64,000 nucleotides of DNA from positions 151,657 through 215,656 of IMG/VR virus record IMGVR_UViG_3300046694_000296; one strand, given 5' to 3'. This document shows, one piece after another, positions 1 to 64,000 of this stretch. The position numbers and the translations under genes were made by a program. The notes beneath the pieces were generated by a model. The model worked only from the letters and a program-made list of their open reading frames with translations. It searched no databases and was not told the DNA's origin. Position 1 is the stretch's first letter. Every line of letters starts with the position of its first letter.

Positions 1-895
1 GCCGGTGCCCGCAGCGCTCAATTCGCGCAAGGGTCCGATCGAAATCACCGTGTTCGCCTCGCCGCGTGACGCCGATATGGTGCCGGCGATCGACCCCGGC
101 TTCATCTTCGATATCGAAAACCTGCGCAACGCGATCATGGCGCTCGAACTCCGCAAGAACCTCTACGTGTGGGGTCACGCCGGAACGGGCAAGACGACGC
201 TCATCGAACAGATCATGGCGCGCACCGGGCGGCCGGTGATTCGCGTGCAGCACTCGATCGGCACCGAAGAGTCGCACGTCCTCGGTCAGTGGGTGGTGCG
301 CGGCGGTCAGACCGAGTTTCAACCGGGCCTGCTCCCGCTCGCGATGCGCAACGGCTGGACCTACCTCGCCGACGAATACGACTTCGGTAACCCCGCGGTC
401 CTCGCCGTGTATCAACCGATCCTCGAACCGGGCAAGAGCCTCGTCATCAAGGACGCACCCGACGAGTGGCGTGTGGTGAAACCGCACGAGAACTTCCGCT
501 TCGTCGCAACGGGCAACACGAACGGTTCCGGTGACGACACGGGCCTCTATCAAGGCACGCAGATTCAGAACGCCGCGAACTATGACCGTTTCGGCATGGT
601 GCTCGAGGCGACCTACATGCAGCCGGAGCTCGAGTCGGCGATTCTGGTGCAGCGCAGCCGGATTCAGAAGAAGAACGCCGATCAGCTGGTGGACTTCGCG
701 AACCGCGTGCGCGAAGCCTATAAGAACAAGGAGATCGCGAGCACCATCTCGCCGCGATGCCTGATCGACGCGGCCGACATCGGTCTGCGACGCGCGAACT
801 GGCGCTTGGGCGTGACGCTCTCCTTCATCAACAAGCTCTCTGCGGTGGACCGCGCTGTCGTTGACGGCGTTGCATCGCGAATTCTCGACAAGTAA
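1..895 (+). CDS. MoxR/CobS-like AAA+ ATPase (probably 5'-truncated by the window edge)
   Basis: Walker A GHAGTGKT, Walker B YLADEYD, 'HENFRFVATGNTNG' and 'ISPR' sensor motifs typical of MoxR/CobS/NorQ AAA+ proteins. Confidence 0.85.
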   Translation, partial: PVPAALNSRKGPIEITVFASPRDADMVPAIDPGFIFDIENLRNAIMALELRKNLYVWGHAGTGKTTLIEQIMARTGRPVIRVQHSIGTEESHVLGQWVVRGGQTEFQPGLLPLAMRNGWTYLADEYDFGNPAVLAVYQPILEPGKSLVIKDAPDEWRVVKPHENFRFVATGNTNGSGDDTGLYQGTQIQNAANYDRFGMVLEATYMQPELESAILVQRSRIQKKNADQLVDFANRVREAYKNKEIASTISPRCLIDAADIGLRRANWRLGVTLSFINKLSAVDRAVVDGVASRILDK

Positions 896-920
896 CCTAG
901 TAAGTAACGGATTACCAATC

Positions 921-1559
921 ATGCTGCAATCGGCCCAATCGACTATCAATACCCGCACCTCGACCCGCTACGAGGACCACACCGGCATGCTGCACAAACT
1001 CGCAAAGCGCGGCTGGGGCCGATTGCAGGAGGCAGGGCTCGACGTGACCTACGAGGACGTCTACCAGCATATGTGCGAGAGCTTCGTGAAGTGCCAGTCC
1101 ACCTACAAGGTCGACACCGGCTTCTCGTTCTCGGCGTATTACGGTCGCTCGATCTGGAACAACTTCAACCACTGGGCCGAGCGCCAGATCGAGGAGAAGC
1201 ATACGCTTGGCCTCGTCTCGGTCGAGAGCCTGTGCGGCAGCGACGACGAAGGCGAAACCGACGTGTTCGAATTCATCGAGCAAGAGGACGACGAAGAGAC
1301 GCCTGAAGACCGGCTCGCCGCGCGTCAGGAGTCGCACCGGCTTGCCCGCATGCTCTCGGACGATGCCAAGCGCATGGTCGCGCTGCTCGCGCACCAGACC
1401 CCGGCGCTCGAACAGTGGATGGACGAGCGCAACGCGCGCATGTTGAAAAAGACCTACCAAATCAACCTGTGGCTCATTGGCGAGTTCCTGGGTTTCGAGC
1501 GCAAGAAGGTGAGTCGCCTGCGCCTGGAGCTGGAGCGCGTCTACGGCGTGGAGCTGTGA
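921..1559 (+). CDS. sigma70-like transcription factor
   Basis: Region-2-like segment (YEDVYQHMCESFVKC...FSFSAYYGRSIWN) and C-terminal HTH-like segment (LWLIGEFLGFERKKVSRLR); ATG at 921. Confidence 0.55.
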   Translation: MLQSAQSTINTRTSTRYEDHTGMLHKLAKRGWGRLQEAGLDVTYEDVYQHMCESFVKCQSTYKVDTGFSFSAYYGRSIWNNFNHWAERQIEEKHTLGLVSVESLCGSDDEGETDVFEFIEQEDDEETPEDRLAARQESHRLARMLSDDAKRMVALLAHQTPALEQWMDERNARMLKKTYQINLWLIGEFLGFERKKVSRLRLELERVYGVEL

Positions 1560-2173
1560 TGAGCCACCCGAGCTGCTTCGGGCTGCCGTCGGTGTTCACC
1601 GCGAGCACGCAGACCTGCACGGCGTGCGCCTCGCGCAGCGAATGCGTGAGCGCCTGCTATTCGATGCTCGTCTCGCTCTCGGACAAGATCGACGTGACGG
1701 CCCCGCTCGCGCAGCTAGAGCGCACGGCCCGCGTCGTGACCGCGCAGTCGATACCCGCGCACGCGGTCGCAACGACGATCGCGGCGCCCGCGCCCGCCGC
1801 AGTGCAGGTGAACCTGGCGCACGGTGAGCGCGAGCATGACCTTCTTACGAGCCTGCCTGTGCGGGTGCAAAAGGTGATGCGCCCGCTTCTCAAGCGCGGC
1901 GGGGATGCCCGCGCACGCCTTGCGCTCGCGAAAGGGCAGAACCCCTTCGACGGGCGCGGCCCGCAGTGGTTGCGCCTTGCCGGTGAAAAGCTCCTCGCCG
2001 GCAGCTTCACCAAGGGCGAGCTGCGGCACGCCTACATCAACGAATACGGCTGGTCGGAGTCGACCGCCTTCTCGCGCGTGTCCATCGTCGTGTCGGTGAT
2101 TCCGGCGTTGCGTCTGGGCCGCGTCAGGGGCGACACGGTGCTTCGTGCGCCGACGCTCGCCCGGGATCATTGA
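1559..2173 (+). CDS. hypothetical protein: Cys-rich N-terminus, possible C-terminal winged helix
   Basis: Start overlaps upstream stop (TGATG); SCFG...CTAC...EC; 'KGELRHAYINEYGWSESTAFSRVS' is HTH-like. Confidence 0.55.
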   Translation: MSHPSCFGLPSVFTASTQTCTACASRSECVSACYSMLVSLSDKIDVTAPLAQLERTARVVTAQSIPAHAVATTIAAPAPAAVQVNLAHGEREHDLLTSLPVRVQKVMRPLLKRGGDARARLALAKGQNPFDGRGPQWLRLAGEKLLAGSFTKGELRHAYINEYGWSESTAFSRVSIVVSVIPALRLGRVRGDTVLRAPTLARDH

Positions 2174-2204
2174 AGCATCAACCCATTCACCGCAGGAGCT
2201 CAAG

Positions 2205-5200
2205 TTGAATATCAAGCACCTCCTGTCCGCGCGCAGCGATTTCTCGCTCGGGGAGTCCACCTTGCAGGTCGGCACCCTGATCGACACCGCGAAGGCGCAG
2301 GGCTATGAGACGGTCGCCCTCGTGGACAACATGACCATCTCCAACATGGTCGCGTTCACCGACAAGGCGAAGAAAGCGGGGATCAAGCCGATCGTGGGCT
2401 GCACGATTCGCATGGTCGACGATCCGACCTACCGCAAGCCGCCGAAGGCGTCGGGTGAGGTCGAGCGTCCGAACCCGCTCGTCATGCTCAAGGTCTACGC
2501 CAAGACCGACGCGGGCCTGCGCAGCCTCATGAAGCTGCTCTCCAAGGGAAACAGCCCGGAATACTTCTACTACCACTCGCGCGTGGGCCTCGAGGACGTG
2601 CTGCAGCTGGAGGAGTGCGCGGTGAGCACGGGCGACTTCTATGGCCTGTTCCATCACAAGCGCTGGGAGGAGATCGCATACCGGCTAAGCGAAAAGTTCG
2701 GCCGCGACTTCTGCGTCGAATTCGTGCCCGGCGGCACGCCGCTGCACAAGACGCTCAACAAGCTCGCGCTCCTTTGCCACGACCGCTTCATTTCGACGCC
2801 GATCGGCACCTGGCCCGCGCTCTATGCGACCGACGATCAAGCCGACAGCCTCGACGTGCTGCGCGCGATTCTCGGCAACAACAAGATGACCGACAGGTGG
2901 CTCAACAAGCCCTACCTGCGCAACTTCTCGATCCGCGCGCCGGGCGATCTGGTGCGCGCGCTCGTCGCGGAAGGCTTGCCCGCGAAGGAGATCATCAACG
3001 GCAACCAGGCGCTTGTCGATTCGTGCACGTTCGAATTCAAGAAGCTCGAGCCGTGTCTGCCGAAGATGGCCGACGACGAGTTTCTGGCGCTGGTCGAGCA
3101 GGTCAAGAAAGGCTGGGCGCAGCGCTTCGCCGCGCCCGTGCTCGGGCATCAGCCCGCGCCCGAAGAGCTGCCGCAATACAAAGCGCGCCTCGCTTACGAA
3201 CTGGACGTGCTGCGCAAGATGGGCTTCTCGGGCTACTTCCTGCTGGTGCAGCACATCGTGCAGTGGAGCAAGCAAAACGGCATTCTGGTCGGCCCCGGCC
3301 GCGGTTCGGTAGGTGGGAGCCTCGTCGCCTATCTGATGGGAATCACTGACGTCGATCCGATCCGCTTCAACCTGCTGTTCGAGCGTTTCATCAATCCTGA
3401 GCGTCTTGACTTGCCCGACGCCGACCTCGACTTTATGTCCAAGCGCCGGCATGAGGTGATCGACTACATCGCCGAGCACTTCGGGCGCGAGAACGTCGCG
3501 GGCGTGTCCAACTACAACACGATGGGCGCCGCGGGCGTGATGCGCGATACCTCGCGCGTGCACGAACTCAACCCGTTCGACTACGCCTGCTCGAAGCAGA
3601 TGGAAAAGCAGCACGGGGTTTCCCTCTCGCTGGAAGAGTCCGCTGCGATCGTGCCGGAGATCGACAAGTTCAAGGGCCAGTTTGCCGGCATCTGGAAGCA
3701 TATGGTCAACCTCGAAGGCGCGGCGCGCGGGCTCGGGCAGCACGCCGCCGGTGTGATCGTCGCGGGTGAGCCGATCATCAACCGCGCCGTGGTCGAGACA
3801 CGCACCGGCGGGCCGGTGTGCAATTGGGACAAGCGCACGGTCGAGGACTTCGGGCTCATCAAGATGGACATCTTGGGCCTGACCAACCTCGACGTGATGA
3901 AGCTCGCGGCCGACTACATCAAGGAGCGACACGGCAAGTCGATCGACTTCCTGCGTCTGCCGCTCGATGACAAGAAGGTGATGGAGGCATTCGGGCGGGG
4001 CGACACCACGGGCGTGTTCCAGTTCGAGTCGCCCGGCATGCGTCGGTTGCTGCGCGAGATGGCGCTCGCGGGTCCGGTGACCTTCGACGACCTCGTGGCG
4101 GTGGTCGCGCTCTATCGTCCGGGTCCGCTCGACGCGGGTCTGTGCGACGACTACGTGGCGATCAAGCAAGGGTCCAAGCAACCCTACTACGAGCACCCGA
4201 ACATGGCGCCCGCGCTGAAGGACACCTACGGGGTGATCGTGTATCAGGAGCAGGTGATGCAGATCGCGCGGGACTTGGCGGGCTTCACGATGGCCGGCGC
4301 CGACCACCTGCGTAAAGCGATGGGCAAGAAGGACAAGGAGAAGATGGCCGAGATGCGCCAGAAGTGGGTCGATGGCTGTATGACGCACTCAGGCATGTCC
4401 GAAGGCACGGCGCACGCGCTCTTTGACAAGATCGAAGTGTTCGCCGGCTACGCCTTCAACAAGTCGCACTCGGTGGAATATGCGGTGATTTCATTCTGGA
4501 CGATGTGGCTCAAGTGCTACTACCCGGCCGAATACTTCGCCGCCTCGCTCACCGAAATCGACAAAGAAGAGAAGCGCGAACCGCTCGTGCAGGACGCGCG
4601 GCGCATGGGCATGCAGGTCTTGCCACCCGACATCAACCATTCGAGCGCACGGGTAGAGATCGTGGGCGAGGACAAGCTCTACGCCCCGTTCCAGGCGCTC
4701 AAGGGTCTGTCCGAGAAGGCTGCGGGCTACATCGTCGATGCGCGCAACAAGTGGGGCAAGCCCTTTGCCAACCGCACCGACCTCGACGCGGCACTGAAGG
4801 CGGCGGAATACTCGGGCCGGCACATCAACCAGAGCGTGAAGGACAAGCTGGTGCTCATTGGTGCCTTCGCCGAGTGCGAGGGCGACAAGGTGCCCGCCAT
4901 GCACCCCGATCGGCTGAAAAACCGCATCGAGCTTCTGCCAGGTTTCACGGTCGATACTGTGAAAGCTGATCGAACGCTCAACGCTGAGCACCTTGCCTTG
5001 CTGCAACTGGTGCGCATCGGTGAGGAGACGCGCTCATGCGAGAAGTGTTCGCTCAAGGGCGGCTGTCACCCGATGCCGCGCATCGGTAAGACGCCGAAGT
5101 TCATGGTGGTGTCCGACAACCCGAACTGGCAGGAGGAGAAGGCGGGCAAGCTGCTCGAAGGCGACAACGCGAAGCTCGTCATCAACGCACTGAAGGAAGC

Positions 5201-5549
5201 GGGGCTCTCGGCGCAGGACGGCTATTTCACCACGCTGGTGAAGTCGGGCAAGCCGAAGGAGCAGAAGACGCTCACCAACGAGCAGATAAATGCGTGTAGC
5301 CAATATCTGCAGCGTGAGCTTGAAGTCCTCAAGCCACCAGTCATCGTAACGCTCGGCTCAAATGCCGCCCGTTTCTTCGCGCCGACTGTAAAGGGTGGAT
5401 CAATGGAGTTGGCTGGGAAAGTTATCTTCGATCCAAAGCGCGATGCGTCGATTGTGTTCGGGATCAATCCGGGTCAAATCTTCCACGATCCGGGCAAGTA
5501 TGCGGTCCTTCAGACGGTGGCAGCAAAAGTAGCTGATTTGGTCAGTTGA
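2205..5549 (+). CDS. dnaE: DNA polymerase III alpha (family C) with C-terminal uracil-DNA-glycosylase family-4-like domain
   Basis: PHP N-terminus, GPGRGS, ERF.NPER..PDADLDF, KMDILGL, GVFQFES, YAFNKSHS; probable TTG start at 2205 after AGGAG. Confidence 0.95.
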   Translation: MNIKHLLSARSDFSLGESTLQVGTLIDTAKAQGYETVALVDNMTISNMVAFTDKAKKAGIKPIVGCTIRMVDDPTYRKPPKASGEVERPNPLVMLKVYAKTDAGLRSLMKLLSKGNSPEYFYYHSRVGLEDVLQLEECAVSTGDFYGLFHHKRWEEIAYRLSEKFGRDFCVEFVPGGTPLHKTLNKLALLCHDRFISTPIGTWPALYATDDQADSLDVLRAILGNNKMTDRWLNKPYLRNFSIRAPGDLVRALVAEGLPAKEIINGNQALVDSCTFEFKKLEPCLPKMADDEFLALVEQVKKGWAQRFAAPVLGHQPAPEELPQYKARLAYELDVLRKMGFSGYFLLVQHIVQWSKQNGILVGPGRGSVGGSLVAYLMGITDVDPIRFNLLFERFINPERLDLPDADLDFMSKRRHEVIDYIAEHFGRENVAGVSNYNTMGAAGVMRDTSRVHELNPFDYACSKQMEKQHGVSLSLEESAAIVPEIDKFKGQFAGIWKHMVNLEGAARGLGQHAAGVIVAGEPIINRAVVETRTGGPVCNWDKRTVEDFGLIKMDILGLTNLDVMKLAADYIKERHGKSIDFLRLPLDDKKVMEAFGRGDTTGVFQFESPGMRRLLREMALAGPVTFDDLVAVVALYRPGPLDAGLCDDYVAIKQGSKQPYYEHPNMAPALKDTYGVIVYQEQVMQIARDLAGFTMAGADHLRKAMGKKDKEKMAEMRQKWVDGCMTHSGMSEGTAHALFDKIEVFAGYAFNKSHSVEYAVISFWTMWLKCYYPAEYFAASLTEIDKEEKREPLVQDARRMGMQVLPPDINHSSARVEIVGEDKLYAPFQALKGLSEKAAGYIVDARNKWGKPFANRTDLDAALKAAEYSGRHINQSVKDKLVLIGAFAECEGDKVPAMHPDRLKNRIELLPGFTVDTVKADRTLNAEHLALLQLVRIGEETRSCEKCSLKGGCHPMPRIGKTPKFMVVSDNPNWQEEKAGKLLEGDNAKLVINALKEAGLSAQDGYFTTLVKSGKPKEQKTLTNEQINACSQYLQRELEVLKPPVIVTLGSNAARFFAPTVKGGSMELAGKVIFDPKRDASIVFGINPGQIFHDPGKYAVLQTVAAKVADLVS

Positions 5550-5592
5550 GCCTCACTATACTCGGTAGCGTCTAGTAAGTAACAGGTGACAT

Positions 5593-6090
5593 ATGGAACA
5601 GTGGAAAGACGTCGTTGGCTACGAAGGGCGCTATCAGGTATCGGATCTCGGCAATGTGCGCAGCTTGCCGAATGCAACACGCTCGGGGGTCCGGCTTTTG
5701 GCGCTCAACACATTTCGCAACGGCTACAAATACGTGAACCTCTATCGAGGCACGTCAAAGAAGGAGAAGTGGCTCGTGCACATGCTGGTCGCGCAGGCAT
5801 TTATTGGCTCTGCACCGGTCGGGCAAGAAGTTCGGCACCGCGACGGCGTGCGCGGGAACTGCGCGCTTACCAACCTATGTTACGGAACGCGAGTAGAGAA
5901 CCAAGCAGATCGGATCGAGCATGGGACGTCTAATCAAGGCGTTAGGCATCCCCGCGCCAGGCTCGTAGAGACGCAAGTATTGGAGATTAGAAACTCCAAT
6001 GAGATCGCTTCAACATTAGCAGCAAAGTATTCAGTTTCAGAGTCGCTGATCCACCAGATCAAGCGATGCCAAGTATGGCGACACATTTAA
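5593..6090 (+). CDS. NUMOD4/HNH homing endonuclease
   Basis: EQWKDVVGYEGRYQVSDLGNVRS (NUMOD4), VHMLVAQAF...RHRDGVRGNCALTNL (HNH); lower GC than neighbours. Confidence 0.9.
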   Translation: MEQWKDVVGYEGRYQVSDLGNVRSLPNATRSGVRLLALNTFRNGYKYVNLYRGTSKKEKWLVHMLVAQAFIGSAPVGQEVRHRDGVRGNCALTNLCYGTRVENQADRIEHGTSNQGVRHPRARLVETQVLEIRNSNEIASTLAAKYSVSESLIHQIKRCQVWRHI

Positions 6091-6106
6091 CACTCAAGGA
6101 ACGAAC

Positions 6107-6763
6107 ATGACAACTGACACCTTCTCCGTCGAGGAAATCGGCGCAATCGTCGGCGATATCGAGAACCCGCCCGTCGGCGGCACGAACGCAGCTGCCACCG
6201 CGCCCACTGTCGCCGCCTCCGCCAACGCACCGGCCGCGCAGCCTGCGGCAACCGTCTCGGGCCTGAAGGTCTTCGTGGATGCCGACCAGCTGAAGAAGGA
6301 TCTGGCGGTCAACCCGAACGATCTGGACGACGCGGTGACCAGCCAAGCGCCGATGTTCGTGCACTACGCGCAGCAAGCCGCGTATGCGCGCCGCCAGTAT
6401 GAGAAGAGCAAGCTCGCCGCTGAGATCATGGAAAGCCAGCTCGATAGCGCCTGGCGCAAGAAGCTCGCGGAAGACGGCGGCAAGGTGACCGAGAAGATGG
6501 TCGAGAACGCCGTGAAGGCCGATCCGCGCTATGCGAAGGCACACAATCAGGTGATCGAGGCCCGGGCGCTCTTTGACATCGCGAACGACGCGCGTGAAGC
6601 CTATATGCAGCGCAAGGACATGATCGTGCAGGTGTCGGTCGATCGCCGTCGCGAGCGCGAAGGGCAGATGCGCATTCTCGCGGCGAAGGAAGGCGAGAAC
6701 GCAACGCAGTCGGGCCGTGAAGCCGCGCTCGCCGCAGAAGCCGCGCGCCGCCAAGCCGCCTGA
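6107..6763 (+). CDS. UvsY-like recombination mediator (putative)
   Basis: Helical protein with 'KVTEKMVENAVKADPRY'; next to SSB and RecA. Confidence 0.5.
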   Translation: MTTDTFSVEEIGAIVGDIENPPVGGTNAAATAPTVAASANAPAAQPAATVSGLKVFVDADQLKKDLAVNPNDLDDAVTSQAPMFVHYAQQAAYARRQYEKSKLAAEIMESQLDSAWRKKLAEDGGKVTEKMVENAVKADPRYAKAHNQVIEARALFDIANDAREAYMQRKDMIVQVSVDRRREREGQMRILAAKEGENATQSGREAALAAEAARRQAA

Positions 6764-6912
6764 CAGGATCTTTTAACTTTTGCGTGGTCCGGTGAGTCAC
6801 CCGTTACTATACTTAAGAGGGCAGGGTGAGACGGTGAAGCGAGAGCACACCGGATCGTCCGCAAAACCTGTGACTTACGACCTAAAAACTTCTGACTAAG
6901 GAAAACGAAACT

Positions 6913-7920
6913 ATGTCTACTGCTCAACTGATGGAACTGCTTGCGAAGCGCAAGGCTGCAACGGGCGGCGCAAAAACGATCAAGCCGAAGGCTGGTCGCA
7001 ACCGCTACCGCATCCTCCCGGGCTGGCGCACCAACGGCGACCCGACGTTCTTCCACGACTTCGGTCAGCACTTCATCAAGGACGCAGCGGGTCAGGTGAA
7101 GGCAGTCTACATCTGTGCGGACAAGACCTTCGGTCGTCCGTGCGAGGTGTGCGACGCGGTGGCACAAGGCATCGCCGCATCGACCGATGACGTGACGAAA
7201 AAGCGCATCGAGGAAGCGAAGTCGAGCGGCCGCGTGTTGCTCAACGTCCTCGAGCTCGACGGCACGCAGCCGACGGTGCCGCAGATCCTCGAAGTCGCGC
7301 CCTCGGTGTTCAACGGCAAGAAGGGCGTCGGCGGCATCATCGCGCTGTTCGACGAATGGCCCAACATGCTCGATCCGAACACCGGCCACGACATCATCGT
7401 CGAGAAGTCGGGCTCGGGCCTCGACACCGCCTACAGCGTGCAGATCGCGGGCTCCTCGAAGCCGGTCCCAGCCGAAGCGCTCACGAAGCTGGTTGACCTC
7501 GACGCCTACGTGATGCAGGAAAACGCGCAAGCGCAGCAGCGTGCACTCGCCTCGGTTCGCGCCGTCGCAGGTCTGCCTGCTCCGACGCAGACCTACGCAC
7601 CGGCAGCCCTGCCGCCGGGCGCAGCGAACGCCTACACCGCGCAAGAGCCGGCACCGTGGGAAGCCGACGACACGCTCGACATCGGCTCGTTGTCGAACCC
7701 GGTAGCGGCCGCAGCAGTGGCCCAGCCGGTCGCAGCACCGGCACCGGCACCGGCGGCGCCCGCAGCAACCGTGGAAGTCGCAGCAGCGGTCGCAGCGGTT
7801 GCTACGCAGCCGGTCGCAGCAGCCGCTCCCGCAGCGGTGGCCCAGCCCGTAGCCGCAGCCGCCCCGGCAGCAGCAGGCACGGGTGACCCGGAGCTCGACG
7901 CTCTGCTCGCGGGCCTGTAA
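6913..7920 (+). CDS. single-stranded DNA-binding protein, gp32-like
   Basis: RYRILPGW, HDFGQHF, C..TFGRPCEVC zinc site, DPNTGHDIIVEK, Ala/Pro-rich tail ending in acidic-hydrophobic residues. Confidence 0.7.
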   Translation: MSTAQLMELLAKRKAATGGAKTIKPKAGRNRYRILPGWRTNGDPTFFHDFGQHFIKDAAGQVKAVYICADKTFGRPCEVCDAVAQGIAASTDDVTKKRIEEAKSSGRVLLNVLELDGTQPTVPQILEVAPSVFNGKKGVGGIIALFDEWPNMLDPNTGHDIIVEKSGSGLDTAYSVQIAGSSKPVPAEALTKLVDLDAYVMQENAQAQQRALASVRAVAGLPAPTQTYAPAALPPGAANAYTAQEPAPWEADDTLDIGSLSNPVAAAAVAQPVAAPAPAPAAPAATVEVAAAVAAVATQPVAAAAPAAVAQPVAAAAPAAAGTGDPELDALLAGL

Positions 7921-7941
7921 TCGAAGCCTGATGTAACGACC

Positions 7942-7970
7942 AGCGGCGAGGCTCACCCCTCGCCGCTTTT
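7942..7970 (+). terminator. intrinsic terminator after SSB
   Basis: AGCGGCGAGG-CTCACC-CCTCGCCGCT followed by TTT. Confidence 0.65.
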
Positions 7971-7988
7971 CAATGAGAGGTTTCGATA

Positions 7989-8930
7989 GTGGCAAAGAAC
8001 ACCATCCTCGTCGACGGCAACAGCATCGGGCGAGCCTCGCACAAGGGCACCGTGCTGACCGTGGGTAGCTTCCAGACGCAAGCCATCTTCGGCTTCGTGC
8101 GCTCAATGGGCGCGCTCTACCGCGACTACCCCGCCTTCAACGCGTCGTTTGTCCTGTGGGACGGCAGGGCCGATCATCGCTATGCGATCTACCCCGACTA
8201 CAAGTTGAAGCGCGCAGAGGCGATGAGCGACCCGGAAGTGAAAGCCGACAAAGAGGCATACAACGCGCAGCTGCCGTTCATCAAGAAGGCGCTCGACATG
8301 CTCGGCGTGCCGCAGATGGTCAATTCGGCGCTCGAAGCTGACGACCTCGCGGGCTACTTCGTGCCGCGTCTGACGAAGACGGGCAAGGTGCTACTCGTCA
8401 CGGGCGACTCAGACTGGTGGCAGCTCGTCGGCCCTGACTGCGATTGGTTTGATCCTCGCAAAGCGGGAATGTATGTGTCGATCGCCGACTTCTTCCAGAA
8501 GACGGGCTACTTCACCCCGGACGAATACATCGAGGGCAAGGCGCTGATCGGGGATTCGACCGACGACATTCCGCCGGCCGGTGGCATCGGCAAGAAGGGC
8601 GCACCCGAATTCATGGCGCAGTTCCGCTCGATGGAGAAGTTCCGCGCGCTCTGTGACTCGGGCGAGTTCCAGCCAAAGCTCAAGAAGCACGTCGAGCTGT
8701 GGAAGGGCGAGAGCCGCCGCAACTGGGACAGGAACATGCAGCTGATGGACCTGCGCAACGCGCCCGCACCGGACCCGGCCAAGACGACGATCATCCCGGG
8801 CACGCTCAACGAGGATGGGTTTCGCGCGCTGTGTGAGCGCCTTGCATTTCGGTCGATTCTTGCGCAATGGGATCACTTCATGAACCCATTTCGCCAACGC
8901 TACGAGGCGCGTCTCGCACGCGCCGCCTGA
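7989..8930 (+). CDS. 5'-3' exonuclease / flap endonuclease (PolI-N, T4 RNase H-like)
   Basis: ILVDGNS, YPDYK..R, EADDLAG, TGDSDWWQL, LIGDSTDDIP..GIGKK. Confidence 0.9.
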   Translation: MAKNTILVDGNSIGRASHKGTVLTVGSFQTQAIFGFVRSMGALYRDYPAFNASFVLWDGRADHRYAIYPDYKLKRAEAMSDPEVKADKEAYNAQLPFIKKALDMLGVPQMVNSALEADDLAGYFVPRLTKTGKVLLVTGDSDWWQLVGPDCDWFDPRKAGMYVSIADFFQKTGYFTPDEYIEGKALIGDSTDDIPPAGGIGKKGAPEFMAQFRSMEKFRALCDSGEFQPKLKKHVELWKGESRRNWDRNMQLMDLRNAPAPDPAKTTIIPGTLNEDGFRALCERLAFRSILAQWDHFMNPFRQRYEARLARAA

Positions 8931-8942
8931 AGGACACAGAAC

Positions 8943-9197
8943 ATGGACGACATTGTGATTGAAAAGAACGTCCCGCCGCCGAAGGCAGGACACGGTTCAT
9001 GGGGCAGCGTGCTTGCCCGCATGGAGATCAACGACTCGTTCGTCGCCGACGACGAGAAGGCAGCACGCGGGGCGATTCGCGTCGCGGCCGCGCGCCAGAA
9101 CATTCACCTGACGATCCGCAAAGAAGTGGACGCAGCCGGCAAACCCGTTGAAGGAAAGATGCGCGTGTGGCGCATCGCAAAGGAGCAAGCAGAATGA
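8943..9197 (+). CDS. small putative DNA-binding protein
   Basis: IEKNVPPP...MEINDSF...MRVWR pattern of small phage proteins; coupled to recA. Confidence 0.6.
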   Translation: MDDIVIEKNVPPPKAGHGSWGSVLARMEINDSFVADDEKAARGAIRVAAARQNIHLTIRKEVDAAGKPVEGKMRVWRIAKEQAE

Positions 9198-10243
9198 GCG
9201 CAGCAGACGATCTGGCAAAAGCAATCCTGGGCGCGGTGGGCGCCAACGACGACGAGCTGGAGGTGCCCGGCTACATCGACACTGGCTATGAGCCGCTGAA
9301 CGAGATCTTGACCGGCGACCCGAAGAACGGCGGCATCCCGATTGGGCGCATCGTCGAAATCTTCGGCCCGTCGAGCTCCGGTAAGACGTGGCTCGCGACG
9401 CAGATCATGGTCGCCGCACAGAAGGCGGGCGGGGTGTCGATGTTCATGGACCACGAACTGACGTTCCAGCAGCCGTTTGCGGAGCGCAGCGGCCTGAACC
9501 CGCAGTTCCCGTTCTTCATTTACAAGCGCCCGCCGACGTGGGAAGAGTCCAACACGCTCGCGCTGCAAGCCGCTGAAGCGATCCGCAAGAGCAAGAAGCT
9601 CGACCCGCTGGCGCCCATCGTGTGCGTGTTCGATTCGGTCGCCGCGATGATCCCGAAGTCCGTCTGGGAGAAGGGCATCGGCGAATACTCGATGAACGAC
9701 ACGACGGCGCTCGCGCGGGTGTCCTCGACGACGATCAAGGCGGTCAACCAGAAGGCGGCAGAGTTCAACCTGACCATCGTCTACCTGAACCAGATCCGCA
9801 CGAAACCCGGCGTGGTCTACGGTGACCCGACCACGACGCCGGGCGGCTCGTCCTTCGAGTTCTACGCGACGATGCGCCTCGCGCTCGGCAAGAAGTTCAT
9901 CCGTGCGAAGGTCAACGGCAAGGACGAGATCGTCGGACAGCTGATGGGCATCGAGACGAAGAAGAACAAGCTCTCGCGGCCGCGTCAGGAAGTCGACCTG
10001 CGCCTGCAGTTCGAGGACGACGGCATGACGAAGGTGAACCTCACGCTCTCGCTGCTGGACTACGCGGTCGCCACGGGCAAGCTGAAGAAGCTCTCCACGG
10101 GCCGCATCGAGTGGGTCAATGGTTCGAGCTACCCGCCGGGCCAGCTCGCCGACATGATCGACAAGGGCGGCCTGAAGCCGGTCTTGCTGAACATTCTCTA
10201 CCCGGCGCACTACCCGGCAGTCACGCCCGCTGCCGCAGCCTAA
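9194..10243 (+). CDS. recA: RecA/UvsX-family recombinase
   Basis: GRIVEIFGPSSSGKT, VFDSVAAM, YLNQIR, TTPGG..FEFYA, KKNK. Confidence 0.92.
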   Translation: MSAADDLAKAILGAVGANDDELEVPGYIDTGYEPLNEILTGDPKNGGIPIGRIVEIFGPSSSGKTWLATQIMVAAQKAGGVSMFMDHELTFQQPFAERSGLNPQFPFFIYKRPPTWEESNTLALQAAEAIRKSKKLDPLAPIVCVFDSVAAMIPKSVWEKGIGEYSMNDTTALARVSSTTIKAVNQKAAEFNLTIVYLNQIRTKPGVVYGDPTTTPGGSSFEFYATMRLALGKKFIRAKVNGKDEIVGQLMGIETKKNKLSRPRQEVDLRLQFEDDGMTKVNLTLSLLDYAVATGKLKKLSTGRIEWVNGSSYPPGQLADMIDKGGLKPVLLNILYPAHYPAVTPAAAA

Positions 10244-10296
10244 GAAATCGCCGTCCCTATACTCGAAAGCAAGTCAAACGAGTATGGGGACAAGCG

Positions 10297-10653
10297 ATGG
10301 AACAACACGTGATCGAATTTGCGCCGCCGGCCGAAGGGCTCGACGGCGTTTTGCCATTCAACACCTTTCGCCTCGGGCGCGTGTGGCATGAGCGTCTGAA
10401 AACGGGCGACGAGGTGTTCCTCATGTGGGCGAAGAAGATGCAGGTGTTCGCCCGCGCCCGCGTCGGTGCCGTCTACAAGGGGAAGCTACGCGAGCTCGCC
10501 AATGAGCATGCGCGCTTCAACCACAACCAGCTTGCGCTGGACGTCTCAGGTGCCCCGGATCGTCTGATGGTGAACATGACGAAGCGCTACGGGCCGCACC
10601 TCATTCACGACAATAAGCTCGCAACGTGCATTTATTTACAGAGGATCGAATGA
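10297..10653 (+). CDS. hypothetical protein (ASCH/PUA-like possible)
   Basis: ORF with phage codon usage, FNTFRLG motif; TATACT upstream at ~10258. Confidence 0.5.
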   Translation: MEQHVIEFAPPAEGLDGVLPFNTFRLGRVWHERLKTGDEVFLMWAKKMQVFARARVGAVYKGKLRELANEHARFNHNQLALDVSGAPDRLMVNMTKRYGPHLIHDNKLATCIYLQRIE

Positions 10654-11096
10654 TCGACATTCCAATCGAACTACCCCCACTTTGGAAAGCCTCGCGCTAT
10701 GACAACGACTGTGTGCTGATCGAAGCGCCGCACGGCGCAGTCACCATCAACGTGAAGGAACGCTCCTACGTGTATGGGACCATGCGCCCGCGCCGCACGG
10801 TGCTCGGCGTGGACGTCTATCGTGGGCGCGACTGGCGCAAATACCTGTTCGAAGATGCTGTCGAATGTCTCTGGCGATATTCGGAGCTGTCGCATGGCTA
10901 AGAACGCATCGCCGGAAGAAGTTGCGCGCCACAACGACGTCACGCGCCAGGTCATCATCGGCACGCTCTGCGAGGCGGGGCTCACCTCCACCGTGTCCGT
11001 CAGACTCGCGCGGGAAATCATGGACGTTATCGCGCGTCGCGGCTACGAGCCGCAGATTCTCGGGCTGAACCAACTCAAGAACGGGAAGAGGATCTG

Positions 11097-11540
11097 ATGG
11101 CTGAGCTGAAGGTCAAGGAGTGGAAACCGTCACCCTGCGGCAAGTATCAGTCGGCGCAGGTCAAGAAGGGCCACAACCTCTACGGCGAGATCCGCAAATA
11201 CACGAACGGCATGAGCATCTACTGGGCCTTCAGGAAGCCCGACGAGGTGTTCGTGGAGCTTGACGCCTGGGCGATCGACACCGAGACGATCTCCGTGATG
11301 AAGAGCCGGCGCGTCACCCACATCGGCATCCTCGTCTCGAACGGCGACCAATACCTGACGCGCATCGAGACGATGACCGACAAGGACAAAGGTGCGGTCG
11401 TCCTCAACTACACCACCCATCGCGGCGCACGCGGCAAGTTCGGCGCCCGGCAGTGGTATCTGCCGCGCAGCCAGTTCGTGCAGCAACTCGCGCCGCCCGA
11501 GTCCACCATCGAGCAGATGAAGATCAAAGGACGAAGATAA
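11097..11540 (+). CDS. hypothetical protein
   Basis: Translationally coupled ORF with typical codon usage. Confidence 0.6.
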   Translation: MAELKVKEWKPSPCGKYQSAQVKKGHNLYGEIRKYTNGMSIYWAFRKPDEVFVELDAWAIDTETISVMKSRRVTHIGILVSNGDQYLTRIETMTDKDKGAVVLNYTTHRGARGKFGARQWYLPRSQFVQQLAPPESTIEQMKIKGRR

Positions 11541-11596
11541 GTAAGCCGTTACGTGTTTGCTACAATCGGTCATTCTGAAATGAGGGAACCAACACG

Positions 11597-12004
11597 ATGA
11601 TTCTAGCCACAGCGCTTTTATGCCTGACCATGAATGTTTACTTCGAGGCCCGCGACCAACCGATTGCCGGGCAATACGCAGTCGCCGCCGTCACCATGAA
11701 CCGCGCGGCCGACGATCCGAAACAGGTCTGCGATGTGGTGATGCAGCCGCATCAATTCAGCTGGACCGATAAGCTCCTCCAGCGCGACGAAGTGGGCTGG
11801 AAGCTGCGCAAGGCCGGCGTGCCCAAGGACGACTTCGCATGGGCTATGGCAAGCCGAGTCGCCTTCAACACGCTCAATGGCCACAAGATCGACGCCACGC
11901 ACGGCGCGACCTACTATCACACGAAGGAAGTGCGCCCCGCGTGGCGCAAGCAATTCATCCACGCAGTGACGATCGGCGACCACGTTTTTTATCGCGTAAC
12001 GTAA
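11597..12004 (+). CDS. SleB/Hydrolase_2-family cell wall hydrolase
   Basis: CLTMNVYFEARDQ...AVAAVTMNR...VCDVV.QPHQFSW...GATYYH...IGDHVFY. Confidence 0.9.
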   Translation: MILATALLCLTMNVYFEARDQPIAGQYAVAAVTMNRAADDPKQVCDVVMQPHQFSWTDKLLQRDEVGWKLRKAGVPKDDFAWAMASRVAFNTLNGHKIDATHGATYYHTKEVRPAWRKQFIHAVTIGDHVFYRVT

Positions 12005-12075
12005 GCAACGCGTTACTATACTATCACCTGTAGCGAACAAGTTTCACCCTATCAACCACTCAGGAGTCACCTCGC

Positions 12076-12621
12076 ATGTCCATCTCGTCGTTCTTCTCCA
12101 AGCTGTTCACACACGTATTCACGTGGGGCTTCCTGCTCTACGGTCTGCTCGCCCCGGCGCATGGCTACGAAAACCTCGCTGTGTTCTCGGTCGGCATGAT
12201 CTCGCTGATGTCGCTCATCGGCACGCTCGTGAGTGGCGGCATCGCCTCGGTCGACGTTCCGGGCAGTCGCTTCGGGAAGATCGCCTTCAAGCTGTTCCAG
12301 TGGTCATCCATGTTCCTGGTCATTGCGCTGGCTGAGCATGGGCACTTCATATCGGCAGCGCTGCTGACGCTCAACTTCTTCGTCCATGACGCCGCATACC
12401 GCGCCTTCCGTGCACGAGAGAAAGCCATCAAGCAGATGCTCAGGGAGTTCGCCGACGAGATGAAAGCCTACGACCAGCAGGTTGCGGCCGACGTCCAGCG
12501 TGCCAACGACGAGTATCGCGACGAGAAGCCGACAACGGTGAAGGCAGATCCGAAAGCCCCGCGTGACCCCGCCTTCGGTTACCCGTTCACCCCGCACGAC
12601 ATCGCCGCGACCAGCGCGTAA
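12076..12621 (+). CDS. membrane protein
   Basis: About 4 hydrophobic segments then a coiled C-terminus; AGGAG RBS. Confidence 0.65.
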   Translation: MSISSFFSKLFTHVFTWGFLLYGLLAPAHGYENLAVFSVGMISLMSLIGTLVSGGIASVDVPGSRFGKIAFKLFQWSSMFLVIALAEHGHFISAALLTLNFFVHDAAYRAFRAREKAIKQMLREFADEMKAYDQQVAADVQRANDEYRDEKPTTVKADPKAPRDPAFGYPFTPHDIAATSA

Positions 12622-12719
12622 CGCATCACCAGCAGTAGAAACAGGGGCCGCGTGCCCCTGTTCAGCTTCCAGACATCGGTCAGCACAATGACCGTATCAA
12701 ATTGAAAACGAGGGAAACC

Positions 12720-13787
12720 ATGCAGCCATATGGGCTTCTGAGCGACACACACCTGCACGAATGGAGCGCGTTTGCGCAGACCGGCGACGATCTGGTCAAC
12801 ACCCGCCTCAAGACCATCCAAGACGAGTTCTACCGCTGCGCCGACGAGACGAAGAAGGCGGGCGGCGACACCGTGTATCACGGCGGTGATCTGTTTCATG
12901 TGCGCGGGTCGGTTACGCCGCCCGTGCTGAATACGACGCTCGCAATGTTCGCGCGTATCTACCGCGAGCTTGGCGTGAAGTTTCGCCTGCTCCCGGGCAA
13001 TCACGACCTGACACACAAGCACAGCAACGCAGTTGGCAATGCGGTCGAAGCGATGCGCAGCGATTGGGTGGAGGTCGGCCACGACGTGCAGATCCACGAG
13101 GACCACAACGTTGTGATGGTGCCCTGGATCGAGCGTGTCGAAGACCTGAAGGCAAAGCTCGTCGAAATCCGCGACGACATCGGCAGCATCTCCCCTGGCT
13201 CGCTCAGCAACTCCGACCTCATCATCCATGCGCCGATCGACGGCGTGATCGCAGGTCTGCCCGACCACGGCCTGACCGGGGCGTGGCTCGCGGAGCTCGG
13301 CTTCAAGCGTGTCTTCTCGGGCCACTACCACGCGCACAAGGAAATCGTGCCCGGCAAGGTGTGGTCGATCGGTGCCTCGACACATCAAACATGGGGCGAT
13401 ACGGGCACGAAGGCGGGCTTCCTCATCGTCGGCGAGAACGATGTCAAGTGGCACTGCTCGCGGGCGCCGCACTTTGTGGACATCGAAGCGGGCATGGACC
13501 CGAGCGAGGTGGCGCTGCGCTGCGACGGAAATTACGTCCGCGTCAAAGTCAGCAACGCCAAGCCGAGCGAGGTCACTGCGATCCGTGACGCGCTCACGAA
13601 GCACGGCGCGCTCGGGGTGAGCGTCAATGTCGTGAAGACGCCGACCACGGGCCGCGCATCGACGAGCACAGTGAAAGCGGGCGCATCGCTTGAGGTGCAG
13701 GTGACGGATTACGTGAAGGCCGGCAGCTTCGAGCATGCCGATTTGGTTGCGCAGGGCGCAATCGCAGTTCTCGCGGAGGCAGTGTAA
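12720..13787 (+). CDS. sbcD: SbcD/Mre11-like nuclease
   Basis: SDTHLH, GGDLFH, PGNHD, SGHYH metallophosphoesterase motifs; directly upstream of SbcC. Confidence 0.85.
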   Translation: MQPYGLLSDTHLHEWSAFAQTGDDLVNTRLKTIQDEFYRCADETKKAGGDTVYHGGDLFHVRGSVTPPVLNTTLAMFARIYRELGVKFRLLPGNHDLTHKHSNAVGNAVEAMRSDWVEVGHDVQIHEDHNVVMVPWIERVEDLKAKLVEIRDDIGSISPGSLSNSDLIIHAPIDGVIAGLPDHGLTGAWLAELGFKRVFSGHYHAHKEIVPGKVWSIGASTHQTWGDTGTKAGFLIVGENDVKWHCSRAPHFVDIEAGMDPSEVALRCDGNYVRVKVSNAKPSEVTAIRDALTKHGALGVSVNVVKTPTTGRASTSTVKAGASLEVQVTDYVKAGSFEHADLVAQGAIAVLAEAV

Positions 13788-15749
13788 ATGGAGATTCTTA
13801 AACTACGAGCGGTCAACTTCCTGACGCTCGGTGACTCGGGCGACCTGCTGCTCAAGGACCGCGGTTTGGTCCTGATTCAAGGCGTCAACAACGACGACCC
13901 GTCCGCGATCTCGAACGGTGCGGGCAAGAGCTCCATCGCCGACGCGCTGTGCTGGGCGCTTTACGGCACCACCGCACGCGAAGAGTCGGGCGATTCCGTC
14001 ATCAACAAGAAGGCGAAGAAGGGCACCTACGTGTCGGTGATCCTGCAAGACGGCGAGACGGTTTACGACATTCGCCGCCACCGCAAGGACAAGCAGTTCA
14101 AGAACGCGACCACGATCACGCGCTGGAACCCGGCCGCCGAGTATGAGAACGGTGCGCAGGGCGAGCGCATCGAGAAGGGCACCGAGAAGGAGATCCAGCT
14201 GCAGATCAATGAGATCGTCGGCTGCAACTACGACGTGTTCAAGTCGGCCATCTACGCCGGCCAGGAGGATATGCCCGACCTGCCGAAGATGACCGACAAG
14301 CCGCTCAAGATGCTCATCGAGAAGGCGTCGGGCATCGAACGACTGGAGTCGGCCTACACGATTGCGAACCGTAAGCACGACGAGGCAAAGGCGGCGGTCG
14401 AATCGGTCAACACGAAGATCGCGCTGCTGGAGAACCAGATCGTCAACTGGAAAGTGTCGCTCGCGAACGCCGAGGTCAAGCACAAGGAGTTCGAGGACAA
14501 CCGCCCGGTCACGCAGCAATACTTCCTGAAGGAAGCTGAGACGATCGCCGCGTGTCTGAAAGACAACTTCGCGAAGTTCCAGGCGGTCGGCGAGGCTGCA
14601 CTGATCGAGGAGCGCGACAAGCTGCAAGCGATCCTCGCAGATCACAGCAAGTTCACGACCGAAGCACGCGCGCTGCATGGCGTCGCGGTGCAGGCCGAAT
14701 CAAGCCTCGCTGCGTGGAACCGCAGCTATGAAATGCAGCGGGCCGACATGTTGCGCGCGGTGGAAGCCGTGAAGAATGCCCCCGCAGCGATGGCGAAGCC
14801 CTGCACCGAATGTGGCAAGCCGCATACCGCCGAAGAGCTGGACGAGTTCGTCGCACACCAGACCAAGCGCGCGAAGGAGTTGGCAGCGCAGGTAGCGACG
14901 GTTCAGGCGACGGTGACCGAGCATCAGAACGACCACGCCGCGAAGCTGCGCGCGTATGAGGATTTCCTGAAGACGATTCCCGACGTGTCGGCTACGAGCA
15001 CGCGGCTCGCCGAGGTCAACAAGAGCCTCGCCTACGCGGCCGCCCTGCGCAGCGCCGTGCAGCGCGACAAGCAGAACTACGACCGCATGAAGGAAGAGGC
15101 GGCGAAGGCGCTCACGACCGTCAACCCGCACCAGTCCGCGATCGACTTGGGCCGGGAGAACGTGGGCAAGTGCGAGCAGGCGATCGACAAGCTCAAGGCT
15201 GACGCGGCCGAGCTCATCAAGGCGGTCGAAGTCGCGGCGAGCGTCGCGAAGGTGTTCAGCCCCGGTGGCGTGCGTGCGCAGATCCTCGATACGGTCACGC
15301 CGTTCCTGAACGATCGCACCAGCGACTACCTGTCGGCGCTCTCCGACGGGAACATCAGCGCCGTGTGGTCGACACTGAGCACGACCGCGAAGGGCGAGCT
15401 CCGCGAGAAATTCAACATCGAGGTCGAGAACGCCACCGGTGCTGAGTCGTTCGGTGGTCTGTCGGGCGGGGAAAAGCGCAAGGTCAGGCTCGCGACGATG
15501 CTCGCGCTGCAAGACTTGGTGGCCTCCCGCGCGACCAAGCCGATCAACCTGTGGCTCGGCGACGAGATTGACGATGCGCTCGACGCAGCGGGCCTCGAAC
15601 GGCTCATGACCGTGCTGGAGCAGAAGGCGCGCGAGAAGGGAACCGTGCTGATTATCAGCCACGAAAGCCTCGCCGATTGGGTGGATCAGGTCTGCACCGT
15701 CACGAAGGAAGGCGGGCAATCGACCGTGACCGGAGCGCTCTGCGCATGA
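13788..15749 (+). CDS. sbcC: SbcC/Rad50-like ATPase
   Basis: NGAGKSS Walker A, coiled coil with CTEC zinc hook, LSGGE signature, DEIDDALD, IISH. Confidence 0.9.
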   Translation: MEILKLRAVNFLTLGDSGDLLLKDRGLVLIQGVNNDDPSAISNGAGKSSIADALCWALYGTTAREESGDSVINKKAKKGTYVSVILQDGETVYDIRRHRKDKQFKNATTITRWNPAAEYENGAQGERIEKGTEKEIQLQINEIVGCNYDVFKSAIYAGQEDMPDLPKMTDKPLKMLIEKASGIERLESAYTIANRKHDEAKAAVESVNTKIALLENQIVNWKVSLANAEVKHKEFEDNRPVTQQYFLKEAETIAACLKDNFAKFQAVGEAALIEERDKLQAILADHSKFTTEARALHGVAVQAESSLAAWNRSYEMQRADMLRAVEAVKNAPAAMAKPCTECGKPHTAEELDEFVAHQTKRAKELAAQVATVQATVTEHQNDHAAKLRAYEDFLKTIPDVSATSTRLAEVNKSLAYAAALRSAVQRDKQNYDRMKEEAAKALTTVNPHQSAIDLGRENVGKCEQAIDKLKADAAELIKAVEVAASVAKVFSPGGVRAQILDTVTPFLNDRTSDYLSALSDGNISAVWSTLSTTAKGELREKFNIEVENATGAESFGGLSGGEKRKVRLATMLALQDLVASRATKPINLWLGDEIDDALDAAGLERLMTVLEQKAREKGTVLIISHESLADWVDQVCTVTKEGGQSTVTGALCA

Positions 15750-16264
15750 GCGCGCGAAACAAGAAGTCCAGCGTGCTCGACGACCTTGTGGCGAGCGCCA
15801 CCCAGTTCACACGATATGAGGAGAATCGAAGCATGACACTCGATGCCAAGCAGAAGGCAGCAGACGAGATAGCCGCACGCATTAACAGCGGGCTGCGCGG
15901 ACACGGACGCACGTCGTTCAAGCTCACCGGCCCGGCGCAACTGACCATCAAGACGCGCCAGTCGCAATACAAGAAGAAGGCATTCTTGGGCGACGAGGAG
16001 ATGGCGCTCACCAGCGCATACGCGGGCAAGCGCGGCGACGTGATCGCGGTGTTCAAGAACAACGTGCCGACCGAATACGCCTACATCGAAATTCCGCTGA
16101 TGGAAGCGCGCGAGCGACTGAGTGGCTTTTCAGATTTCATTGCGGCGCTCAACATCGAGGACTTCGACAAGATCGTCGATGGCATCGAGCAGGGTATCGC
16201 GCAGGCAGCCGCCGTCGAGCGCGAAGAGGCAATGGCAGAATCCCCCGAGTTTGGTAGCTGGTAA
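15746..16264 (+). CDS. hypothetical protein ending ...SPEFGSW
   Basis: ORF between sbcC and ruvC; alternative start at 15833 after GAGGAG. Confidence 0.65.
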   Translation: MSARNKKSSVLDDLVASATQFTRYEENRSMTLDAKQKAADEIAARINSGLRGHGRTSFKLTGPAQLTIKTRQSQYKKKAFLGDEEMALTSAYAGKRGDVIAVFKNNVPTEYAYIEIPLMEARERLSGFSDFIAALNIEDFDKIVDGIEQGIAQAAAVEREEAMAESPEFGSW

Positions 16265-16276
16265 AAGGAAAGGAAC

Positions 16277-16843
16277 ATGAAACTCAAGTTGGTCGGCTTG
16301 GACCCGAGCCTCACAAATACGGGCATCGCGATCATGGAATACGACACCGACACGTGCGCGCTGTCGGTTGCGAAGCTCCATCTGGTCGAGACGGAAAACC
16401 AGAAGGGCAAGCAGGTGCGCCAGAACTCTGACGACCTGCGTCGCTGTCGCGAGATCGTCGCGGGCATGCGCGCCGCGTGCGACGGCGCGCTCTTCGCCAT
16501 CTCTGAAGTGCCCACGGGCGCGCAGAGCGCCCGGGCAGCGCTCGCATTCGGTATGGTCATCGGCATGCTCGCGACGCTGCCTGTGCCGCTCATTCAGGTC
16601 ACGCCGACCGAGGTGAAGCTCGCCGCAGTCGGGCACCGCCAGGCCGCGAAGGAGGAAATGATCGAGTGGGCGATGGGCCGGCACCCGAACGCGGGCTGGC
16701 TCACGAAGAAGGTCAAGGGCGTGGTTTCCCCGGTCGCCAAGAACGAACACTTGGCCGATGCGGTCGCGGTCGTCGAGGCTGGAATTCTGACCGACCAGTT
16801 CAAGCAAGCCGTCGCCATGCTGTCGTTCGCGAAGGCAGCTTGA
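16277..16843 (+). CDS. RuvC-like Holliday junction resolvase
   Basis: VGLDPSLTNTG, ISEVP, PTEVK...A.KEEMIEW, EHLADAVA. Confidence 0.85.
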   Translation: MKLKLVGLDPSLTNTGIAIMEYDTDTCALSVAKLHLVETENQKGKQVRQNSDDLRRCREIVAGMRAACDGALFAISEVPTGAQSARAALAFGMVIGMLATLPVPLIQVTPTEVKLAAVGHRQAAKEEMIEWAMGRHPNAGWLTKKVKGVVSPVAKNEHLADAVAVVEAGILTDQFKQAVAMLSFAKAA

Positions 16844-16976
16844 GCGCGCAAGCGCTCTGCCTACCTATACTGAAAAGGGAAGAGGTCGCAAGGGCGACTT
16901 ATTTTTTGGCTTTGCTGTAGAGTAACCGCTGACTTACAATCTCTTCCCCCTCTCCGAACGAACCCGAGAAACACTG

Positions 16977-19253
16977 ATGAACGTGATTAAGCGTGACGGC
17001 TCAAGCGAGCCGCTGGACATTGCCAAGATTCAAAAATGCGTCGAATGGGCCTGTGCGGGCCTGAACGTGTCGCAGTCCGAGCTCGAGACGAGCGTCGGCG
17101 ACATGCTCTTCGACGGCATGAGCACCCAAGACATTCACCGCGCGACGATTCTCGCCGCCGCGGGCCTGATCTCCCTCGCTGCACCGGACTACACGTTCGT
17201 CGCTGCGCGCCTCTTGAAGCAGCAGATCTTCAAGGAATCGGTCGGCTCGATCAACTACCCGCACCTGTCTGAATACGTGGGCGCAGCGGTCGCTGCCGAG
17301 AAGCTGACGCCTGAGCTGACGGATGGCCGCTTCGACCTGGAAAAGCTCAACGACGCCATCGTGCCGGACCGCGACTACCAGTTCGACTATCTGGGCCTGC
17401 AAACGCTCGCCGATCGCTACTTCATCCGTGAGACGCCCGACGGCCGCATCATGGAGATGCCGCAGCACTTCTTCATGCGCTGCGCGATGGGCCTGGCCCT
17501 GCGCGAAGACAACCCGACCGCCCGGGCCATCGAGTTCTACACGGTCCTGTCGAGCTTCGAATTCATCAACTCTACCCCGACGCTGTTCAACTCGGCGACG
17601 CTGCACCAGCAAATGTCGTCCTGCTACGGCAACCGCGTGGGCGACTCCATCGTGTCGGACCCGGGCGCGCACCCCTACGACTCGATCTACGGCGCGATCA
17701 CCGAATGCGCGCTGCTGTCGAAGTATGCCGGTGGCATCGGCACCGACTGGACGCCTGTGCGCGGCAAGAACAGCCACATCAAGGGCACCAACGGGAAGTC
17801 CTCGGGCGTCGTGCCTTACCTGAAGGTCTACAACGACACCGCGGTCGCCGTGAACCAAGGCGGCAAGCGCAAGGGCTCGTTCGCGCCGTATCTGGAGACG
17901 TGGCACCCGGACCTGCCGGCCTTCCTGCAACTGCGTAAGAACACGGGCGACGAGCACGCCCGCGCGCACGACATTTTCCCGGCGAACTGGATTCCCGACC
18001 TCTTCATGGAGCGCGTCGAGCAGAAGGGCAAGTGGCACTTCTTCGATCCGCACCAGCACCCGGACCTGCACGAGCTGCACGGCGACGCCTTCAAGGCCCG
18101 CTACGAGGAGCTGGAAGCACAGGGCGCATACGTGGGCGAGGTCGAAGCGCTCTCGCTCTGGAAGGATATGCTGACCGCCTTGTTCGAGACGGGCAACCCG
18201 TGGATGACGTGGAAGGACGAGATGAATCGTCGCAACCCGCAAAGCCACGTCGGGGTGATCCACAACTCGAACCTGTGCACGGAGATCGCACTGAACAACT
18301 CGGACACCGAGACGTTCGTGTGCAACCTCGGCAGCGTGAACGTCGCCAAGGTCAACCCGTTCGACCATCCCGAGCGCTTCGCCGAAGTCGTCGCGACCGC
18401 GATGCGGATGCTCGACAACGTGATCGACATCAACTTCTACCCGAGCGACCGCGCCGCCGAGTCGAACCTGAAGCACCGTCCGGTGGGCCTGGGCCTCATG
18501 GGCATGACCGACCTCATGGCGCAAAAGGGCATCGACTGGGAGTCGGAAGCGTGTCTCCAGTTCAACGACGAGCTGCTGGAAGGGCTCTCGTATTGGGCGA
18601 TTCACGCCTCGGTGGGCCTCGCGATTCAGCGCGGCGCATACAGCACGTTCGCCGGCTCGAAGTGGTCGCAGGGCATCCTGCCGATCGACACGGCACGTGA
18701 CCAGACGACCAGCGGCAAATACAACTGGGACTACCTGCGCTTCGCCGTGAAGGCTTACGGCATGCGCAACTGCAACACGATGGCGATTGCGCCGACCGCG
18801 ACCATCAGCAACATCATCGGCGTGACGCCGTGCATCGAGCCGAACTTCGAACTGTTCTTCTCCAAGAAGAACATGGGCGGCAAGTTCCTCGTGCTGGCAC
18901 CGTCGCTGCGCTACGCGGCACCGGGCTACACGGTCAAGACCTGCTTCGATATCGACCCGGACTGGATCGTCAAGGCCGCCGCGCGACGCCAGAAGTGGAT
19001 CGACCAAGCCCAGAGCACGAACATCTGGATCAAGGCGGGCACGAAGGGCAAGCGCCTGTCGGAGATCTACATCATGGCGTGGAAGCTTGGCCTGAAGACG
19101 ACCTACTACCTGCGCAGCCAGTCGGCAGAGGAAGCACAGAAGCCGGCCGATCACGCCGTCGATGCGCTCGCGCCCGCAGTCGATGTGATGGAGCAAGACG
19201 TCTCGGCGGGCCTGTGCTCGATCGAGAACCCCGATTGCACGTCCTGCCAATAA
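16977..19253 (+). CDS. nrdA: ribonucleotide reductase class Ia alpha subunit with ATP cone
   Basis: VIKRDG ATP cone, STPTLFN, SSC, SNLCTEI, CNLGS, IAPTATIS, KTTYY, C-terminal CTSC. Confidence 0.95.
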   Translation: MNVIKRDGSSEPLDIAKIQKCVEWACAGLNVSQSELETSVGDMLFDGMSTQDIHRATILAAAGLISLAAPDYTFVAARLLKQQIFKESVGSINYPHLSEYVGAAVAAEKLTPELTDGRFDLEKLNDAIVPDRDYQFDYLGLQTLADRYFIRETPDGRIMEMPQHFFMRCAMGLALREDNPTARAIEFYTVLSSFEFINSTPTLFNSATLHQQMSSCYGNRVGDSIVSDPGAHPYDSIYGAITECALLSKYAGGIGTDWTPVRGKNSHIKGTNGKSSGVVPYLKVYNDTAVAVNQGGKRKGSFAPYLETWHPDLPAFLQLRKNTGDEHARAHDIFPANWIPDLFMERVEQKGKWHFFDPHQHPDLHELHGDAFKARYEELEAQGAYVGEVEALSLWKDMLTALFETGNPWMTWKDEMNRRNPQSHVGVIHNSNLCTEIALNNSDTETFVCNLGSVNVAKVNPFDHPERFAEVVATAMRMLDNVIDINFYPSDRAAESNLKHRPVGLGLMGMTDLMAQKGIDWESEACLQFNDELLEGLSYWAIHASVGLAIQRGAYSTFAGSKWSQGILPIDTARDQTTSGKYNWDYLRFAVKAYGMRNCNTMAIAPTATISNIIGVTPCIEPNFELFFSKKNMGGKFLVLAPSLRYAAPGYTVKTCFDIDPDWIVKAAARRQKWIDQAQSTNIWIKAGTKGKRLSEIYIMAWKLGLKTTYYLRSQSAEEAQKPADHAVDALAPAVDVMEQDVSAGLCSIENPDCTSCQ

Positions 19254-19290
19254 CCTGAAGGAAGGGCCGGGCAACCGGCCCTTGTCACCT

Positions 19291-19551
19291 ATGAGCAATG
19301 TCATCGACCTCGGCGCCCGACGCGCCGCCAAGCAAGCGCCCGCACCTGTTGTCGAAGAAGCGCCGCTGCCGGCCGCCATGCAACAGGCGATCGAGCAGAA
19401 CTTCGCGCAGATCGGATTTGCGCACTCGCTCGTCGGCCAGGCGCTTCACTTCTACGCCAATCAGGGCTTCGATCATGGTCAGCACGCACGCGTTGCGCTC
19501 GCGGCGATGAACGGCGCTCTCGAACTCGTTCCCGGAGAAACACAAGCATGA
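19291..19551 (+). CDS. hypothetical protein between nrdA and nrdB
   Basis: MSNVIDLGARR ORF coupled to nrdB by ATGA overlap. Confidence 0.55.
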   Translation: MSNVIDLGARRAAKQAPAPVVEEAPLPAAMQQAIEQNFAQIGFAHSLVGQALHFYANQGFDHGQHARVALAAMNGALELVPGETQA

Positions 19552-20540
19552 AAACCGCCGCACAGATTATCAACGAACGCCGGCTGGCCTTCGGCCCGAA
19601 GTCGGAGCTGATGGCGATCTCGCCCGCCAAGCACAAGTGGGCGCGCGACATCTGGCGTCAGATGAAAGCGAACAACTGGGACTTGCACGAGACGGATCTG
19701 ACCGAGGACGGCCCGTGCTGGCGCAGCGGCCGCATGACCGAAGGGGAGAAGTTCGCCTACGAGAGCGCGCTCGCATTCGCCTCGAACCTCGATGGGTTCC
19801 AGCTGCACTCGCTCGCCAACGTCGAGGCGTGCATCACCTCGCCCGAGGTGGAGATGTGCATCAAGCGCCAGATGTATGAAGAGGCGCTGCACGTCGACGC
19901 CTACAGCGAGATGGTCGAGACGATCAGCTCCGATCCGATGAGCGTCTACATGCGTTTCGAGCGCGACGGCATGCTCGCAGCGAAGAACGAGCACATCCTC
20001 GAGCAAAACCATATTCTGAAAGCAGAGCAGACGCCCGCACAGTTCGCCCGCGCCATCGTCGCGAACATTGCGCTGGAGGGCATCTACTTCTATAGCGCGT
20101 TCCTGGTGTTCTACGCGCTCGCACGCAACGGGAAGATGACCGGCTCGGCCGACAGCGTGAAGCTGATCCACCGCGACGAGCGCACGCACCTCGGCCTCTT
20201 CAAGAAGATGCACGAGACGTTCATGGCCGAGAACCCGGAGGTCTACGACGCGCAGTTCTGGGCCGACGCAGAGGCGATCCTGAAGGGCGCGGTGGATCTC
20301 GAAGCAGCATGGGGCGGCTACATCGTCAGCAAGGGCATGCTGGGCCTCACGCCGAAGATCATCACCGAGTTCCTGCAGACGACGGCGAACGAACACGCGG
20401 TCGATATCGGCCTGGCGCCCCTGTTTCCCGGCGTCAAAGACCCGGTGCCGTGGTTCGGCCCGTTCTCGCGCGGCGAAGAGTCCAACTTCTTCGAGGCCAA
20501 GGTCGGGGACTATGCCGTGGGCACGCTCGACTGGGATTAA
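19548..20540 (+). CDS. nrdB: ribonucleotide reductase beta subunit
   Basis: EEALHVDAY, LEGIYFYSAF, IHRDERTH, NFFE..V.DY. Confidence 0.95.
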   Translation: MKTAAQIINERRLAFGPKSELMAISPAKHKWARDIWRQMKANNWDLHETDLTEDGPCWRSGRMTEGEKFAYESALAFASNLDGFQLHSLANVEACITSPEVEMCIKRQMYEEALHVDAYSEMVETISSDPMSVYMRFERDGMLAAKNEHILEQNHILKAEQTPAQFARAIVANIALEGIYFYSAFLVFYALARNGKMTGSADSVKLIHRDERTHLGLFKKMHETFMAENPEVYDAQFWADAEAILKGAVDLEAAWGGYIVSKGMLGLTPKIITEFLQTTANEHAVDIGLAPLFPGVKDPVPWFGPFSRGEESNFFEAKVGDYAVGTLDWD

Positions 20541-20619
20541 TTCGCCGTAACGTATAAGTCACGCGTTACTATACTGTCACCTAACGCCCGGGCAACCGGG
20601 CATTACCTGAAGGAAGAGC

Positions 20620-21048
20620 ATGAGAAAGAAACTGATGTGCCTGTTGAGTGTCGCCGCGCTGTTCGTTGTCACCGCGCTTGCGTTGACCAGCTGCGGCCAC
20701 CGCGACGACTACGCCTATCCGCAAGCACCGGCGGTCGCCCAAGCGCCTGTCATCCAGCAAGCGCCCGCGTATGTCGCGCCGCCGGTCACGGTCGTGCAAG
20801 CCGCGCCTGCCCATGACGGTTTCCTCACCGGGATGCTGATGGGCCACCTGATGTCGGGCGGCGGCACACAGAACCACTATTACCACCCGCCTGCGCCCGC
20901 GTATCACCCGGCGCCCGTGGTGCGCAACACAACGATCGTCCAGCGCAACACGACTATCGTGCGACCGGCGGTTGCGGCACCACGCGCCGGGGCATACGTG
21001 TATCGCCCATCCCGCCCGAGCAGCTTCGGCTCGTTCAAACGTCGATAG
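20620..21048 (+). CDS. putative lipoprotein
   Basis: Basic N-terminus, hydrophobic stretch and lipobox LTSC; Pro/Ala-rich body. Confidence 0.6.
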   Translation: MRKKLMCLLSVAALFVVTALALTSCGHRDDYAYPQAPAVAQAPVIQQAPAYVAPPVTVVQAAPAHDGFLTGMLMGHLMSGGGTQNHYYHPPAPAYHPAPVVRNTTIVQRNTTIVRPAVAAPRAGAYVYRPSRPSSFGSFKRR

Positions 21049-21177
21049 TCGCGCCAGAAGTCTGATTTGAGAATGTCGGTCGGGCGCAATGCCCGACCCA
21101 ATCGAGAGGTTCCATTGACGTCGCACACCGGACCGGTGGCGAGCTCAATGCAGTCTTTCAACGAGGAGTAACCACAC

Positions 21178-22050
21178 ATGATCGAAGTCAATGGCAAGAA
21201 CTGCCGCGTGCGCGTCATTGCGCACAGCGTCCCGGATTTTCGCGACAACGCGAAGGAAATCTTTACGCTGGAGTTGCGTTACTGGCGGGCGGTGCATTCC
21301 GAGCTTATGACGCACCGCGACTTCAGCCGCAACGCCGGCTCGTCGCGAGCGATCCCGGTCGCCAAGATGATCGAGCAGGTCCGCAACGACCCGGCCGGCC
21401 CGCTGCATTGGGGCAAGAACCAGCCCGGCATGAAAGCGCAAGAAGAACTCACGCTTGACCAGCAGGAGCACGCGAAGATCATTTGGCGCGACGCGGCGAA
21501 CGCAGCGGCCGACTACGCTCAGCAGATGATGGATCTCGGGCTGCACAAGCAAGTCGCCAACCGGGCTCTTGAGCCGTATCAGTGGATCAACGTGCTCGTC
21601 ACCTCGACGGAATGGGACAACTGGTTCAATCTGCGCGCGCACGCCGACGCCCAGCCCGAGATTCAAGACCTCGCCTACACCATGCGCGACGCGATGGAGC
21701 AGAGCACGCCGGTCAAGCGCGGCATCAAGCGCGACAGCGAAAACGGGTGGCACCTGCCGTATGTGCTTGACAGCGAGCGCGAATTCATTCGCCTCGACGT
21801 GCTCAAGAAGCTCTCGACGGCCCGCTGCGCGCGCCTGTCCTATGAGCCCTTTGACGGCAACGCGGCGATCGAGAAGGAGATCGAGCGCTACAACCTACTG
21901 GTCGGCAGCGAGCCGCTGCACGCATCGCCCACTGAGCACCAAGCCTGCCCGCTGCCGGCCGGCTCGGATCAAAGCCGCAACTTCCGGGGTTGGCACCAGT
22001 ATCGCGTGAACGTCGAGGCAGACGCTTATCTGGCGAAGCGCGCAGCGTAA
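21178..22050 (+). CDS. thyX: flavin-dependent thymidylate synthase (ThyX/Thy1-like, phage type)
   Basis: ELMTHRDFSRNAGSSRAIP, HKQVANR.LEP, HASPTEHQA. Confidence 0.8.
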   Translation: MIEVNGKNCRVRVIAHSVPDFRDNAKEIFTLELRYWRAVHSELMTHRDFSRNAGSSRAIPVAKMIEQVRNDPAGPLHWGKNQPGMKAQEELTLDQQEHAKIIWRDAANAAADYAQQMMDLGLHKQVANRALEPYQWINVLVTSTEWDNWFNLRAHADAQPEIQDLAYTMRDAMEQSTPVKRGIKRDSENGWHLPYVLDSEREFIRLDVLKKLSTARCARLSYEPFDGNAAIEKEIERYNLLVGSEPLHASPTEHQACPLPAGSDQSRNFRGWHQYRVNVEADAYLAKRAA

Positions 22051-22135
22051 TGCAACGGTAACGGGTTGCCTCACTATACTGATAAGTAACCCGTTACACA
22101 CGGTTAAAACGAAACCTCTACAGGAGCAACACCTC

Positions 22136-22816
22136 ATGACCGAAGCCGCAAACATGAACACGATGGACAACACGACCTACCACGCTGAAGTCCTGTCGAC
22201 CGAATCGAAGCCCGACGCGATCAACTTCGGCCCGGCGACGCTGATGATGGCGCTGAACCTCGCCGTGCAAGCGGGCAACCTGCTCGACCAGATCAAGCGC
22301 GCCGTGTTCTACGGCAAGGACATCGACCCGCAGATCGCCGGCCAGGCGCTGCAAGCGATTCCTGCGATGGCGAACGACATCAAGTTCCCGCTCGCGACGG
22401 ATCGCTACCGCGACCCGCGCGACGCCGATTTCTACAACAGCATCGACCCGAAGGCGAAGGAAATCCTGTCGCTGCATGGCGTGGACGTGCGCCTGCTGCA
22501 CGCGGCCCTCGGTCGCTTTACCGAGTCCACCGAGTTCATCGAGGCGCTGGTCCCGACGTTCTTCGGTCAGGTGTTCGACAAGGTGAACGGTCTGGAAGAA
22601 ATCGGCGACGGCCGCTGGTATGACGAGATTGCGCTCGACGCACTCGGCTACACCGCGGAGCAGTGCAACTTCACGAACATCAAGAAGCTGAAGGACAAGA
22701 AGGCGGGCCGCTACCAGAAGGGCGCGTTCGATCCGAACGCTGCAGTGGATCGTGACACGACCGCCGAGCGCGCACTGCTCGAAGCGGGCGCGGCCACCGA
22801 AGCACAGGCGGCGTAA
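22136..22816 (+). CDS. MazG-like NTP pyrophosphohydrolase
   Basis: LLHAALG..TE..E, DKVNGLEEIGD..WY, NIKKL...RY. Confidence 0.75.
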   Translation: MTEAANMNTMDNTTYHAEVLSTESKPDAINFGPATLMMALNLAVQAGNLLDQIKRAVFYGKDIDPQIAGQALQAIPAMANDIKFPLATDRYRDPRDADFYNSIDPKAKEILSLHGVDVRLLHAALGRFTESTEFIEALVPTFFGQVFDKVNGLEEIGDGRWYDEIALDALGYTAEQCNFTNIKKLKDKKAGRYQKGAFDPNAAVDRDTTAERALLEAGAATEAQAA

Positions 22817-23443
22817 GTGATTGGGCTTGCAGGTTCGCAAAGAACGGGCAAGTCCACGCTCGCGAAGGCGTATGCGGAGGAGTCGGGGGTGAAGTTCATC
22901 GCCACCGGCGCTTCGGCCACCTTCGCGCGTCTTGGACTGGATCCAAAGAAGGACTACGACTTCGCGACGCGCCTGCGCACACAGCGTGAAATTCTCGCCG
23001 ACTGCGACCGGCTCTATGACAGCGCAGGGGTGCGCTTCATCACCGACCGCACGCCGATCGACTTTCTCGGTTACACGCTCGCCGATGTCACACGCGAGAA
23101 CGTGCGCGGGAAGCTCGAAGTGGAGCTGCAGCGCTACGTTGACGATTGCTACGCCTGTGCGAATAAGCACTTCACCGTGCTCATCCTCGTGCAGCCGGGC
23201 ATCGCGCTCGTCGAGGCAGAAGGCAAGGCGCCGGCAAGTCCGTCGTATATGGCGCACGTGAACGCGCTGATGCTGGGCCTGATGGCTGACGAAGCACTGC
23301 AAGCCGACCACTACAAGATTCCGCGCCGGGCCATCGAGCTCGAGATTCGGATCAGCGCGGTCGAGGAAGCAGTGCGGAAGTCAGCGCAGCGCCACGTCGC
23401 GAAGATGGAGCGATTGCACGAAGACGGGCTGGTGCTGCACTAG
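22817..23443 (+). CDS. P-loop nucleotide kinase (dNMP kinase/AAA_28-like)
   Basis: IGLAGSQRTGKST, FITDRTPID. Confidence 0.75.
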   Translation: MIGLAGSQRTGKSTLAKAYAEESGVKFIATGASATFARLGLDPKKDYDFATRLRTQREILADCDRLYDSAGVRFITDRTPIDFLGYTLADVTRENVRGKLEVELQRYVDDCYACANKHFTVLILVQPGIALVEAEGKAPASPSYMAHVNALMLGLMADEALQADHYKIPRRAIELEIRISAVEEAVRKSAQRHVAKMERLHEDGLVLH

Positions 23444-23511
23444 CCAAAAGAGGGAACCGACAATATCAATCAGTCGGTTCCCTTTCAAAACAACGAATTA
23501 GAGGACATTCC

Positions 23512-24138
23512 ATGACCACTCAGAACGTCAAGCTGACGAATCACGCCCGCGACCAGATCATCCAGAACGCCCTGCACGGCGCGTTTGAAAAGGAGCGCAA
23601 GGCGAACAAGGCTCGTCTGACCAAGCTCGCCGACAAGTGCTATCGCTCGACGGTCAGCGTTGCGACCGAGAAGGCTGCCCGCCAGGCGCCCGACGACTTC
23701 CTGTATCTGTGCAACGTGATCTCGCGCATCTACTTCCGCGATGCGGAGCTGCGTCGGAACATGGACACGGCCTACGATGTGGAGCTCTCGCGTGCCGTCC
23801 CGTTCCCGGGCCGTCATACCACGCTGACCATCGAGTCCAAAGAGCTGCATGCCGAGTATGTGGAGATCATGCGAGTGGAGCGCGAGCTGGACCAGAAGCA
23901 CAACGACCTCGCGGAAAGCCTCAAGCGCACGGTCTACAGCACGTCCTCGCTCAAGAAGCTGATAGAGATGTGGCCGGAGGTCGAGAACTTCCTGCCCGCC
24001 TCCGTCACCGCACCGAAGCCCATGCTTCCGGCGCTGCCCGTCGGCGATCTGAACAATGCGCTGCGCGCCGCCGGGGTCAAGGTCGGTGTCATCGTCACGC
24101 CGAAAGCAACCGGCGGCCTTGTAGCGGTGGCAGCATGA
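23512..24138 (+). CDS. Nmad5-like (nucleotide-modification-associated) protein
   Basis: KLTNHARDQII N-terminus and SLKKLIEMWPE..FLP C-terminal signature, recalled from that family. Confidence 0.55.
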   Translation: MTTQNVKLTNHARDQIIQNALHGAFEKERKANKARLTKLADKCYRSTVSVATEKAARQAPDDFLYLCNVISRIYFRDAELRRNMDTAYDVELSRAVPFPGRHTTLTIESKELHAEYVEIMRVERELDQKHNDLAESLKRTVYSTSSLKKLIEMWPEVENFLPASVTAPKPMLPALPVGDLNNALRAAGVKVGVIVTPKATGGLVAVAA

Positions 24139-24563
24139 GCGACCACCCGACGATCCGCGAGGAACTGGAGCGCAAGGTCACGGAAGAGGTCGAGCGCGTG
24201 TTCCTCGCCGTGCGCAGCGGCAAGATGAGCACCTACGGCTACCACCAGGCGCTCGAAGGGCTCTGGGGCGGTGTGGCGGGGCTCGTCTCGAAGGAGTCGA
24301 TGGAACTCATCACGCAGGCCCGCCGCGAGCATACGGCCGCGCCGAACATGACGCTGCGCACGGTCATCGTGATCGGTGAGGCGGTCGCCAGCGTGAAGTG
24401 GATGGTCGGCAGCGACACGGTTGCGACCATGATTAAGAAGCCCGGCGCGCAGCCGCAGGTGGTCACGCGCACGGTCGAGGACAACAGCCCGTTGTCGGCG
24501 TTGAAATACTACGCGGCAGCGGCCAAGAAGTTCCGGGACATGCCCGGAGCGGTGGAGTTTTGA
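24135..24563 (+). CDS. hypothetical protein
   Basis: ATGA-coupled ORF. Confidence 0.55.
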   Translation: MSDHPTIREELERKVTEEVERVFLAVRSGKMSTYGYHQALEGLWGGVAGLVSKESMELITQARREHTAAPNMTLRTVIVIGEAVASVKWMVGSDTVATMIKKPGAQPQVVTRTVEDNSPLSALKYYAAAAKKFRDMPGAVEF

Positions 24564-24941
24564 CCATGACGAACGAACGGAAGAAAGAGATCGAGGCGAT
24601 CGGCGACCAGGAATGGCGACAGATGATGAACGAGGTGGACGTCGCCGATGGGTTGAGGCCCGAGCGGCGGATTTTCACCATCATGCCGAGCGTGAAGCAG
24701 AACATTTCGTTCTTCGGCGCAGCGCACGAGACGATCCTCTACGTCACGGAGGAGGGCGAGTTCAACTGGTGCGCGAACCCGGAGGAGGCGATCCTCGCGA
24801 TGGAGGCGGCCGGCACGAACAAGCCGATTGCCGCGCTGCTGCGTCGTTTGCGCGATTACGAGAATCAAGTTTGAGCTCCAATCGCTCACGCTTACTATAC
24901 TGGTAAGTAACACGTTACCAACCAACTATTACAGAGGGAAC

Positions 24942-25409
24942 ATGACCACCACGATTTCGGCGATGCGACTCGACGTCGCCAACCTCGTCAAGCGCGCAGA
25001 CGAACTGCCGTTCAAGCGCGACGAGGACTTGCTCTTCACGATCCTGGGCGAGCTCCAGAACCGCAGCGACGCGCAGAAGCAGGAAGTCTTCGCGCAGTCG
25101 CGCAAAGGCGGCGGGGTGTTTCTCTTCGAGAGCAAGAACTTCCCGGGCCACATCGCCGAATACATTCCCGGCATCGTCGAGACGGACAGCATTTCATGCC
25201 TGTTCACGCCGCACCCGATGCTCGCCGAAGCGCGTCTGGTGCTCAAGTTCCGCGAGGAGCTGATCGAAGCCATCGAGCGCGTGCAGCAAGCCGCGCCGGG
25301 CTCGCTCAAGAAGGCCGACCCGGGCCGCAGCCGCGCGGTGTTCCTCAACGAGATGTCCACGCTGCAGCTCGCCGACACCCTGCGCGAACTGGGCCGCGTG
25401 AAGCTGTAA
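24942..25409 (+). CDS. hypothetical protein
   Basis: RBS GAGGG, preceded by TATACT and palindrome. Confidence 0.55.
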   Translation: MTTTISAMRLDVANLVKRADELPFKRDEDLLFTILGELQNRSDAQKQEVFAQSRKGGGVFLFESKNFPGHIAEYIPGIVETDSISCLFTPHPMLAEARLVLKFREELIEAIERVQQAAPGSLKKADPGRSRAVFLNEMSTLQLADTLRELGRVKL

Positions 25410-25477
25410 AGCCAAGAACCCGAAAATCCCCGCCGAGCGGGGAGCGATTTTCCACCACCTATAAGGATCACCCGATC

Positions 25478-25900
25478 ATGGCAAACCTCATCAAGCGCGT
25501 CGTCAAGGCTCAATACGAAACCACGGACGGCCAAGTGTTCGAAGACAAAGCGGAAGCGGTCAAGCATCAGGCCGATCTGGACCGTGTGCGCAAGGTCGCC
25601 GAGCTCGTCGACACGAAGGCGGGGCTCTACGCGGCGACCGTCACCCGCAACGGCGATTCGGTCATCGAGCACTGGGGCACCTTCGACTTCGGCAGCATCG
25701 CCCGCTTCATCATCGACAACGCCGACGCGCTGCGCGAGATCCTGCCGAAGCGCGCCAAGAGCATCCAAGTCGTGCCGGCCGAGCCTATTCCCGCGAGCGA
25801 ACTGATCGACCCCGCCACGCCGCAGACCGCGGAAGAGGCGCTGCTGCCCTACAACCCGGTCCTGAACGCCGCGCCGCCGGTCGCGATGCTGAACGTCTAA
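25478..25900 (+). CDS. hypothetical protein
   Basis: YETTDGQVFEDKAEA motif common in small phage proteins; AAGGA RBS. Confidence 0.6.
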   Translation: MANLIKRVVKAQYETTDGQVFEDKAEAVKHQADLDRVRKVAELVDTKAGLYAATVTRNGDSVIEHWGTFDFGSIARFIIDNADALREILPKRAKSIQVVPAEPIPASELIDPATPQTAEEALLPYNPVLNAAPPVAMLNV

Positions 25901-25997
25901 GCGACCCACCGCAGCAGCACCAATCCGAACGGGCGCCATCGAGCGCCCGTTATCTTGATAGGTATCTTGATACCAAAATACCAGTGACGAGGACACT

Positions 25998-26441
25998 ATG
26001 AGCAACGAGCCGAACTTCGAACTGTTGAAGGACGCATACGAGATTGTCGACGGCATTCCGGCCGAGAATTTCAACCTGAACCAGTGGCGCAAGAAAGACC
26101 GCGGTATGAGCTGCGGCACGATCGCCTGCGCGGCCGGCTGGCTCTCGCTGCACCCGAAGTTTCAGGCACTCGGGCTTGGCTACCGGGACTTCGGCATTGA
26201 GGGCTATCAAGTCACGTTTGGCGACGAATATCACTTCGCAGCGCTCGCCGAGCTCTTCAACATCGGCAACACACAAGCACACGTTCTGTTCGGATCGGCG
26301 CATGAGTTCGAACCCGAGGAACACAAAGCTGAGTTCCTCAAGCGCGTGCGTGTCTTCCTGCAGAGGCACGGGCAACTGAAGGAGCAGATCGTGCGGCGCG
26401 AGCGCCATCGGACTGTCGTGCAGCGGAGTCTCACGCGATGA
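25998..26441 (+). CDS. hypothetical protein (CGTIACAAGW family)
   Basis: GAGGA RBS; similar to 40589..41116. Confidence 0.6.
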   Translation: MSNEPNFELLKDAYEIVDGIPAENFNLNQWRKKDRGMSCGTIACAAGWLSLHPKFQALGLGYRDFGIEGYQVTFGDEYHFAALAELFNIGNTQAHVLFGSAHEFEPEEHKAEFLKRVRVFLQRHGQLKEQIVRRERHRTVVQRSLTR

Positions 26442-27016
26442 GCCGTATCTTCTTCACCGCCGACACCCACTTCGGGCATCGCAAGGCGATCGGCTTCGAG
26501 AACCGCGCGTTCGAATCCGTCGAGGAGATGGACGAAAAGCTGATCGAGAACTGGAACGAGGCGGTCGGGCGGGGCGACACCATCTACCACCTCGGCGACC
26601 TGTCGTTCTCCAATGCCGAGCGCACCATCGAGATCGTGCGCCGGCTCAACGGGCAAAAGCACTGGATCGTGGGCAACCACGACAAGGCGCTCGCCAAGAA
26701 GCCCGACCTCGCGCGGCTGTTCAACACGGTCGGCCCGCTCAAGGAGATCAAAGTCGATGACCCGGATGCCCGCGCCGGCGGCAAGCAACGCATCATCATG
26801 TGCCACTTCCCGCTCCTGACGTGGAACTGCGCGCATTACGGCGCGTGGATGCTGCACGGGCACTCACACGGCCACATGCGCTACCCGGTTTCGATGCGCA
26901 TCATGGACGTGGGCGTCGATCCCAACTGGCTTGCGCCGGTCAGCTACGAGAACGTCAAGCGCTTCATGGCAGACAAGGAATACGTCGCGCTCGACCAGCA
27001 TCAAGAGCGCTCCTAG
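26438..27016 (+). CDS. calcineurin-like metallophosphoesterase
   Basis: ADTHFGH, HLGD, GNHD, CHFP, LHGHSHG, DVGVD. Confidence 0.9.
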   Translation: MSRIFFTADTHFGHRKAIGFENRAFESVEEMDEKLIENWNEAVGRGDTIYHLGDLSFSNAERTIEIVRRLNGQKHWIVGNHDKALAKKPDLARLFNTVGPLKEIKVDDPDARAGGKQRIIMCHFPLLTWNCAHYGAWMLHGHSHGHMRYPVSMRIMDVGVDPNWLAPVSYENVKRFMADKEYVALDQHQERS

Positions 27017-27020
27017 TCGG

Positions 27021-27491
27021 TCACGTCCGAAGCTTGTCGAGCACGGTCGCAGCGTTGCAGGACGCCTCATCAACGTCGACGGTGAAGCGTTCAAGCTCAT
27101 CCTCGGGCCATCTCATATCGCTGATTGCCTTCTTCGACGAACCCTGATAGTTGAGGATCTGATCACCGTTCGTGTCCGTAATAGGGTGTGCGTGAATAAG
27201 CGCATTCCGTTGGTGTATCAACGCCCCGAATTCCACACATACGGCATTCAGTTCGTCTTTCGAAACGCGCGTGAAATCTGTCCGACTGTCGATGACCGAT
27301 TGCAGCTTCTTGGCGACATCGCCGGACATGATCGGCTTTCCGCGAGAGTAGGTCGAAACGAAGCCGGGGTTCAAATACTCGATGATGTAAATAATGGTCC
27401 ACTCGTAGTAAGCGAACAAGTAGACGGCGGTCCCCAAGCGAGCGGTGTAGCTCGGATCGAACGGTGTGCGCAATTCAAGGTTTGATGCCAT
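27021..27491 (-). CDS. counter-oriented accessory gene, HEPN-like helical protein possible
   Basis: Lower-GC ORF opposite to all neighbours; 'QRNALIH' resembles the Rx4-6H motif. Confidence 0.55.
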   Translation of the reverse strand: MASNLELRTPFDPSYTARLGTAVYLFAYYEWTIIYIIEYLNPGFVSTYSRGKPIMSGDVAKKLQSVIDSRTDFTRVSKDELNAVCVEFGALIHQRNALIHAHPITDTNGDQILNYQGSSKKAISDMRWPEDELERFTVDVDEASCNAATVLDKLRT

Positions 27492-27625
27492 TGCTGCCTC
27501 ATAGCAGTTGAAAGCAGCGATGCTAGCGAGTTCCTGCGTCGAACACAAACTCCAAAATGTATACGCAGCGGGCCGACCAGCGCTCACTATACTGAGTAAC
27601 AGGTAACTTATTTATTGAGGTGTGT

Positions 27626-28207
27626 ATGACCCGAATCGCGGGCCTTGACCTAGAAACCACGGGCCTTGACCAGTCGGCCGGACATCGGATCATCGAAGTC
27701 GCGGTGACGCTCCACGAGCTCGAAACCGAGCGCTTCCTGGGCAAATACGTCCAGCGTATCAACCCGCAGCGTGCCATCGACCCCGATGCGCAGCGCGTGC
27801 ACGGGATCACCTTCGAGCAGCTGGCGCACGAGCCGACGTGGGAACAGGTCGCGCCGAACGTCCACCGCGTGCTCTCTGCGGTGCGCTACATGGCCGGGCA
27901 CAACATCATCGGCTTCGACTGGCCGTTCCTCTCAGGCGAGTTCAAGCGCATCGGCATGGCGGTCCCCGAGCTGGAGCTCATCGACACGATGGTGGACGCC
28001 CGCTGGGCGACGCCGCTGGGCAAGCTCCCGAATCTCTCGGAGCTCTGTTTTGCCACCGGTATCGAGTATGACCCGAGCCAAGCACACGGCGCCCTATACG
28101 ACATCGACGTAAACATGAATGCGTATTTCGCCGCGCGTCGCATGGGCTTCTTCGGCCCGCAAATCGTTCAACCCGTTCCCGCAATCGTGGAGGAAGCAAC
28201 AGCATGA
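27626..28207 (+). CDS. DEDDh 3'-5' exonuclease (DnaQ/epsilon-like)
   Basis: GLDLETTG, HGIT, GHN..GFD, IDTM, AHGALYD. Confidence 0.9.
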   Translation: MTRIAGLDLETTGLDQSAGHRIIEVAVTLHELETERFLGKYVQRINPQRAIDPDAQRVHGITFEQLAHEPTWEQVAPNVHRVLSAVRYMAGHNIIGFDWPFLSGEFKRIGMAVPELELIDTMVDARWATPLGKLPNLSELCFATGIEYDPSQAHGALYDIDVNMNAYFAARRMGFFGPQIVQPVPAIVEEATA

Positions 28208-28415
28208 ATGAAACCCGAAAGATGATTCCAGTCATGGTGACTCGGAACTTCGAAGTTCGCCCATGCGTGGACGCGCCGCCGACTTTGACTCTTTCAAAGG
28301 GCGACGTCATTCACGTTGATGCCGATATGCACGCCAGCGATTCGAAGCTGGTGTTCGCGGTCGGGCCGACAGGTCGCCAGTTCCCGATGGCGAAGATTGC
28401 ATATCAGGTGGCGTC

Positions 28416-28994
28416 ATGAGCCGCATCAAAGTCATCGTGAAGGGCCAGTCCGGCAGCGGTCACCACCGCACCGCAGAGGCGATCTTCGCCATGCTCGACA
28501 GCAAGGGCGCAAACATTCGCGTGGACAGCGGCGACGCCGTGCTGCGCACCGGTTACGCCACTATGTTCAATGCCAGGGGCCTGCGCGTGAAGTTGAAGGT
28601 CGTGCAAGAGCCGCGCGAGGAGGTGCCTGTGCGCGCGGCCGACGAGCCATGCAGGTGCAAGACGCTGGGCGACTGGAATGGCAATCATCACCCCTTGTGC
28701 GACGGCGAGGTGATGATGGCGGTGAACGAGGAAGAGGCTCGCTACATTCTGACCCGCCGCGGGCAGAAGATGACCCACTACAGCGTGCATCAGGACAAGG
28801 AAGGCCGGTTCTACTACTGGTCGTGGGGCCGACAGCCGGCGGGCGAACTGCTCAACCAGATCGCCGACATCAACCCGGTGATCGCGGCGAAGAAGTTCCT
28901 CACGATCTACCTGCCGTGCGATCCGGCGAGTTGGGGCAGCTGCATCCAGCCCAAGCGCAAGGATGGACAGCCGATCGTGGGCGAGACATGCTAG
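28416..28994 (+). CDS. hypothetical protein
   Basis: Coupled ORF; N-terminal degenerate P-loop-like GQSGSGHH. Confidence 0.5.
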   Translation: MSRIKVIVKGQSGSGHHRTAEAIFAMLDSKGANIRVDSGDAVLRTGYATMFNARGLRVKLKVVQEPREEVPVRAADEPCRCKTLGDWNGNHHPLCDGEVMMAVNEEEARYILTRRGQKMTHYSVHQDKEGRFYYWSWGRQPAGELLNQIADINPVIAAKKFLTIYLPCDPASWGSCIQPKRKDGQPIVGETC

Positions 28995-29698
28995 TCAGCG
29001 TGTTCGCCGACGCATCATTCGACCCTAACACGCGTGCCGGCGGCTTCGGCTGCTGGATGAAGTCTCAGCGCGGCGGCCACTCAGCGGGCGGGCCGTTCAA
29101 GTCCCGGGCGCGCAATAGCGGCATCGCCGAAATGATGGCGTGCCTGAATGCGGCGCACCTTGCGTTCGTGCATCAGGTTGCCTTCCCGGGCGACGAGCTC
29201 CTCATCCAGACCGATTGCCAGGCCGCGATCCTTGCATTCGAGGGCAAGCGGGCTCTGCAAGAGGACGAGAAGATCATCGCGGATGGCATGGCGACCATCG
29301 CGCAGATCAAGCAAGCGCGCATTCGTTTCCGCCACGTCAAGGGGCACACGAAGGGCGATCAGCCTCGCTTGTGGGTGAATAATCATTGCGACGCACTCGC
29401 AAAGCAGGGCAGACGCGAAGCGCTTGCCCTGCACAAAACGCAGTCCTTGCCGAACCTGATCGAGGTGCCAGCGCGCCGCGTCAAGAGCGAGGACGAGCGT
29501 TCGCAAAAGCGCGCTGCGCGAAAGCACGCTAGGATGGCGGATCAAAATAACCGCCGTGCATTCGCTTTCGGCTTTAATAACAAGGAGAATCATTCGCATG
29601 TGGGCACCGGCGTTTCACCAATACCGCTTCGGCAAGAACAAGAGCTGGCTCAACAGCCTGTGGCTGGGCACGATCTGGGCGTTTCTCACGCTGCCTGA
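28988..29698 (+). CDS. RNase HI-like protein
   Basis: VFADAS, AEMMA, IQTDC, RHVKGH, N..CD.LAK. Confidence 0.85.
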   Translation: MLVSVFADASFDPNTRAGGFGCWMKSQRGGHSAGGPFKSRARNSGIAEMMACLNAAHLAFVHQVAFPGDELLIQTDCQAAILAFEGKRALQEDEKIIADGMATIAQIKQARIRFRHVKGHTKGDQPRLWVNNHCDALAKQGRREALALHKTQSLPNLIEVPARRVKSEDERSQKRAARKHARMADQNNRRAFAFGFNNKENHSHVGTGVSPIPLRQEQELAQQPVAGHDLGVSHAA

Positions 29699-30216
29699 GA
29701 TCCTGCTGTTCAACCTGCTGGTCCCCGCAATTGCTCACCCGAAGGTGGCGCATTTACGGCTGCTCTCGACGCTTGCGCTCCTCATCAAGCTGCCCGTCTT
29801 AGGTATGCTGGGTCGGGTGACCTCGGAAGACGTGAGCATTGAGGAATTAACCAAGCGTCTGAAATCGGTCCAATGACCAGTCTGTAGAGTCTGAATTTGC
29901 AATTGGTTGCACAGGGAAAGCGCAGAGGCGCTTTTATTTTCCCTGTGTGTGTAAGTAATGCCTTACTCATACTATACTGAGTGGAGAGGCTAATGAGAAC
30001 GCCGCGAAAGAGCTACCGCATCTATGGCCGCGCCCCGCGCCACGGTAGTTTCAAGGCAATGGATATGCATAATATGATTCAAGCGTCTCGGATAAGTAAA
30101 GCAACAACTTACTGGGACCGCACCGAAGCTGAGGCAAAGAAGCTGAAGGCTTGGGTGGATGAGTTGAATGCTGAGAAAACTGGCTGGTTGTATGAATTGA
30201 GGGAGGTAAAGGACAA

Positions 30217-31035
30217 ATGAAGTGTCCTCACTGTGGTTCCGAGGGTCGAATTCACGTCCAAGTGTCTTTGAGTGCACCCGGAAGCATGTATCGACAGTTC
30301 TCCAAGCAGAATTTGCGGAGCAAAGAGGTCCACCTCCAAGGTGTTCTTTGGGAAACGACGGACTTTATCTGCGAGAGCAAGGACTGCGGTCGCGTCACCA
30401 ACGGATACGGCAACTACGTCTCGAAGCTCAAGGAGCGGGTCGACGAGCTGGAAGCGCAGCTGGCCGCGCTCGCCGCCTACGCCACCGCCGCCAACCCGAT
30501 GACCGAGGAGGGCGACCGGGTGGCAAACGGCCGCTCACGACTGCGCGAAGCGTATTGCAAGCAGCAGCCGCTTCCGGTGCCCGACCAGATGGCGCTGGTG
30601 TTCCGCGCGGACCTTATGCGCGTCGAGAACCAGAACATGCAATACGCCACGCATCGTCGATTCCTGATGGAGCGCGAGGATGCGATCAAGCACGCGATCG
30701 GCGACTACTACATGGCGCTCGACCTGCGCGCGCACGGCAGCGTCGCGGCCGGCGACGCCCTCGCCAAGATCCAGAACGTGCTCGGCATGCGCTGGAAGCA
30801 GAACGAAGAACTCACGCGCCGCCTCGGTGAAGCCGCGCAGACTGCCGCAGTGCCGCCCATGCTCGAAGGCACGTGGCTCATCACGCAGGGCAACGGCCGC
30901 CAATACACGGTGCACAGCAGCGCCAAAGCGAACATCGCGCGTGACTGCGGTTACACGGTCGAAGAGATCCGTCGCGACGCCGAGAGCGCACCGGGACAAT
31001 CGAATCAATGCATCACCACGGGGAACCAAGCATGA
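30217..31035 (+). CDS. hypothetical mosaic protein with N-terminal zinc ribbon
   Basis: CPHC...CESKDC; 5' part lower GC than 3' part. Confidence 0.55.
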   Translation: MKCPHCGSEGRIHVQVSLSAPGSMYRQFSKQNLRSKEVHLQGVLWETTDFICESKDCGRVTNGYGNYVSKLKERVDELEAQLAALAAYATAANPMTEEGDRVANGRSRLREAYCKQQPLPVPDQMALVFRADLMRVENQNMQYATHRRFLMEREDAIKHAIGDYYMALDLRAHGSVAAGDALAKIQNVLGMRWKQNEELTRRLGEAAQTAAVPPMLEGTWLITQGNGRQYTVHSSAKANIARDCGYTVEEIRRDAESAPGQSNQCITTGNQA

Positions 31036-31577
31036 AAACGCAGCAGCAAAGCGCCTTCGACGCGCTCAAGAAGCAGCTCCACGACGACGAGGATATGGCG
31101 TGGGCCTGGCACTGCAACATCGCGATGGCCGTCTACGACACTACGCAGCCGGCGGTCGATCACCACAACAAGCACCGCTTCGCCAACGAGGGGGCCGCGC
31201 GCACGCTGAGCCGTCTGTTCGACGTGGATATGACGAAGCATCCGCATTGGGAGGATATGAAGGCGGGCTGGGCGATCCTCGACCAGCAGCGCGCCGCCCT
31301 TCGCGCGCCGGAAGAGGGCGAGGTGTGGCTGCACCGCAAGGGTGACCGCTACACGGTGATCGGCACGACCGACGCGCCCGATGCCGGGAAGGCCGACAAG
31401 TTCCCGCGCGTGGTGTTCTACCGCGGCCCGGACGGTCGGAAGTGGTCGCGCCCGCTCTTGAGCTTCCTCGAGTCCTTCACGCTGGTGCCGGTGGAAACGC
31501 AACCCGGCTCGCCCAACTTCGACGGCGCAGAAGCCTACGAAGCGCATCTGCGCGCCACCGCGGGAGCGCAGGCATGA
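31032..31577 (+). CDS. hypothetical protein with DUF1653-like C-terminal domain
   Basis: WLHRKGDRYTVIG...VVFYRGPDGRKWSRPL..F. Confidence 0.6.
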   Translation: MKTQQQSAFDALKKQLHDDEDMAWAWHCNIAMAVYDTTQPAVDHHNKHRFANEGAARTLSRLFDVDMTKHPHWEDMKAGWAILDQQRAALRAPEEGEVWLHRKGDRYTVIGTTDAPDAGKADKFPRVVFYRGPDGRKWSRPLLSFLESFTLVPVETQPGSPNFDGAEAYEAHLRATAGAQA

Positions 31578-32613
31578 AGCTCACCCCGTGGTTCCCGCCG
31601 GACACGAAGCCTGTCCGTCCCGGCATTTACATGGTGGAGGCGACTAACCTCTGGTGGCGCTATTGGGACGGCGAACGCTGGCACTTTGGGGTGAGTGTTT
31701 CGGAAGAAGTGCCCGCTCCGACACGCGCCTCGAAATGGAATATCGCGCCGAATCAGAACGTCGCGTGGCGCGGCTGCGCAGAGGAGCAACCATGCCTGAG
31801 CTCCTGACCGACGAAGAGATCGAGGCGATCACCCGCGCCGCCTACACGGGCGGTAAGGGCGATCCCGAGCGCGACGTGCGCCGCCTGCTCATGCACACGG
31901 AAGTGCAGGGCGGGGCGCTCAAGGCTGTGGACGAGTTCTTCGCCATGCGTGAGAAGGAACTCGGCAGCCTGTCCAAAGAAGCCGCAAGCGTGCACAAGCT
32001 GGTGCGCGCAGCACGGGGGATCAAGGAATGACCGACGAGCAGAAAACGCAGCTGGAAGCGATCGTCGCGTGCCGGCCCGACTTCCTGCTGCATCACATCG
32101 AGCACGACACCAACTACGACGCCAAGCTGCTGAAGAAGGTGTTCGAGCTGGCGAAGGAGCGCGCGAACGCGCTGCTGGAGAGGGACGCGCTCTACACGAT
32201 GGGTCAGATGCGCGACTACGCGCTTGGGTTCCACGAGTTGCGGGTCGGGGAACTGCGAGTCGATGCCGAGCGGTATCGACTCGTGCGGCAGGGCAAGGCG
32301 TTGACTGTGCGCGTGCCCGTGAAAGACAAGCAGATCATCTACTACCTCGCGGACAAGCCTGAGCCGGGCTTTCCCGAAGCCTATGACGCCGCGGTGGACG
32401 CGGCGCGAGGGGTATCGCGATGAGGATCACGATCACCACCGCGCCGGCCCGCCGTAAGCCGCAGGTGGGCGACCGCAAGCTCATCAACGGCGTGGTCCAC
32501 GTTCGCAAGCTGAAGCATTGCCGGGACGCGTATGGGCGCGTCATCGGCGTCGACAAAACAGGCGGGCGCTATCACTACGAGTGGGCGCCGGTCGTCACGC
32601 AGGAGAAGGCAGC

Positions 32614-33159
32614 ATGATGACGTTGCAGCAGTTCTATCTGACGAAGATCGCGGAAGAGGCGGCGGAAGTCGCCAAGATCGCGTTGAAGGCGCAGCAATTC
32701 GGGTTGACCGAGGTTCAACCCGGGCGCGAAGCGAGCAATGCCGAGCGCATGTATGCGGAGCTCAATGACCTGAACGCGATGGTGCTGGAACTCAACCGCG
32801 TCGGCTTCGGGCAGTTCTACTACCAAGCCAATCACGCGGCGATGTCCGTGAAGATGCAGAAATGCGAGAAGTATCTCGGCTACTCACGCTCGCTGGGCCT
32901 GGTCGAGCAGCCGCAGCCGGTATCGCTCGAATACGTCGAAGGCATGATGGAGTCGATGAACATGGAGCTCGCGGTCGAGACGTCCCTGCGCGAAGAAGTG
33001 ACGTTCAACGGCCACACCGCCGTCGTCGAGCAACGCTATGACAGCCAGGAGCGCCGCTACGGCCAGTGGATCATCGACGGGCTGGAGATGGACTACTACA
33101 AGGCGGTCGTCGCGCTGATGAAGCCGAAGGTGGTGCACACCGAGCAGGTGGCGGCGTGA
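32614..33159 (+). CDS. small MazG-like domain protein
   Basis: LTKIAEEAAEVAK.ALK..FG...AELNDL. Confidence 0.55.
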   Translation: MMTLQQFYLTKIAEEAAEVAKIALKAQQFGLTEVQPGREASNAERMYAELNDLNAMVLELNRVGFGQFYYQANHAAMSVKMQKCEKYLGYSRSLGLVEQPQPVSLEYVEGMMESMNMELAVETSLREEVTFNGHTAVVEQRYDSQERRYGQWIIDGLEMDYYKAVVALMKPKVVHTEQVAA

Positions 33160-33565
33160 GCGACGGCGAGGCATTGCGGCGCGAATTGAAGGCGGGCGAT
33201 CAAATCATCGCGACGGATATCGCCTTTTTCAGACACGCGCCGGATAAGCAATCGCAGCACATTGGCGATCTGCTGATGGTCAACAACCCGCGTATCGGCG
33301 ACGCTGTTGGCGGTGTGTCGCTGAACAACCGGCCGGGCGAGTCGAGCCGAATCGGGCTAGGCAGCTCGCTGGTGGTCGGCAAGTTTCGTCGAGCAACACC
33401 CGACGACCCCGGCTACTTGGCAACCCGCGAGCAGTGGTTCGCCATCAAGAACTTGGAGATCGAGAAGCTGCAAGCTCGGCTATGGGCGAAGGGAGTGGAT
33501 TTTTGGGCCGTTCTCTCAGTCGCAGTTTTGCTGGCTGTTTGTCTGGTCACGAAAGGCAGTGTCCA

Positions 33566-33916
33566 ATGAGACTCCTAATCTGCGGCGGCCGAGACTTTGA
33601 GAACCTGCCGTGGGCATTCGAGAAGCTCGATGCGTTCCGGCGGGCCAATGCGGTCACGGTGGTGATCCACGGTGATGCGCGAGGTGCCGACACCATCGGG
33701 GGAAAATGGGCTGACACGCGCGGGATACCGGTCGAAAAGTATCCCGCCGACTGGGCCCGCCTCCGCAACGCAGCGGGGCCGGCTCGCAACGCGCAGATGC
33801 TCCGCGAGGGCAAGCCCGATCACGTGTTCGTGCTGCCGGGAGGACGGGGCACTGCGAACATGGTCATTCAGGCAAAGGAGGCGGGCGTGCCGATTACGTT
33901 CGCGAAGGGATTATGA
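33566..33916 (+). CDS. SLOG-family (YspA/DUF2493-like) protein
   Basis: LLICGGRDF, VIHGDARGAD, AGPARN.QM, PGGRGTANM. Confidence 0.85.
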   Translation: MRLLICGGRDFENLPWAFEKLDAFRRANAVTVVIHGDARGADTIGGKWADTRGIPVEKYPADWARLRNAAGPARNAQMLREGKPDHVFVLPGGRGTANMVIQAKEAGVPITFAKGL

Positions 33917-34089
33917 GCCTCAAGCACGAGAACGATCCAGTGATGAACATCATCGCGCCGGAGGACATTCCGACCGAGTGCGTGCACAACGGATGCGGCG
34001 CGCGCACGACGCTCATCGAAACACACGCCAACTACACGCACGAGGAATGCGTCATGTGCGGGCAGCAGTATCACGTCTATCAGGACTGA
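33913..34089 (+). CDS. small zinc-ribbon protein (below ORF-track cutoff)
   Basis: MSLKHENDP...CVHNGC...CVMC; ATGA-coupled. Confidence 0.5.
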   Translation: MSLKHENDPVMNIIAPEDIPTECVHNGCGARTTLIETHANYTHEECVMCGQQYHVYQD

Positions 34090-34092
34090 ACC

Positions 34093-34578
34093 ATGAGCAA
34101 GGACAAGACCGCCTACGTGAGCCGCGAAGGGCATCGACTCCAGAGGGTCGAGTGGCAACGCCTGCGTGCCGACAACGCCTACCGCACGGTTCGGGCGTTC
34201 GAGAACGACACGATTGGCGTGACCGCCGAGTGGGTGGGTATCGGCCAGAATCCGCAGACCGTGCCGCCCCAGCACTGGAAGCTCTACCGCCTGACGGTCG
34301 AGAACATCGTGCGCGCCGACGCAGAAGGGAATCCGCTGCCGGTGCCGCGCCGCACGGTCGATCCAAGCCTCACGCGCGACTTTCGCACCGAGCAGGAAGC
34401 GATCGACGCCTACGAAGACGCACTGGTGCGTTTCGGTGGTTGTGAGTGGTTGCCCGCGCCCGACGGCGCGACTGGCCCGCTCTTTGTCGAGCACGGCAAC
34501 AAGTTGCAGGTGGGCGAAAGCAAGATCGACGTGCGCGAGCTGGCCGATGACGTCGCGGACCTCGCCGGGAGCTGGTGA
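34093..34578 (+). CDS. hypothetical protein ending ...DLAGSW
   Basis: First gene of a four-gene coupled run. Confidence 0.65.
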   Translation: MSKDKTAYVSREGHRLQRVEWQRLRADNAYRTVRAFENDTIGVTAEWVGIGQNPQTVPPQHWKLYRLTVENIVRADAEGNPLPVPRRTVDPSLTRDFRTEQEAIDAYEDALVRFGGCEWLPAPDGATGPLFVEHGNKLQVGESKIDVRELADDVADLAGSW

Positions 34579-34826
34579 TGACGGAATGCGATGAAGTCGC
34601 CGAAGGGATGCGCGACGATTTTCTCGGCTGGATTCGCGCCGAAGAGCGCGAGTTGTCGCACTACGCGGCGCGCAGATTCGTGACCGCGCAGATGCCCGAC
34701 GAGACACCGACGATCCGCGATGACGTGTCCTTGAGCCTCTTCGCCATCGCGCGGGTGCATGTGCACGACCACACGATGCGCCAGAAGATCGCTGAGATGG
34801 ACAGTCCGATGGCCGGGAGTTGGTGA
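34578..34826 (+). CDS. small paralog 1 ending ...SPMAGSW
   Basis: TGATG coupling; F..W / AAR.FV similarity to the next two genes. Confidence 0.65.
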   Translation: MTECDEVAEGMRDDFLGWIRAEERELSHYAARRFVTAQMPDETPTIRDDVSLSLFAIARVHVHDHTMRQKIAEMDSPMAGSW

Positions 34827-35086
34827 TGGCACGGGATCGCAGCGGGGAAGCCCGGCGGTGGGTGCCGTCGTTCGCACAGTGGCTCGTCGAGAACAAGATG
34901 GAGCTCGATGGGTATGCCGCCTACATCTATGCGCGCAAGGTCGTCGTGCCGGATAGCGGCCGTCAATACCAGAAAGAGATCGGCGTGGCACTGCTCAAGC
35001 TGGCGCAGCAGGAATACGAAGTCGAGGCTCAGAAGCGAGAGCGCGACGAGGAGATGGCGAGCAACCCATTGGCCGGGAGTTGGTGA
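34826..35086 (+). CDS. small paralog 2 ending ...NPLAGSW
   Basis: TGATG coupling. Confidence 0.65.
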   Translation: MARDRSGEARRWVPSFAQWLVENKMELDGYAAYIYARKVVVPDSGRQYQKEIGVALLKLAQQEYEVEAQKRERDEEMASNPLAGSW

Positions 35087-35355
35087 TGGCAGAAGCCTCA
35101 AGAATCACTGCCGCGAACATGCTTCATGATTTCATGCGCTGGCTCGCGAAGGAAGGCTATGTGGTGGACGCCCTCGCGGCGCGCGAGTTCGTTGCCAAGC
35201 GACTACCGCACCAGTCCATCGACTATCGCATGAGCGTCGTCCACAAGCTGCTCGAACTGGCGGAACGGGAAGCGAAGAAGGCGCGCGAGCAGCACGAGGC
35301 ATCGCCGCCTCAAGATGAAGATTCAGCCGGCAGCCCATTGGCGGGTAGCTGGTAA
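35086..35355 (+). CDS. small paralog 3 ending ...SPLAGSW
   Basis: TGATG coupling; followed by terminator. Confidence 0.65.
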   Translation: MAEASRITAANMLHDFMRWLAKEGYVVDALAAREFVAKRLPHQSIDYRMSVVHKLLELAEREAKKAREQHEASPPQDEDSAGSPLAGSW

Positions 35356-35381
35356 CGGTTTGTCCATGAGTGGTTGGTTTT

Positions 35382-35410
35382 CAGGGGCGCCTTTGGGCGC
35401 CTCTTTTTTT
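35382..35410 (+). terminator. intrinsic terminator
   Basis: AGGGGCGCC-TTTG-GGCGCCTCT then T7. Confidence 0.8.
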
Positions 35411-35668
35411 GCCTCCAGCGCGCAGCCAAGCCTCGCGTGCTATTCGCGCGCCCGCACGCATTCCCTGTTAGCAAAAACGCATCCGAGATGCGAGTGCCGG
35501 GGCCAAAGACCCGTCTTTAAAGTCTCTCTTGTCGCGACGCACTAAGCGACGCGAGACAGGGAAGGGCAAAACGGTCCAGCACCATGCGATACGCGCCTTC
35601 TCCCGGTCGTGAAAATTGAAACCAGCGCGAACACAGCGCAAACCAATCTCACTCAGGAGAAATACGCC

Positions 35669-36721
35669 ATGTCCAAGAAAGCCAACGCCTCGAAGAAGTC
35701 CCTCGTCGTCAACATGATCGGTGCCGCCGAAGCCGCACCGATGGACGCTGATCTCGCAGCGCTCCTGAACGTGCTCGAAGTGCCGGGCGCTGCCGACGCA
35801 AGCGCGCCGACCATCGAGGTGATCGAGCAAGCCAATGCGCCGGTCATCGAAGCCGGGGGCGACATCATCGAGTCCGCTGATGTCGAAACGCTCGACCTGT
35901 CCGAGTCGCTTGCTGCGCTCGAAGACAGCGCGCCGATCATTGCGCTGCCTGAGCTGCTGCCCGAGACGCCTGCGGTGATCGAAATCCCCGCCGAAGTCCT
36001 CGCGGGTGGTGAATCCGCTGAGCTCGACGCGGTGCTCGCCAGCATCGAGGTGCAAAACAGCTACGCCGCAGCGCCCACGGGTGACGTCGATCCGACGATC
36101 GAAGCCGCGACCGAACAAGAAGTCGCAGCCGCCACCGAAGAGCTGCCCGCGGTCGCCGCAGAGCCGGACGAAGAAGCGGGTGCCGCAGCGGGCGCTGCGC
36201 CTGCGAAGACCCGCACGCCGCGCGTGCACTACGCCAACAAGACCGATCGCATCAAAGCGCGCCTCGGTGCGAAGTTGGGCGACTACCTCGTCCTCGAACT
36301 CGCAGACGCCGAGCTCGACGGTGACGCCTTGAAAGCGAAGCAGGACGAGACGCTTGCGGTTATCGACGCGATGTCCGTGAAGGTGAAGAACCGCGCGAGC
36401 CTGCTGCTCGACTGGTTGTCGGGCAAGACCGCGCAGCCGAACGAGATCCTCAAGCGCGCGCTTACCGTTCTGCACGCCGACGGGAAGATCACGACCGGCG
36501 ACAACGGGAACCTCCACAAGAACCTGATCGCGAAGCCGTATTCGACGAGCGCTGCCCGCGCGATGGGCCGCAACACAATCACGGTCATGGAGAAGTGCAA
36601 GATGATCGTCGCCAGCGGGACCAAGGGCGAATACGTGCCGAACGAGAACTCGCTCTTCCTCGGTTTCGCAAACGAGATGATGGGCTTCGCCGCAGCGCCC
36701 GAAGAAGCGTCGGCAGCGTAA
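35669..36721 (+). CDS. protein with very acidic N-terminal half and possible winged-helix C-terminus
   Basis: CAGGAG RBS; E/D/A-rich N-terminal ~170 aa; C-terminus resembles 48597..49268. Confidence 0.7.
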   Translation: MSKKANASKKSLVVNMIGAAEAAPMDADLAALLNVLEVPGAADASAPTIEVIEQANAPVIEAGGDIIESADVETLDLSESLAALEDSAPIIALPELLPETPAVIEIPAEVLAGGESAELDAVLASIEVQNSYAAAPTGDVDPTIEAATEQEVAAATEELPAVAAEPDEEAGAAAGAAPAKTRTPRVHYANKTDRIKARLGAKLGDYLVLELADAELDGDALKAKQDETLAVIDAMSVKVKNRASLLLDWLSGKTAQPNEILKRALTVLHADGKITTGDNGNLHKNLIAKPYSTSAARAMGRNTITVMEKCKMIVASGTKGEYVPNENSLFLGFANEMMGFAAAPEEASAA

Positions 36722-37009
36722 GCGCGAGGGAAGCGGGCTTCGGCCCGCTTCGTCGGCCGGGCACCGCGCCTTGGAGATTGCGGGCCGGGCCCGGGATTTC
36801 GACCCATGCGCAGGTATTCCCGCGTCTATCGACGGGCAGGCAGACGCGCGGCACACGCGCAACATTTTGCGCACATACCGCAACAAATTTCTTACGAAGA
36901 TGCAACGCATCCGTGGCGGGTGGCTATACTGGACAGTAACCGCTAACTTACTAAACGCCAATGATCGGTGCGCAGAATAAGCACATCGCAACCACAACGA
37001 GAAACGACC

Positions 37010-37555
37010 ATGTTTCCGAGCAGCACGAACGACGTCCCGTATGCCTACGCCTTCGCACGCGAGTCCACGCCGGGCTACGCCTTCGTCGAGATCCAGCTGC
37101 GCCGCCTGGTGAAGAACTCCAGCGGCTACCAGCAAAACATCGACCTGATCGTCCGCACGTCCGTCAATCGCGAGTGGGACTACACCTACGCCACGAAGTT
37201 CGCGATGGCCGAGCAGCACGGCCCGGTGGAGATGCAGGAATTGAGCGACACGATGAAGGTGATGACGGCGATCGCCAAGAAGCTCAAGAAGATGGAGCTC
37301 GAGCTCGGCTACGTGAACGACTCCAACTTCCCCGAGTTCGCGCGCCGCGTGCTGGTCGCATCCGGCATCCGCACGGTGTTCGCCGAGCGCTCGTTCAATC
37401 AGGGCGCGCGGAACCGCGACGGTGATCTGCTCGCGGACGGGATTTTCGGCCTGCCGCAGCTCGATCCGAAGCAGGGCGCACGCTTCCTCGACGTGATCGG
37501 TGGTCTGGTGAAGGACACGCTTGAGAAGCGCGGCAAGCAGAAGGAGGTCGCATGA
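37010..37555 (+). CDS. hypothetical protein, first gene of small-gene array
   Basis: Downstream of TATACT and palindrome at 36925-36948. Confidence 0.6.
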   Translation: MFPSSTNDVPYAYAFARESTPGYAFVEIQLRRLVKNSSGYQQNIDLIVRTSVNREWDYTYATKFAMAEQHGPVEMQELSDTMKVMTAIAKKLKKMELELGYVNDSNFPEFARRVLVASGIRTVFAERSFNQGARNRDGDLLADGIFGLPQLDPKQGARFLDVIGGLVKDTLEKRGKQKEVA

Positions 37556-40500
37556 CCACTGCCGCGACGCAGGTCCAAATGTATTACGCCGCAGAGCGCC
37601 GCTCTGCTGAAGTCAACCTGACCTTCCTCGATCTGGTGAAGGACGGGATGACGTGCGAGGAGCTCGCCCGCAACATCGAACGCCGCCCGAGCCTCTGGCA
37701 GCGCTTCGAGCACTGGGTTCCGCACCTGCCGTCGAAGGTGACGGCATGACCGTCAACGAGTGCATCCGAGTGATGCAAGCGCTCAAGGATCAGGGGCACG
37801 GCCGCAAGCAGATCGTGCTGACCGACTGGCAAGTCAATTCGTCCATCGACACGATCCAGCTGAGCGAAGGCAAGCGCCAGCGCGTGCTGGTGTCGTTCGA
37901 CTACGGCGACCTCGATGGGGAGGACGCATGAAGCTCACCTGCAATCAGATGATCCTCCTGCTCGCGCTCTATCGCGGCTCGGTCATCGCGCACGTCGCCA
38001 CGGGCACGAAGGAGGCCGACTTCAATCGCCTTCGTGAGCTCGGCTATGTCGATGGGCTGGACTGCATCACGCGCGCCGGTGATGAGCGCGTGGTCAAGGC
38101 GCTCGCAGGTGTCGGGGTGGCCGCATGAGCACCCTCACTGTTCGCCTCTATCAATCTGGCGCTGACCGCGAAGAGGCGGTGCGCGCCGGTGTCGCGGGTG
38201 AGTTCGACGCGCTCGTGCGGCGTTACAAAGACGCCTCGATTCCGGTCCACGTGCTCGTCGGGTTCAAGCCGACCGCGCCGTATTCGAGCGACTACCACAC
38301 GGGCGGCCGACAGGGCGCGCTCCTGCGGGAAATGTGCCGTCACGCGAACGGGGTGGCCGCATGAGCATCGCTTTCTGCGACAAGCCGCTCGCCGCCGAAG
38401 GCTACACGAGCTATCGCTACAAGGGCCGCTTCGGCTGGATCATGATCGGCGCGCACGACACGGACGACGCGCTGCGTGAAGCTCGCCGCAGCACCGACGA
38501 TCCGGTGACGGTCGCCGGGCTTCAAATCTGGAATGGCAACGAATACACGGAGGTAACAGCATGACCCGCCCCTACAACGTCATCAACATCAACGGCTACA
38601 TCGTGCCCGCCACGTTTCACGACGCGCTCAAGAAGATCCTCGTCGCCATCAAGGAAGGGCGCGTCAAGGCCAAAGCAGCGCGCCGCTATGTCAAGCAGGT
38701 CAACCTCGCAGGCGACACCTGCATGTGCGCCATCGGCGCGCTGCTGACGCGGGAACAGTTGGCTGAAATCCTCGATGAGGGAATGAACGGCAAGGGGCTT
38801 TCCCGCCTTGCGACTTGGTTCGGCGCGCGCAACATCGAGGCGATGACGGCCATGACGTCGTGGGATTCCGGCTGGTTGCAGGCAAATTTTGACAGCTACG
38901 CCGAAGACGACGCGATGCCTGCCTTCGAGGTGCGCCTACTCCGCTACATGGATGAGAAGCCCAACTACCCGAACCCCGCCATCGAACACACCGGCGCGTG
39001 GCACTTCCCGGTGAGCCTGACGGCATAAGCACGCCCGACGAAATGTGGAAGTGTCAGGACGGTCGCCTCATCGCAGTCGGCGACATGACCGAGGCCCACG
39101 CCAAGAACGTGCTGCGCATGATCCTGCGCAATAACCGCCAGCGCCGCGCGTTGCAAGCCGATCTCGATCGCCTCGAAGTCTCGCTACGCGAGATGGTGGA
39201 AGAGCATCGCAAGTGGGGCAGCGATTGAATCCAGCCGGGCGCCACAGCCCGGTCGGGAGAATTCACACATCGACAACGCGCACAGGGAGCGCACAGCATG
39301 AAATGGTTGATCCTCAAAGAGCCCATCGCTGCCGAGCTGGGCACGCCGCCTGACTCCATCGGGCACGGGCGCGTGAAGCCTGCCCATCGTCCGGTGATCG
39401 ACGCGATCAACGCCGAAGCGCGCGAGCAGTTCCTCGCCGAATACACGGTCCTGTGGCCGTATGAGTTCCAGCTCCTCGATGACGACGGTGCCGTCTACTT
39501 CGAGGGCAAGTGCGGCGACATCGCGCTCGCGCCGGCCGACGAAGCATTCGCGCCGCTCGACTGGGCCAAGAACGACTCGGGCTGCACGGAGCTGCGCTAC
39601 CGCAAGGTGGGCGCCGACAAATGGGAGACGCTATGACCGTCCTCTACGAAGCGGTGCGCGAATTCCTCGAACGGGCCAAGGGCGACGATCTAGTCGATGC
39701 GCTCACAGACCTGCGCGACGCCTACGTGAACACGACCGTCGCCGACGGTGGGCTGATCGAAGCCGCACGCGACCGTTACGCGCTCGGGAGCAGCGACAAC
39801 ATCGAAATCGACGACGGCGCGCTGACGTCCATCGGCGACGAGGGCACATGGGTGCAGGCGTGGGTCTGGATGGAACACGAGGACGACGAAGACGACTGCG
39901 GCTGCCCGCTCGGTTTGCTGAAAGGTGAGACGTGTGGCGTTTGCGGGAAGACCACCTGATGCGCCTCATCTTCTTCCCGAAGTCGTTGCCTAATCCGTTC
40001 ACCATCGCGCTGTCAGGCATGACCGTCGATGATTTCGGCAATCAGATCCACCTGGAGGGCAACGCGCAGTGGTTCGCCGCCGCGAACTTCAGCGACGAAA
40101 ACTACTTCGACGCATCGACCGGCTTCGGCCCGCTCGGTTGGCGCGAAGCCATGAATAAGTAAGGGGTTACTCATGCACCTGACAGCAAGAGAGCGTCGCC
40201 TCATGAAAGCGGCACCCACCCTGAGCACGACGCAGCGCGTGTCCATCGCCCGTCATTGGCCCAAGTCGCGCGGGCAAGCGGCGACGGTCCTGTCTGCTGA
40301 GCATGTGGCGCGCGATGCGAACTACCCGGACATCGACCAGACCGGCAAGGGCCAGTTCAAGGGCAAGTGCAATCGCACGGCGTGCGAAGAGCGGGGCGAG
40401 GACATCGCATGGTGGAACCGCCCGATGCGGGCCTTCTACTGCTCGGACTGCCGCCGCGAGATCAGCCGCTTCGACGACTACCGCGGCACGCCGCAGCAGA

Positions 40501-43500
40501 TCTTCGAAAACGCTCCGCGCGTCGATGCTGATACGCCAGCACCGCATCCCGAAAATGAATCTGTCGCAACCAACCACGCAACCGCACCATGAGCCTGAAC
40601 ATAGAACGCCTCGAACTGCTCGCCGCCGCGCTTGAGCAGCAGAAATTCGCCGCGCCCGCCGAATTCGATCTGTCCTACTGGATCAGGAACAACGGCGATC
40701 ACCTCGCTCTCCGCAACCGCGAGAACGCCACTGTCGTCGCCGACAAAGAGTTCGGCAGCGCCGAGTGCGTGGTCGTCGATCCAGCCCGCGTCGATTGCAG
40801 CGCTGCCGCATGTGCGTGCGGGCATGCCGCACTCATGCCTGAATTCCACGCGCTCGGGTTCAAGCTGGTCGTGCCTGTCTCGGGTGTTTTCGCCGGCTCT
40901 GCGCAGCCATTCTTCGACGGGCATCTCGGATGGGACGCCGTGCGCCTGTTCTTCGGGCTCCAGAGTGAGTGGGCCGACTACTTGTTCGATATCGACTCCT
41001 ACGTCGACGAAGACGACGATGAGCCGCCGACGGCCGCAGACGTTGCCTTGCGCATTCGCAATCTGGCCCACGACGAGCGCCTGTCGCACCAGATGGGCCT
41101 GTCGGGCGCGCAGTAATCCGATCGTCATCCGTCATGCGACCGGGAAACTGGTCGTATCGCAACCACACACGGGGAAGCCCCATGCCGAAGCACCAAATGA
41201 CCGAGAGCGTCATCATCCGTCCCGCCAGCACGCGCTACGGTGGGCAAGACGCCGACTTCTCGATGTTCGACTATATCCAGAACGAATTCGAGAGCGACAA
41301 GATCCACGCGGTTCTCACGCACGTTCCGTATGACATCAGCGCGAAGATGCAGCGCCTCGAAAACGACCGCGCCGCGCTGCTCGACACTGCCGCGCTGGTG
41401 ATCGCCTCGTGGGAGGAGGGCGACTTGGCCGGCGCCGTTCGCGCGCTCGAACGTGCCGTCAAAGAGGTCCAGTCATGAGCGGCCGCCACCTTGTCGCCGC
41501 CGCGCTCGACGACGCCAACGACGAGAAGCACCACGGGGAAGCCTACACAGTGCACCTGTGGCTGCGCTCGGGTCGCGAGGTGCGCGGAGCGGTCGAGCGC
41601 GGAATGATGCGCCCGTTCAACGGCGGGCTGCTGCTGGAGCTGGAGGTGTGGAGGCAGCCGCTCCACAACGGCTACCCGCGCGGCGGTGAGCCGCCCATCC
41701 CGACAGGTCATCGCGTCCTCATCGACCCCGACGAGGTGGAGCAGATCGAGATCGTCTGGTGATCCGCGACCCGTTCAAGGGCTGCTCGCCGCGCTACGCC
41801 GCCTACTGCATCGCGCATGGGCTCACGCCGGCGGGCACGCAGCCCACGTCGCGGCATATCCGCCCGTTCGTCTACTGGATCGGGCATCACCTGGACATCT
41901 GGTGCAAGGCGCACGGCAAGCGCCGCCATACCCTCGGGTTCGTCGAGCACAGAGCGTTTGACGAATGGATCGCGCAGAAATACCCGCGACCCATCCGCAA
42001 GGGCTCCACACCCTGACCGGGAAACTAACACCTGTCGCAACCAACCACACACGACAACGCATCATGCCCATCCGATACGAAGAAATCATCGCCACCGTCG
42101 ACACGTCCGAACACAAGCTCGATCCGGGCAGCCTCGCAGTCGAAGCGCCTGCGACCCTCGACAACCTGTATCTCGACGCCTATGGGCTCGTGATCGACGC
42201 TTTCCACCAGCACGTCGTCTGCGCTGAGTCCGTCTCGATGGTCTACGCCGCCGCGAAGGTCATGTTCGCGCGCCACGGTGACACCAACCCGGTCCTGACG
42301 TTCGACCTTGCGACCGCCGCTGCAATGGGCTCGCCGTGGGAACACCAGTGCAAGAGCGCCGAAGAGTGGGCCGTGTGCTTCGCGCGTCGTCACGTCGAAA
42401 CCGACGAGGGCACGGTCGATGACGATGCCGTCGATGCCGATTGTGTCAGCCGTGCTTTCTACGCGCTGAGCGTGCTCATCGGTGCCGGTGTGCCCCGCAC
42501 CGATGCGGCGCTCGCGCAGCTGTGCCACGACAACGAGACACTGATCGCCTCGCTCAACGCGACGCCCGCCTAACACATGCCCGGGCCGCGCGCCCGGGCG
42601 CAACTTGGAGAAGAACATGACCAGCAACGTTCGAACCTTCCAGGTGGATCTCGTGCCCGTGATTTCGACCTGCCACGTCAGCAAAGATACCGCCGCGCGC
42701 CTCGATCTGGGCGACCGCGAAAACGACTGGACGATCACCGCCGCGTATGAGCACGGCTGGCTCCTCTACGTGCAGCCGGAAGAATTGATCGCCGACCTCG
42801 GGATGCCTGAAGACCTCGCGACGGTGATGGCATGGGGCCGCCGGCACAAGGTTCAGTGGATTCGCATGGACTGCGACGCGGGTGCCGTGCACGACCTGCC
42901 GCAATACGACTGGTGACGCATCCTCGGGCGGGCCACAACCCGCTCGGGAGAATAGAACCATCGAAACCAACGCGAGACACGCGATGAAGACCCCGACCAC
43001 CCTGCCGATCAAGAACCTGTCCGACTTCTACGCCAACACGCGCAACAAGCCGTGCGTGTTTGACGATCAGTGCTTCCTGTTTCTCGCGTCCGGTTTCGCG
43101 AACTACGCCGTCGTGCACGACGCCAAGACCGAGCAGTTCGTCGCGCTTGAACAGCGCACGTTCGGTTCCGCAGACGTCGAGACGGTCTGGGAGATTGCCC
43201 GTTCTGAGCCGCGCGGGAACATCGACCCGTGCAACGCCGCGTGCATGCGCGGTCTGTATTTCGACTGCAACAACCACCTCGACGCCGAGACGCACGTCGC
43301 GCCGAAGTTCATCGCCGATTAAGAGATCCACCATGAATATCGCCAACATCGCCCATGCGCGCCACACGCTCGAAGTGATCCGCGTCAAAGCGCTTGCCAA
43401 CGAGTTCTCGGGCGCGGGCCGCTACCACGACAAGAACACGGGCTGCCTGTGCGTGATCGGGTCCATCATGCCGCCGAGCATGCTCGAAGTCGCCGCACGC

Positions 43501-46500
43501 GAGCACAACGGTTGTCCGATCGACGGGTTCTACGTCCGCAGACACGGTGCTGAGGGGCTGGAGCTCGCCTCCGACGCGCTCGCACGCGAAACCGGGATTC
43601 CTTCGGGCATGCTCGCGTCGCTCCAGATCGAGCACGACGAGGTATCGCACCAGTTCGGCCCGGGTCCGGGCACCCGCGCGGTCGCCAACAAACGTATCGC
43701 CAAATGGGCGACGACGACACTCTCCACGCTCTTCTGAACGCCATGAACATCGAACAACTCCGACTCGCCCGCCGCACGCTCGAACAGATCCGGGTGCGGG
43801 CACTCCACAACGAATTCTCGGGCAAGCCGCGCTACCGAGACTTGAACGGCTGCCTGTGTGCGGTCGGCGCACTGATGCCCGACTTCGTGCTCGACAAGAT
43901 CGCGGACAGCAAGAACAACGAGTCGAGCATCGGCGGGCTCGTATTCACGCCGCCGGGCGATTCGCCGTATCGCCGGGTCCGTGTGATCCAGGTGATCGTG
44001 GAAGAGACGGGGCTGGGCCGCTGGGACATCAAGGATCTCCAGCAGACGCACGATAACGTGCCGCACTCTCAGTTCCGCGAGAGCGAAACATGGACCGCAG
44101 ACGAACGTCGCGCACGGGCCAACGAGCGTGTCCGTAAGTGGGCCGAGAGCCGGCTGGAACAACTGTTTTAACGGGGGCAGTGCGAAGGACCAAAACGGGT
44201 GCCGATAGCGGGCAAAAGACCCGCGTCGAATCCGTTTTAACAGCCCGAATCCTGGCGGGCCAAACACCGGGCAACGCACCATAGGAGGCGCGCCATGAAG
44301 GGACGCTAATCCACCACGAAACCACACATCTACACGCCAATAAGGCCCGGGTTACGCACTGTAATACCGGGCCTTATTTCATGGTCCGACAGCCTGTTAC
44401 GCCGAGGAACACTAAGTCATTGATAGTAAACAAGAATGTTGTATTTCCGTAACTTGCTCGTTTACGCAGTCAATTCGCTGCCAATGCAGACCGCCCTGAA
44501 GAGGCTCGACCCGCAATTGAGACACGGCAGAAGCGTGCCGAACCACCAGCAATACCGAGACAACCTGCAACGCAAACGAAGCGAATGCCGAGCGATCTGA
44601 CACGCCCGAGACGATCATCCAGACCAGCAGCGATCCCGCAATCGCCCGACCGGTAAGCGAATAGGATAAGAATCGTGCTTTTGACCGCAACGACGAATCC
44701 GAGGAGATCAACACTCACACACCGGATCGCGGAGACTCAATCACCCGTATGGACCCATTCATATAGCACTCATCCATACATAGAGAGAACACACTCCACA
44801 CGCCTTTACGTATAAGAACTCCTGGTGGCTGGGCCTGATCGTTCTCTTTCAATCGTCGCCCTCCAGCAATTTCTTATACCGCGCCGCCAACCCATAGCCG
44901 CACTCACACATGCCAATTACCGCCAATGCCAAGCTGGGTAAGGGATTGCGGGCTTTCGAATCCGTGGACTCGGTGCCGTGGAATGGGGATGGCGAGAGGC
45001 CCGTATAGGCGCGTTCCTATAAGATCCGAGGCCCGCCGTATAAGTTCTTCCTATAAGAGTCTCCTATAAGGTTCGCCACGGCCCTATAAGTTTGGCCCCG
45101 CCTACCTATAAGTTTGGCATGCCGTGGCACGTGCGTGTGTGGAAAGACGATCTCTTCCTATAAGGTTCCAAGCCTTCGTCTCGATACTGGTGTCTCTCCC
45201 ACCACGAAGCGAGCAACGCAATGCAGATCAATCATCCGAACGTCGTCCCGTGCCAGGGCTACGGTTATGGTGCCGTGCAGAAGCCGACCGATGTGTATTC
45301 CTCGATGAGCGACAACTTCGTCTATCTCGGCGAGCGGGTCTTCAACTGCCATCCCTTCCGTGATGATGTGCAGGGTTGGCCGATTCGCTGGGAGATGAAC
45401 GAGCACGACCGCGCTGACCTGGCGTCGCACCGCGAGTTTCTTGCATCGCTCGGGTGATCCAATGACGGGCCAAGCGCCCGTCTCTCTTCATGGTGTGAAC
45501 GCCAAGGCACGCCGTGGAACGCCTTGGATTGCCGTGGCACCGGGAGAGTGAGAGGTCCGAGCCTCATCCGTGACCCGGGCGTCACAATGAAAGCTCACCA
45601 ACAACGAGGTTCACCATGAGCACGACCAACATCACCCCGGAACGCAAAGCAGAACTCTCGGCAAAGGGCTTCTACATCGAGGACATGAAAGCGGTGTGGG
45701 GCGAGGGCTGGTGGGACGGTTCGTTTCGCTGGATGAAGAAGGGCTCGGATGAGTTTCAGGACGGCGACGTGAGCAGCTTGGAAGAGAACGCATGGAAGGT
45801 GTGCGACGCATACGATCGCGAGACGAGCGTTGCCAAGCCCGGGCACTATCTCGTCTCGCGCGAGGTGGTCGGTTCGGAAGCCCGGGACAAGATGGTCGCT
45901 GGTCTGCGCGATGAGGAGTTCGACTTCACGATCACGGAGACGCAACCGGGGCACTTCACGGTCACGGTGCAGTCGCCCGAGGGCGTGTGTTGGGGCTGAT
46001 AGTGGTTGACGGGCCGAGCGCCCGTTGTTCGAACACACCGCCGTGGATCGCCAGGGCAGGGCGCATCAGATCCGCACACACCGGTTCGGGCGCCGCATGT
46101 CGATCGTCAAAATAGAGTCTCACCCACTCAGAGATTCACCGAAAACATGGTCACAGCCACCATCACGAAGTTCACCCCCGAAACCAACGTCGCCGTCGAG
46201 GGCAACCCGGGCGGGTATGCCGCGTTCGAATACAGCCTGTTCAACGACGACGACGTGAGCATCGTCGCCTCGATCACGGTCCCGATGTGCTACTTCCTCG
46301 ATGAGCACACCAACCTCGCGACGACCGCCTTCGCGTCGATGGTGACCGAGATCGTCAACACCGAGCCTGAAGACTACGCGAAGCTCGTGGGCCGCACCTT
46401 CGAGTAACCACCCGACGGGCCAGTGTGCCCGTTGTGCAGCTGCAGCGCCGTGGCAGCACTCTCACGCATCCTCATCGCCCTATGCGGGCGCCAATGCCTC

Positions 46501-47929
46501 GTCGGGAGACTGAAGTCTCTTACACAACGAGGTGCATCATGGTTGAACAGCTCCAGTGGTTTCTCGCCGTCTTGCTCGTGATCGCTGCCGCGGTCGGTAT
46601 CGGTGCGGTGTTCTGGTTCGCTATCGACGTCGCAACGGGCGGCATTCGTCGCGCACGGGAGCGCCGACGCTGTGCGATGCCCAATCGCATCGCAACCCTT
46701 ATGCGCGGGCGTTGAGCGACCTACCGGGACACTCCGTGTCCCGAGTTGCAAAAACGACACTCATGTAAGAGGGTGCCTACAAATAATTCGGTTGATATAG
46801 GCATACCAATGGCCGAGGAGCCGCACCGGACAAGGAATCGGAATTTGTTACTCGAAGTTACACCCTATTACACCTCTTTCATCCGCCAATCGTTTGGCGC
46901 ACAATTTCTACATGCACTGACCGGTGAACAAAACCTCTGTGCAGCCAAAAACCAGTAAATAATTCCTTCCCGAAGAGCACTACGGCAATGAGCAAGATCG
47001 CATTCGAATGCATGGACGCATCCAACAACACGTTCACGGTCAAGATGGAGTCGGACTCCGCGGAGATTGAGCAGGTGGTCGCCGCCACCGTGCAAGCCTA
47101 CAAGCGCGAGGGCATCGAAGTGTTCTCGGCAACCCGCATCGAGGAGATGGTGGTCGACGTCGATATGTATGCGCCGGCCGAGCGCCGGGCCGCAGTGCCG
47201 ACGGCTACGCTTGAGCGCCTGGCGGGCCGTAGCGGCTCATGGCTGCAGCGCGGGGCGGCGCTCGGTGCGCTAGTCCTCGCGATCCTTGGCTTCGATGCTG
47301 ATCTGTCGATGGTGGCGCGCGTCGCCCATATGGGCGGGGCCGTTATGACCGTCGTCCACGCGGCTGTCTGAATCCGCGGAAGCGAAATCCGTAGAGGGCG
47401 CTCTAAAGTGATGAGTCTCGTTGCTCGCACAGGTGCCCTCTCCAATGTTGTCATGGTTCAGTGAAGGAATGTGGATGATCCCCCTCTATGGGGTGGTGTT
47501 CATCCTGTTTGTGCTGGTGTTGTGCGTAGTGTCCGCGTTCTGCGATATGCGCGCACGGCACCGGTATGAAGCGAGCGTGCGCCGCTACTACGCACGCCGC
47601 CGTCTGTTCTAGTCGTGCCTCACCTGCGGTGCCCATGCGCACCGTCTTGGCCGGGCCGTGGCGGGGCAGGTGACGCGTCCAAGCGCGTGCCGTGAGGTAG
47701 TCGAGAGAATGACGTCTCTTGCAGCGAATGAGTCGCTGCACCACCTCTCAAGGAGACTGTCATGCTCGCCCGCCTCATCCACGTCGAAACGCTGCTTGCC
47801 GATAACGATCTCGATCGCGAGCTGGATGAGCTGGAACGAATGCAGGAGCAGGAAGAGCAGCGCGCCGCCCGGGCCACCCGCAGTGTGCGTCGCCGCTCGC
47901 ATGCGCAAGACTGGGCGCGGATCGACTAG
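37552..47929 (+). other. array of about 30 small co-oriented hypothetical genes (accessory/early region)
   Basis: Chains of ATGA-coupled ORFs of 55-175 aa (e.g. 38561..39028, 39298..39636, 40173..40592, 40589..41116, 42064..42573, 42617..42916, 43333..43737, 43743..44171, 45221..45457, 45616..45999, 46147..46407, 46988..47371, 47762..47929). Confidence 0.7.
45016..45164 (+). repeat. cluster of CCTATAAG direct repeats
   Basis: Perfect copies at 45016, 45050, 45063, 45083, 45105, 45157; variant CCGTATAAG at 45036. Confidence 0.9.
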
Positions 47930-47985
47930 AATTGCCGTAACAACGATTTACCTGAGTGGTCTTCGCCTAACACGCAAGATCTTTG

Positions 47986-48014
47986 ACGGCACCCGTTTGG
48001 GTGCCGTTTTTTTT
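47986..48014 (+). terminator. intrinsic terminator ending the small-gene array
   Basis: ACGGCACCC-GTTT-GGGTGCCGT then T-run. Confidence 0.85.
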
Positions 48015-48489
48015 CGTGTGGCCGATTTTGCCACGGCTCAAGGCCCGTATAGGCGACTAGGCTGAAAAGCGCTCACCGGCGTGCAGCGGGTTTGGTGCCG
48101 AGCCGCCCGGTGCCGCGGAATGGGGATGGCGACGGACCCGTATAGGCGGCTTGGACGAAAAGAGGGCGACGCCGGGCAGGGCGCCGGGCCAAGGGCCAGG
48201 GCCAAAACCGGGTGCCAAGACCCTTCGGGCCGCAGAAGATCAGGGCCACAGAGCATCGGGCCATGACGATGTTAGAGATGCGTAACAATATCGTTAGAGA
48301 TGCGATACATCGCACCGCGTAACACATTCGTTAGAACTACCAGATATCCCAGGGTGACGCATCGCGCGCCCGCCCCTCACATAAGAACAGAACGCGCACG
48401 CACGCGACTACCAGACGCGCCCGGGCGTCGTCAAGCGGTCCTCGTAAAAACAACGTCAACAAATCTCTAACTTTTTTTGCACAAACCTA

Positions 48490-48517
48490 TTGCGTAAGTA
48501 ACGCGTTACTCTATAAT
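48490..48517 (+). promoter_or_regulatory. strong sigma70-type promoter with a perfect palindrome in the spacer
   Basis: TTGCGT-16 nt-TATAAT; spacer contains AGTAACGCGTTACT (48497-48510); A/T-rich upstream. Confidence 0.8.
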
Positions 48518-48596
48518 TCATCCCTGTAGCACGCAGTAACGAACGGGACGCACAAAGCGCCCGACGAAAAAATCAATCACTCAATAAGGTAAGAAA

Positions 48597-49268
48597 ATGT
48601 CGAACGCAAAAGAGCAAGTTATCACCCTCGAAAACGTCAAGCTCGCTATCTCGCGCGCAAATGACCGTCACTCGAAAAAGACCGGTGAAACGGGTTTTCA
48701 AGCTGACTTGCTGAAAGCAGTCAAATACTGGGACGATGGTTTGTGTGTCTTCGTCGCGGGCATGCTGAACCGGGCGCGCATCGACCAACTGACGTTCTTG
48801 TCTACCATCGCAGATAACATGCCCGTTAAAGCGGTGATGCGCGCTTCTGAGTTTTTCGCTTGTTTGCATGCAAAGAACTACAAACAGCTTGACGGTGTAA
48901 CCGCGCTTTCGATTCTGAGCGCGATTCATGCGGGCGCTGTCTCCCGTAGCGCGATTTTCTTCGCATCGACCGGGCGCGGGAATGAATCGACGTCTGACGT
49001 CGTTAGCGATGTTTCGCTTGTTCGCAAGCTGCAAAAAGCACTTGGTAAGACGGTCGGTGCTACCACTGAAAGCACGCAGAATTCCCGGTCGTTTGGTGTA
49101 AACGGGTTCTGTCGCTTTCTCAATATGGGCGAAATGGTAAAGGTGAAGGGCAAAGAAGCAGTGTTAGAAGTTAATGCTAAATCGCCCTTTGTTGCTGCTA
49201 TCGCTAAGATGGTAGAGGTAGCAAGCGAAGATACCCTGTCGCTTGTTAAGGGCGCGAAGAAAGACTAA
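48597..49268 (+). CDS. hypothetical protein, candidate first-expressed gene/regulator
   Basis: 223 aa ORF, TAAGGT RBS, atypical codon choice, flanked by perfect palindromes. Confidence 0.75.
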   Translation: MSNAKEQVITLENVKLAISRANDRHSKKTGETGFQADLLKAVKYWDDGLCVFVAGMLNRARIDQLTFLSTIADNMPVKAVMRASEFFACLHAKNYKQLDGVTALSILSAIHAGAVSRSAIFFASTGRGNESTSDVVSDVSLVRKLQKALGKTVGATTESTQNSRSFGVNGFCRFLNMGEMVKVKGKEAVLEVNAKSPFVAAIAKMVEVASEDTLSLVKGAKKD

Positions 49269-49331
49269 GTAACGCGTTACTTGCCCGGGCGCTAATCGCG
49301 CCCGGTTCTCTACTCTGCTAGGTATCCCGCT

Positions 49332-49550
49332 ATGTCTTCGCAAGTCTTCGCCCTTGTCGTGCTCTGGTCTGTTCTCATGGTCGTCGCATCGTTCGCCCTT
49401 GTGCATATCGCTTTCCCTGCTCGCACTAGCACGCAGATTGACATCGAACGCGCCCGCGCCCGCATCGACGCTAACCGCAAGCGTCGCGCGATGAAAGCAA
49501 ACGCGCCCGCTAAACGTCGCATTGCCCGCGCTATTCGCGCCCGCGTCTAA
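49332..49550 (+). CDS. small membrane-anchored Arg-rich protein
   Basis: Hydrophobic N-terminal helix and ARAR-rich tail. Confidence 0.55.
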   Translation: MSSQVFALVVLWSVLMVVASFALVHIAFPARTSTQIDIERARARIDANRKRRAMKANAPAKRRIARAIRARV

Positions 49551-49614
49551 CCGCACCATACGGGCGCTACGCGCGCCCGCTACACCTTGCCCACTGCTTA
49601 CCCTTACCCGCATC

Positions 49615-49827
49615 ATGAAAACCGCTCAGACAGTCTCTAATCGCTTCGTCGCATCGCACGCATACCATGCCCGCACGTGTCATGGGTTCAATGCAGAGAA
49701 TGACGCATGCGACGCCCAGCGTTACACCACTGCGCACGGTGCGTGCTGGGTCGATTCGTTCGATACCATGCACGATGCACTAGACCATTTCAGTCTATCA
49801 CTTGGTTGGGATCACGAACCATTCTAA
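49615..49827 (+). CDS. small hypothetical protein
   Basis: MKTAQTVSNRF... ORF inside the motif-free island. Confidence 0.4.
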   Translation: MKTAQTVSNRFVASHAYHARTCHGFNAENDACDAQRYTTAHGACWVDSFDTMHDALDHFSLSLGWDHEPF

Positions 49828-50150
49828 TACATAGCAAACCGAACTATTACGCGCCCGGGCACCTCGCACCGGGCGATGAATCGAAACGGTTGGGGCACCT
49901 TGGTGGTCTTAGAAGGAATCGCGTTACTGGTGGGGCCTCGTTGGAAATTTTTTCCAGATCCAGACCCGATCCTTATACAGCCAGGAGCCGCGAAATCCGA
50001 GATCCTTATAGGGCCAAGGCAGAGTGGGGAAGGGGGAAGTGGGGCTTTGGGAAGATGGAAAGCCGAGAGCCGAAAGGGTGGACGTGAGCAATCCACCCTG
50101 GCCGGCGGCGCTAGGGGCGCTGGCGCGCCCCGCAGCTGCCCGCCTGGGCC

Positions 50151-50483
50151 TTACTGGGGGAGTGCCCCGTCGCGCTGCGCCTGATGCACCATCGCGAGCC
50201 AGTTGTCCATGCAGTAGGAAAACGCCCAGCGCGCCGCCGAGTCCCGATCGTATGCCGTCGGATTCGCGTAGATCACGTCTTCGATGTGCTGCCGCATGGG
50301 CTCCGACCACGCTGGATCATGGCCCGTGGGCTTCTTGCCCTGCAGCGCCATGCGGTAGTAGAGGTCGCCCGTCTTGCCGTAGAGCTCGCACGAGCTTGCC
50401 CTTGCCTCGTAGTTCTCCCACCCACCCGCGTGGCACACCCCTGCGGCCGTCGCAAGTAGCGCGGCGATCATTGTCTTCTTCAT
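50151..50483 (-). CDS. secreted/periplasmic hypothetical protein
   Basis: Signal peptide MKKTMIAALLATAAGVCHA; GAGG RBS. Confidence 0.65.
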   Translation of the reverse strand: MKKTMIAALLATAAGVCHAGGWENYEARASSCELYGKTGDLYYRMALQGKKPTGHDPAWSEPMRQHIEDVIYANPTAYDRDSAARWAFSYCMDNWLAMVHQAQRDGALPQ

Positions 50484-50531
50484 TGTGACCCTCGTATTGG
50501 CCTGATTTTCATTTTTGAAACCGCGCCGATT

Positions 50532-51086
50532 CTACCAGCCGCCCCATCGGTCATCGAGCAGCGGCGCCGTCTCGAGTAGCCGGCCGACGATCGCGGTCAT
50601 GGGTTCGTCCGACGATGCGAGCTCGTCCGCGGCCTGGCGGGACCGAATGGCGTCGCGCTCTTCTTCCCGCGCCCGCAGAATCCCCGCTTCACGTCCTTCC
50701 CGGGCCTCCCGCGCATCGGTGGTGACCCACTCGCCGCCGTCATACCCGTCGGACACCCACTTGAACTCCTTGCGCCAGTCGATCTGCGGCAGCCCCGCGG
50801 CCCGGCGCTCGAGTGCGGCCATCAGCGCGTCGATCATCGGCTCGTTCATATCGGCGGCCATCGCCCGGTATTGCCGCGCTGCCTCCTTCGGGTCGGTGAT
50901 CGGGAACCGTCCGCTCCACTTCGCCATCGCATCCATCAGGTTGCGGGGATCGGGCACGTAGCTCATGCGGCGCATGATCTCGCCCAGTGCCGCGACCTCG
51001 GTGCCGCGAGCGCCGAGTTTGATGTCGGCGAACGCATCGGGCATCTCGTTGCGCGCGTAGTTGATGACGTTCAGTAGCATGGACAC
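50532..51086 (-). CDS. hypothetical protein ending ...DDRWGGW
   Basis: GAGG RBS; TATACT on the minus strand at ~51121-51126. Confidence 0.65.
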   Translation of the reverse strand: MSMLLNVINYARNEMPDAFADIKLGARGTEVAALGEIMRRMSYVPDPRNLMDAMAKWSGRFPITDPKEAARQYRAMAADMNEPMIDALMAALERRAAGLPQIDWRKEFKWVSDGYDGGEWVTTDAREAREGREAGILRAREEERDAIRSRQAADELASSDEPMTAIVGRLLETAPLLDDRWGGW

Positions 51087-51157
51087 AGTGCAGACCTCGG
51101 AATTTGGCTTCTTACCATCGAGTATAGGGTTGCCCGGCGCTCCTGCCGCGGCAAAGA

Positions 51158-51180
51158 AAAACGGCGCCCGAAGGCGCCGT
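51158..51180 (-). terminator. minus-strand intrinsic terminator
   Basis: Minus strand reads ACGGCGCC-TTCG-GGCGCCGT then T-run. Confidence 0.75.
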
Positions 51181-51651
51181 CGATGATGGGTTACTAGACC
51201 GGCCAGAGATCAGCCGAAGCAGCAGTCATATGAAGCCCATCGGGTTCCCGGAACCACCATCGGCATCCTCGAGCTCGCGCTCGATGTGTTGGATGCGCGC
51301 AACCTGCTCGGGGTCTTGCATCACGGGCGGCTCGGGCATGAAGAACAGACCCATGAGCGCCAGTGCGTTGCCGGTGAGCGCCAGCGTGAGTGCGACGATC
51401 GCAATCACCCCGACGATGTGCAACACGAACAGCAGCGGAACACGTGAAGGGAACACAGCTTTCTCCTTGAAAAGTAAGCTGGCGCTTACTCTACGCGCTT
51501 CGGCGCCCGAACACAAACCCTGCGGCGAACACGCACCACAGGATTTGCCCTGCCACGGCGCCGGCCGTCCAGTGCCCACCGTGTTCGAACGCGAACAGCA
51601 GGCCCGCGATGGTCGCGCCGATGAAGCTGCCCATCAGGACGAGAAAAGGTT

Positions 51652-53370
51652 TCATGCTGCCTTCCTGAAAACGGAGTAGTCGAAGTCCTGCACGATGTTC
51701 TCGGCAAAGCCCGGGGTGTTCGCGATGATCGACATACGCTCCTTCTGGTGGTCGCGCAGGGTCGAGTTGACCGCTTCCTGATAGTCCACCACGAACGCGA
51801 TGTTCGGCCCGTTCTTCTTCTTGCGCAGCCCGCGCCCGATGCGCTGGCGGGTCTGCACCTCGGCCTTGCCCGCGCCAGCGAGCACGATCAGGCCCACGGC
51901 CGGCACATCGACCCCGACGTCCATGATCGAGGTGCCGATCACCGCATCGACCTTGCGGTCGCGCAGCGCGTTAAGCGCCGCCTTGCGCTCGTTCTGGTCG
52001 TTGGCGCCCTTGATGAACGCCACGCGCACGCCCGCTTGCGTGAGCATGTCCGAGAGGATGCGCCCGTGCTCGGTGCGCGACACCAGAATCATGCCCGGCA
52101 GGCCGTGCTGCTTCGCGCGGCTCACCTCGTAGACGATCGAGCGGTTGCGCTCCTCGTTGTGCACGACGCCGATCTCGTAGCACTTGGGCCACGGGGTCGA
52201 GCGAAAGAGCCGGTGCGTGACCATCTTGCCCCGGACCTCTTCCTGATAGAACGGGGCGGCTGTGCGCAGCTGCACGAACTTGAAGTAGGGCTTGGCGAGC
52301 ACGCCGAGGTCGATCAGTTGCTTCTCGGTGACGGTGATGGCCACAGGCCCGGAGCATGCCTCGAGGCGCAGGTTGTCCTCGGGCGAGTCCTTCATGAAGG
52401 GAGTGGCGGTCAGCGCGAGGCGGTAATGGGCGTTCACGCAGTGCCGCATGATCTCGTAGAAGCCGCTGCCCGACGCCTCGTGCGCTTCTTCGAGGATCAC
52501 GAACTCGACGGAGGCCAGGAACTTGATCATTTCCTCGCGCTTCCTGTTGTGTTCCGTGACCTTCGCCTGGATCTCGGCCACCACGTGTGCGTCGGGCGTG
52601 CGCTTCGCCTCGAGCTGCTGGCGCAGCGCGGTTGTCGCATCGGCGACCTGTGTCACTGGTAGCTTCTGCTTTTTCAGCTTCGCCTGCAGCTTCTCGACCT
52701 CGCGGTCTTCGGCGGCGTTGCGGTTCTTGATGAAGGCGAGCAATTCGCCCTCGTCGGTCCAGAGTTCAATCGCGGCGCTGATGGTCTGCACCATCCCGAG
52801 CGTGAACTGACGCGAAAAGTCCCGCTGGCTGTCGCCCACGACGCCCACGCGCTCGCCAAGGTTCTCGGTGACCGCATCGCCCATCTGATACATGAGGATG
52901 CCCCGCGTGGTTAGAAAAAGCGTCTTGCGGCCGATGCGCTTGTAGCAGATCCGGGCAATGCGCGACTTGCCGCCGCCGGTTGCCACGCGCGCGATGATGG
53001 CGCGGTGCTTGACCAGCTTGTCGGCCACCTCGGGCTGATAGTTGTAGGCCGGGTCGTAGCCGAACTCGTCGACCACCGGGCGCTCCGGGCCGAGTGGGGC
53101 GGGTGCGGGCTTCCTCACGAGATGGACCTTGTAGCCGGCCTTCAGGAGCGCCGCGTAGACCTTGTAGGTGAAGCCCGCCGGGAAGGTGTCATTGGCGAAG
53201 TCGTAGAAGCTCGATGAGCCGTCCCACGACGTTCCCTTGAATGCCTGCGTGTAGCTCGCGCCATCGACGAGGTAGGAGAGCTTCTCGCGCACGAGCAGCT
53301 TCGCCTCGCGCGACGCGCCGAGCAATTTTGCGTTCACCGCACCGGCGGCGAGAGTCAGTCCAGGTGTCAT
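51652..53370 (-). CDS. superfamily 2 helicase (UvsW/XPB-like)
   Basis: ATGGGKS, LEEAH (DEAH variant), LTATP, DVGVDVP, QRIGRGLR. Confidence 0.9.
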   Translation of the reverse strand: MTPGLTLAAGAVNAKLLGASREAKLLVREKLSYLVDGASYTQAFKGTSWDGSSSFYDFANDTFPAGFTYKVYAALLKAGYKVHLVRKPAPAPLGPERPVVDEFGYDPAYNYQPEVADKLVKHRAIIARVATGGGKSRIARICYKRIGRKTLFLTTRGILMYQMGDAVTENLGERVGVVGDSQRDFSRQFTLGMVQTISAAIELWTDEGELLAFIKNRNAAEDREVEKLQAKLKKQKLPVTQVADATTALRQQLEAKRTPDAHVVAEIQAKVTEHNRKREEMIKFLASVEFVILEEAHEASGSGFYEIMRHCVNAHYRLALTATPFMKDSPEDNLRLEACSGPVAITVTEKQLIDLGVLAKPYFKFVQLRTAAPFYQEEVRGKMVTHRLFRSTPWPKCYEIGVVHNEERNRSIVYEVSRAKQHGLPGMILVSRTEHGRILSDMLTQAGVRVAFIKGANDQNERKAALNALRDRKVDAVIGTSIMDVGVDVPAVGLIVLAGAGKAEVQTRQRIGRGLRKKKNGPNIAFVVDYQEAVNSTLRDHQKERMSIIANTPGFAENIVQDFDYSVFRKAA

Positions 53371-53371
53371 T

Positions 53372-54019
53372 TCAATAAACCGTGTGTTTGCGGATCGGGG
53401 TGTTGATCGCTTTTTCGTGGGACCAGCCTTTCTTGAGCCGGTAGCGAAGGGCCTGTGTCGAGCATCCGATCTCCCGCGCCCATGCTTCCATAGGCTGCGT
53501 GCGCCCGTTCGCGGTCAGCAGAACCGTTGTGCTCATGTTCGCGCCCTGTTCTTGGCGCGTCGCCCATCGACAGTTGGAGGGTTCGTAGTTGCCATCGACC
53601 TCGTTTCGTTCGAGTGTGGTGCCGCGCGAACGCGGCCCCATGTCGGCATAGAAGTTCTCGAACGTCTTCCACCGCTCGCAGACTGTGATGCCGCGGCCGC
53701 CGTATCGCTCGTAGCCATTGCAGCGGGGATCACCGGTGCGATAGAGCATCGCCTGCCACGTCCGGTATTCAGGCGTGTCGGCCATACCGTGCGTGCGCCG
53801 ACAGTCGCCGCTCTTTGCAACCTCAAGCTGCAGGCAGCCGCACGACCGCACCTTGCCGCGCTTCAAATCCGCGCTCGCGGCGGTGTGCTCCTTCCCGCAA
53901 TCGCACACGCACATCCATTTTTCGCTGCCCGCATACGACAGCGCGCGCAGGCGCCCGAACTGTTTATTCGTCAGGTCTTGGGGCTTAGGCCCGCTTTTCT
54001 TCTTGCCGGTCGATTCCAT
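53372..54019 (-). CDS. free-standing HNH-like endonuclease
   Basis: DLTNKQFGRL, W.C.CDCG, SCGC, YGGRGITVCERW..FENFYADMG, LER..VDGNYEPSNCRWAT..EQ.AN. Confidence 0.85.
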   Translation of the reverse strand: MESTGKKKSGPKPQDLTNKQFGRLRALSYAGSEKWMCVCDCGKEHTAASADLKRGKVRSCGCLQLEVAKSGDCRRTHGMADTPEYRTWQAMLYRTGDPRCNGYERYGGRGITVCERWKTFENFYADMGPRSRGTTLERNEVDGNYEPSNCRWATRQEQGANMSTTVLLTANGRTQPMEAWAREIGCSTQALRYRLKKGWSHEKAINTPIRKHTVY

Positions 54020-54059
54020 GTGTGGAAAAATGAGTAACGCGTGACTTACCTTATACCAG

Positions 54060-54707
54060 ATGACAACTACTCCGACAGCTCTCCGTGTTTCCGTTGACGC
54101 GCTTCGTGCAAATCCGTGGAACACCAACAGCCTCACACCCGAGAACGAAGCGAAGCTCGATGCTTCCATCGTGCGCTTCGGCGTCTACAAGCCGATCGTC
54201 GTGCGCCCGCACCCGGACGGCGAGGGCTACGAAATTCTGGGCGGTCAGCATCGGTGGGAGGCAGCGCGCCGCGCGGGCCACGCTGATGTGCTGATCGTCA
54301 ACGTCGGCCCCGTGTCTGATCTGACGGCCAAAGAGATTGGCCTCGTCGACAACGGCCGCTACGGCGAAGACGACACGCTGGCGCTCTCGCGCTTGCTCAA
54401 GGAGATGGGCGTCGAGGACATCGGCACCTTCCTTCCCTACACCGACGGCGAGCTGGAAAACATTCTCGCTGCTTCAAGTATAGATCTCGACGACCTAGAC
54501 AAGCTGGATGAGGCCGAAATGCCTGATCTGTCGGGTCCGGGCGTGGGCGCCACGCATCAGGTGATGCGCTTCAAGGTGCCTGTCGAGGATGTCGCGTGGG
54601 TCACGAGCGCCATCGAGCGCCGCCAGCGCGAGGCCGGTTTCACCACCGAAGACTCCATGACGAACGCCGGCATGGCCTTCGTCGATCTGATGAAGGCATA
54701 CAAATGA
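54060..54707 (+). CDS. ParB/Srx N-terminal-domain protein
   Basis: LRANPWNTN, GVYKPIVVRP, EILGGQHRWEAA; no obvious HTH. Confidence 0.8.
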   Translation: MTTTPTALRVSVDALRANPWNTNSLTPENEAKLDASIVRFGVYKPIVVRPHPDGEGYEILGGQHRWEAARRAGHADVLIVNVGPVSDLTAKEIGLVDNGRYGEDDTLALSRLLKEMGVEDIGTFLPYTDGELENILAASSIDLDDLDKLDEAEMPDLSGPGVGATHQVMRFKVPVEDVAWVTSAIERRQREAGFTTEDSMTNAGMAFVDLMKAYK

Positions 54708-55168
54708 TCCGCTACATCGGCACCAAGGTCATTCTCGCGCGCCCCATGACGCGCGGCGCATACAACGACTATCGAGGCTGGACGATTCCCGCCAACGAAG
54801 ACCCGCTTGAAGAAGGCTATCTCGTCGAATACACGGACGGCGGTGCGTCGAACCACGTCAACCACGCGGGCTATGTCTCCTGGAGCCCCAAGGACGTGTT
54901 CGAGGCAGCCTACCGACCCACCGTCGGCATGAGCTTCGGTATGGCTATCGAGGCGATGAAGATAGGCATGCGCGTCGCACGCGTGGGCTGGAACGGCAAG
55001 GGCATGTTCCTTGAGCTTTTCAGCCCATCCGGTGCCGGCCTCATTCTCCAATCGGGCGAGAGCATCTCCGAGCTTCCGTGGATCGGTATGAAGACCGTCG
55101 AGGGCAAGTTCGTGCCTTGGTTCGCATCGCAGGCTGACATGCTCTCGGACGACTGGATCACGGTATGA
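54704..55168 (+). CDS. DUF2829/Tad2-like domain with an extra N-terminal domain
   Basis: C-half MSFGMAIEAMKIGMRVARVGWNGKGMFL...VPWFASQADMLSDDW; N-half YIGTK...GYLVEY...YVSWSPKDVFEAAY. Confidence 0.75.
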   Translation: MIRYIGTKVILARPMTRGAYNDYRGWTIPANEDPLEEGYLVEYTDGGASNHVNHAGYVSWSPKDVFEAAYRPTVGMSFGMAIEAMKIGMRVARVGWNGKGMFLELFSPSGAGLILQSGESISELPWIGMKTVEGKFVPWFASQADMLSDDWITV

Positions 55169-55434
55169 GCAAGCCATACGGTTTCGCCGCTATCCCGCGC
55201 GCCGAGTTTCTCTACCCGGAGTGCGAGTCCTGCTACTTCCACAACCTCGAGCCTGCCATCTGCGAGAACTGCGACAACGGCGATCAATACGAGCCGGATG
55301 ACGACCTCGAAGACAAGCTCTCCGAGCGCAAGGCCGCCATCGTGCGGTTCTTCCGCAAGATCAGAACACCCCTGCCGGCCGAGTTCCTGCAAGACGAACT
55401 GCCGGTGCCCGAAAAGGAGCTCGAAGCAGCATGA
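55165..55434 (+). CDS. small Cys-rich protein
   Basis: CESC...CENC; coupled on both sides. Confidence 0.6.
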   Translation: MSKPYGFAAIPRAEFLYPECESCYFHNLEPAICENCDNGDQYEPDDDLEDKLSERKAAIVRFFRKIRTPLPAEFLQDELPVPEKELEAA

Positions 55435-56075
55435 GCCAAGTCACCCGAACCAATGAAGTGCGTGCGGTCGCCGACCTCGTGCCGTATGCGAAGAACGTCA
55501 AGAAGCACGACGACGCGCAGGTCGCCAAGATCATCGAGTCGGTCCAGCAATTCGGCTGGACGCAGCCCATCGTGATCGACGAAGCCAACGTCATCATCGC
55601 CGGCCACGGCCGGCGCCTGGCGGCCACCAAGCTCGGCATGAAGCAGGTGCCGGTGCTCGTGCTGCGCGGCCTGACCGATGAGCAGAAGCGCGCGCTGCGC
55701 CTGGCCGACAACCGCACGAACGAGGGCGGCATCGACACGCTCATGTTCCGCGAGGAGATGCTTGGCATCGAGGATCTGCTCACCGGCATCTTCGACACGA
55801 AGGAGCTCGAGTTCTCGGCGGCCGATCTGGGCACGCTCAACGAGGCTGCCTTCGTGCCCGACGTCGCGGAAGCGGTCGAGATGCAGGAGATGGAAGCGCA
55901 CGCGAAGGCCGATGAAGTCGTTGCGCGCCGCGTGCCGCTCTCCAAGGCATTCGGCTTCAAGGACGTGGCCGGCGCGCACGAGATCCACATCTCGCGCTTC
56001 ATGGCGCGTGCGCAGGCCGAAACCGGGTTGACGGGCGCCGACGCGCTCGCGGCTTTCCTCGAAACCCTCGCGTAA
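55431..56075 (+). CDS. ParB/Srx N-terminal-domain protein (type often fused to phage DNA-modifying enzymes)
   Basis: LVPYAKNVKKH...QFGWTQPIVID..IIAGHGR..AA..LG...LRLADN. Confidence 0.85.
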   Translation: MSQVTRTNEVRAVADLVPYAKNVKKHDDAQVAKIIESVQQFGWTQPIVIDEANVIIAGHGRRLAATKLGMKQVPVLVLRGLTDEQKRALRLADNRTNEGGIDTLMFREEMLGIEDLLTGIFDTKELEFSAADLGTLNEAAFVPDVAEAVEMQEMEAHAKADEVVARRVPLSKAFGFKDVAGAHEIHISRFMARAQAETGLTGADALAAFLETLA

Positions 56076-56089
56076 GTAACCCGTAACTC

Positions 56090-56806
56090 ATGACCACATA
56101 CACCATCGACAAGCGCTTCCACACGCGCGTCGCGCGCAGCCAGCGCGTCGTGGAAGTCGCTGAAGCGTTCGGCCTTGGGCTGGACGACAAGGAATTCGTG
56201 ATCTTCGACCAGCTGAAGCTGGACGTCGCGCAAGGCGACGTGATCTACATCACCGGCCAGTCCGGCAGCGGCAAGTCGCTGCTCCTGCGCGAGCTGTCCG
56301 CGCAGATGGCCGCCGAAGGCCAGAAGGTCGCGAACCTCGATGAGGTGGCGATCGACCCGGATGCGCCGCTCATCGACCAGATCGGCACCAGCACGAACGA
56401 TGCGATCCGGCTGCTCTCGATTGCCGGCCTGAACGACGCGTATCTCTTCATCCGCAAGCCCGGCGAGCTCTCCGACGGCCAGCGCTACCGCTTCAAGCTC
56501 GCCAAAGCCATCGAGTCGCAGGCCGACGTCTGGGTCGCTGACGAGTTCATGGCGGTGCTCGACCGGACCGCGGCCAAGGTGATCGCGTATGCCGTGCAGA
56601 AGACCGCGCGCAAGGTCAACGCGACCGTGATCGTTGCGACTACCCACCTCGACCTCGTGGAAGACCTGCAGCCGTCGCTCTACATCGAAAAAAGGTATCG
56701 AGAAAAGCTGCGCATCGAAGCATTCACCGACCTCAACGCGGCGGCCGAAGGCTCGAAGACCCTCACGCGCGATGAAGCCTACGACCTCATGAAAAGGATG
56801 GCCTGA
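56090..56806 (+). CDS. stand-alone ABC ATPase
   Basis: GQSGSGKS, LSDGQRYR, VADEF, ATTH; no permease nearby. Confidence 0.85.
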   Translation: MTTYTIDKRFHTRVARSQRVVEVAEAFGLGLDDKEFVIFDQLKLDVAQGDVIYITGQSGSGKSLLLRELSAQMAAEGQKVANLDEVAIDPDAPLIDQIGTSTNDAIRLLSIAGLNDAYLFIRKPGELSDGQRYRFKLAKAIESQADVWVADEFMAVLDRTAAKVIAYAVQKTARKVNATVIVATTHLDLVEDLQPSLYIEKRYREKLRIEAFTDLNAAAEGSKTLTRDEAYDLMKRMA

Positions 56807-57135
56807 TGAACCCGAAGTATGAAGCGGCGCTCGAAGCGTCGAAGACCCGCCCGCAAGTCGTGATTTTCACGGCAGCCTGGTGCGGCCCGTGCAAGCTGCT
56901 CAAGCCCGCGCTGCAGGCGCTCAAGGCCGACTACGGCTTTGACTATCACGAGTTCGACGCAGCGGAGTTCGAGCAGGCGGAGTTGCTGACGCTCGGCGTG
57001 CGCAACGTGCCGAACGTGCGCGTGCTCCTGAACACCGTCGTGAAGGCACAGTTCGTCGGCGCGCGCACGAAGGCGCAGGTCGAGGACTGGCTCACGGAGC
57101 TGGGCGTCATCTCGCGCGGACTGAGCTTCGAATGA
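56806..57135 (+). CDS. thioredoxin
   Basis: FTAAWCGPCK, GVRNVP. Confidence 0.9.
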   Translation: MNPKYEAALEASKTRPQVVIFTAAWCGPCKLLKPALQALKADYGFDYHEFDAAEFEQAELLTLGVRNVPNVRVLLNTVVKAQFVGARTKAQVEDWLTELGVISRGLSFE

Positions 57136-58109
57136 GCGCGCCGGCGACCGCGGTGCCGATCGAGTTCGACACCGACATCGACAACCTCACACTCGGCTGG
57201 CGCGATCCGGCGGCCGGCACGCGGCCGCTCTCGCTCATGAAGCACATGTATGTCGAGCGCGGCACGCTGGAAGACTGGCAACTGCTGCACGAGCTCCACT
57301 ACAAGGCGAGCAACAACGGCATCGGCCCGCGCTACGTGCGTCTGGTGATCGACGACGGCGTGGAGCCGGCGCTCACCATCGGCGTGATGGTGTTCACGGT
57401 GCCCAAGCCCCTGGACTCGGGCCGCAATCAGGTGTTTCCGCACCTGCGGCCGAACCAGAACGGGCGCGACAACCGGCTCATCAACGTGCAGCGCATGGCG
57501 TGGATCAACAAGAACCTGATCCTGTCCTCGCGCACGGTGCTCGACACGATGTATCGCGGCGGCGGCATCGCCTACCGCTTCAAGAACATCGGCTACCGGC
57601 TGATGGGCTTCCGCTATGTCGAGAGCCGCAGCTCGATGAGCCGCTACAACCCGTTCTCCATCAAGGCGGGCATGCGCTTCGTGAAGCCGAAGTCGGCGCC
57701 GGCGTTCGAGACGGGCCTCGCGTTTTTCGCGCGGCACTTCAAGAGCCCGGCCTACGACTACGTGGCGATCAAGGCCGAGATCGAGGCGATGCCCGACTAC
57801 CTGCGCGAGCACACGCTCAAGGAGCTGCGCGCCTTCTACTACCGCAACAGCTCGATGGAAAAGTCGGGCGACAACCGGTTGAACGGCACCTCCCGCGTCG
57901 AGCAGATGGAGCTCGGCTACCTGCTCAAGCAGACCCAGCAGCTCGTGTTCGGCGCGACCGTCTATGCCGCGTGGGCGAACCCTGACTGGGATCCAACGAC
58001 GCAGGCCATGCGCGCGCTGCCCGCGCGTATCCCGCTTTCCGCATTCGACAACCAAGCGGTCGATGAACCGCTGCGACTGGACCTTCTGGAGACACACCAT
58101 GACGCTTAA
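57132..58109 (+). CDS. GNAT-fold acyltransferase (ABC-ATPase-associated, possibly DNA-modifying)
   Basis: LHY, SRTVLDTMYRGGGIA (acyl-CoA motif A), SMSRYNPF..KAGM. Confidence 0.65.
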   Translation: MSAPATAVPIEFDTDIDNLTLGWRDPAAGTRPLSLMKHMYVERGTLEDWQLLHELHYKASNNGIGPRYVRLVIDDGVEPALTIGVMVFTVPKPLDSGRNQVFPHLRPNQNGRDNRLINVQRMAWINKNLILSSRTVLDTMYRGGGIAYRFKNIGYRLMGFRYVESRSSMSRYNPFSIKAGMRFVKPKSAPAFETGLAFFARHFKSPAYDYVAIKAEIEAMPDYLREHTLKELRAFYYRNSSMEKSGDNRLNGTSRVEQMELGYLLKQTQQLVFGATVYAAWANPDWDPTTQAMRALPARIPLSAFDNQAVDEPLRLDLLETHHDA

Positions 58110-58322
58110 AACGACTGCCAAGACGCTGTGCGTAGTGGGCACCAAGGGCGCGCTCTCGCCCTGGACGATGGAAACGGTCGACGACGTGGCCGACGTGCGC
58201 GGCAAGGCGTATGACTTCGTGATCTGGGCGCGCACCCCCTCGAAAGAGGAATACGAGGCCGTGGCCGCGACGCTGAAGGGCTCGGAGTATGGCGACCACT
58301 TCTGGACCTGCCGGCGGCCGCG

Positions 58323-58760
58323 ATGAACCTCACGATCAAGCAGATCGAGATCATGAAAGTGGTGGCCGCAGCCACCGCTGCCGAGCCGGTCGATCTGGAT
58401 CAGCTGCTCGAACGCCTGCCCTACGCGACCACCAAGGAGAGCCTGCAGTTCTCCTTGCGTGCGATCGAGCGGCACGGGCTGATCGACCGCAGCCACGCCG
58501 AGCACCGCCGCGGGCGTCTGCGGCGGCTCGTCAAGCCTACGGATATGGGGCGCGCGGTGATTGGCGGAACCGGCAGGCCGGCGCCCGGGCCGGGCTCTTC
58601 GATCGGAACGAAGTCGGACGAACCGCAGTTTGTGGCGAGCTCCGATCCGCGACTCATGGAAGAAGTAACGCAGGACTTACCGGAGCCGGAGCTTCTTTCT
58701 CTCCCGGAGCTGTCTCTTCCCGAGCCGGTGCCTTTCCTCGAAGAAGAGTTTATTGATTAA
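58323..58760 (+). CDS. winged-helix DNA-binding protein with acidic tail
   Basis: LTIKQIEIM...LDQLLERL..TKESLQFSLRAIERHGLI...R.LVKPT..G. Confidence 0.7.
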   Translation: MNLTIKQIEIMKVVAAATAAEPVDLDQLLERLPYATTKESLQFSLRAIERHGLIDRSHAEHRRGRLRRLVKPTDMGRAVIGGTGRPAPGPGSSIGTKSDEPQFVASSDPRLMEEVTQDLPEPELLSLPELSLPEPVPFLEEEFID

Positions 58761-58900
58761 AAAGTAAGCATTTTTTGTAGTTTTTACCACTTGTCACTTT
58801 TTCGGTTTCCCTCTTATATATAACCTTCTTTTTTATACATAGTAAAAAACTACATTCTAAAAACTATGGGAAACCCCAAAAAGTGACAAGTAAGTAAGGA
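58761..58900. repeat. AT-rich region with two interleaved inverted repeats
   Basis: 58789-58811 pairs with 58868-58891; 58776-58787 pairs with 58842-58854. Confidence 0.8.
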
Positions 58901-59077
58901 ACATGAAAGGATAGAGAGCACGATGAGATCAGGACCGCGGGCGGGAAATGCTGCCCAAAGAAGTAAGTCACGGGTTATTTACTTTCGGCCCGCGGCCCGG
59001 TATAGTCTGCCCTTAGAGAAACACCTCCAAGGGGCAGACCGAGCAACGGCTGCCCCATTTTTTTTGCTTGAGAGCCA

Positions 59078-59764
59078 GTGATGACGGATACGACGACCGA
59101 GCCGAAAAAGACCGGTGGCCGCAAGCCCGGCAGCCGCTCGCTTTCAGAAAAGCAAAAGGCCGAGGCGTGCGCGCTCTATGCTGCGGGCGAACTGACGATT
59201 GAGCAGCTTGCCACGCGCTACCAGCGCACCCCGCGTGCGATGAGCGCGATGTTCTCGAAGGCGGGCGTGAAGAAGGGCGAGAAGCGCGCCGAAGTGCAAG
59301 CCGCTGTCACCCAGCAGGTCAACCAGCAGATCGCGGGCGACGCGGCGGTGATGGCCGGCAAGATTCGCGAGACGAAGGACTCGCACTACGCGGCAGCGAA
59401 GGTCATCGCGGGCCTGATCCAGAAGCAGCTCGTCAATGCGCAGTCGCAGGGCAAGCCGTTCGCCACCGTCCAGAACGAGATCAAGACGCTCAAGCTCGCG
59501 GCCGAGGCGCTCGCCACGCTGCGCGAGGAGCGCTTTGTGATCCTCGGCATTGCCGACGGTGAGAAAGACGAGAACAACGAGCTGCCGGAGCTGGGCATTC
59601 ACGAAATGACCGCCGAGCAAATCCTCGAGATGCAGTCGCGGCAGGACGACGGCGGCCTGGACCTGAGCCCGGACGAAGACGCAATGCCGGTGCTGCCGTC
59701 GCCGGCCGAAGAAGAGGGCGTGGCCGACGCAATCGACATCGAGGACGACGATGCGGGTGCGTGA
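59078..59764 (+). CDS. terminase small subunit (putative)
   Basis: N-terminal HTH, coiled coil, acidic tail; directly upstream of terL. Confidence 0.65.
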   Translation: MMTDTTTEPKKTGGRKPGSRSLSEKQKAEACALYAAGELTIEQLATRYQRTPRAMSAMFSKAGVKKGEKRAEVQAAVTQQVNQQIAGDAAVMAGKIRETKDSHYAAAKVIAGLIQKQLVNAQSQGKPFATVQNEIKTLKLAAEALATLREERFVILGIADGEKDENNELPELGIHEMTAEQILEMQSRQDDGGLDLSPDEDAMPVLPSPAEEEGVADAIDIEDDDAGA

Positions 59765-61037
59765 GCCGGGGCTGCCCGGGGTCACACAGCTGGCCGCGGA
59801 GATGCAGACGTTGTTCCTCCATCCGAAGCAGATGGAGGTCTTCCGATCGCCGCATCGTTTTCGCGTTGTGACGGCGGGGCGACGCTGGGGCAAAACTCAG
59901 CTCGCCAAAGTCTCGCTCATCAAATACGCCAAGGTGCCCGCGCGCCTCGTGTGGTATGTCGCGCCGTCCTACCGGATGGCCAAGCAGATCATGTGGCCGG
60001 ACCTGATCGCCGCGATCCCGCGCAAGTGGGTCAAGAAGATCAACGAGACGACGCTCACGATCACGCTGAAGAACGACACGCGGATCGAGCTGAAGGGCGC
60101 CGACAACCCCGACTCGCTGCGCGGCGTGGGCGTGCACTTTCTCGTCATGGACGAGGTGCAGGACATCAACCCCGAAGCGTGGAAAAAGGTGCTGCGCCCG
60201 ACGCTGGCCTCGACCGGCGGCCACGCGCTCTTCATCGGCACGCCCAAGTCATACAACTTCCTGTATGACCTGCACATGCTCGGCCAGGATCCAAAGAACC
60301 AGATTCTCGGCCGCTGGAAGAGCTGGCAGTTCCCGACGATCACCTCGCCCTTCATTCCGAAGTCGGAAATCGAAGCGGCGCGCGCCGACATGGACGAGAA
60401 ATCGTTCAAGCAAGAATTCGAAGCCTCGTTCGAAACGATGTCGGGCCGCGTGTATCACCCCTTCGATCGCAAGGTCCACACGGGCAACTATCCGTTCAAC
60501 CCGAGCCTGCCGATCTGGGTGGGGCAGGATTTCAACATCGACCCGATGAGCTCCTGCATCTTGCAGCCGCAGGAGAACGGCGAGGTGTGGGTGATTCACG
60601 AGCTCTCGCTCAAGTCCTCGAACACCGAGGAGGTGTGCGACGAGCTCGAACGCCTCTACTGGAAGCTCATCAAGCGGGTGTCGATCTTCCCCGATCCGGC
60701 CGGCGGCTACCGGCAGCACGCGCGCGGCGAGTCGGACGTGGACATCTTCAAGCAGAAAGGCTTCAAGAGCGTCGTCTACCGCAAGAAGCACCCGCCTGTG
60801 GCCGACCGGATCAACGCGGTGAACCGGATGCTGCGCTCGGCCGACGGGCGCATTCGCCTGCGAGTCGACAAGCGCTGCAAGGAAGTGATCCGGGCGCTGG
60901 AGCAGACGATCTACAAAGAGGGTGGGCGCGAGGTCGACAAGGACATGGGCGTCGATCACATGGGCGACGCTCTGGGCTATCCGATCGAGTATATGTTCCC
61001 CGTGCGTGAGATCAGCATTGCAGGCGTGTCGCTGTAG
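59751..61037 (+). CDS. terL: terminase large subunit
   Basis: TAGRRWGKT, LKGADNPDSLRG, LVMDE, IGTP, GQDFN, DHMGDALGY. Confidence 0.95.
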   Translation: MRVREPGLPGVTQLAAEMQTLFLHPKQMEVFRSPHRFRVVTAGRRWGKTQLAKVSLIKYAKVPARLVWYVAPSYRMAKQIMWPDLIAAIPRKWVKKINETTLTITLKNDTRIELKGADNPDSLRGVGVHFLVMDEVQDINPEAWKKVLRPTLASTGGHALFIGTPKSYNFLYDLHMLGQDPKNQILGRWKSWQFPTITSPFIPKSEIEAARADMDEKSFKQEFEASFETMSGRVYHPFDRKVHTGNYPFNPSLPIWVGQDFNIDPMSSCILQPQENGEVWVIHELSLKSSNTEEVCDELERLYWKLIKRVSIFPDPAGGYRQHARGESDVDIFKQKGFKSVVYRKKHPPVADRINAVNRMLRSADGRIRLRVDKRCKEVIRALEQTIYKEGGREVDKDMGVDHMGDALGYPIEYMFPVREISIAGVSL

Positions 61038-61084
61038 TGCTAGGATAAGTAACCCGTTACTCTACGATAGGCCGACCCTGAACC

Positions 61085-62656
61085 ATGTCGCTTAGCCAGA
61101 AACAGCTCCAGACGTTCATCAAGCGCCGTCATCCGCTCTATGAGCAGATGCAGGCGCATTGGGACTTCCTCGAGCAGACCTATGAAGGCGGCCGGCAGTG
61201 GTTCGTCGACAACCTGCACAAATACCGCAAGGAGGGCGATCAGGAGTATCAGGATCGCCTCAAGCGCGCCTATCGCTTCAACCACACGCGCGAGGTGGTC
61301 GATCTCCTGGACAAATACGTCTTCAAGATCGACATCAAGCGCAACGAGGACGCGCCCGACTACATCAAGGAGTTCTGGAAGCGCTCGACGCTCAATGGCA
61401 GCCCGATCGCCGACTACATGAAGCGTGTGTCCAACCGCTCATCGACGTTCGGCCGGATCTGGATCGTGGTCGATTCGACGAAGACCGCCGATGTGAAGAG
61501 CGTGGCTGACCAGAAGGCGGCCGATGCGCGCTGCTACAGCTACATCGTCAAGCCCCGCCACGTGCTCGACCTCTCGACCGACGAACTCGGCAAGCTCAAC
61601 TGGATTCTGATCTACGAGACGGCGCGCGATGACGCAGATCCGCTCACTTCGAGTGGCGAGATCATCGAGCGCTACCGCCTGTGGACGCGCGATGCCTCGC
61701 AGCTCTTCACGGTGGTGTATCAGCGCGGCAAGCCGATCATCCTGGTCGATGAGCCTGTCGCGCACGGTCTGGGCGTGGTCCCGGTGTTCGCCGCCGACAA
61801 CGTGATTTCGGACGAGCCCTACACGTCGCCCGCGCTGATCGCCGACGTCGCGTATCTCGACCGGGCGGTGGCGAACTACCTCTCGAACCTCGACGCGATC
61901 ATCCAGGACCAGACGTTCAGCCAGCTCGTGATTCCGAGCCAGGCGATCCCGGCGGGCGACGAGGGCTACGACAAGCTGGTGGAGATGGGCACGAAGCGCA
62001 TTTTCACGTATGACGCGACCGGTGGCGGCAAGCCCGAGTTCATCAGTCCGGACGTGAAGCAGGCGCAGCTCATCGTCGCGACGATCTCCAAGATCATCAA
62101 CGAGATTTATCACTCGACGGGCCTCGCCGGCGAGCGCACCAAACAGGACAACTCACAGGGCATCGACAACAGCTCCGGCGTTGCCAAGGCGTATGACTTC
62201 GAGCGCGTCAATTCGCTGCTCACCGCCAAGGCTGATTCGCTGGAACAGGTCGAGCGCCAGCTGTGCTACTTCGTCTCGCTCTGGAACGGCAAGAGCGACG
62301 TGGACTTCGCGCCCGACGCGACGGCCACCGATAAGGTCGGCCAGATGGTTGAGTATCCGAAGGACTTCGATGTCCGCGGCCTCTACGACGAATTCGACAT
62401 CGCCGCGCGCCTCGCGCTGATTGACGCACCGGACGCGATGCGCCGTCAGCAAATGGAAGCGACGATCGACAAGCTGTTCCCGATGCTCAAGCAGGATCTC
62501 ATCGACAAGATGAAGGCCGAGCTCAAAGCATGGCCGCCGAAAGACGTTTTGGCGGCGCCGGGCGCAGGTGGTTCGCCTGTCTCCTCGCAAGAGATTCAAA
62601 AGACAGGCGGCAAGCAAGTCGCCGGGCAGATGTTGAACCCCGGCAAAGCAGCATAA
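61085..62656 (+). CDS. portal protein
   Basis: Position after terL; HPLY...W..L.QTYEGG, Y..RL.RA..FN, SGVAKAYDF. Confidence 0.85.
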   Translation: MSLSQKQLQTFIKRRHPLYEQMQAHWDFLEQTYEGGRQWFVDNLHKYRKEGDQEYQDRLKRAYRFNHTREVVDLLDKYVFKIDIKRNEDAPDYIKEFWKRSTLNGSPIADYMKRVSNRSSTFGRIWIVVDSTKTADVKSVADQKAADARCYSYIVKPRHVLDLSTDELGKLNWILIYETARDDADPLTSSGEIIERYRLWTRDASQLFTVVYQRGKPIILVDEPVAHGLGVVPVFAADNVISDEPYTSPALIADVAYLDRAVANYLSNLDAIIQDQTFSQLVIPSQAIPAGDEGYDKLVEMGTKRIFTYDATGGGKPEFISPDVKQAQLIVATISKIINEIYHSTGLAGERTKQDNSQGIDNSSGVAKAYDFERVNSLLTAKADSLEQVERQLCYFVSLWNGKSDVDFAPDATATDKVGQMVEYPKDFDVRGLYDEFDIAARLALIDAPDAMRRQQMEATIDKLFPMLKQDLIDKMKAELKAWPPKDVLAAPGAGGSPVSSQEIQKTGGKQVAGQMLNPGKAA

Positions 62657-62733
62657 GACCCCGGCGGGTCGAGTGACCGGCCCGCCACACACAACCGACG
62701 GGCAAGAGAACGCCCACTGAAAGGCAACACACG

Positions 62734-63633
62734 ATGAACGCACTTCTTCGCAAGCTCCTGATGCAACAGGGCTACATGGACTCCCAAGGCGCCGAGGGCG
62801 GCGCAGGCGGTGGCGGCAATGCTCCGGCCAATGCTCCGGCAGGCGACCCGCCCGCAGGTGGTGCAGGTGGCGCAGGTGAGAACACCGGCAAGGCCGGCGG
62901 CGCAGGCGGCCAGGGTGGTCAAGGCGACCCGGCTGGCGGCAAGCCCTCGGACGAGGAAGCTCGTCTGCTCAAGGAAGTGATGGACAAGAAGGACAAGCTG
63001 AAGAATGCCCAGACGGCGCTCGAGCAAGCGAATGCTCGGCTGAAGGACTTCGACGGCATCGACGCCGCGCAGGTGCGCGCACTGCTGAAGGAAAAGGCTG
63101 ACGCTGAACTGGCGAAGCTCGAAGCGAAGGGCGAGTGGGATCGCCTGAAGCAGCAGATGGCCGACCAGCACGCCGCCGACATCGCTGCGCGCGATCAGGC
63201 GATGACCGCTGCGCAGTCGCAAGTGTCCGAACTCCAGTCACAGATCGCGGAGCTGACCGTGGGCAATGCCTTCGGCCAGAGCAAGTTCATCGCCGACGAG
63301 CTGACGCTCTCGGTTGCCAAGGCACGTCGCATTTACGGCGCGCACTTCGAGTTCAAGGACGGCGCAGTCGTCGCCTATGACAAGCCCGCGGGCGCCAAAG
63401 AGCGCACGGTGCTGGTCGATTCGAAGGGCGAGCCGCTGAGCTTCGATGCGGCGCTCTCCAAGCTCGTCGATGGCGATCCCGACAAGGACACGCTCATCAA
63501 GAGCAAGCTGCGCGCGGGCGCGGGCTCCAGCACCAACCCGGCGGCCGCACCGAGCGCGAAGCCCGGCGTGAACGCACCGCTTACGGGGCGCGCGAAGATC
63601 GCTGCGGGCCTCGCGAGCGCGGGCCTCAAGTAA
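62734..63633 (+). CDS. capsid scaffolding protein
   Basis: Gly-rich N-terminus, coiled coil, GAGS C-terminal region; between portal and capsid. Confidence 0.75.
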   Translation: MNALLRKLLMQQGYMDSQGAEGGAGGGGNAPANAPAGDPPAGGAGGAGENTGKAGGAGGQGGQGDPAGGKPSDEEARLLKEVMDKKDKLKNAQTALEQANARLKDFDGIDAAQVRALLKEKADAELAKLEAKGEWDRLKQQMADQHAADIAARDQAMTAAQSQVSELQSQIAELTVGNAFGQSKFIADELTLSVAKARRIYGAHFEFKDGAVVAYDKPAGAKERTVLVDSKGEPLSFDAALSKLVDGDPDKDTLIKSKLRAGAGSSTNPAAAPSAKPGVNAPLTGRAKIAAGLASAGLK

Positions 63634-63724
63634 GCCGTGCACAAAATGTTGTAAACCCGTGGCGTTCCTGTTAAAGTAAGTCACGGGTTACTTTACCCAT
63701 TTTCTTTTCGAAAGGAAGATTGAT

Positions 63725-64000
63725 ATGCCATTGCTGCGAGAAGAAGCCGACAAGCTGAGTAACAACCAGCTGGTCGCAGGCGTGATCGAGGAAATCATCG
63801 ACAAGGATGAGCTCTTCGCGCTCCTGCCGTTCGTCGGCATCAACGGAAAGGCTTACGTCTACGATCGCGAGAGCACCCTGCCGGACGCAGAGTTCTACGA
63901 CGTGAACGACGAGCTGGATGAATCGGCTGGCACGTTCACCGAGGTCGTGGCGAAGCTGCGCATCCTCGCTGGTGACGTGGACGTCGACAAGTTCCTGCAG
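63725..64000 (+). CDS. major capsid protein (3'-truncated by window edge)
   Basis: MPLLREEADKLSNNQLVAGVIEEII...LLPFVGINGKAYVYDRE.TLP...GDVDVDKF, open to window end; AAGGAAG RBS. Confidence 0.85.
   Translation, partial: MPLLREEADKLSNNQLVAGVIEEIIDKDELFALLPFVGINGKAYVYDRESTLPDAEFYDVNDELDESAGTFTEVVAKLRILAGDVDVDKFLQ

Follow-up and report, generated by a model that had tools for sequence, protein, structure and literature searches.

A gene cassette purged of GG/CC words in a phage-plasmid-like genome, and depletion of GG/CC words from the same conserved gene across related elements

A self-contained cassette and its flanking regions

The window analysed here is a 64,000-nt stretch of IMG/VR record IMGVR_UViG_3300046694_000296 (positions 151,657 to 215,656), derived from a phage-plasmid-like genome of roughly 105 kb. 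It contains a promoter-to-terminator cassette of approximately 1.5 kb with three genes, which lacks every (A/C/T)GG(A/C) word on both strands (HGGM and its reverse complement KCCD). Relatives are designated below by L numbers. The features of the locus, in window coordinates, are as follows:

47985..48008 (+): strong intrinsic terminator ending the upstream + strand gene block, with a 10-bp stem followed by a T run.
48044..48179 (+): left flank with two copies of a 43-nt element (93-bp spacing), each carrying the CGTATAGG motif, and conserved in all close relatives.
48186..48262 (+): array of GGGCCA-type iterons directly upstream of the island, carrying KCCD sites only on the + strand (coordinates approximate, read by eye); a 15-bp periodic array sits at the same place in relatives such as L004.
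48261..48439 (no strand): upstream regulatory region, free of sites except TCCT at 48439, with CGTTAGAG/GCGTAAC repeats at 48271-48351.
48392..48407 (+): 16-mer of alternating purine and pyrimidine, ACGCGCACGCACGCGA, identical at the same relative position in the A. baumannii lineage, with exact matches in L003/L045 and in L064-L072 and L133.
48440..49913 (no strand): strict HGGM/KCCD-free island, on both strands.
48490..48517 (+): sigma-70-type promoter (TTGCGT, 16 nt, TATAAT) with the perfect palindrome GTAACGCGTTAC (48498-48509) in the spacer; relatives, including A. baumannii, have TTGCA(C/G), 17-18 nt and then a TAT-type -10 at the same place.
48597..49268 (+): gene 1 (223 aa), the conserved core of the island, from an unannotated protein family with the motif sTAsTQxSS.
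49269..49307 (+): second perfect copy of the palindrome (49269-49280), followed by a GC hairpin made only of GGGC/GCCC words.
49332..49550 (+): gene 2 (72 aa, hydrophobic N-terminus), a slot that varies between relatives.
49615..49827 (+): gene 3 (70 aa), a small Asp/His-rich protein, conserved in the close relatives and recognisable in L095 by eye only, without support from an alignment statistic.
49852..49875 (+): terminal hairpin (CGCCCGG ... CCGGGCG), with the purge ending 38 bp downstream of it.
49914..50150 (no strand): right flank, a conserved non-coding block with GATCCTTATA twice (49968, 50001) and a TGGAAA/TTTCCA hairpin, in which sites return at full density.

The promoter matches the -35 consensus at only 3 of 6 positions and was not called by a simple promoter scan, although the original prediction had regarded it as the best sigma-70 promoter in the window. 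Its palindrome is found at many intergenic sites of this genome. The 12-bp direct repeat proposed to bracket the island is present at 48415 and 49849, but a third near-copy lies inside the island at 49448 and all three are parts of hairpins built from the allowed words, so it is not a special bracket and does not mark a mobile cassette. The reported AGGT ribosome-binding sites were confirmed, and 0 of 27 Ala codons are GCC.

No function, fold or known family was found for gene 1. The island proteins gave no match in Pfam or PHROG scans, and a fold search against PDB and BFVD (predicted structure of gene 1 with pLDDT 84) and a profile search against PDB sequences gave no meaningful match; thus no known anti-restriction protein (Ocr, Ard or the T5 pre-early set) was recognised. 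The island showed no DNA similarity to cultured phages, the gene 1 protein of the A. baumannii lineage had no match in cultured phages, a scan of GTDB genomes for gene 1 gave no confirmed hit, and Rfam and tRNA scans of the island and its flanks were negative. Gene 1 was also considered as an iteron-plasmid Rep initiator, but it did not match the fold of Rep structures, and the A. baumannii element carries RepM, DnaB and primase elsewhere.

The purge is complete and is kept by selection

The absence of HGGM/KCCD sites from this island, as originally predicted, is real and stronger than first described. The window holds 3917 sites (61.2 per kb), but none lies between 48440 and 49913, a 1475-bp gap in which about 90 sites are expected, and the only site back to 48261 is the TCCT at 48439. 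A search for similar gaps, set beforehand as a way to refute the observation, found that the next unrelated gap in the window is 162 bp, and there was one island per genome, with no other gap in about 300 kb of related DNA. Within the island, a run of exactly two G is followed by T 50 times and by A or C once, compared to 1535 and 3870 times in the rest of the window, while GGG runs are used freely. When all IUPAC 4-mers were scanned, KCCD and HGGM were the largest absent words, with 47 and 45 expected on the + strand, and a maximum-gap scan of the whole window again returned HGGM (48152-49914) and KCCD (48439-49935) as the top two. A local Markov score for absent words also worked, but was blunted because local trinucleotide counts already reflect the purge.

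Composition does not explain the gap, as dinucleotide-preserving shuffles of the island gave 68.1±6.5 sites (minimum 50) against 0 observed. The 370 non-coding bases of the island hold 0 sites against 22.6 expected, showing that coding, non-coding, promoter and terminator DNA are all purged. Shuffles that keep the protein and codon usage of each gene gave about 15 HGGM plus 7 KCCD in gene 1, and synonymous shuffles gave 8 sites in gene 2, against 0 observed in both. The maximum-gap scan also picks up genes with strong codon bias, such as a gene in Stenotrophomonas phage BUCTxx99 that lacks HTTD, but synonymous shuffles explained that gap (P = 0.07) and it was used as a negative control.

The purge is kept by purifying selection in every relative of gene 1 (46-100% identity), and close relatives differ by many synonymous changes and recombination patches, with no directional mutation spectrum, yet none creates a site. 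Close relatives L002/L006 and L012-L014 keep the sense strand nearly free of KCCD while tolerating some HGGM, which hinted that only the template strand matters, but this does not hold across the family, as L107 and the L127 gene copy at 12535-13155 show the opposite bias.

Using the neighbouring helicase as anchor, we found the same protein family, convergent with the helicase, in dozens of 100-118 kb elements with a GC content of 41-67%. In these elements the island is purged of lineage-specific words, which are KCCD, GCCD, GGC/GCC, GGV/BCC, or every GG/CC dinucleotide (L092, L121), so that HGGM is only the version of this lineage of a superfamily-wide purge tied to one conserved gene. Among the ten strand-symmetric dinucleotides only CC/GG is depleted (median 0.37, minimum 0.02), with an order of depletion of GGC 0.17, GGA 0.19, GGG 0.56 and GGT 0.86. 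The purge persists down to 14-17% protein identity, and a closed 113-kb A. baumannii phage-plasmid has exactly one such island. The proteins are depleted of Gly, Pro and Trp, with 14 of the 149 representatives retrieved (best-scoring hits) having none of the three, and the survivors are coded as GGT, as A-CCN (a Pro codon preceded by A) or as TGG-T. Second, unpurged paralogues exist in the same genomes, so the constraint belongs to the locus and not to the protein. Some family members are not purged (L130, L066, L103), and the cultured relatives without gene 1, Pseudomonas phage nickie and BUCTxx99, show no purge.

What may read the GG/CC word

The interpretation first offered, that virion DNA may carry a bulky modification at HGGM which hinders host RNA polymerase, or that the segment is injected first and evades a host factor reading this word, was only partly supported. 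The cassette is self-contained, and the removal of target words by selection at the DNA level overrides codon choice and, in relatives, even amino-acid composition, as predicted for avoidance of a DNA-reading factor and with precedents in regions that enter the cell first. However, nothing shows a base modification at HGGM or that this segment is injected first; contig starts are arbitrary, and one contig ends inside the tape-measure gene. As the elements are phage-plasmid-like, the terms virion DNA and first operon are assumptions.

We propose that the island is a site-free safe harbour, in which gene 1, its promoter, its terminators and any co-transcribed genes are kept free of the short word read by a factor acting on double-stranded DNA at GG/CC steps, most strongly at GGC and GGA, less at GGG and least at GGT. 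In this view, every other stretch of DNA in the cell, host or element, would carry such a word about every 16 bp, and the cassette would be the only DNA that cannot be hit, allowing host RNA polymerase to keep transcribing it from its sigma-70 promoter while the factor is active. We think that the factor is most likely a very frequent-cutting nuclease or nickase that travels with this element superfamily and acts at entry or at induction, and gene 1 would then be its antidote or controller, which must be expressed from DNA that the factor cannot destroy. We give this reading a probability of about 0.4. Our analysis establishes the purge, its exact word, its limits at the transcription unit, its maintenance by selection, its link to one gene family and its variation between lineages. 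In contrast, the existence of a DNA-acting factor, its being a nuclease rather than a modifier, its being encoded by the element and the role of gene 1 are inferences, as are any DNA modification, the timing of expression and the order of DNA entry.

The total, strand-symmetric absence of a word and its reverse complement is the signature of double-stranded DNA recognition. The absence covers non-coding DNA and stops within tens of bp of the upstream regulatory region and the last hairpin, and the trait follows the element superfamily across very different hosts. The neighbourhood is rich in defence and anti-defence cargo (Tad2-like, TIR, KAP NTPase, YoeB, SRAP). However, no nuclease or methyltransferase with such specificity was identified, nor any matching host restriction system. 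The only HNH/REase-like ORF (53372-54169) is absent from some relatives (for example L012-L018, while L056 has a different 215-aa gene there) and looks like a homing element. A cutter hitting a word every 16 bp requires the rest of the element to be protected in some way, and we found no such protection. A test for genes co-occurring with gene 1 within ±10 kb, where many loci are truncated, gave nothing convincing. The boldest form of this reading, which remains tentative, is that SSU5/pABTJ2-type phage-plasmids carry a so far undescribed system that attacks or marks double-stranded DNA at GG/CC steps with lineage-specific flanking rules, with the gene 1 family (524 clusters at 50% identity) as antidote or controller, made intrinsically immune by deletion of the target word from its own DNA, even at the cost of removing Gly, Pro and Trp from the protein.

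Alternatively, the element may modify G or C at GG/CC words in its own DNA, with the cassette lacking the words so that it stays unmodified, either because the adduct hinders host RNA polymerase or regulator binding, or because a host nuclease cuts modified DNA. Phage DpdA enzymes modify 2-3-nt motifs with 7-deazaguanine, and in CAjan GGC and GA (hence GGA) are modified and GGT is not, matching the order of depletion seen here, while a modifier needs no separate protection for the rest of the genome. The window carries a nucleotide-modification-type cluster (ThyX-like, two MazG, a dNMP-kinase-like protein and Nmad5), but this suggests thymidine chemistry, and the word has no obligatory T or A. 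No G- or C-modifying enzyme was found in the 64-kb window, and no TGT/DpdA, preQ0-pathway (FolE, QueC, QueD, QueE) or DNA methyltransferase gene was found in Pfam and PHROG scans of about 70 window ORFs, which left about 25 kb of this element unscanned, or in the RefSeq annotation of the A. baumannii plasmid pAba10324c. Deazaguanine, hmC or glucosyl adducts are not known to stop RNA polymerase, and the template-strand bias of close relatives is reversed in L107 and the L127 gene copy. We consider this unlikely, although it is the best of the alternatives.

Less likely still, the gene 1 protein may itself be the GG/CC-directed factor, for example a transcription-blocking DNA binder or a nuclease used for host shut-off, with its gene lacking targets so that it does not shut itself off. 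The purge always coincides with gene 1, in A. baumannii the island holds gene 1 alone, the word varies along with the gene 1 lineage, and the two perfect palindrome copies flanking gene 1 suggest autoregulation. However, gene 1 has no nuclease or DNA-binding signature, the downstream genes of the operon are purged too, which gene 1's own expression would not require, and unpurged paralogues and family members exist.

An RNA-level constraint, such as avoidance of an endoribonuclease site, of Shine-Dalgarno-like or anti-Shine-Dalgarno-like words, or of stable structure, is doubtful. It would be consistent with the limits of the purge at the transcription unit, the sense-strand bias of the close relatives and the AGGT ribosome-binding sites, but in most lineages the word and its exact reverse complement are both removed from the same strand, the promoter and the untranscribed upstream region are purged as well, strong GC hairpins are kept and the strand bias is not consistent. 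Avoidance of a CRISPR protospacer-adjacent motif is very unlikely; type I-F systems, which use CC, are common in Acinetobacter and two lineages lack every CC/GG, but protecting 1-2 kb does not protect a 105-kb replicon from targeting elsewhere, most lineages keep ACC/GGT or CCC/GGG, which would still serve as such motifs, and a dependence on flanking bases (K..D, B..N) is not a known property of type I-F recognition. Finally, a compositional artefact, foreign origin or context-specific hypermutation, such as by a deaminase, might be suggested by an island GC content 8-20 points below the genome, but is contradicted by the 20-68 sites still expected in dinucleotide- or codon-preserving shuffles, the abundance of GGGC, GCCC, GGT and ACC, the recombination patches with substitutions in all directions between the window (W) and L001, the persistence of the purge over protein divergence, and the negative control.

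Comparison with known systems

Local avoidance of a restriction site in a region that acts first is known, but a complete, strand-symmetric purge of a 2-4-nt word from one conserved gene, maintained across a superfamily of widespread phage-plasmids and strong enough to remove three amino acids from the encoded protein, has to our knowledge not been described. The purge provides a sequence-only read-out of the specificity of a putative DNA-acting factor, points to one small gene, and bears on how an early cassette survives while all other DNA in the cell is attacked. In T5, the first-step-transfer (pre-early) DNA is, as proposed here, a small early cassette transcribed by host RNA polymerase, which lacks sites present elsewhere in the genome, is flanked by conserved, repeat-rich non-coding DNA, and survives while host DNA is destroyed; how it escapes the A1 nuclease of the phage is unresolved, and absence of sites has been proposed. 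The documented T5 case is one 6-bp site (EcoRI) over about 10 kb at a defined genome end, whereas here 12 of 256 tetramers, and in relatives a whole dinucleotide, are missing from 1-2 kb, without homologues of A1, A2 or dmp and in an element that looks like a phage-plasmid.

In the Autographiviridae (Murciavirus, T7-type entry), only the first-acting leading region needs to lack the restriction motif, while the rest of the genome keeps it, and the region is variable and rich in anti-defence genes. There the motif is that of an identified host Type I system and involves a few sites, while here the trait follows the element across hosts. 7-Deazaguanine modification by phage DpdA (CAjan, GA and GGC; iggy, GA) shares the reading of 2-3-nt G-centred words, with GGC and GGA as targets and GGT not, but here GA outside GG is not avoided, and a term search of the CAjan paper turned up no modification-free island. 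The chlorovirus frequent-cutting nicking and modification systems, such as Nt.CviPII/M.CviPII reading CCD, include a viral nuclease with an asymmetric, degenerate 3-nt CC-centred word that degrades host DNA early; there the viral genome is protected by methylation and no site-free gene has been described, and no such enzyme pair was found here.

Among the SSU5/pABTJ2-type phage-plasmids, the E. coli SSU5-like phage PhiR41_1 has no detectable gene 1 and only a weaker island of a different word. The nearest isolates of the window are Burkholderia assemblies, and its own clade is represented only by metagenome contigs and Burkholderia draft contigs of 75-229 kb, whereas maintenance as an extrachromosomal plasmid in lysogens holds for the A. 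baumannii relatives, which are circular PLSDB records with RepM. The backbone and gene order are the same as in the SSU5/pABTJ2-type phage-plasmids, with a DEAD helicase, two ParB_N proteins, an ABC ATPase, thioredoxin and terminase, as well as PolIII alpha, ribonucleotide reductase, SbcCD, MoxR and a sigma factor, and a size of 100-115 kb. Gene 1 homologues occur in 153 Acinetobacter plasmid records, and the elements concerned include plasmids found in many clinical A. baumannii isolates.

Delimitation and anatomy of the purged island

The window has a GC content of 61.9% and contains 3917 HGGM/KCCD sites (61 per kb), of which none lies between 48440 and 49913. From 48261 onwards the only site is TCCT at 48439, and the next unrelated gap in the window is 162 bp. 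Inside the island a run of exactly two G residues was followed by T 50 times and by A or C once, compared with 1535 and 3870 times, respectively, elsewhere, while GGG runs are frequent in the island. We subsequently scanned every IUPAC tetramer, which identified KCCD and HGGM as the largest absent words, with 47 and 45 expected on the + strand, and a blind maximum-gap scan of the whole window returned the same two words at the same place. Three controls excluded trivial causes. Dinucleotide-preserving shuffles of the island gave 68 ± 6.5 sites (minimum 50), the 370 non-coding bases of the island contained 0 sites against 22.6 expected, and shuffling of synonymous codons within each gene, which keeps both protein and codon usage, gave about 22 sites in gene 1 and 8 in gene 2, against 0 observed. 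The codon GCC is never used for Ala in gene 1, although the GC3 of neighbouring genes is about 0.85.

The island lies between a + strand block of replication and nucleotide-metabolism genes and a convergent − strand block. The + strand block contains PolIII alpha with a UDG domain, gp32, FEN, RecA, SbcCD and ribonucleotide reductase, a ThyX-like protein, two MazG, a kinase-like protein and Nmad5, and a sigma-70-like protein, and ends at a strong terminator at 47985–48008. The DNA polymerase III alpha (2145–5549) carries a C-terminal uracil-DNA-glycosylase-superfamily domain and is followed by a NUMOD4/HNH homing endonuclease ORF at 5593–6090. The ThyX-like thymidylate synthase, MazG, the dNMP-kinase-like P-loop protein and Nmad5 are clustered at 21178–24135, with the second MazG at 32518–33159, which suggests a non-canonical pyrimidine in the DNA. 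The − strand block ends with a DEAD-box helicase, beyond which are two ParB_N proteins, a Tad2-like protein, an ABC ATPase, thioredoxin, terminase and portal. The Tad2-like (anti-Thoeris) ORF, at about 54704–55168 (1971–2435 in the related locus L056), lies between the two ParB_N genes, and relatives carry TIR, KAP NTPase, YoeB/antitoxin, SRAP and Rap1a-like genes around the island. The region is a hotspot for defence and anti-defence cargo. An AT-rich stretch of about 160 bp with no G/C-rich words (58735–58897) is located upstream of the small-terminase region and is conserved in the related loci L001 and L003, and could be a pac site, an origin or a promoter region. The cassette itself consists of the following features:

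48490–48517, a sigma-70-type promoter
48597–49268, gene 1 (223 aa)
49332–49550, a variable small gene (gene 2)
49615–49827, a small Asp/His-rich gene
three hairpins, built only from the allowed words GGGC and GCCC

The purge starts upstream of the promoter and stops 38 bp after the last hairpin. The promoter spacer contains the palindrome GTAACGCGTTAC. With up to two mismatches the palindrome GTAACNCGTTAC occurs 18 times in the window against 1.5 expected (at 904, 6796, 11541, 12005, 12618, 20558, 22058, 22086, 24907, 29955, 40159, 48498, 49269, 49916, 54034, 56076, 61049 and 63680). Most of these sites are intergenic, with several at or just inside ORF boundaries, and they usually follow a TAA stop and are often followed by TATACT. 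The only two perfect copies flank gene 1. The palindrome looks like a genome-wide promoter or operator motif, perhaps for the sigma-like protein of the element (861–1559). A second motif, YTTATAGG/CGTATAGG, forms a cluster of about 8 copies in a GC-poor 230-bp stretch at 45000–45230 (− strand), with two further copies on each side of the island (48046 and 48139, 49968 and 50001) and one at 25459; these could be iterons, parS-like sites or promoter cores. Directly upstream of the island (48186–48262), and at the same position in the close relatives L001–L018, is an array of 2–7 copies of a 15-bp iteron (CATCGGGCCACGAAG type), which carries target words on one strand only.

Conservation of the purge in relatives

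Homologues of gene 1 with 46–100% identity were found in metagenome contigs of 105–107 kb and in Burkholderia assemblies. In all 21 loci the sense strand lacks KCCD across the unit, over 822–1919 bp, and in most loci HGGM is absent as well, with two relaxed lineages (L002/L006/L008 and the Burkholderia isolates). The window and its relative L001, which are about 99% identical, differ only in three patches (45250–46750, 48250–49100 and 56500–57000), a pattern indicating mosaic recombination. One patch replaces the first half of the island with a version differing at about 8% of nucleotides, almost all synonymous, and although the substitutions run in every direction, no site is created, which is purifying selection and not hypermutation. 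No second island exists in about 300 kb of related DNA. The 215.7-kb contig IMGVR_UViG_3300046694_000296, of which the window is the last 64 kb, itself holds two related but different genomes of about 107 kb, head to tail, with gene 1 at 83% and the helicase at 91% identity, and is probably an assembly chimera of co-occurring strains.

Using an alignment of the helicase as anchor, we collected about 75 further loci with a helicase identity of 45–91% and a GC content of 41–67%. A strand-symmetric maximum-gap scan identified an island 2–6.5 kb downstream of the helicase in most loci with enough flanking sequence, and the purged word depends on the lineage.

Table. Words purged from the islands of helicase-anchored loci, with example loci.
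Purged word: example loci
KCCD: L095, L075, L110
GCCD: L107
GGC/GCC: L111, L117, L122
GGV/BCC: L064–L072, L078, L070, L126
every GG and CC: L092 (1377 bp at 46% GC, 181 expected), L121

The main ORF of all these islands is one protein family, which is linked to gene 1 by BLAST and HMM chains and always lies convergent with the helicase. Over 38 non-redundant genes, only CC/GG among the ten symmetric dinucleotides is depleted (median observed/expected 0.37, minimum 0.02), with the order of depletion being GGC 0.17, GGA 0.19, GGG 0.56 and GGT 0.86, and synonymous shuffles confirmed the context effect in the distant lineages as well. The strand bias seen in close relatives is reversed in L107 and in the L127 gene copy at 12535–13155, so the inferred recognition is of double-stranded DNA. 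Some distant members are not purged, and some genomes carry two members of the gene 1 family (L127/L128 12535–13155 and 14426–15259; L092 20322–20912; L121 10256–11335), of which one is purged, or purged on only one strand, and the other is of normal composition.

The purge was also visible in the encoded proteins, since Gly (GGN), Pro (CCN) and Trp (TGG) cannot be encoded without GG or CC. The protein of the Acinetobacter baumannii lineage (266 aa) has 2 Gly, 0 Pro and 0 Trp, and that of L092 has no Gly and no Trp. The remaining Gly codons are all GGT, Pro codons are preceded by A, and Trp is followed by T. A profile search of 1.84 billion representative proteins identified 524 clusters, and among the 149 best-scoring representatives retrieved, 14 have no Gly, Pro or Trp at all. 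The median content of the three amino acids together is 5.2%, against roughly 12–13% in ordinary proteins.

The GGV-free lineage matched 153 Acinetobacter plasmids of about 90–160 kb, of which 152 were from A. baumannii. The circular plasmid pAba10324c (113,420 bp) has the same backbone plus RepM, DnaB and primase, and, when scanned as four segments together covering the whole record, contains exactly one GGV/BCC-free island. This island spans 63111–64265 with 63 sites expected (the next gap is 213 bp), and contains gene 1 alone, with promoter TTGCAC-17-TAATAT and AT-only hairpins. An identical 16-mer of alternating purine and pyrimidine, ACGCGCACGCACGCGA, which is prone to Z-DNA, is located 165–205 bp upstream of gene 1 in both the Burkholderiales-type element of the window (48392–48407) and the A. 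baumannii plasmid lineage (L133 6822–6837; L064–L072), although the two gene 1 proteins share only about 17% identity. Cultured relatives without gene 1 (nickie and BUCTxx99) showed no such purge. The cultured SSU5-like Escherichia coli phage PhiR41_1 (L132) showed only a weaker 1.3-kb island (17265–18591) with a different word, MGGB/VCCK (42 expected), covering a 216-aa gene and two small genes at the equivalent position, without detectable homology to gene 1.

Gene 1 gave a confident structural model (pLDDT 84), predicted to be mostly helical with a beta-hairpin near the C-terminus, but nothing similar was found in PDB or BFVD, and searches of Pfam, PHROG and PDB sequences gave no match. The conserved motif sTAsTQxSS is located in a loop that the model predicts with low confidence.

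Interpretation of the purge

The absence of HGGM from the island, as described in the original prediction, was confirmed and extends into a superfamily-wide rule. The accompanying interpretation was partly supported, in that target avoidance in a self-contained cassette agrees with our data, but its specific claims of a modification at HGGM, first injection and a bracketing repeat were not shown. What the sequences do show is that a word and its reverse complement have been removed from one transcription unit, that the removal is maintained by selection and follows the element and not the host, and that it is graded by the base that follows GG. The factor itself, its mode of action and the role of gene 1 are matters of inference. 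The simplest cause is avoidance of a factor that reads GG/CC on double-stranded DNA.

We tentatively favour a frequent-cutting nuclease or nickase that comes with the element, with gene 1 as its putative antidote or controller. The main rival explanation is a short-motif base modification, although no such enzyme is encoded in the sequences scanned, while RNA-level causes, CRISPR motif avoidance and mutational artefacts fit the data poorly. For the modification rival, the closest comparison is DpdA of CAjan, which modifies GGC and GA but not GGT. The favoured reading, a nuclease or nickase with gene 1 as its antidote or controller, would follow the logic that has been proposed, in a still unresolved case, for T5 first-step-transfer DNA and the A1 nuclease.

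What the first reader, a model, noticed from the sequence alone, without database searches (positions are those of the whole stretch)
48497..49282. Gene bracketed by the only two perfect palindromes; part of a putative winged-helix paralog family
Seen: AGTAACGCGTTACT is perfect only at 48497 (in the promoter) and 49268 (overlapping the stop; 16-bp AAGTAACGCGTTACTT). The protein shares M.VK...RAS and N..S.F patterns with the C-terminus of 35669..36721, and more loosely with 1559..2173. Inference: an autoregulated master regulator or a first-expressed host-takeover factor; the two sites could also loop or excise the gene.
Basis: partly seen in the sequence, partly recalled or inferred. Interest (0 to 1): 0.6.

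Follow-up and report, generated by a model that had tools for sequence, protein, structure and literature searches.

The report
Phage-plasmid regulator gene flanked by operators
The two perfect palindromes are the best copies of an 18-bp operator-like site found about 33 times per genome in this Burkholderia-type SSU5-like phage-plasmid, and the gene between them encodes an unnamed winged-helix protein that is probably a regulator under, and perhaps exerting, this control.

Summary
AGTAACGCGTTACT is perfect only at 48497 and 49268, in the window and in the whole 215,656-bp record. But these are not isolated sites. They are the two best copies of an 18-bp dyad, TAAGTNAC-NN-GTNACTTA, present about 33 times per ~107-kb genome against 0-2 in shuffles. 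Twenty-nine of 33 copies are intergenic, and they sit on or beside -10-like hexamers. Five of six related genomes carry 29-36 copies (a sixth, 11), and a cognate form occurs in Salmonella phage SSU5 and E. coli phage Cyrano.

The bracketed gene (48597..49268) is a single-gene unit. One dyad lies between a -35-like and a perfect -10 hexamer; the other precedes its terminator hairpin. The 223-aa protein has no Pfam, NCBIfam or PADLOC match and no significant PHROG match. Its predicted C-terminal half resembles winged-helix repressors.

It looks like a distant paralog of the winged-helix C-terminus of 35669..36721 (phrog_3932). No link to 1559..2173 was found.

Whether this protein itself binds the dyad is unproven. 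SSU5 and Cyrano have the dyad but no detectable homolog. No excised form was seen.

I rate it a new variant of a known kind: a dispersed-operator regulon of a plasmid prophage.

The parts
47985..48008 (+). Terminator-like hairpin plus T run that ends the upstream + strand operon
48009..48471 (+). Long non-coding leader with two pairs of imperfect direct repeats (48044-48086/48137-48179 and 48280-48314/48317-48351). Function unknown.
   Evidence: A large gap upstream of the gene is also seen in distant relatives.
48472..48495 (+). T tract and two overlapping -35-like hexamers, TTGCAC (48477-48482) and TTGCGT (48490-48495)
   Evidence: Read from the sequence. Relatives keep TTGCAG/TTGCAC at this place. 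Not called by the consensus scan.
48495..48512 (.). Dyad O1, TAAGTAACGCGTTACTCT, holding the perfect 14-mer at 48497-48510. It fills the spacer between the -35-like and -10 hexamers.
   Evidence: Kept with 1-2 changes in genome A, L006, L007 and G002-type loci.
48512..48517 (+). Perfect -10 hexamer TATAAT, 16 nt after TTGCGT
48586..48589 (+). Shine-Dalgarno-like AAGG, 7 nt before the ATG. The context ATAAGGTAA is kept in relatives.
48597..49268 (+). Gene for a 223-aa protein with an N-terminal all-helical domain (about 10-92) and a C-terminal winged-helix-like domain (about 94-220). GC3 is 0.57, against about 0.83 in neighbouring genes.
49266..49283 (.). Dyad O2, TAAGTAACGCGTTACTTG, holding the perfect 16-bp palindrome at 49267-49282. 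It overlaps the stop codon.
   Evidence: Present after the gene in relatives, but shifted by 3 nt (L011) or 12 nt (L012) from the stop, so it is not a coding constraint. In L044 it follows the terminator.
49285..49305 (+). G+C-rich hairpin (8-bp stem, 5-nt loop) followed by TTCTCT. Likely the terminator of the single-gene unit.
   Evidence: Read from the sequence. An equivalent hairpin follows the gene in every relative. The scan does not call it because the T run is short.
49332..49550 (+). Small ORF (72 aa) with a hydrophobic N-terminus, directly downstream. A 45-75-aa gene follows the family member in distant relatives too.
   Evidence: No family hit.
35609..36721 (+). Its N-terminal half is predicted disordered; its C-terminal domain is a clear winged helix (residues 257-340 counted from 35669).
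5576..5593 (.). Dyad copy, 13 nt after a TATACT hexamer and abutting the next start codon
6793..6810 (.). Dyad copy overlapping TATACT, upstream of the SSB gene. SSU5 has a site at the same place.
11538..11555 (.). Dyad copy, 5 nt before TACAAT
12002..12019 (.). Dyad copy overlapping TATACT, upstream of the SbcD/SbcC-like operon. SSU5 has a site at the same place.
16919..16936 (.). Dyad copy overlapping TACAAT, upstream of the ribonucleotide reductase gene
20555..20572 (.). Dyad copy overlapping TATACT
22083..22100 (.). Dyad copy starting 2 nt after TATACT (over the expected start site)
24904..24921 (.). Dyad copy starting 2 nt after TATACT
27593..27610 (.). Dyad copy overlapping the end of TATACT
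29952..29969 (.). Dyad copy, 3 nt before TATACT
36933..36950 (.). Dyad copy 2 nt after TATACT, just downstream of the paralog gene
40156..40173 (.). Dyad copy in a very short gap between two + strand genes
54031..54048 (.). Dyad copy upstream of the first ParB_N gene
56073..56090 (.). Dyad copy between the second ParB_N gene and the ABC-type ATPase gene
58964..58981 (.). Dyad copy upstream of the small-terminase-like gene
61046..61063 (.). Dyad copy between the large terminase and portal genes. SSU5 has a cognate dyad at this same junction.
63677..63694 (.). Dyad copy upstream of the gene that starts near 63711

Best explanation
The window is part of an SSU5-like phage-plasmid of Burkholderiaceae.

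SHOWN. Its genome carries about 33 copies of an 18-bp dyad, TAAGTNAC-NN-GTNACTTA. Nearly all are intergenic. They overlap a -10-like hexamer (TATACT, TACAAT, TATAAT), lie within about 13 nt of one, or sit 0-100 nt ahead of the next gene. The gene at 48597..49268 stands alone, with a dyad in its promoter spacer and another just before its terminator hairpin. Its product has a winged-helix-like C-terminal domain. It resembles, at low significance, the winged-helix C-terminus of the core protein family phrog_3932 (35669..36721 here, SSU5_087 in SSU5).

INFERRED. The dyads are operators for a dimeric DNA-binding protein. Because it sits over the -10/spacer or the start site, that protein keeps RNA polymerase off these promoters, so most phage operons are shut at once, as expected in the plasmid-prophage state. 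The bracketed protein is most likely itself a binder of the dyad. On this reading it is made from a host-type promoter and limits its own synthesis through O1. O2, 771 bp away, may help through cooperative binding or looping, or may act as a block at the gene's end.

In phages that lack this gene (SSU5, Cyrano), the related core winged-helix protein would do the binding.
For: Dyad family:
- 13 copies with up to 2 mismatches in the window against 0.04 expected.
- 33 per genome against 0 in shuffles; 29-36 in four related genomes and 11 in G004, against 0-2. Seen again in five related records.
- 29 of 33 are intergenic although about 89% of the genome is coding.
- They abut or overlap -10-like hexamers. 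TATACT occurs 14 times in the genome, 12 of them intergenic.
- The two variable half-site positions are not complementary more often than chance. This fits protein half-sites, not an RNA stem.

Own gene:
- O1 lies between TTGCGT and TATAAT; O2 lies before the hairpin.
- Both are kept in the ~80% identical sister genome and in relatives down to about 69% protein identity. O2 moves relative to the stop codon.

Protein:
- AF2 model with pLDDT 83.6 and pTM 0.80.
- All top 50 hits of the exhaustive structure search are winged-helix regulators (MarR, PadR, ArsR/SmtB, HxlR), Z 5.2-6.4, on residues about 94-223.
- ArsR-type and HTH hits in the ESM Atlas.
- The segment before the wing (TQxSRSFGxNGF) is the most conserved in 66 family members; T160 and S163 are nearly invariant. 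The outer half-site bases are likewise constant across genomes.

Paralog:
- hhalign aligns 117 collinear columns, E=0.006.
- The family HMM weakly hits SSU5_087 and the sister copy of 35669..36721.
- That protein's C-terminus is a clear winged helix, Z up to 9.9 at about 2 A.
- The shared motifs also appear in a four-way alignment.

Lifestyle: RepA_C, ParA and an HTH gene on the minus strand. The large terminase is 60% identical to those of SSU5-type phage-plasmids.
Against: - SSU5 and Cyrano each have about 22 cognate dyads, some at the same gene junctions, but no detectable member of this protein family. So the family is not needed for the dyad to exist.
- The proposed stand-in, phrog_3932, is also present in Pseudomonas Nickievirus phages. 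Those show no such dyad.
- The winged-helix match of the target is middling (Z about 6). Foldseek against the PDB found nothing. The putative recognition helix is the least confident part of the model.
- In more distant family members the bracket is incomplete: a dyad about 200 nt upstream only, or downstream only.
- No covariation between protein and dyad could be shown. Burkholderia genomes with a changed dyad centre have an unchanged helix.
- Most promoters carrying the dyad lack a -35 element, which also fits an activator.
- An HTH protein next to ParA/RepA also has a dyad at its start in all six genomes.
Confidence: 0.4

Rival explanations
1. The gene is only a target. Another phage protein binds the dyads: the core winged-helix protein (35669..36721, phrog_3932), the HTH protein beside ParA/RepA, or one not yet recognised. 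The bracketed gene is simply the unit with the two best operators, so it is the most tightly shut gene. It could be a switch factor such as an antirepressor or an early regulator with a different DNA target.
For: - The dyad exists in SSU5 and Cyrano without this protein family.
- phrog_3932 is a core gene with a clear winged helix.
- The HTH gene is conserved in all six genomes, each with a dyad at its start. It sits beside ParA and RepA, where a plasmid-prophage repressor would be expected.
- About 30 other units carry the same site, so a dyad at a promoter does not single out its gene as the binder.
Against: - The HTH protein has no detectable homolog in SSU5 either.
- phrog_3932 is present in Nickievirus phages that lack the dyad.
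- DNA-binding regulators commonly carry their best sites at their own promoter, and this gene's product does have a winged-helix-like domain.
Confidence: 0.3
2. The dyad is an activator site that stands in for the missing -35 element, as in phage P1 late promoters. The bracketed protein, made first from its own complete host-type promoter, then turns on the roughly 30 dyad promoters and dampens its own.
For: - Most dyad promoters have a good -10 (TATACT) but no -35-like hexamer. The bracketed gene has TTGCGT plus a perfect TATAAT and an upstream T tract.
- In the commonest arrangement the dyad centre lies about 19-22 bp upstream of the expected start.
- Dyads occur before both replication and structural operons.
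Against: In several promoters the dyad begins 2-13 nt after the -10 hexamer, over the start site (window 5576, 22083, 24904, 36933). A bound protein there should block rather than help. No start sites are mapped, because no RNA data exist for this element.
Confidence: 0.15
3. The dyads serve DNA handling rather than transcription. They could be dispersed centromere-like or loading sites for the two ParB_N proteins and ParA, as with the scattered sop sites of phage-plasmid N15 or Noc sites. The gene between two of them would then be incidental.
For: - Two ParB_N genes and a ParA are conserved in all SSU5-like genomes.
- ParB-type proteins bind 14-16-bp palindromes (established knowledge).
- Two dyads lie within the ParB_N operon.
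- The tendency of sites to pair one A-type and one C-type half could fit a heterodimer of the two ParB_N paralogs.
Against: - The near-exclusive intergenic location and the tight coupling to -10-like hexamers are not expected for loading sites.
- The ParB_N pair is also present in Nickievirus phages without the dyad.
Confidence: 0.06
4. The palindromes act in RNA, as hairpins for processing, stability or termination of the long + strand transcripts.
For: Nearly all copies lie between genes on the same strand and would be transcribed. O2 sits next to a terminator hairpin.
Against: - The variable positions 6 and 13 pair less often than chance (for example 4 observed against 11.2 expected in G003).
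- What is conserved is sequence, not pairing.
- No Rfam match.
Confidence: 0.03
5. The two identical sites are recombination sites that excise or invert the gene as a cassette.
For: The sites share 16 identical bases and, being palindromic, are both direct and inverted repeats.
Against: - No contig in four metagenome assemblies joins the two sites.
- All relatives keep the gene in the same place and orientation.
- The same dyad occurs about 30 more times without rearrangements between the two collinear sister genomes.
Confidence: 0.02

Closest known systems
Phage-plasmid P1: C1 repressor with operators dispersed over the genome (from established knowledge, not tested here)
   Same: A plasmid prophage in which one short operator type recurs at many promoters across the genome, including at regulatory genes. 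This allows global shut-off.
   Different: P1 operators are asymmetric 17-mers bound by a C1 monomer. Here the site is a two-fold dyad. No Pfam, PHROG or NCBIfam family, and hence no known repressor family, matched the 223-aa protein; C1 itself was not compared directly. Here structural-gene junctions carry the site too.
IncP plasmid RK2 global regulon, KorA/KorB with palindromic operators (established knowledge)
   Same: Short palindromes repeated at a dozen or more promoters of a mobile element. The regulators are autoregulated through the same sites.
   Different: KorB is a ParB-family protein and KorA a small HTH protein. The bracketed protein is neither. The ParB_N proteins of this phage are candidates only under a rival explanation.
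P1 late promoters activated by Lpa: a -10 hexamer plus an inverted repeat near -22 in place of a -35 (recalled from the literature, a lead only)
   Same: Promoters with a good -10, no -35, and a conserved dyad centred about 19-22 bp upstream of the start.
   Different: Here the dyad also lies downstream of the -10 in several promoters, which fits repression better. No Lpa-like protein was identified.
MarR / PadR / ArsR-SmtB winged-helix repressors
   Same: The predicted C-terminal fold. Such dimers bind 16-20-bp dyads that overlap promoters, often their own.
   Different: No sequence-family membership. There is an extra all-helical N-terminal domain and a roughly 30-residue insertion carrying the conserved TGKGxExTSD loop. 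Dimerisation is not shown (one search gave no verdict).
phrog_3932 (35669..36721 here; SSU5_087; Nican01_00090), a core protein of SSU5-like phages with no assigned function
   Same: The same order of two helices plus a winged helix, and shared short motifs at aligned positions. Both are unnamed proteins of the same phage group.
   Different: The similarity is statistically weak (hhalign probability 6%). phrog_3932 proteins have a long disordered N-terminal half and an acidic tail. The PHROG scan of the target did not list phrog_3932 at E <= 0.1.
N15 dispersed sop centromere sites (established knowledge)
   Same: A phage-plasmid with short palindromes scattered in the genome, some near promoters.
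   Different: N15 has four sites bound by SopB. Here there are about 33, tightly tied to -10 hexamers.

Membership tests
SSU5-like phage-plasmids | Head and packaging genes related to SSU5, and a genome of about 100-112 kb | tested here: met
   Large terminase 60% identical to SSU5 and to Klebsiella and E. coli phage-plasmids. Forty genes are shared with SSU5 in the same order. Unit genome is about 105-108 kb.
SSU5-like phage-plasmids | Plasmid maintenance genes (replication initiator, partition ATPase) | tested here: met
   RepA_C (E=3e-31) and a ParA-type ATPase on the minus strand at record positions 145.1-147.6 kb. The toxin-antitoxin-like pair was read from the sequence only.
Winged-helix transcription regulators (MarR/PadR/ArsR type) | Winged-helix fold: three helices followed by a beta-hairpin wing | tested here: met
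   Top 50 exhaustive structure hits are all of this kind, Z 5.2-6.4, on residues about 94-223. Atlas hits to ArsR/HTH clusters. The score is moderate, and Foldseek against the PDB found nothing.
Winged-helix transcription regulators (MarR/PadR/ArsR type) | Sequence membership in a named family | tested here: not met
   No Pfam, NCBIfam, PADLOC or PDB-sequence match.
Winged-helix transcription regulators (MarR/PadR/ArsR type) | Homodimer | tested here: inconclusive
   The complex prediction gave no verdict.
Winged-helix transcription regulators (MarR/PadR/ArsR type) | Specific binding to a dyad operator | not testable with these tools
   Needs EMSA, footprinting or DAP-seq.
phrog_3932 family (35669..36721, SSU5_087) | Significant match to the family profile | tested here: not met
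   The PHROG scan of the target lists only two unrelated families, at E about 0.05.
phrog_3932 family (35669..36721, SSU5_087) | Profile-profile similarity and the same fold at aligned positions | tested here: inconclusive
   hhalign: 117 columns, E=0.006, probability 6%. Weak HMM hits to SSU5_087 (E=0.0014) and to the sister copy (E=0.024). Winged helix in both models.
Paralog family including 1559..2173 (phrog_3616) | Any detectable sequence similarity to the target | tested here: not met
   BLASTP E=1.6. hhalign probability 0.2%. Its structure was not predicted.
P1 C1-type dispersed-operator prophage control | One operator type at many promoters across the genome | tested here: met
P1 C1-type dispersed-operator prophage control | Match of the 223-aa protein to any named repressor family (C1 itself was not compared) | tested here: not met
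   No named family matched the protein. tblastn against GenBank phage records found nothing.
ParB/parS-type sites | The binding protein has a ParB_N domain with an HTH | tested here: not met
   The bracketed protein has no ParB_N domain. The two ParB_N genes lie elsewhere, at 54060 and 55431.

The most novel reading that the evidence does not exclude
An undescribed regulon is common to SSU5-like phage-plasmids, from Burkholderia to Salmonella, E. coli and Klebsiella. A single 18-bp dyad at about 20-35 promoters is read by a new winged-helix protein family (phrog_3932 and its offshoot studied here). In this reading the bracketed gene is a lineage-specific duplicate that became the self-limiting immunity or master regulator of the plasmid-prophage state. 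The regulon would be the so far unknown switch between plasmid life and lysis in this group.
Probability: 0.25. Interest if true: 0.7.

Novelty: new variant of a known kind. Interest (0 to 1): 0.5.

Why it matters
SSU5-like phage-plasmids are widespread in Enterobacteriaceae (pHCM2-type plasmids, Cyrano of E. coli LF82) and, as shown here, in soil Burkholderiaceae. The papers I could search describe neither this dyad nor how these elements control plasmid life versus lysis. The LF82 study names only a putative repressor and shows induction by ciprofloxacin (PMC9928086).

A single conserved dyad at most promoters, plus a short list of candidate binders, makes that control directly testable with a few gel shifts and reporter fusions. 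It also gives names and a likely role to two protein families that are currently only 'hypothetical'.

Tried and rejected
- Sequence families: Pfam, NCBIfam, PADLOC and PDB-sequence searches of the target found nothing, and PHROGs gave only two non-significant hits (E about 0.05). Foldseek against the PDB found nothing. BFVD gave only two unnamed phage proteins.
- tblastn and megablast against GenBank phage records: no match. A scan of one genome per species: no match.
- SSU5_120 / CYRAN_113 (216 aa) was considered as the enterobacterial counterpart, because it is a neighbouring stand-alone gene with its own terminator. Rejected: hhalign probability under 1% even with a 15-member profile. By synteny it matches a minus-strand gene instead. 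SSU5_117, which holds the syntenic slot, is unrelated.
- CYRAN_43, the gene expressed 723-fold over background in the LF82 lysogen (PMC9928086), lies in another region next to the integrase and is not the counterpart.
- Homodimer prediction: no verdict, so it counts neither for nor against.
- Covariation between candidate binders and dyad variants. The recognition segments of the target and of the 35669 family are nearly invariant across the six genomes, and the HTH protein varies without an obvious pattern. Uninformative.
- Presence/absence profiling. The ParB_N pair and phrog_3932 are present both in phages with the dyad and in phages without it, so neither is singled out.
- Search for another dispersed palindrome in 50 kb of Pseudomonas phage Nican01: none found, but the test has low power.
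- RNA element: no Rfam match and no compensatory pairing.
- Expression data: no RNA runs hold this sequence.
- Excision: no joint between the two sites.
- One search was a mistaken call and returned only an error.
Full report
WHERE THE WINDOW LIES

The window is the last 64 kb of a 215,656-bp virus record with a 127-bp terminal repeat. A self-comparison shows that this record is two collinear genomes joined head to tail, 1-108,902 and 108,903-215,656, which are 71-89% identical. Independent records of the same phage group are 105-107.5 kb long, and one of them is 99% identical in this gene to the second half. The true unit is therefore about 107 kb, and the double record is probably an assembly join of two co-occurring relatives. 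This is useful here, because the first half supplies a diverged second copy of every feature.

The large terminase is 60% identical to those of Salmonella phage SSU5 and of Klebsiella and E. coli phage-plasmids. Forty genes are shared with SSU5 in the same order. The minus strand carries RepA_C, a ParA-type ATPase and a weak HTH_31 protein. Homologs of the bracketed protein and its neighbours occur in Burkholderia, Paraburkholderia and Caballeronia assemblies and in rhizosphere metagenomes. The element is thus an SSU5-like phage-plasmid of Burkholderiaceae.

THE OBSERVATION

The perfect 14-mer is present only at 48497 and 49268, in the window and in the whole record. The 16-bp palindrome at 49267-49282 overlaps the stop codon.

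The two sites are not unique elements. With up to two mismatches there are 13 copies in the window against 0.04 expected, and 31 in the record. The flanks extend the motif to an 18-bp dyad, TAAGTNAC-NN-GTNACTTA. Allowing two mismatches in its 12 fixed positions gives the following counts, against 0-2 in shuffled sequence:
- 33 copies in each half of the record;
- 36, 29 and 36 in three related genomes;
- 11 in a fourth.

The centre differs between lineages. The Burkholderia provirus has TAAGTCA..aaTGACTTA. Salmonella phage SSU5 and E. coli phage Cyrano each carry about 22 copies of TA[A/G]GTAAGTRYTTACYTA, against 5-7 for a control pattern. Two Pseudomonas Nickievirus phages have 0-3. Some positions are conserved from SSU5 to this phage: the junction between large terminase and portal, and the sites upstream of the SSB and SbcD-like genes.

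Perfect symmetry has no special standing. The central two bases are degenerate. The 99%-identical relative, and the variants in three other metagenomes, have G instead of C at 48504, which breaks the upstream palindrome.

WHAT THE DYADS ARE

In the second genome 29 of 33 copies are intergenic, although about 89% of the sequence is coding by my rough gene calls. Most lie 0-100 nt ahead of a + strand gene. They are tied to -10-like hexamers. TATACT occurs 14 times in that genome, 12 of them intergenic, usually as (T/C)NAC-TATACT-G. There are two main arrangements:
- The right arm of the dyad runs into the hexamer (GTTAC-TATACT). The dyad then covers roughly -27 to -10.
- The dyad begins 2-13 nt after the hexamer, over the expected start site.

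Few of these promoters have a recognisable -35.

The two variable half-site positions (6 and 13) are complementary less often than chance. Observed against expected counts include 4 vs 11.2, 1 vs 4.9 and 11 vs 16.5. The element is therefore not kept as an RNA stem, and Rfam finds nothing. It behaves like two protein half-sites, and sites tend to pair one TAAGTAAC half with one TAAGTCAC half.

I conclude that these are operators for a dimeric DNA-binding protein. Their positions fit repression better than activation, though activation of the -35-less promoters cannot be excluded.

THE BRACKETED GENE

- The upstream operon ends at a hairpin plus T run at 47985-48008.
- About 490 nt of non-coding DNA follow, containing two pairs of imperfect direct repeats.
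- Then come a T tract, TTGCAC/TTGCGT, dyad O1 (48495-48512), a perfect TATAAT (48512-48517), an 80-nt leader, AAGG, and the ATG at 48597.
- The gene ends inside dyad O2 (49266-49283), followed by an 8-bp G+C hairpin (49285-49305).

The consensus promoter scan does not call this promoter, because the first hexamer matches only 3 of 6. The promoter is therefore inferred from the perfect -10 and from conservation.

The sister genome has the same layout with one mismatch in each dyad. So do relatives down to about 69% protein identity. In these, O2 is displaced by 3 or 12 nt from the stop codon, so it is not a by-product of coding. In more distant family members (22-43% identity to the target) the bracket is incomplete: a dyad only after the terminator, only about 200 nt upstream, or a different palindrome in the leader.

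The gene sits in a 50% G+C island. Its GC3 is 0.50-0.67 in all six orthologs, against about 0.83 for neighbouring genes. The odd composition is therefore old and maintained.

THE PROTEIN

It matches no Pfam, NCBIfam, PADLOC or PDB-sequence family, and PHROGs gave only non-significant hits.

The word-based search found 15 homologs. The exhaustive profile search found 72 cluster representatives, nearly all 200-250 aa and none named. Distant members keep the same neighbourhood: a large upstream gap, the gene, a small gene, then a minus-strand block ending in a DEAD-box helicase, two ParB_N genes, an ABC-type ATPase and the terminase. Across 66 aligned members, K78, R82, T160 and S163 are nearly invariant. 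The conserved blocks are VKxxxR, TGKGxExTSD, TQxSRSFGxNGF and a final vN..sP.

The AF2 model is confident overall (pLDDT 83.6, pTM 0.80). It shows five helices (11-92), then helices, a beta hairpin (178-192) and two more helices. Foldseek against the PDB found nothing. The exhaustive aligner returned only winged-helix regulators among its top 50 hits (MarR, PadR, ArsR/SmtB, HxlR; Z 5.2-6.4; residues about 94-223). The ESM Atlas search gave ArsR/HTH clusters for residues 93-216.

This is consistent but moderate evidence for a winged helix with an insertion. The conserved TQxSRSFGxNGF segment falls where the recognition helix should be, but that part of the model has low confidence.

THE PARALOG CLAIM

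BLASTP sees nothing between the target and either proposed relative.

For 35669..36721:
- A 66-member profile against a 27-member profile of that family aligns 117 collinear columns (target 59-209 on 220-341).
- The target-family HMM weakly hits SSU5_087 (E=0.0014 among 416 ORFs) and the sister copy of 35669..36721 (E=0.024 among 5,610 ORFs).
- The AF2 model of that protein has a disordered N-terminal half and a confident C-terminal domain. Residues 257-340 form a canonical winged helix (Z up to 9.9, rmsd about 2 A over 71-75 residues).
- The order of helices and wing matches the target's.
- A four-way alignment with SSU5_087 and Nican01_00090 shows the same short motifs.

I regard distant paralogy as plausible but not proven. 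This family is phrog_3932. It is present in SSU5, Cyrano and both Nickievirus phages.

For 1559..2173 (phrog_3616) no similarity was found.

WHO BINDS THE DYAD

In favour of the bracketed protein:
- It has a DNA-binding-type fold.
- Its own promoter holds a consensus dyad.
- A second dyad closes the gene.
- Its putative recognition segment is as constant as the outer half-site bases.

Against:
- SSU5 and Cyrano have the cognate dyad but no detectable member of the family.
- The neighbouring SSU5_120 and the syntenic SSU5_117 are unrelated.

The related core protein could serve as binder in those phages. However, it also occurs in Nickievirus phages, where I found no such dyad.

Other candidates:
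- The 151-aa HTH protein beside ParA and RepA is conserved in all six genomes, always with a dyad at its start, but it is absent from SSU5 by BLAST.
- The two ParB_N proteins are present in all phages compared, with or without the dyad.

No covariation could be extracted. The homodimer prediction gave no verdict. The identity of the binder therefore remains open. I put 0.4 on the bracketed protein binding its own flanking dyads, and 0.3 on it being only a tightly controlled target.

Excision of the gene between the two sites is not supported. Contigs from four rhizosphere metagenomes show no joint from 48497 to 49268, and all relatives retain the gene. Contigs cannot exclude rare forms. Looping between O1 and O2, 771 bp apart, is possible and untested. 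No RNA data exist for this element, so 'first-expressed' cannot be judged.

COMPARISON WITH KNOWN SYSTEMS

In logic the arrangement is closest to the dispersed-operator control of phage-plasmid P1 by C1, and to the KorA/KorB regulon of RK2. In promoter anatomy it recalls P1 late promoters, which have a dyad near -22 plus a -10. These comparisons rest on my knowledge of the literature, not on tests here.

It differs in the dyad itself, in the protein family and in the breadth of operons covered. Full-text searches found no description of the dyad. The one experimental paper on an SSU5-like element that I read reports ciprofloxacin induction and a putative repressor only (PMC9928086).

VERDICT

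- The palindromes are real and far from chance.
- They are two members of a genome-wide, group-wide operator family that appears undescribed.
- The gene between them encodes an unnamed winged-helix-like protein with a plausible distant paralog in the window.
- Its role as the binder is a reasonable but unproven hypothesis.

Interest is moderate (0.5). I class it as a new variant of a known kind.

Noticed in passing
Whole record (window = record 151657-215656); junction near record position 108,902, outside the window: The 215,656-bp 'genome' is two collinear, 71-89% identical genomes of about 107 kb joined head to tail, closed by a 127-bp terminal repeat. Related records are 105-107.5 kb. It is probably an assembly join of two co-occurring relatives, so 'jumbo' size and 100% completeness estimates for this record would be wrong.
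   Followed up: partly
Window-wide, e.g. 6808, 12017, 20570, 22075, 24896, 27588, 29973, 36925: TATACT, usually as (T/C)NAC-TATACT-G, is almost confined to intergenic DNA (12 of 14 copies in the genome). It looks like the -10 of the phage's own promoter class, mostly without a -35.
   Followed up: partly
All dyad copies in six genomes: Half-site positions 6 and 13 avoid being complementary, so sites tend to pair one TAAGTAAC half with one TAAGTCAC half. This could mean a heterodimeric binder, a directional site, or avoidance of perfect palindromes in a phage that encodes SbcCD-like nucleases.
   Followed up: no
window 48597-49268 and its orthologs: The gene keeps a low GC3 (0.50-0.67) in all six related genomes whose other genes have GC3 near 0.83. 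The atypical composition is long maintained and not a recent import.
   Followed up: partly
window 48044-48086 / 48137-48179 and 48280-48314 / 48317-48351: Two pairs of imperfect direct repeats (43 nt, 74% identical; 35 nt, 71% identical) lie in the 490-nt non-coding stretch upstream of the promoter. Purpose unknown.
   Followed up: no
Record positions 143,859-148,303 (outside the window; locus L049): A minus-strand block holds a toxin-antitoxin-like pair, RepA_C, a ParA-type ATPase and a 151-aa HTH protein, with two or three dyads in the divergent region next to the HTH gene. It looks like the plasmid-maintenance and immunity region.
   Followed up: partly
window 54060-58109: Two ParB_N genes, two ABC-type ATPase genes and a thioredoxin gene lie directly upstream of the terminase genes. 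The block is conserved from SSU5 to Pseudomonas Nickievirus phages. Its role (packaging or partition) is unknown.
   Followed up: no
window 35669-36721, product residues 1-180 and the C-terminal tail: The core winged-helix protein has a long, low-confidence, acidic and proline-rich N-terminal half. In relatives it also has acidic Pro/Glu-rich C-terminal tails, repetitive in one relative.
   Followed up: no
window 49266-49283 in runs X1-X4: Several metagenome contigs begin or end at the downstream dyad, so the shared palindrome seems to break assemblies of co-occurring variants.
   Followed up: no
SSU5 record, last 50 kb (loci L041, L048): A different palindrome, AAACAA-N-TTGTTT, occurs about 11 times in the last 50 kb of SSU5. 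It was not examined further.
   Followed up: no

What the first reader, a model, noticed from the sequence alone, without database searches (positions are those of the whole stretch)
54704..55168. Tad2-like immune-signal sponge fused to a second small domain, inserted in the ParB cluster
The C-half matches DUF2829/Tad2 signatures (FG.A.EA.K.G..VAR.GWNGKGMF, W..SQ.D.L..DW). Established: Tad2 sequesters Thoeris gcADPR and some cyclic dinucleotides, and phage sponges are often fused to one another. Inference: the N-terminal YIGTK...SWSPKDVFE domain may be an additional anti-defence or sponge module.
Basis: partly seen in the sequence, partly recalled or inferred. Interest (0 to 1): 0.6.

Follow-up and report, generated by a model that had tools for sequence, protein, structure and literature searches.

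The report
Tad2 sponge with N4-gp49-type extra domain
This jumbo-phage gene encodes a common two-domain counter-defence protein (the same layout as gp49 of model phage N4): a Tad2 domain predicted to soak up bacterial alarm molecules, joined to a widespread, unnamed small barrel domain whose own job is still unknown.

Summary
Window 54704-55168 (+) is a 154-aa gene, translationally coupled to its neighbours. Residues 76-154 are a clear Tad2/DUF2829 domain (Pfam 1.9e-21; solved Tad2 structures Z 10.6). The main gcADPR-pocket residues are kept. The loop that binds cyclic dinucleotides in HgmTad2 is short.

Residues 1-72 are a separate SH3/Tudor-like barrel with no Pfam family and no solved relative found. 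It is not rare: 3,273 cluster representatives carry it, and the whole protein is phrog_872, the layout of phage N4 gp49 (47% identical). Among the 149 best representatives it is fused to Tad2 (49), Sequestin (41), Acb4 (14) or Acb2/Tad1 (3). It also occurs with Lockin, with RyR-Tad, and alone.

A 2026 preprint solved a divergent homologue, CB1 gp68. There the domain is a strand-swapped dimer, and alone it had no anti-type-I-Thoeris activity. My dimer model passed its controls (0.51 vs 0.00) with the same strand exchange. Twelve invariant polar or aromatic residues lie outside that interface, so a second binding function is plausible but unshown.

Verdict: an ordinary member of a known anti-defence family, with an uncharacterised, widely reused partner domain. 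Synteny supports insertion between the two ParB genes.

The parts
54704..55168 (+). Whole gene, 154 aa plus stop: N4-gp49-type two-domain protein (phrog_872)
   Evidence: ORF and translation. phrog_872 E 1.1e-54 over residues 1-154. 47% identity to N4 gp49 over both domains.
54704..54919 (+). N-terminal domain, aa 1-72: SH3/Tudor-like small barrel with no Pfam family, predicted strand-swapped homodimer
   Evidence: No Pfam hit. Best solved-structure matches are weak: Z 5.1 to DUF1653 3be3 and 4.6-4.7 to CarD/Mfd. 3,273 cluster representatives at E<=1e-3. Homologous to the CB1 gp68 N-domain: hhalign probability 97%, E 1.1e-10. Dimer model ipSAE 0.51 against a best control of 0.00.
54929..55165 (+). 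Tad2-like (DUF2829) domain, aa 76-154: predicted gcADPR-type signal sponge
   Evidence: PF11195 E 1.9e-21. Solved Tad2 structures match: Foldseek E 7.6e-07, VIA Z 10.6 with rmsd 2.8 over 78-79 residues. Pocket residues W96, N97, T131, W139, S142 and D145 align with SPO1 W25, N26, T65, W73, S76 and D79.
54692..54696 (+). GAAGG, a Shine-Dalgarno-like motif 7 nt before the ATG
   Evidence: Read directly from the sequence.
54060..54707 (+). Upstream ParB-like gene (phrog_723); its stop overlaps the start of the Tad2 gene
   Evidence: PF02195 E 2.6e-12 and phrog_723 E 1.8e-56.
55165..55434 (+). Small CxxC...CxxC ORF (89 aa). In Rhizobium phage RHph_Y2_11 its counterpart directly follows the first ParB.
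   Evidence: Aligned with L011 and RHph_Y2_11 counterparts. Gene orders.
55431..56075 (+). Second ParB-like gene (phrog_930)
   Evidence: PF02195 E 5.5e-07 and phrog_930 E 2.9e-67.

Best explanation
The gene encodes a phage counter-defence protein of the N4-gp49 type. It is co-translated with the ParB/ABC-ATPase operon of a 215.7-kb phage.

The C-terminal Tad2 domain is inferred, by homology, to form the usual homotetramer. I predict that it sequesters TIR-made ADP-ribose signals (1''-3'/1''-2' gcADPR and possibly related molecules) in pockets between protomers, so that Thoeris-type effectors are never switched on. It lacks the long insertion that lets HgmTad2 and SptTad2 also bind cyclic dinucleotides.

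The N-terminal 72 residues are an autonomous small beta-barrel. It pairs with a second copy by exchanging its first strand, which would put two such dimers on one Tad2 tetramer. I think it most likely (about 0.55) also uses its invariant surface outside the dimer interface (R17, Y20, N21, R24, W26, E32, D45, N50, Y57, S59, W60, S61) to bind something of its own: another immune signal or a host protein. The alternative is that it is mere glue.

Shown here: domain identities, pocket-residue conservation, the breadth of fusions, the predicted dimer, and synteny. Inferred: ligand binding, tetramer formation, and any activity of the N-domain.
For: Tad2 identity: Pfam 1.9e-21; matches to solved Tad2 sequences; fold matches at Z 10.6. 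SPO1 pocket residues W25/N26/W73/D79/S76/T65 are kept as W96/N97/W139/D145/S142/T131 (alignment with residue roles; the HgmTad2 equivalents W21/N22/S90/D93 are).

N-domain as an autonomous module:
- 3,273 representatives carry it.
- Among the top 149, 49 also carry Tad2, 41 Sequestin, 14 Acb4 and 3 the Acb2/Tad1 hairpin, in every domain order and in triple fusions.
- Lockin and many Sequestin fusions appear in published tables. RyR-Tad fusions also exist.
- Genuine stand-alone 73-aa genes occur in T7-like contigs.
- 29 positions are at least 90% conserved whatever the partner.

Dimer: ipSAE 0.51 (runs 0.45, 0.51, 0.51), best of 3 controls 0.00, contact agreement at least 97%, partner pLDDT at least 84. 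This mark was reached by 20 of 30 solved homodimers and 1 of 23 solved single chains. Strand 9-13 of one copy pairs with 1-5 of the other. This matches the beta1-swapped dimer in the RyR Tad crystal structure.

Context: N4 gp49 sits next to Acb4 (gp48) in the N4-like anti-signalling hotspot.
Against: Nothing here measures binding.
- Tad2 domain: T78 of SPO1 (an adenine hydrogen bond) is A144 here, D67 is E133 and H71 is V137. Affinity or specificity may therefore differ.
- The structure-guided sponge screen of Tal et al. did not report this domain as a sponge family, although fusions carrying it are in their tables.
- The domain is acidic overall, and I could not inspect coordinates for a pocket.
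- The host is unknown, so a matching Thoeris system cannot be shown.
- The dimer pass used my own alignment, so its calibration holds only roughly.
Confidence: 0.6

Rival explanations
1. The Tad2 domain is the only active part. The N-terminal barrel is purely structural: a strand-swapped dimerisation clamp that stabilises or cross-links sponge oligomers and has no ligand or target of its own.
For: In RyR Tad the homologous domain contributes to dimerisation by beta1 exchange. Alone it has no anti-Thoeris-I activity, and the C-domain alone suffices. My model gives the same kind of dimer. A dimer is compatible with dimeric, tetrameric and hexameric partners.
Against: Tad2, Acb4 and Sequestin oligomerise on their own. 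The domain exists as a stand-alone 73-aa gene, which a clamp would not need. 22 of its 29 highly conserved positions, twelve of them polar or aromatic, lie outside the predicted interface and are conserved whatever the partner. gp68_N lacks R17, N21, R24, W26 and the DGG..N loop, so its negative result may not transfer.
Confidence: 0.25
2. The protein acts as an AcrIIA7-like anti-CRISPR. The Tad2-fold tetramer binds tracrRNA of a type II CRISPR-Cas system, and the N-terminal domain gates that activity as the helical head domain does in pdAcrIIA7.
For: Sequence and fold matches to AcrIIA7/HgmTad2, 8kbi and 9kzr. Some phage records annotate homologues as anti-CRISPR. A 2026 paper shows tracrRNA binding by head-less AcrIIA7 and auto-inhibition by its 48-residue N-terminal head (PMC13133391).
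Against: The head domain of pdAcrIIA7 is two helices, unrelated to this barrel; the N-domain profile finds no PDB sequence. The gcADPR pocket residues are conserved here, and family-wide only about 1% of Tad2 proteins were predicted to be non-functional for gcADPR binding. Whether the basic groove residues of AcrIIA7 are kept was not tested. The host, and whether it has type II CRISPR, are unknown.
Confidence: 0.05
3. The N-terminal domain is a divergent copy of an already characterised sponge (Acb4, Sequestin, Lockin or TadIV-1), so the protein is simply one of the published double sponges such as Acb4-Tad2.
For: Acb4-Tad2 fusions are common. Pfam calls PF13876 the 'N4 Gp49' family, and N4 gp49 in GenBank is the homologue of this protein.
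Against: Tested and not met. No PF13876 or PF21825 hit at E<=1. PF13876 matches GenBank N4 gp48, not gp49. The Acb4 domain of Ab09 gp59 has an unrelated sequence. Sequestin and TadIV-1 are helical, and Lockin is a larger curved beta protein forming hexamers. The domain co-occurs with Acb4, Sequestin and Lockin in the same polypeptides.
Confidence: 0.03

Closest known systems
Escherichia phage N4 gp49 (GenBank EF056009, 34003-34485) and PHROG family phrog_872
   Same: Identical two-domain layout, N-barrel plus Tad2. 47% identity over 153 aligned residues. phrog_872 matches end to end. Homologues occur in N4-like, Sf6-like, Vibrio, Pseudomonas and Klebsiella phages; 91 phage records cover at least 80% of the protein.
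   Different: Here the gene lies in a ParB/ABC-ATPase module next to the terminase of a 215.7-kb phage, not in the N4 hotspot beside the virion RNA polymerase. I found no experimental work on N4 gp49 itself.
Tad2 sponges with solved structures: SPO1 Tad2 (8SME/8SMF), ModTad2 (9EIB), HgmTad2 = AcrIIA7 (8KBI), SptTad2 (8WJD)
   Same: Same fold and same core pocket residues (W-N of the GWNGK motif, W139, S142, D145). The expected behaviour is a homotetramer that sequesters gcADPR.
   Different: The characterised proteins are single-domain, 88-104 aa; this one carries a 72-residue N-terminal barrel. The insertion between beta2 and the next core strand is about 20 residues, against 24 in SPO1 and 41 in HgmTad2, so the cyclic-dinucleotide pocket of HgmTad2/SptTad2 is not expected. 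T78 of SPO1 is Ala here.
RyR Tad (Pectobacterium phage CB1 gp68), bioRxiv 10.64898/2026.06.04.730250
   Same: Its N-terminal domain is homologous to this N-domain (hhalign 97%, E 1.1e-10, 35% identity). The crystal shows a beta1-swapped dimer, as my model predicts here. The authors also note that the domain is often a separate ORF.
   Different: The C-terminal sponge is a ryanodine-receptor Repeat12-like helical domain, not Tad2. The gp68 N-domain lacks the family's invariant R17, N21, R24, W26 and DGG..N50.
Published double sponges: Acb4-Tad2 (Pasteurella phage Pm86), Acb4-Sequestin (Pseudomonas phage Ab09 gp59), Tad2-Sequestin
   Same: One polypeptide joining small oligomeric anti-signalling domains. 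The N-domain follows the same combinatorial pattern and joins the same partners.
   Different: In those proteins both halves have demonstrated ligands. Here the second half has none known.

Membership tests
Tad2 / DUF2829 (PF11195) signal sponges | Profile match above Pfam's gathering score over the whole domain | tested here: met
   76.8 bits against a cut-off of 25, E 1.9e-21, profile 1-73/73, residues 76-154.
Tad2 / DUF2829 (PF11195) signal sponges | Tad2 fold: N-terminal helix followed by an antiparallel sheet, superposable on solved Tad2 structures | tested here: met
   Model pLDDT 93. Foldseek E 7.6e-07 to 2.6e-04 against 24 Tad2 chains. VIA Z 10.6, rmsd 2.8, 78-79 residues aligned to 9eib and 8kbi.
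Tad2 / DUF2829 (PF11195) signal sponges | gcADPR pocket residues (SPO1 W25, N26, W73, D79, with S76 and T65) | tested here: met
   These align with W96, N97, W139, D145, S142 and T131 (alignment; roles). Three peripheral contacts differ: T78 to A144, D67 to E133, H71 to V137.
Tad2 / DUF2829 (PF11195) signal sponges | Homotetramer with pockets between protomers | not tested
Tetramer formation is inferred from homology only.
Tad2 / DUF2829 (PF11195) signal sponges | Binds and sequesters TIR-derived signals; rescues phage from Thoeris | not testable with these tools
   Needs biochemistry and plaque assays.
Cyclic-dinucleotide-binding Tad2 subgroup (HgmTad2, SptTad2) | Long insertion of 35-41 residues between beta2 and beta5 that forms the CDN pocket | tested here: not met
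   The insertion is about 20 residues (107-126), shorter than the 24 of SPO1 Tad2.
N4 gp49-type two-domain proteins (phrog_872) | Colinear match of both domains | tested here: met
   phrog_872 E 1.1e-54, residues 1-154 against profile 13-171/172. BLASTP to N4 gp49 2e-52, 47% identity.
RyR-Tad-type N-terminal barrel (strand-swapped dimer module) | Sequence-profile homology to the gp68 N-domain | tested here: met
   hhalign probability 97%, E 1.1e-10, 66 columns.
RyR-Tad-type N-terminal barrel (strand-swapped dimer module) | Homodimer by exchange of strand beta1 | tested here: met
   Prediction only. ipSAE 0.51, best of 3 controls 0.00, at least 97% contact agreement, partner pLDDT at least 84. 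The mark was reached by 20 of 30 solved homodimers and 1 of 23 single chains. Residues 9-13 pair with 1-5 of the other copy.
Acb4 (PF13876, 'N4 Gp49/Sf6 gene 66') | Profile match of the N-domain to PF13876 | tested here: not met
   No hit at E<=1. PF13876 matches GenBank N4 gp48 (8.8e-35) and Ab09 gp59 residues 4-79, not gp49. None in the phage genome.
Sequestin (PF21825) | Profile match; helical dimer | tested here: not met
   No hit in this protein or in the genome. The N-domain is mostly beta. Sequestin occurs as a separate domain C-terminal to the N-domain in other proteins.

The most novel reading that the evidence does not exclude
The N-terminal barrel (the 'N4 gp49 N-domain') is itself an uncharacterised family of anti-defence modules. 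It would be a dimeric sponge or inhibitor for a signal or host protein not covered by its partners, for example Pycsar cyclic mononucleotides, cyclic oligoadenylates, or another ADPR derivative. It would have been overlooked because it has no Pfam model, although it is among the most frequent fusion partners of Tad2, Sequestin and Acb4. N4 gp49 and this protein would then be dual inhibitors.
Probability: 0.3. Interest if true: 0.75.

Novelty: new member of a known kind. Interest (0 to 1): 0.45.

Why it matters
For this window, the gene marks the phage as carrying a Thoeris-type counter-defence. It also shows that the ParB/ABC-ATPase module next to the terminase is a place where such genes are dropped in.

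More generally, Sequestin was discovered by asking what is fused to known sponges. That logic applies even more strongly to this N-domain, which joins at least six sponge families, stands alone, and occurs in model phage N4. That earlier fusion search worked from Pfam families, and this domain has no Pfam model. Settling whether it is a clamp or a new inhibitor is a cheap experiment in N4, and it would either add a family to the anti-defence catalogue or explain why sponges so often carry it.

Tried and rejected
- N-domain as Acb4, Sequestin, Lockin or TadIV-1: rejected.
- Solved relative of the N-domain: none. Foldseek PDB gave only Tad2 hits. A profile search of PDB sequences found nothing below E 1. 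The exhaustive structural search gave only generic SH3/Tudor-like matches: Z 5.1 for DUF1653 and 4.6-4.7 for CarD/Mfd. These are too weak to argue for RNA-polymerase binding.
- Published test sets: none of the 84 sponge proteins tested by Hadary et al. carries the SWSP motif of the N-domain, so the two-domain form is untested there.
- Other known sponges in the phage genome (PF21825, PF13876, PF24729, a second PF11195): none. The control genomes did not ring for three of these families, so absence is weak.
- Promoter and terminator scan of 53200-58900: no better than shuffles.
- tRNA and Rfam scans of the window: nothing.
- Tree of N-domains labelled by partner: 28 changes against 33 (27-39) in shuffles. 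Either there is no phylogenetic signal in 72 conserved columns or shuffling is rampant; inconclusive.
- The partner regions without a Pfam hit are mostly singletons by BLAST and were not classified.
The full-length tetramer could therefore not also be tested.
- Longer GTG start at 54596: rejected.

Full report
**The gene.** Window 54704-55168 (+) holds an ATG-to-TGA ORF of 154 codons. Its ATG overlaps the stop of the upstream ParB-like gene (ATGA), and its stop overlaps the ATG of an 89-codon ORF. A GAAGG lies 7 nt upstream. From 54060 to 58109 seven genes follow each other with overlaps or tiny gaps, so the gene is read as part of one operon. Consensus promoter and terminator scans add nothing. 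A longer GTG start at 54596 would overlap ParB and is not supported by homologues.

**The C-terminal half.** Residues 76-154 match Pfam PF11195 (Tad2-like, formerly DUF2829) at E 1.9e-21, 76.8 bits against a cut-off of 25, over the entire profile.
- They match solved Tad2 sequences: ModTad2 at 1.9e-13, SPO1 Tad2 at about 2e-12, HgmTad2/AcrIIA7 at 2e-11 and SptTad2 at 4e-11.
- An AlphaFold2 model built on 60 homologues has mean pLDDT 93 and pTM 0.66.
- Foldseek finds 24 Tad2 chains at E below 1e-3 and nothing else. The exhaustive aligner gives Z 10.6, rmsd 2.8 over 78-79 residues.
- I took residue roles from the SPO1 Tad2-gcADPR structure paper (10.1101/2023.05.01.538930) and from the HgmTad2 paper (10.1101/2023.11.15.567273), and the alignment. 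The pocket residues W25, N26, W73, D79, S76 and T65 correspond to W96, N97, W139, D145, S142 and T131.
- Three peripheral contacts differ: T78 to A144, D67 to E133 and H71 to V137.
- The insertion that forms the cyclic-dinucleotide pocket in HgmTad2 and SptTad2 is 35-41 residues long. Here it is only about 20 residues, shorter than in SPO1 Tad2.
- I therefore expect a gcADPR-type sponge without that second pocket. This is inference; nothing was measured.

**The N-terminal half.** Residues 1-72 fold with high confidence into four strands and two helices.
- No Pfam family matches, either for this protein or for 31 homologues. Four homologues give only a faint Tudor_5 hit.
- A profile of 43 sequences finds no PDB sequence below E 1.
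- Structurally it is a generic SH3/Tudor-like barrel. The best matches are DUF1653 (3be3) at Z 5.1 and CarD/Mfd at 4.6-4.7, which is too weak to carry function.
- It is not Acb4, Sequestin, Lockin or TadIV-1.

**How common it is.** The whole protein matches phrog_872 end to end (E 1.1e-54), and the N-half alone matches the N-termini of three other PHROGs.
- A word search with the full-length protein returns 4,161 protein clusters. Some of these may match through the Tad2 half alone. The best 120 are at least 55% identical over nearly the whole length.
- tblastn finds the full protein in 91 phage records and the N-domain in 143. These include N4-like, Sf6-like, Vibrio, Pseudomonas, Klebsiella and crAss-like phages.
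- One hit is GenBank gp49 of phage N4, which has the same two domains and is 47% identical.
- Pfam's 'N4 Gp49' family (PF13876, now Acb4) actually matches GenBank gp48 next door.
- N4 therefore carries Acb4 and an N-domain-Tad2 gene side by side, next to the virion RNA polymerase. This is the region that a 2026 preprint describes as the anti-signalling hotspot of N4-like phages (10.64898/2026.06.04.730250).

**The N-domain is a reused module.** A profile search of 1.84 billion representatives finds 3,273 proteins at E<=1e-3 and 1,542 at E<=1e-10.
- Of the best 149, Pfam finds Tad2 in 49, Sequestin (PF21825) in 41, Acb4 in 14 and the Acb2/Tad1 hairpin in 3.
- My own domain maps show the N-domain mostly first, but also last or in the middle, and in triple fusions such as Acb4-N-Sequestin or N-Tad2-Sequestin. 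About 50 proteins have partner regions of 47-157 residues with no family. These counts describe only the top-scoring representatives.
- The supplementary tables of Tal et al. (10.1101/2025.07.12.664507) hold about 90 or more Sequestin homologues and two Lockin homologues that carry the N-domain motif (94 occurrences of SWSPK). I found no mention of this domain in my term searches of the paper's text.
- A RyR-domain protein of Yersinia phage TG1 also carries it.
- Genuine stand-alone genes of 73 codons exist, for example between a class II ribonucleotide reductase and a glutaredoxin in T7-like contigs.
- Twenty-nine positions are at least 90% conserved whatever the partner.
- Within the close family both halves are under similar constraint: mean pairwise identity is 66% for the N-domain and 78% for the Tad2 core.

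**What is known experimentally.** The same 2026 preprint characterises gp68 of Pectobacterium phage CB1 ('RyR Tad').
- Its C-terminal ryanodine-receptor-like domain binds gcADPR.
- gp68_N (residues 1-86) had no anti-type-I-Thoeris activity.
- In the crystal the N-domain forms a domain-swapped dimer, with strand beta1 inserted into the other protomer.
- I fetched gp68 and found that its residues 4-69 are homologous to the N-domain here: hhalign probability 97%, E 1.1e-10, 35% identity.
- gp68 lacks several residues that are invariant in the main family (R17, N21, R24, W26 and the DGG..N50 loop), so its negative result may not carry over.

**Dimer test.** Two copies of residues 1-72, with my 43-row alignment, scored ipSAE 0.51 (runs 0.45, 0.51, 0.51). 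The best of three controls scored 0.00. The runs agree in at least 97% of contacts, and the partner's pLDDT is at least 84.
- In the tool's calibration this mark was reached by 20 of 30 proteins solved as pairs of one chain and by 1 of 23 solved as single chains. The counts hold only roughly, because my own alignment was used.
- The interface is residues 1-13, 40, 42-43 and 69-72. Strand 9-13 of one copy pairs with 1-5 of the other, the same exchange as in RyR Tad.
- The model supports binding; it does not show it.
- Of the 29 highly conserved positions, 22 lie outside this interface. Twelve of those are polar or aromatic: R17, Y20, N21, R24, W26, E32, D45, N50, Y57, S59, W60 and S61.
- A pure clamp would not need these residues, would not need to exist as a lone gene, and would be redundant on partners that already oligomerise. 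This is why I favour an additional binding function, at about 0.55. It is inference.

**Genomic setting.** The window is the last 64 kb of a 215,656-bp IMG/VR virus record with direct terminal repeats, rated complete.
- It carries replication and nucleotide-metabolism genes, then helicase, HNH, ParB, this gene, a small CxxC ORF, a second ParB, an ABC-type ATPase, thioredoxin and a phrog_886 protein, then terminase, portal and scaffold.
- A 115.6-kb metagenomic contig whose homologue is 75% identical has the same order, including this gene between the ParBs.
- Rhizobium phage RHph_Y2_11 has ParB, the CxxC ORF and ParB with nothing in between. It carries instead a single-domain 100-aa DUF2829 gene after the ABC ATPase.
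- No other known sponge family was detected in the genome, though three of those searches had silent controls.
- The host is unknown.

**Rivals.**
- A purely structural N-domain: probability 0.25.
- An AcrIIA7-like tracrRNA binder: probability 0.05. The precedent is that an N-terminal head domain gates that activity (PMC13133391), but the head is helical and unrelated to this barrel.
- A disguised known sponge: probability 0.03, tested and not met.

**Verdict.** The gene is an ordinary member of a very large, already annotated family (DUF2829/Tad2; the phrog_872 and N4 gp49 layout). The open and more interesting part is the N-domain. It is a widespread, unnamed, strand-swapping barrel that joins at least six sponge families and also stands alone. 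Its own function has been probed only once, in a divergent member and against one defence system.

Noticed in passing
window 53372-54169 (-): An HNH endonuclease gene (phrog_374, E 1.1e-63) sits between the UvsW-like helicase and the first ParB. The related 115.6-kb contig L011 and Rhizobium phage RHph_Y2_11 have no gene there. It looks like a homing-endonuclease insertion.
   Followed up: partly
window 55165-55434 (+); L011 6470-6661; L010 3710-3892: A small CxxC...CxxC (zinc-ribbon-like) ORF is conserved between the two ParB-like genes in all three phages. It has no Pfam or PHROG family.
   Followed up: partly
window 54060-58109 (+): A conserved operon lies just upstream of the terminase: ParB, (Tad2), CxxC ORF, ParB, ABC-type ATPase (phrog_293), thioredoxin, phrog_886 protein. 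It is shared with Rhizobium phages and metagenomic contigs. Its function is not obvious.
   Followed up: no
L009 (phage N4, EF056009 33632-34485): Naming trap. Pfam PF13876 'N4 Gp49/Sf6 gene 66' (= Acb4) matches GenBank N4 gp48. GenBank gp49 is the N-domain-Tad2 protein. The two anti-signalling genes are adjacent.
   Followed up: yes
proteins P0162-P0309 (representatives): About 50 of the 149 N-domain proteins carry partner regions of 47-157 residues with no Pfam hit, mostly singletons by BLAST. By the fusion logic these are a pool of candidate new anti-signalling domains.
   Followed up: partly
L002-L006 (metagenomic T7-like contigs): The stand-alone 73-aa N-domain gene lies between a class II ribonucleotide reductase and a glutaredoxin, overlapping the latter's start. 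In the window a thioredoxin lies about 1.6 kb downstream of the N-domain gene. This may be coincidence.
   Followed up: no
L010 5598-5900 (Rhizobium phage RHph_Y2_11, MN988547 20987-21289): A single-domain DUF2829/Tad2 gene (100 aa) sits after the ABC ATPase, in the slot where the window has thioredoxin. A 2026 paper (PMC13299392) claims the first Tad2-like domain in a rhizobiophage, but this 2020 record already annotates one.
   Followed up: partly
whole record G000 (215,656 bp); window = 151657-215656: The record is about twice the size of its nearest syntenic relatives (115.6 and 117 kb), yet it holds only one copy of this gene, so it is not a simple two-copy concatemer.
   Followed up: partly
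supplementary tables of 10.1101/2025.07.12.664507: A short form of the N-domain lacks the helix with R17-W26 (YIGTKQILAWEQD...GYVSWSPKDVFE). It is fused to Sequestin in Pseudomonas prophages. The barrel core and the helix insert may therefore have separable roles.
   Followed up: no
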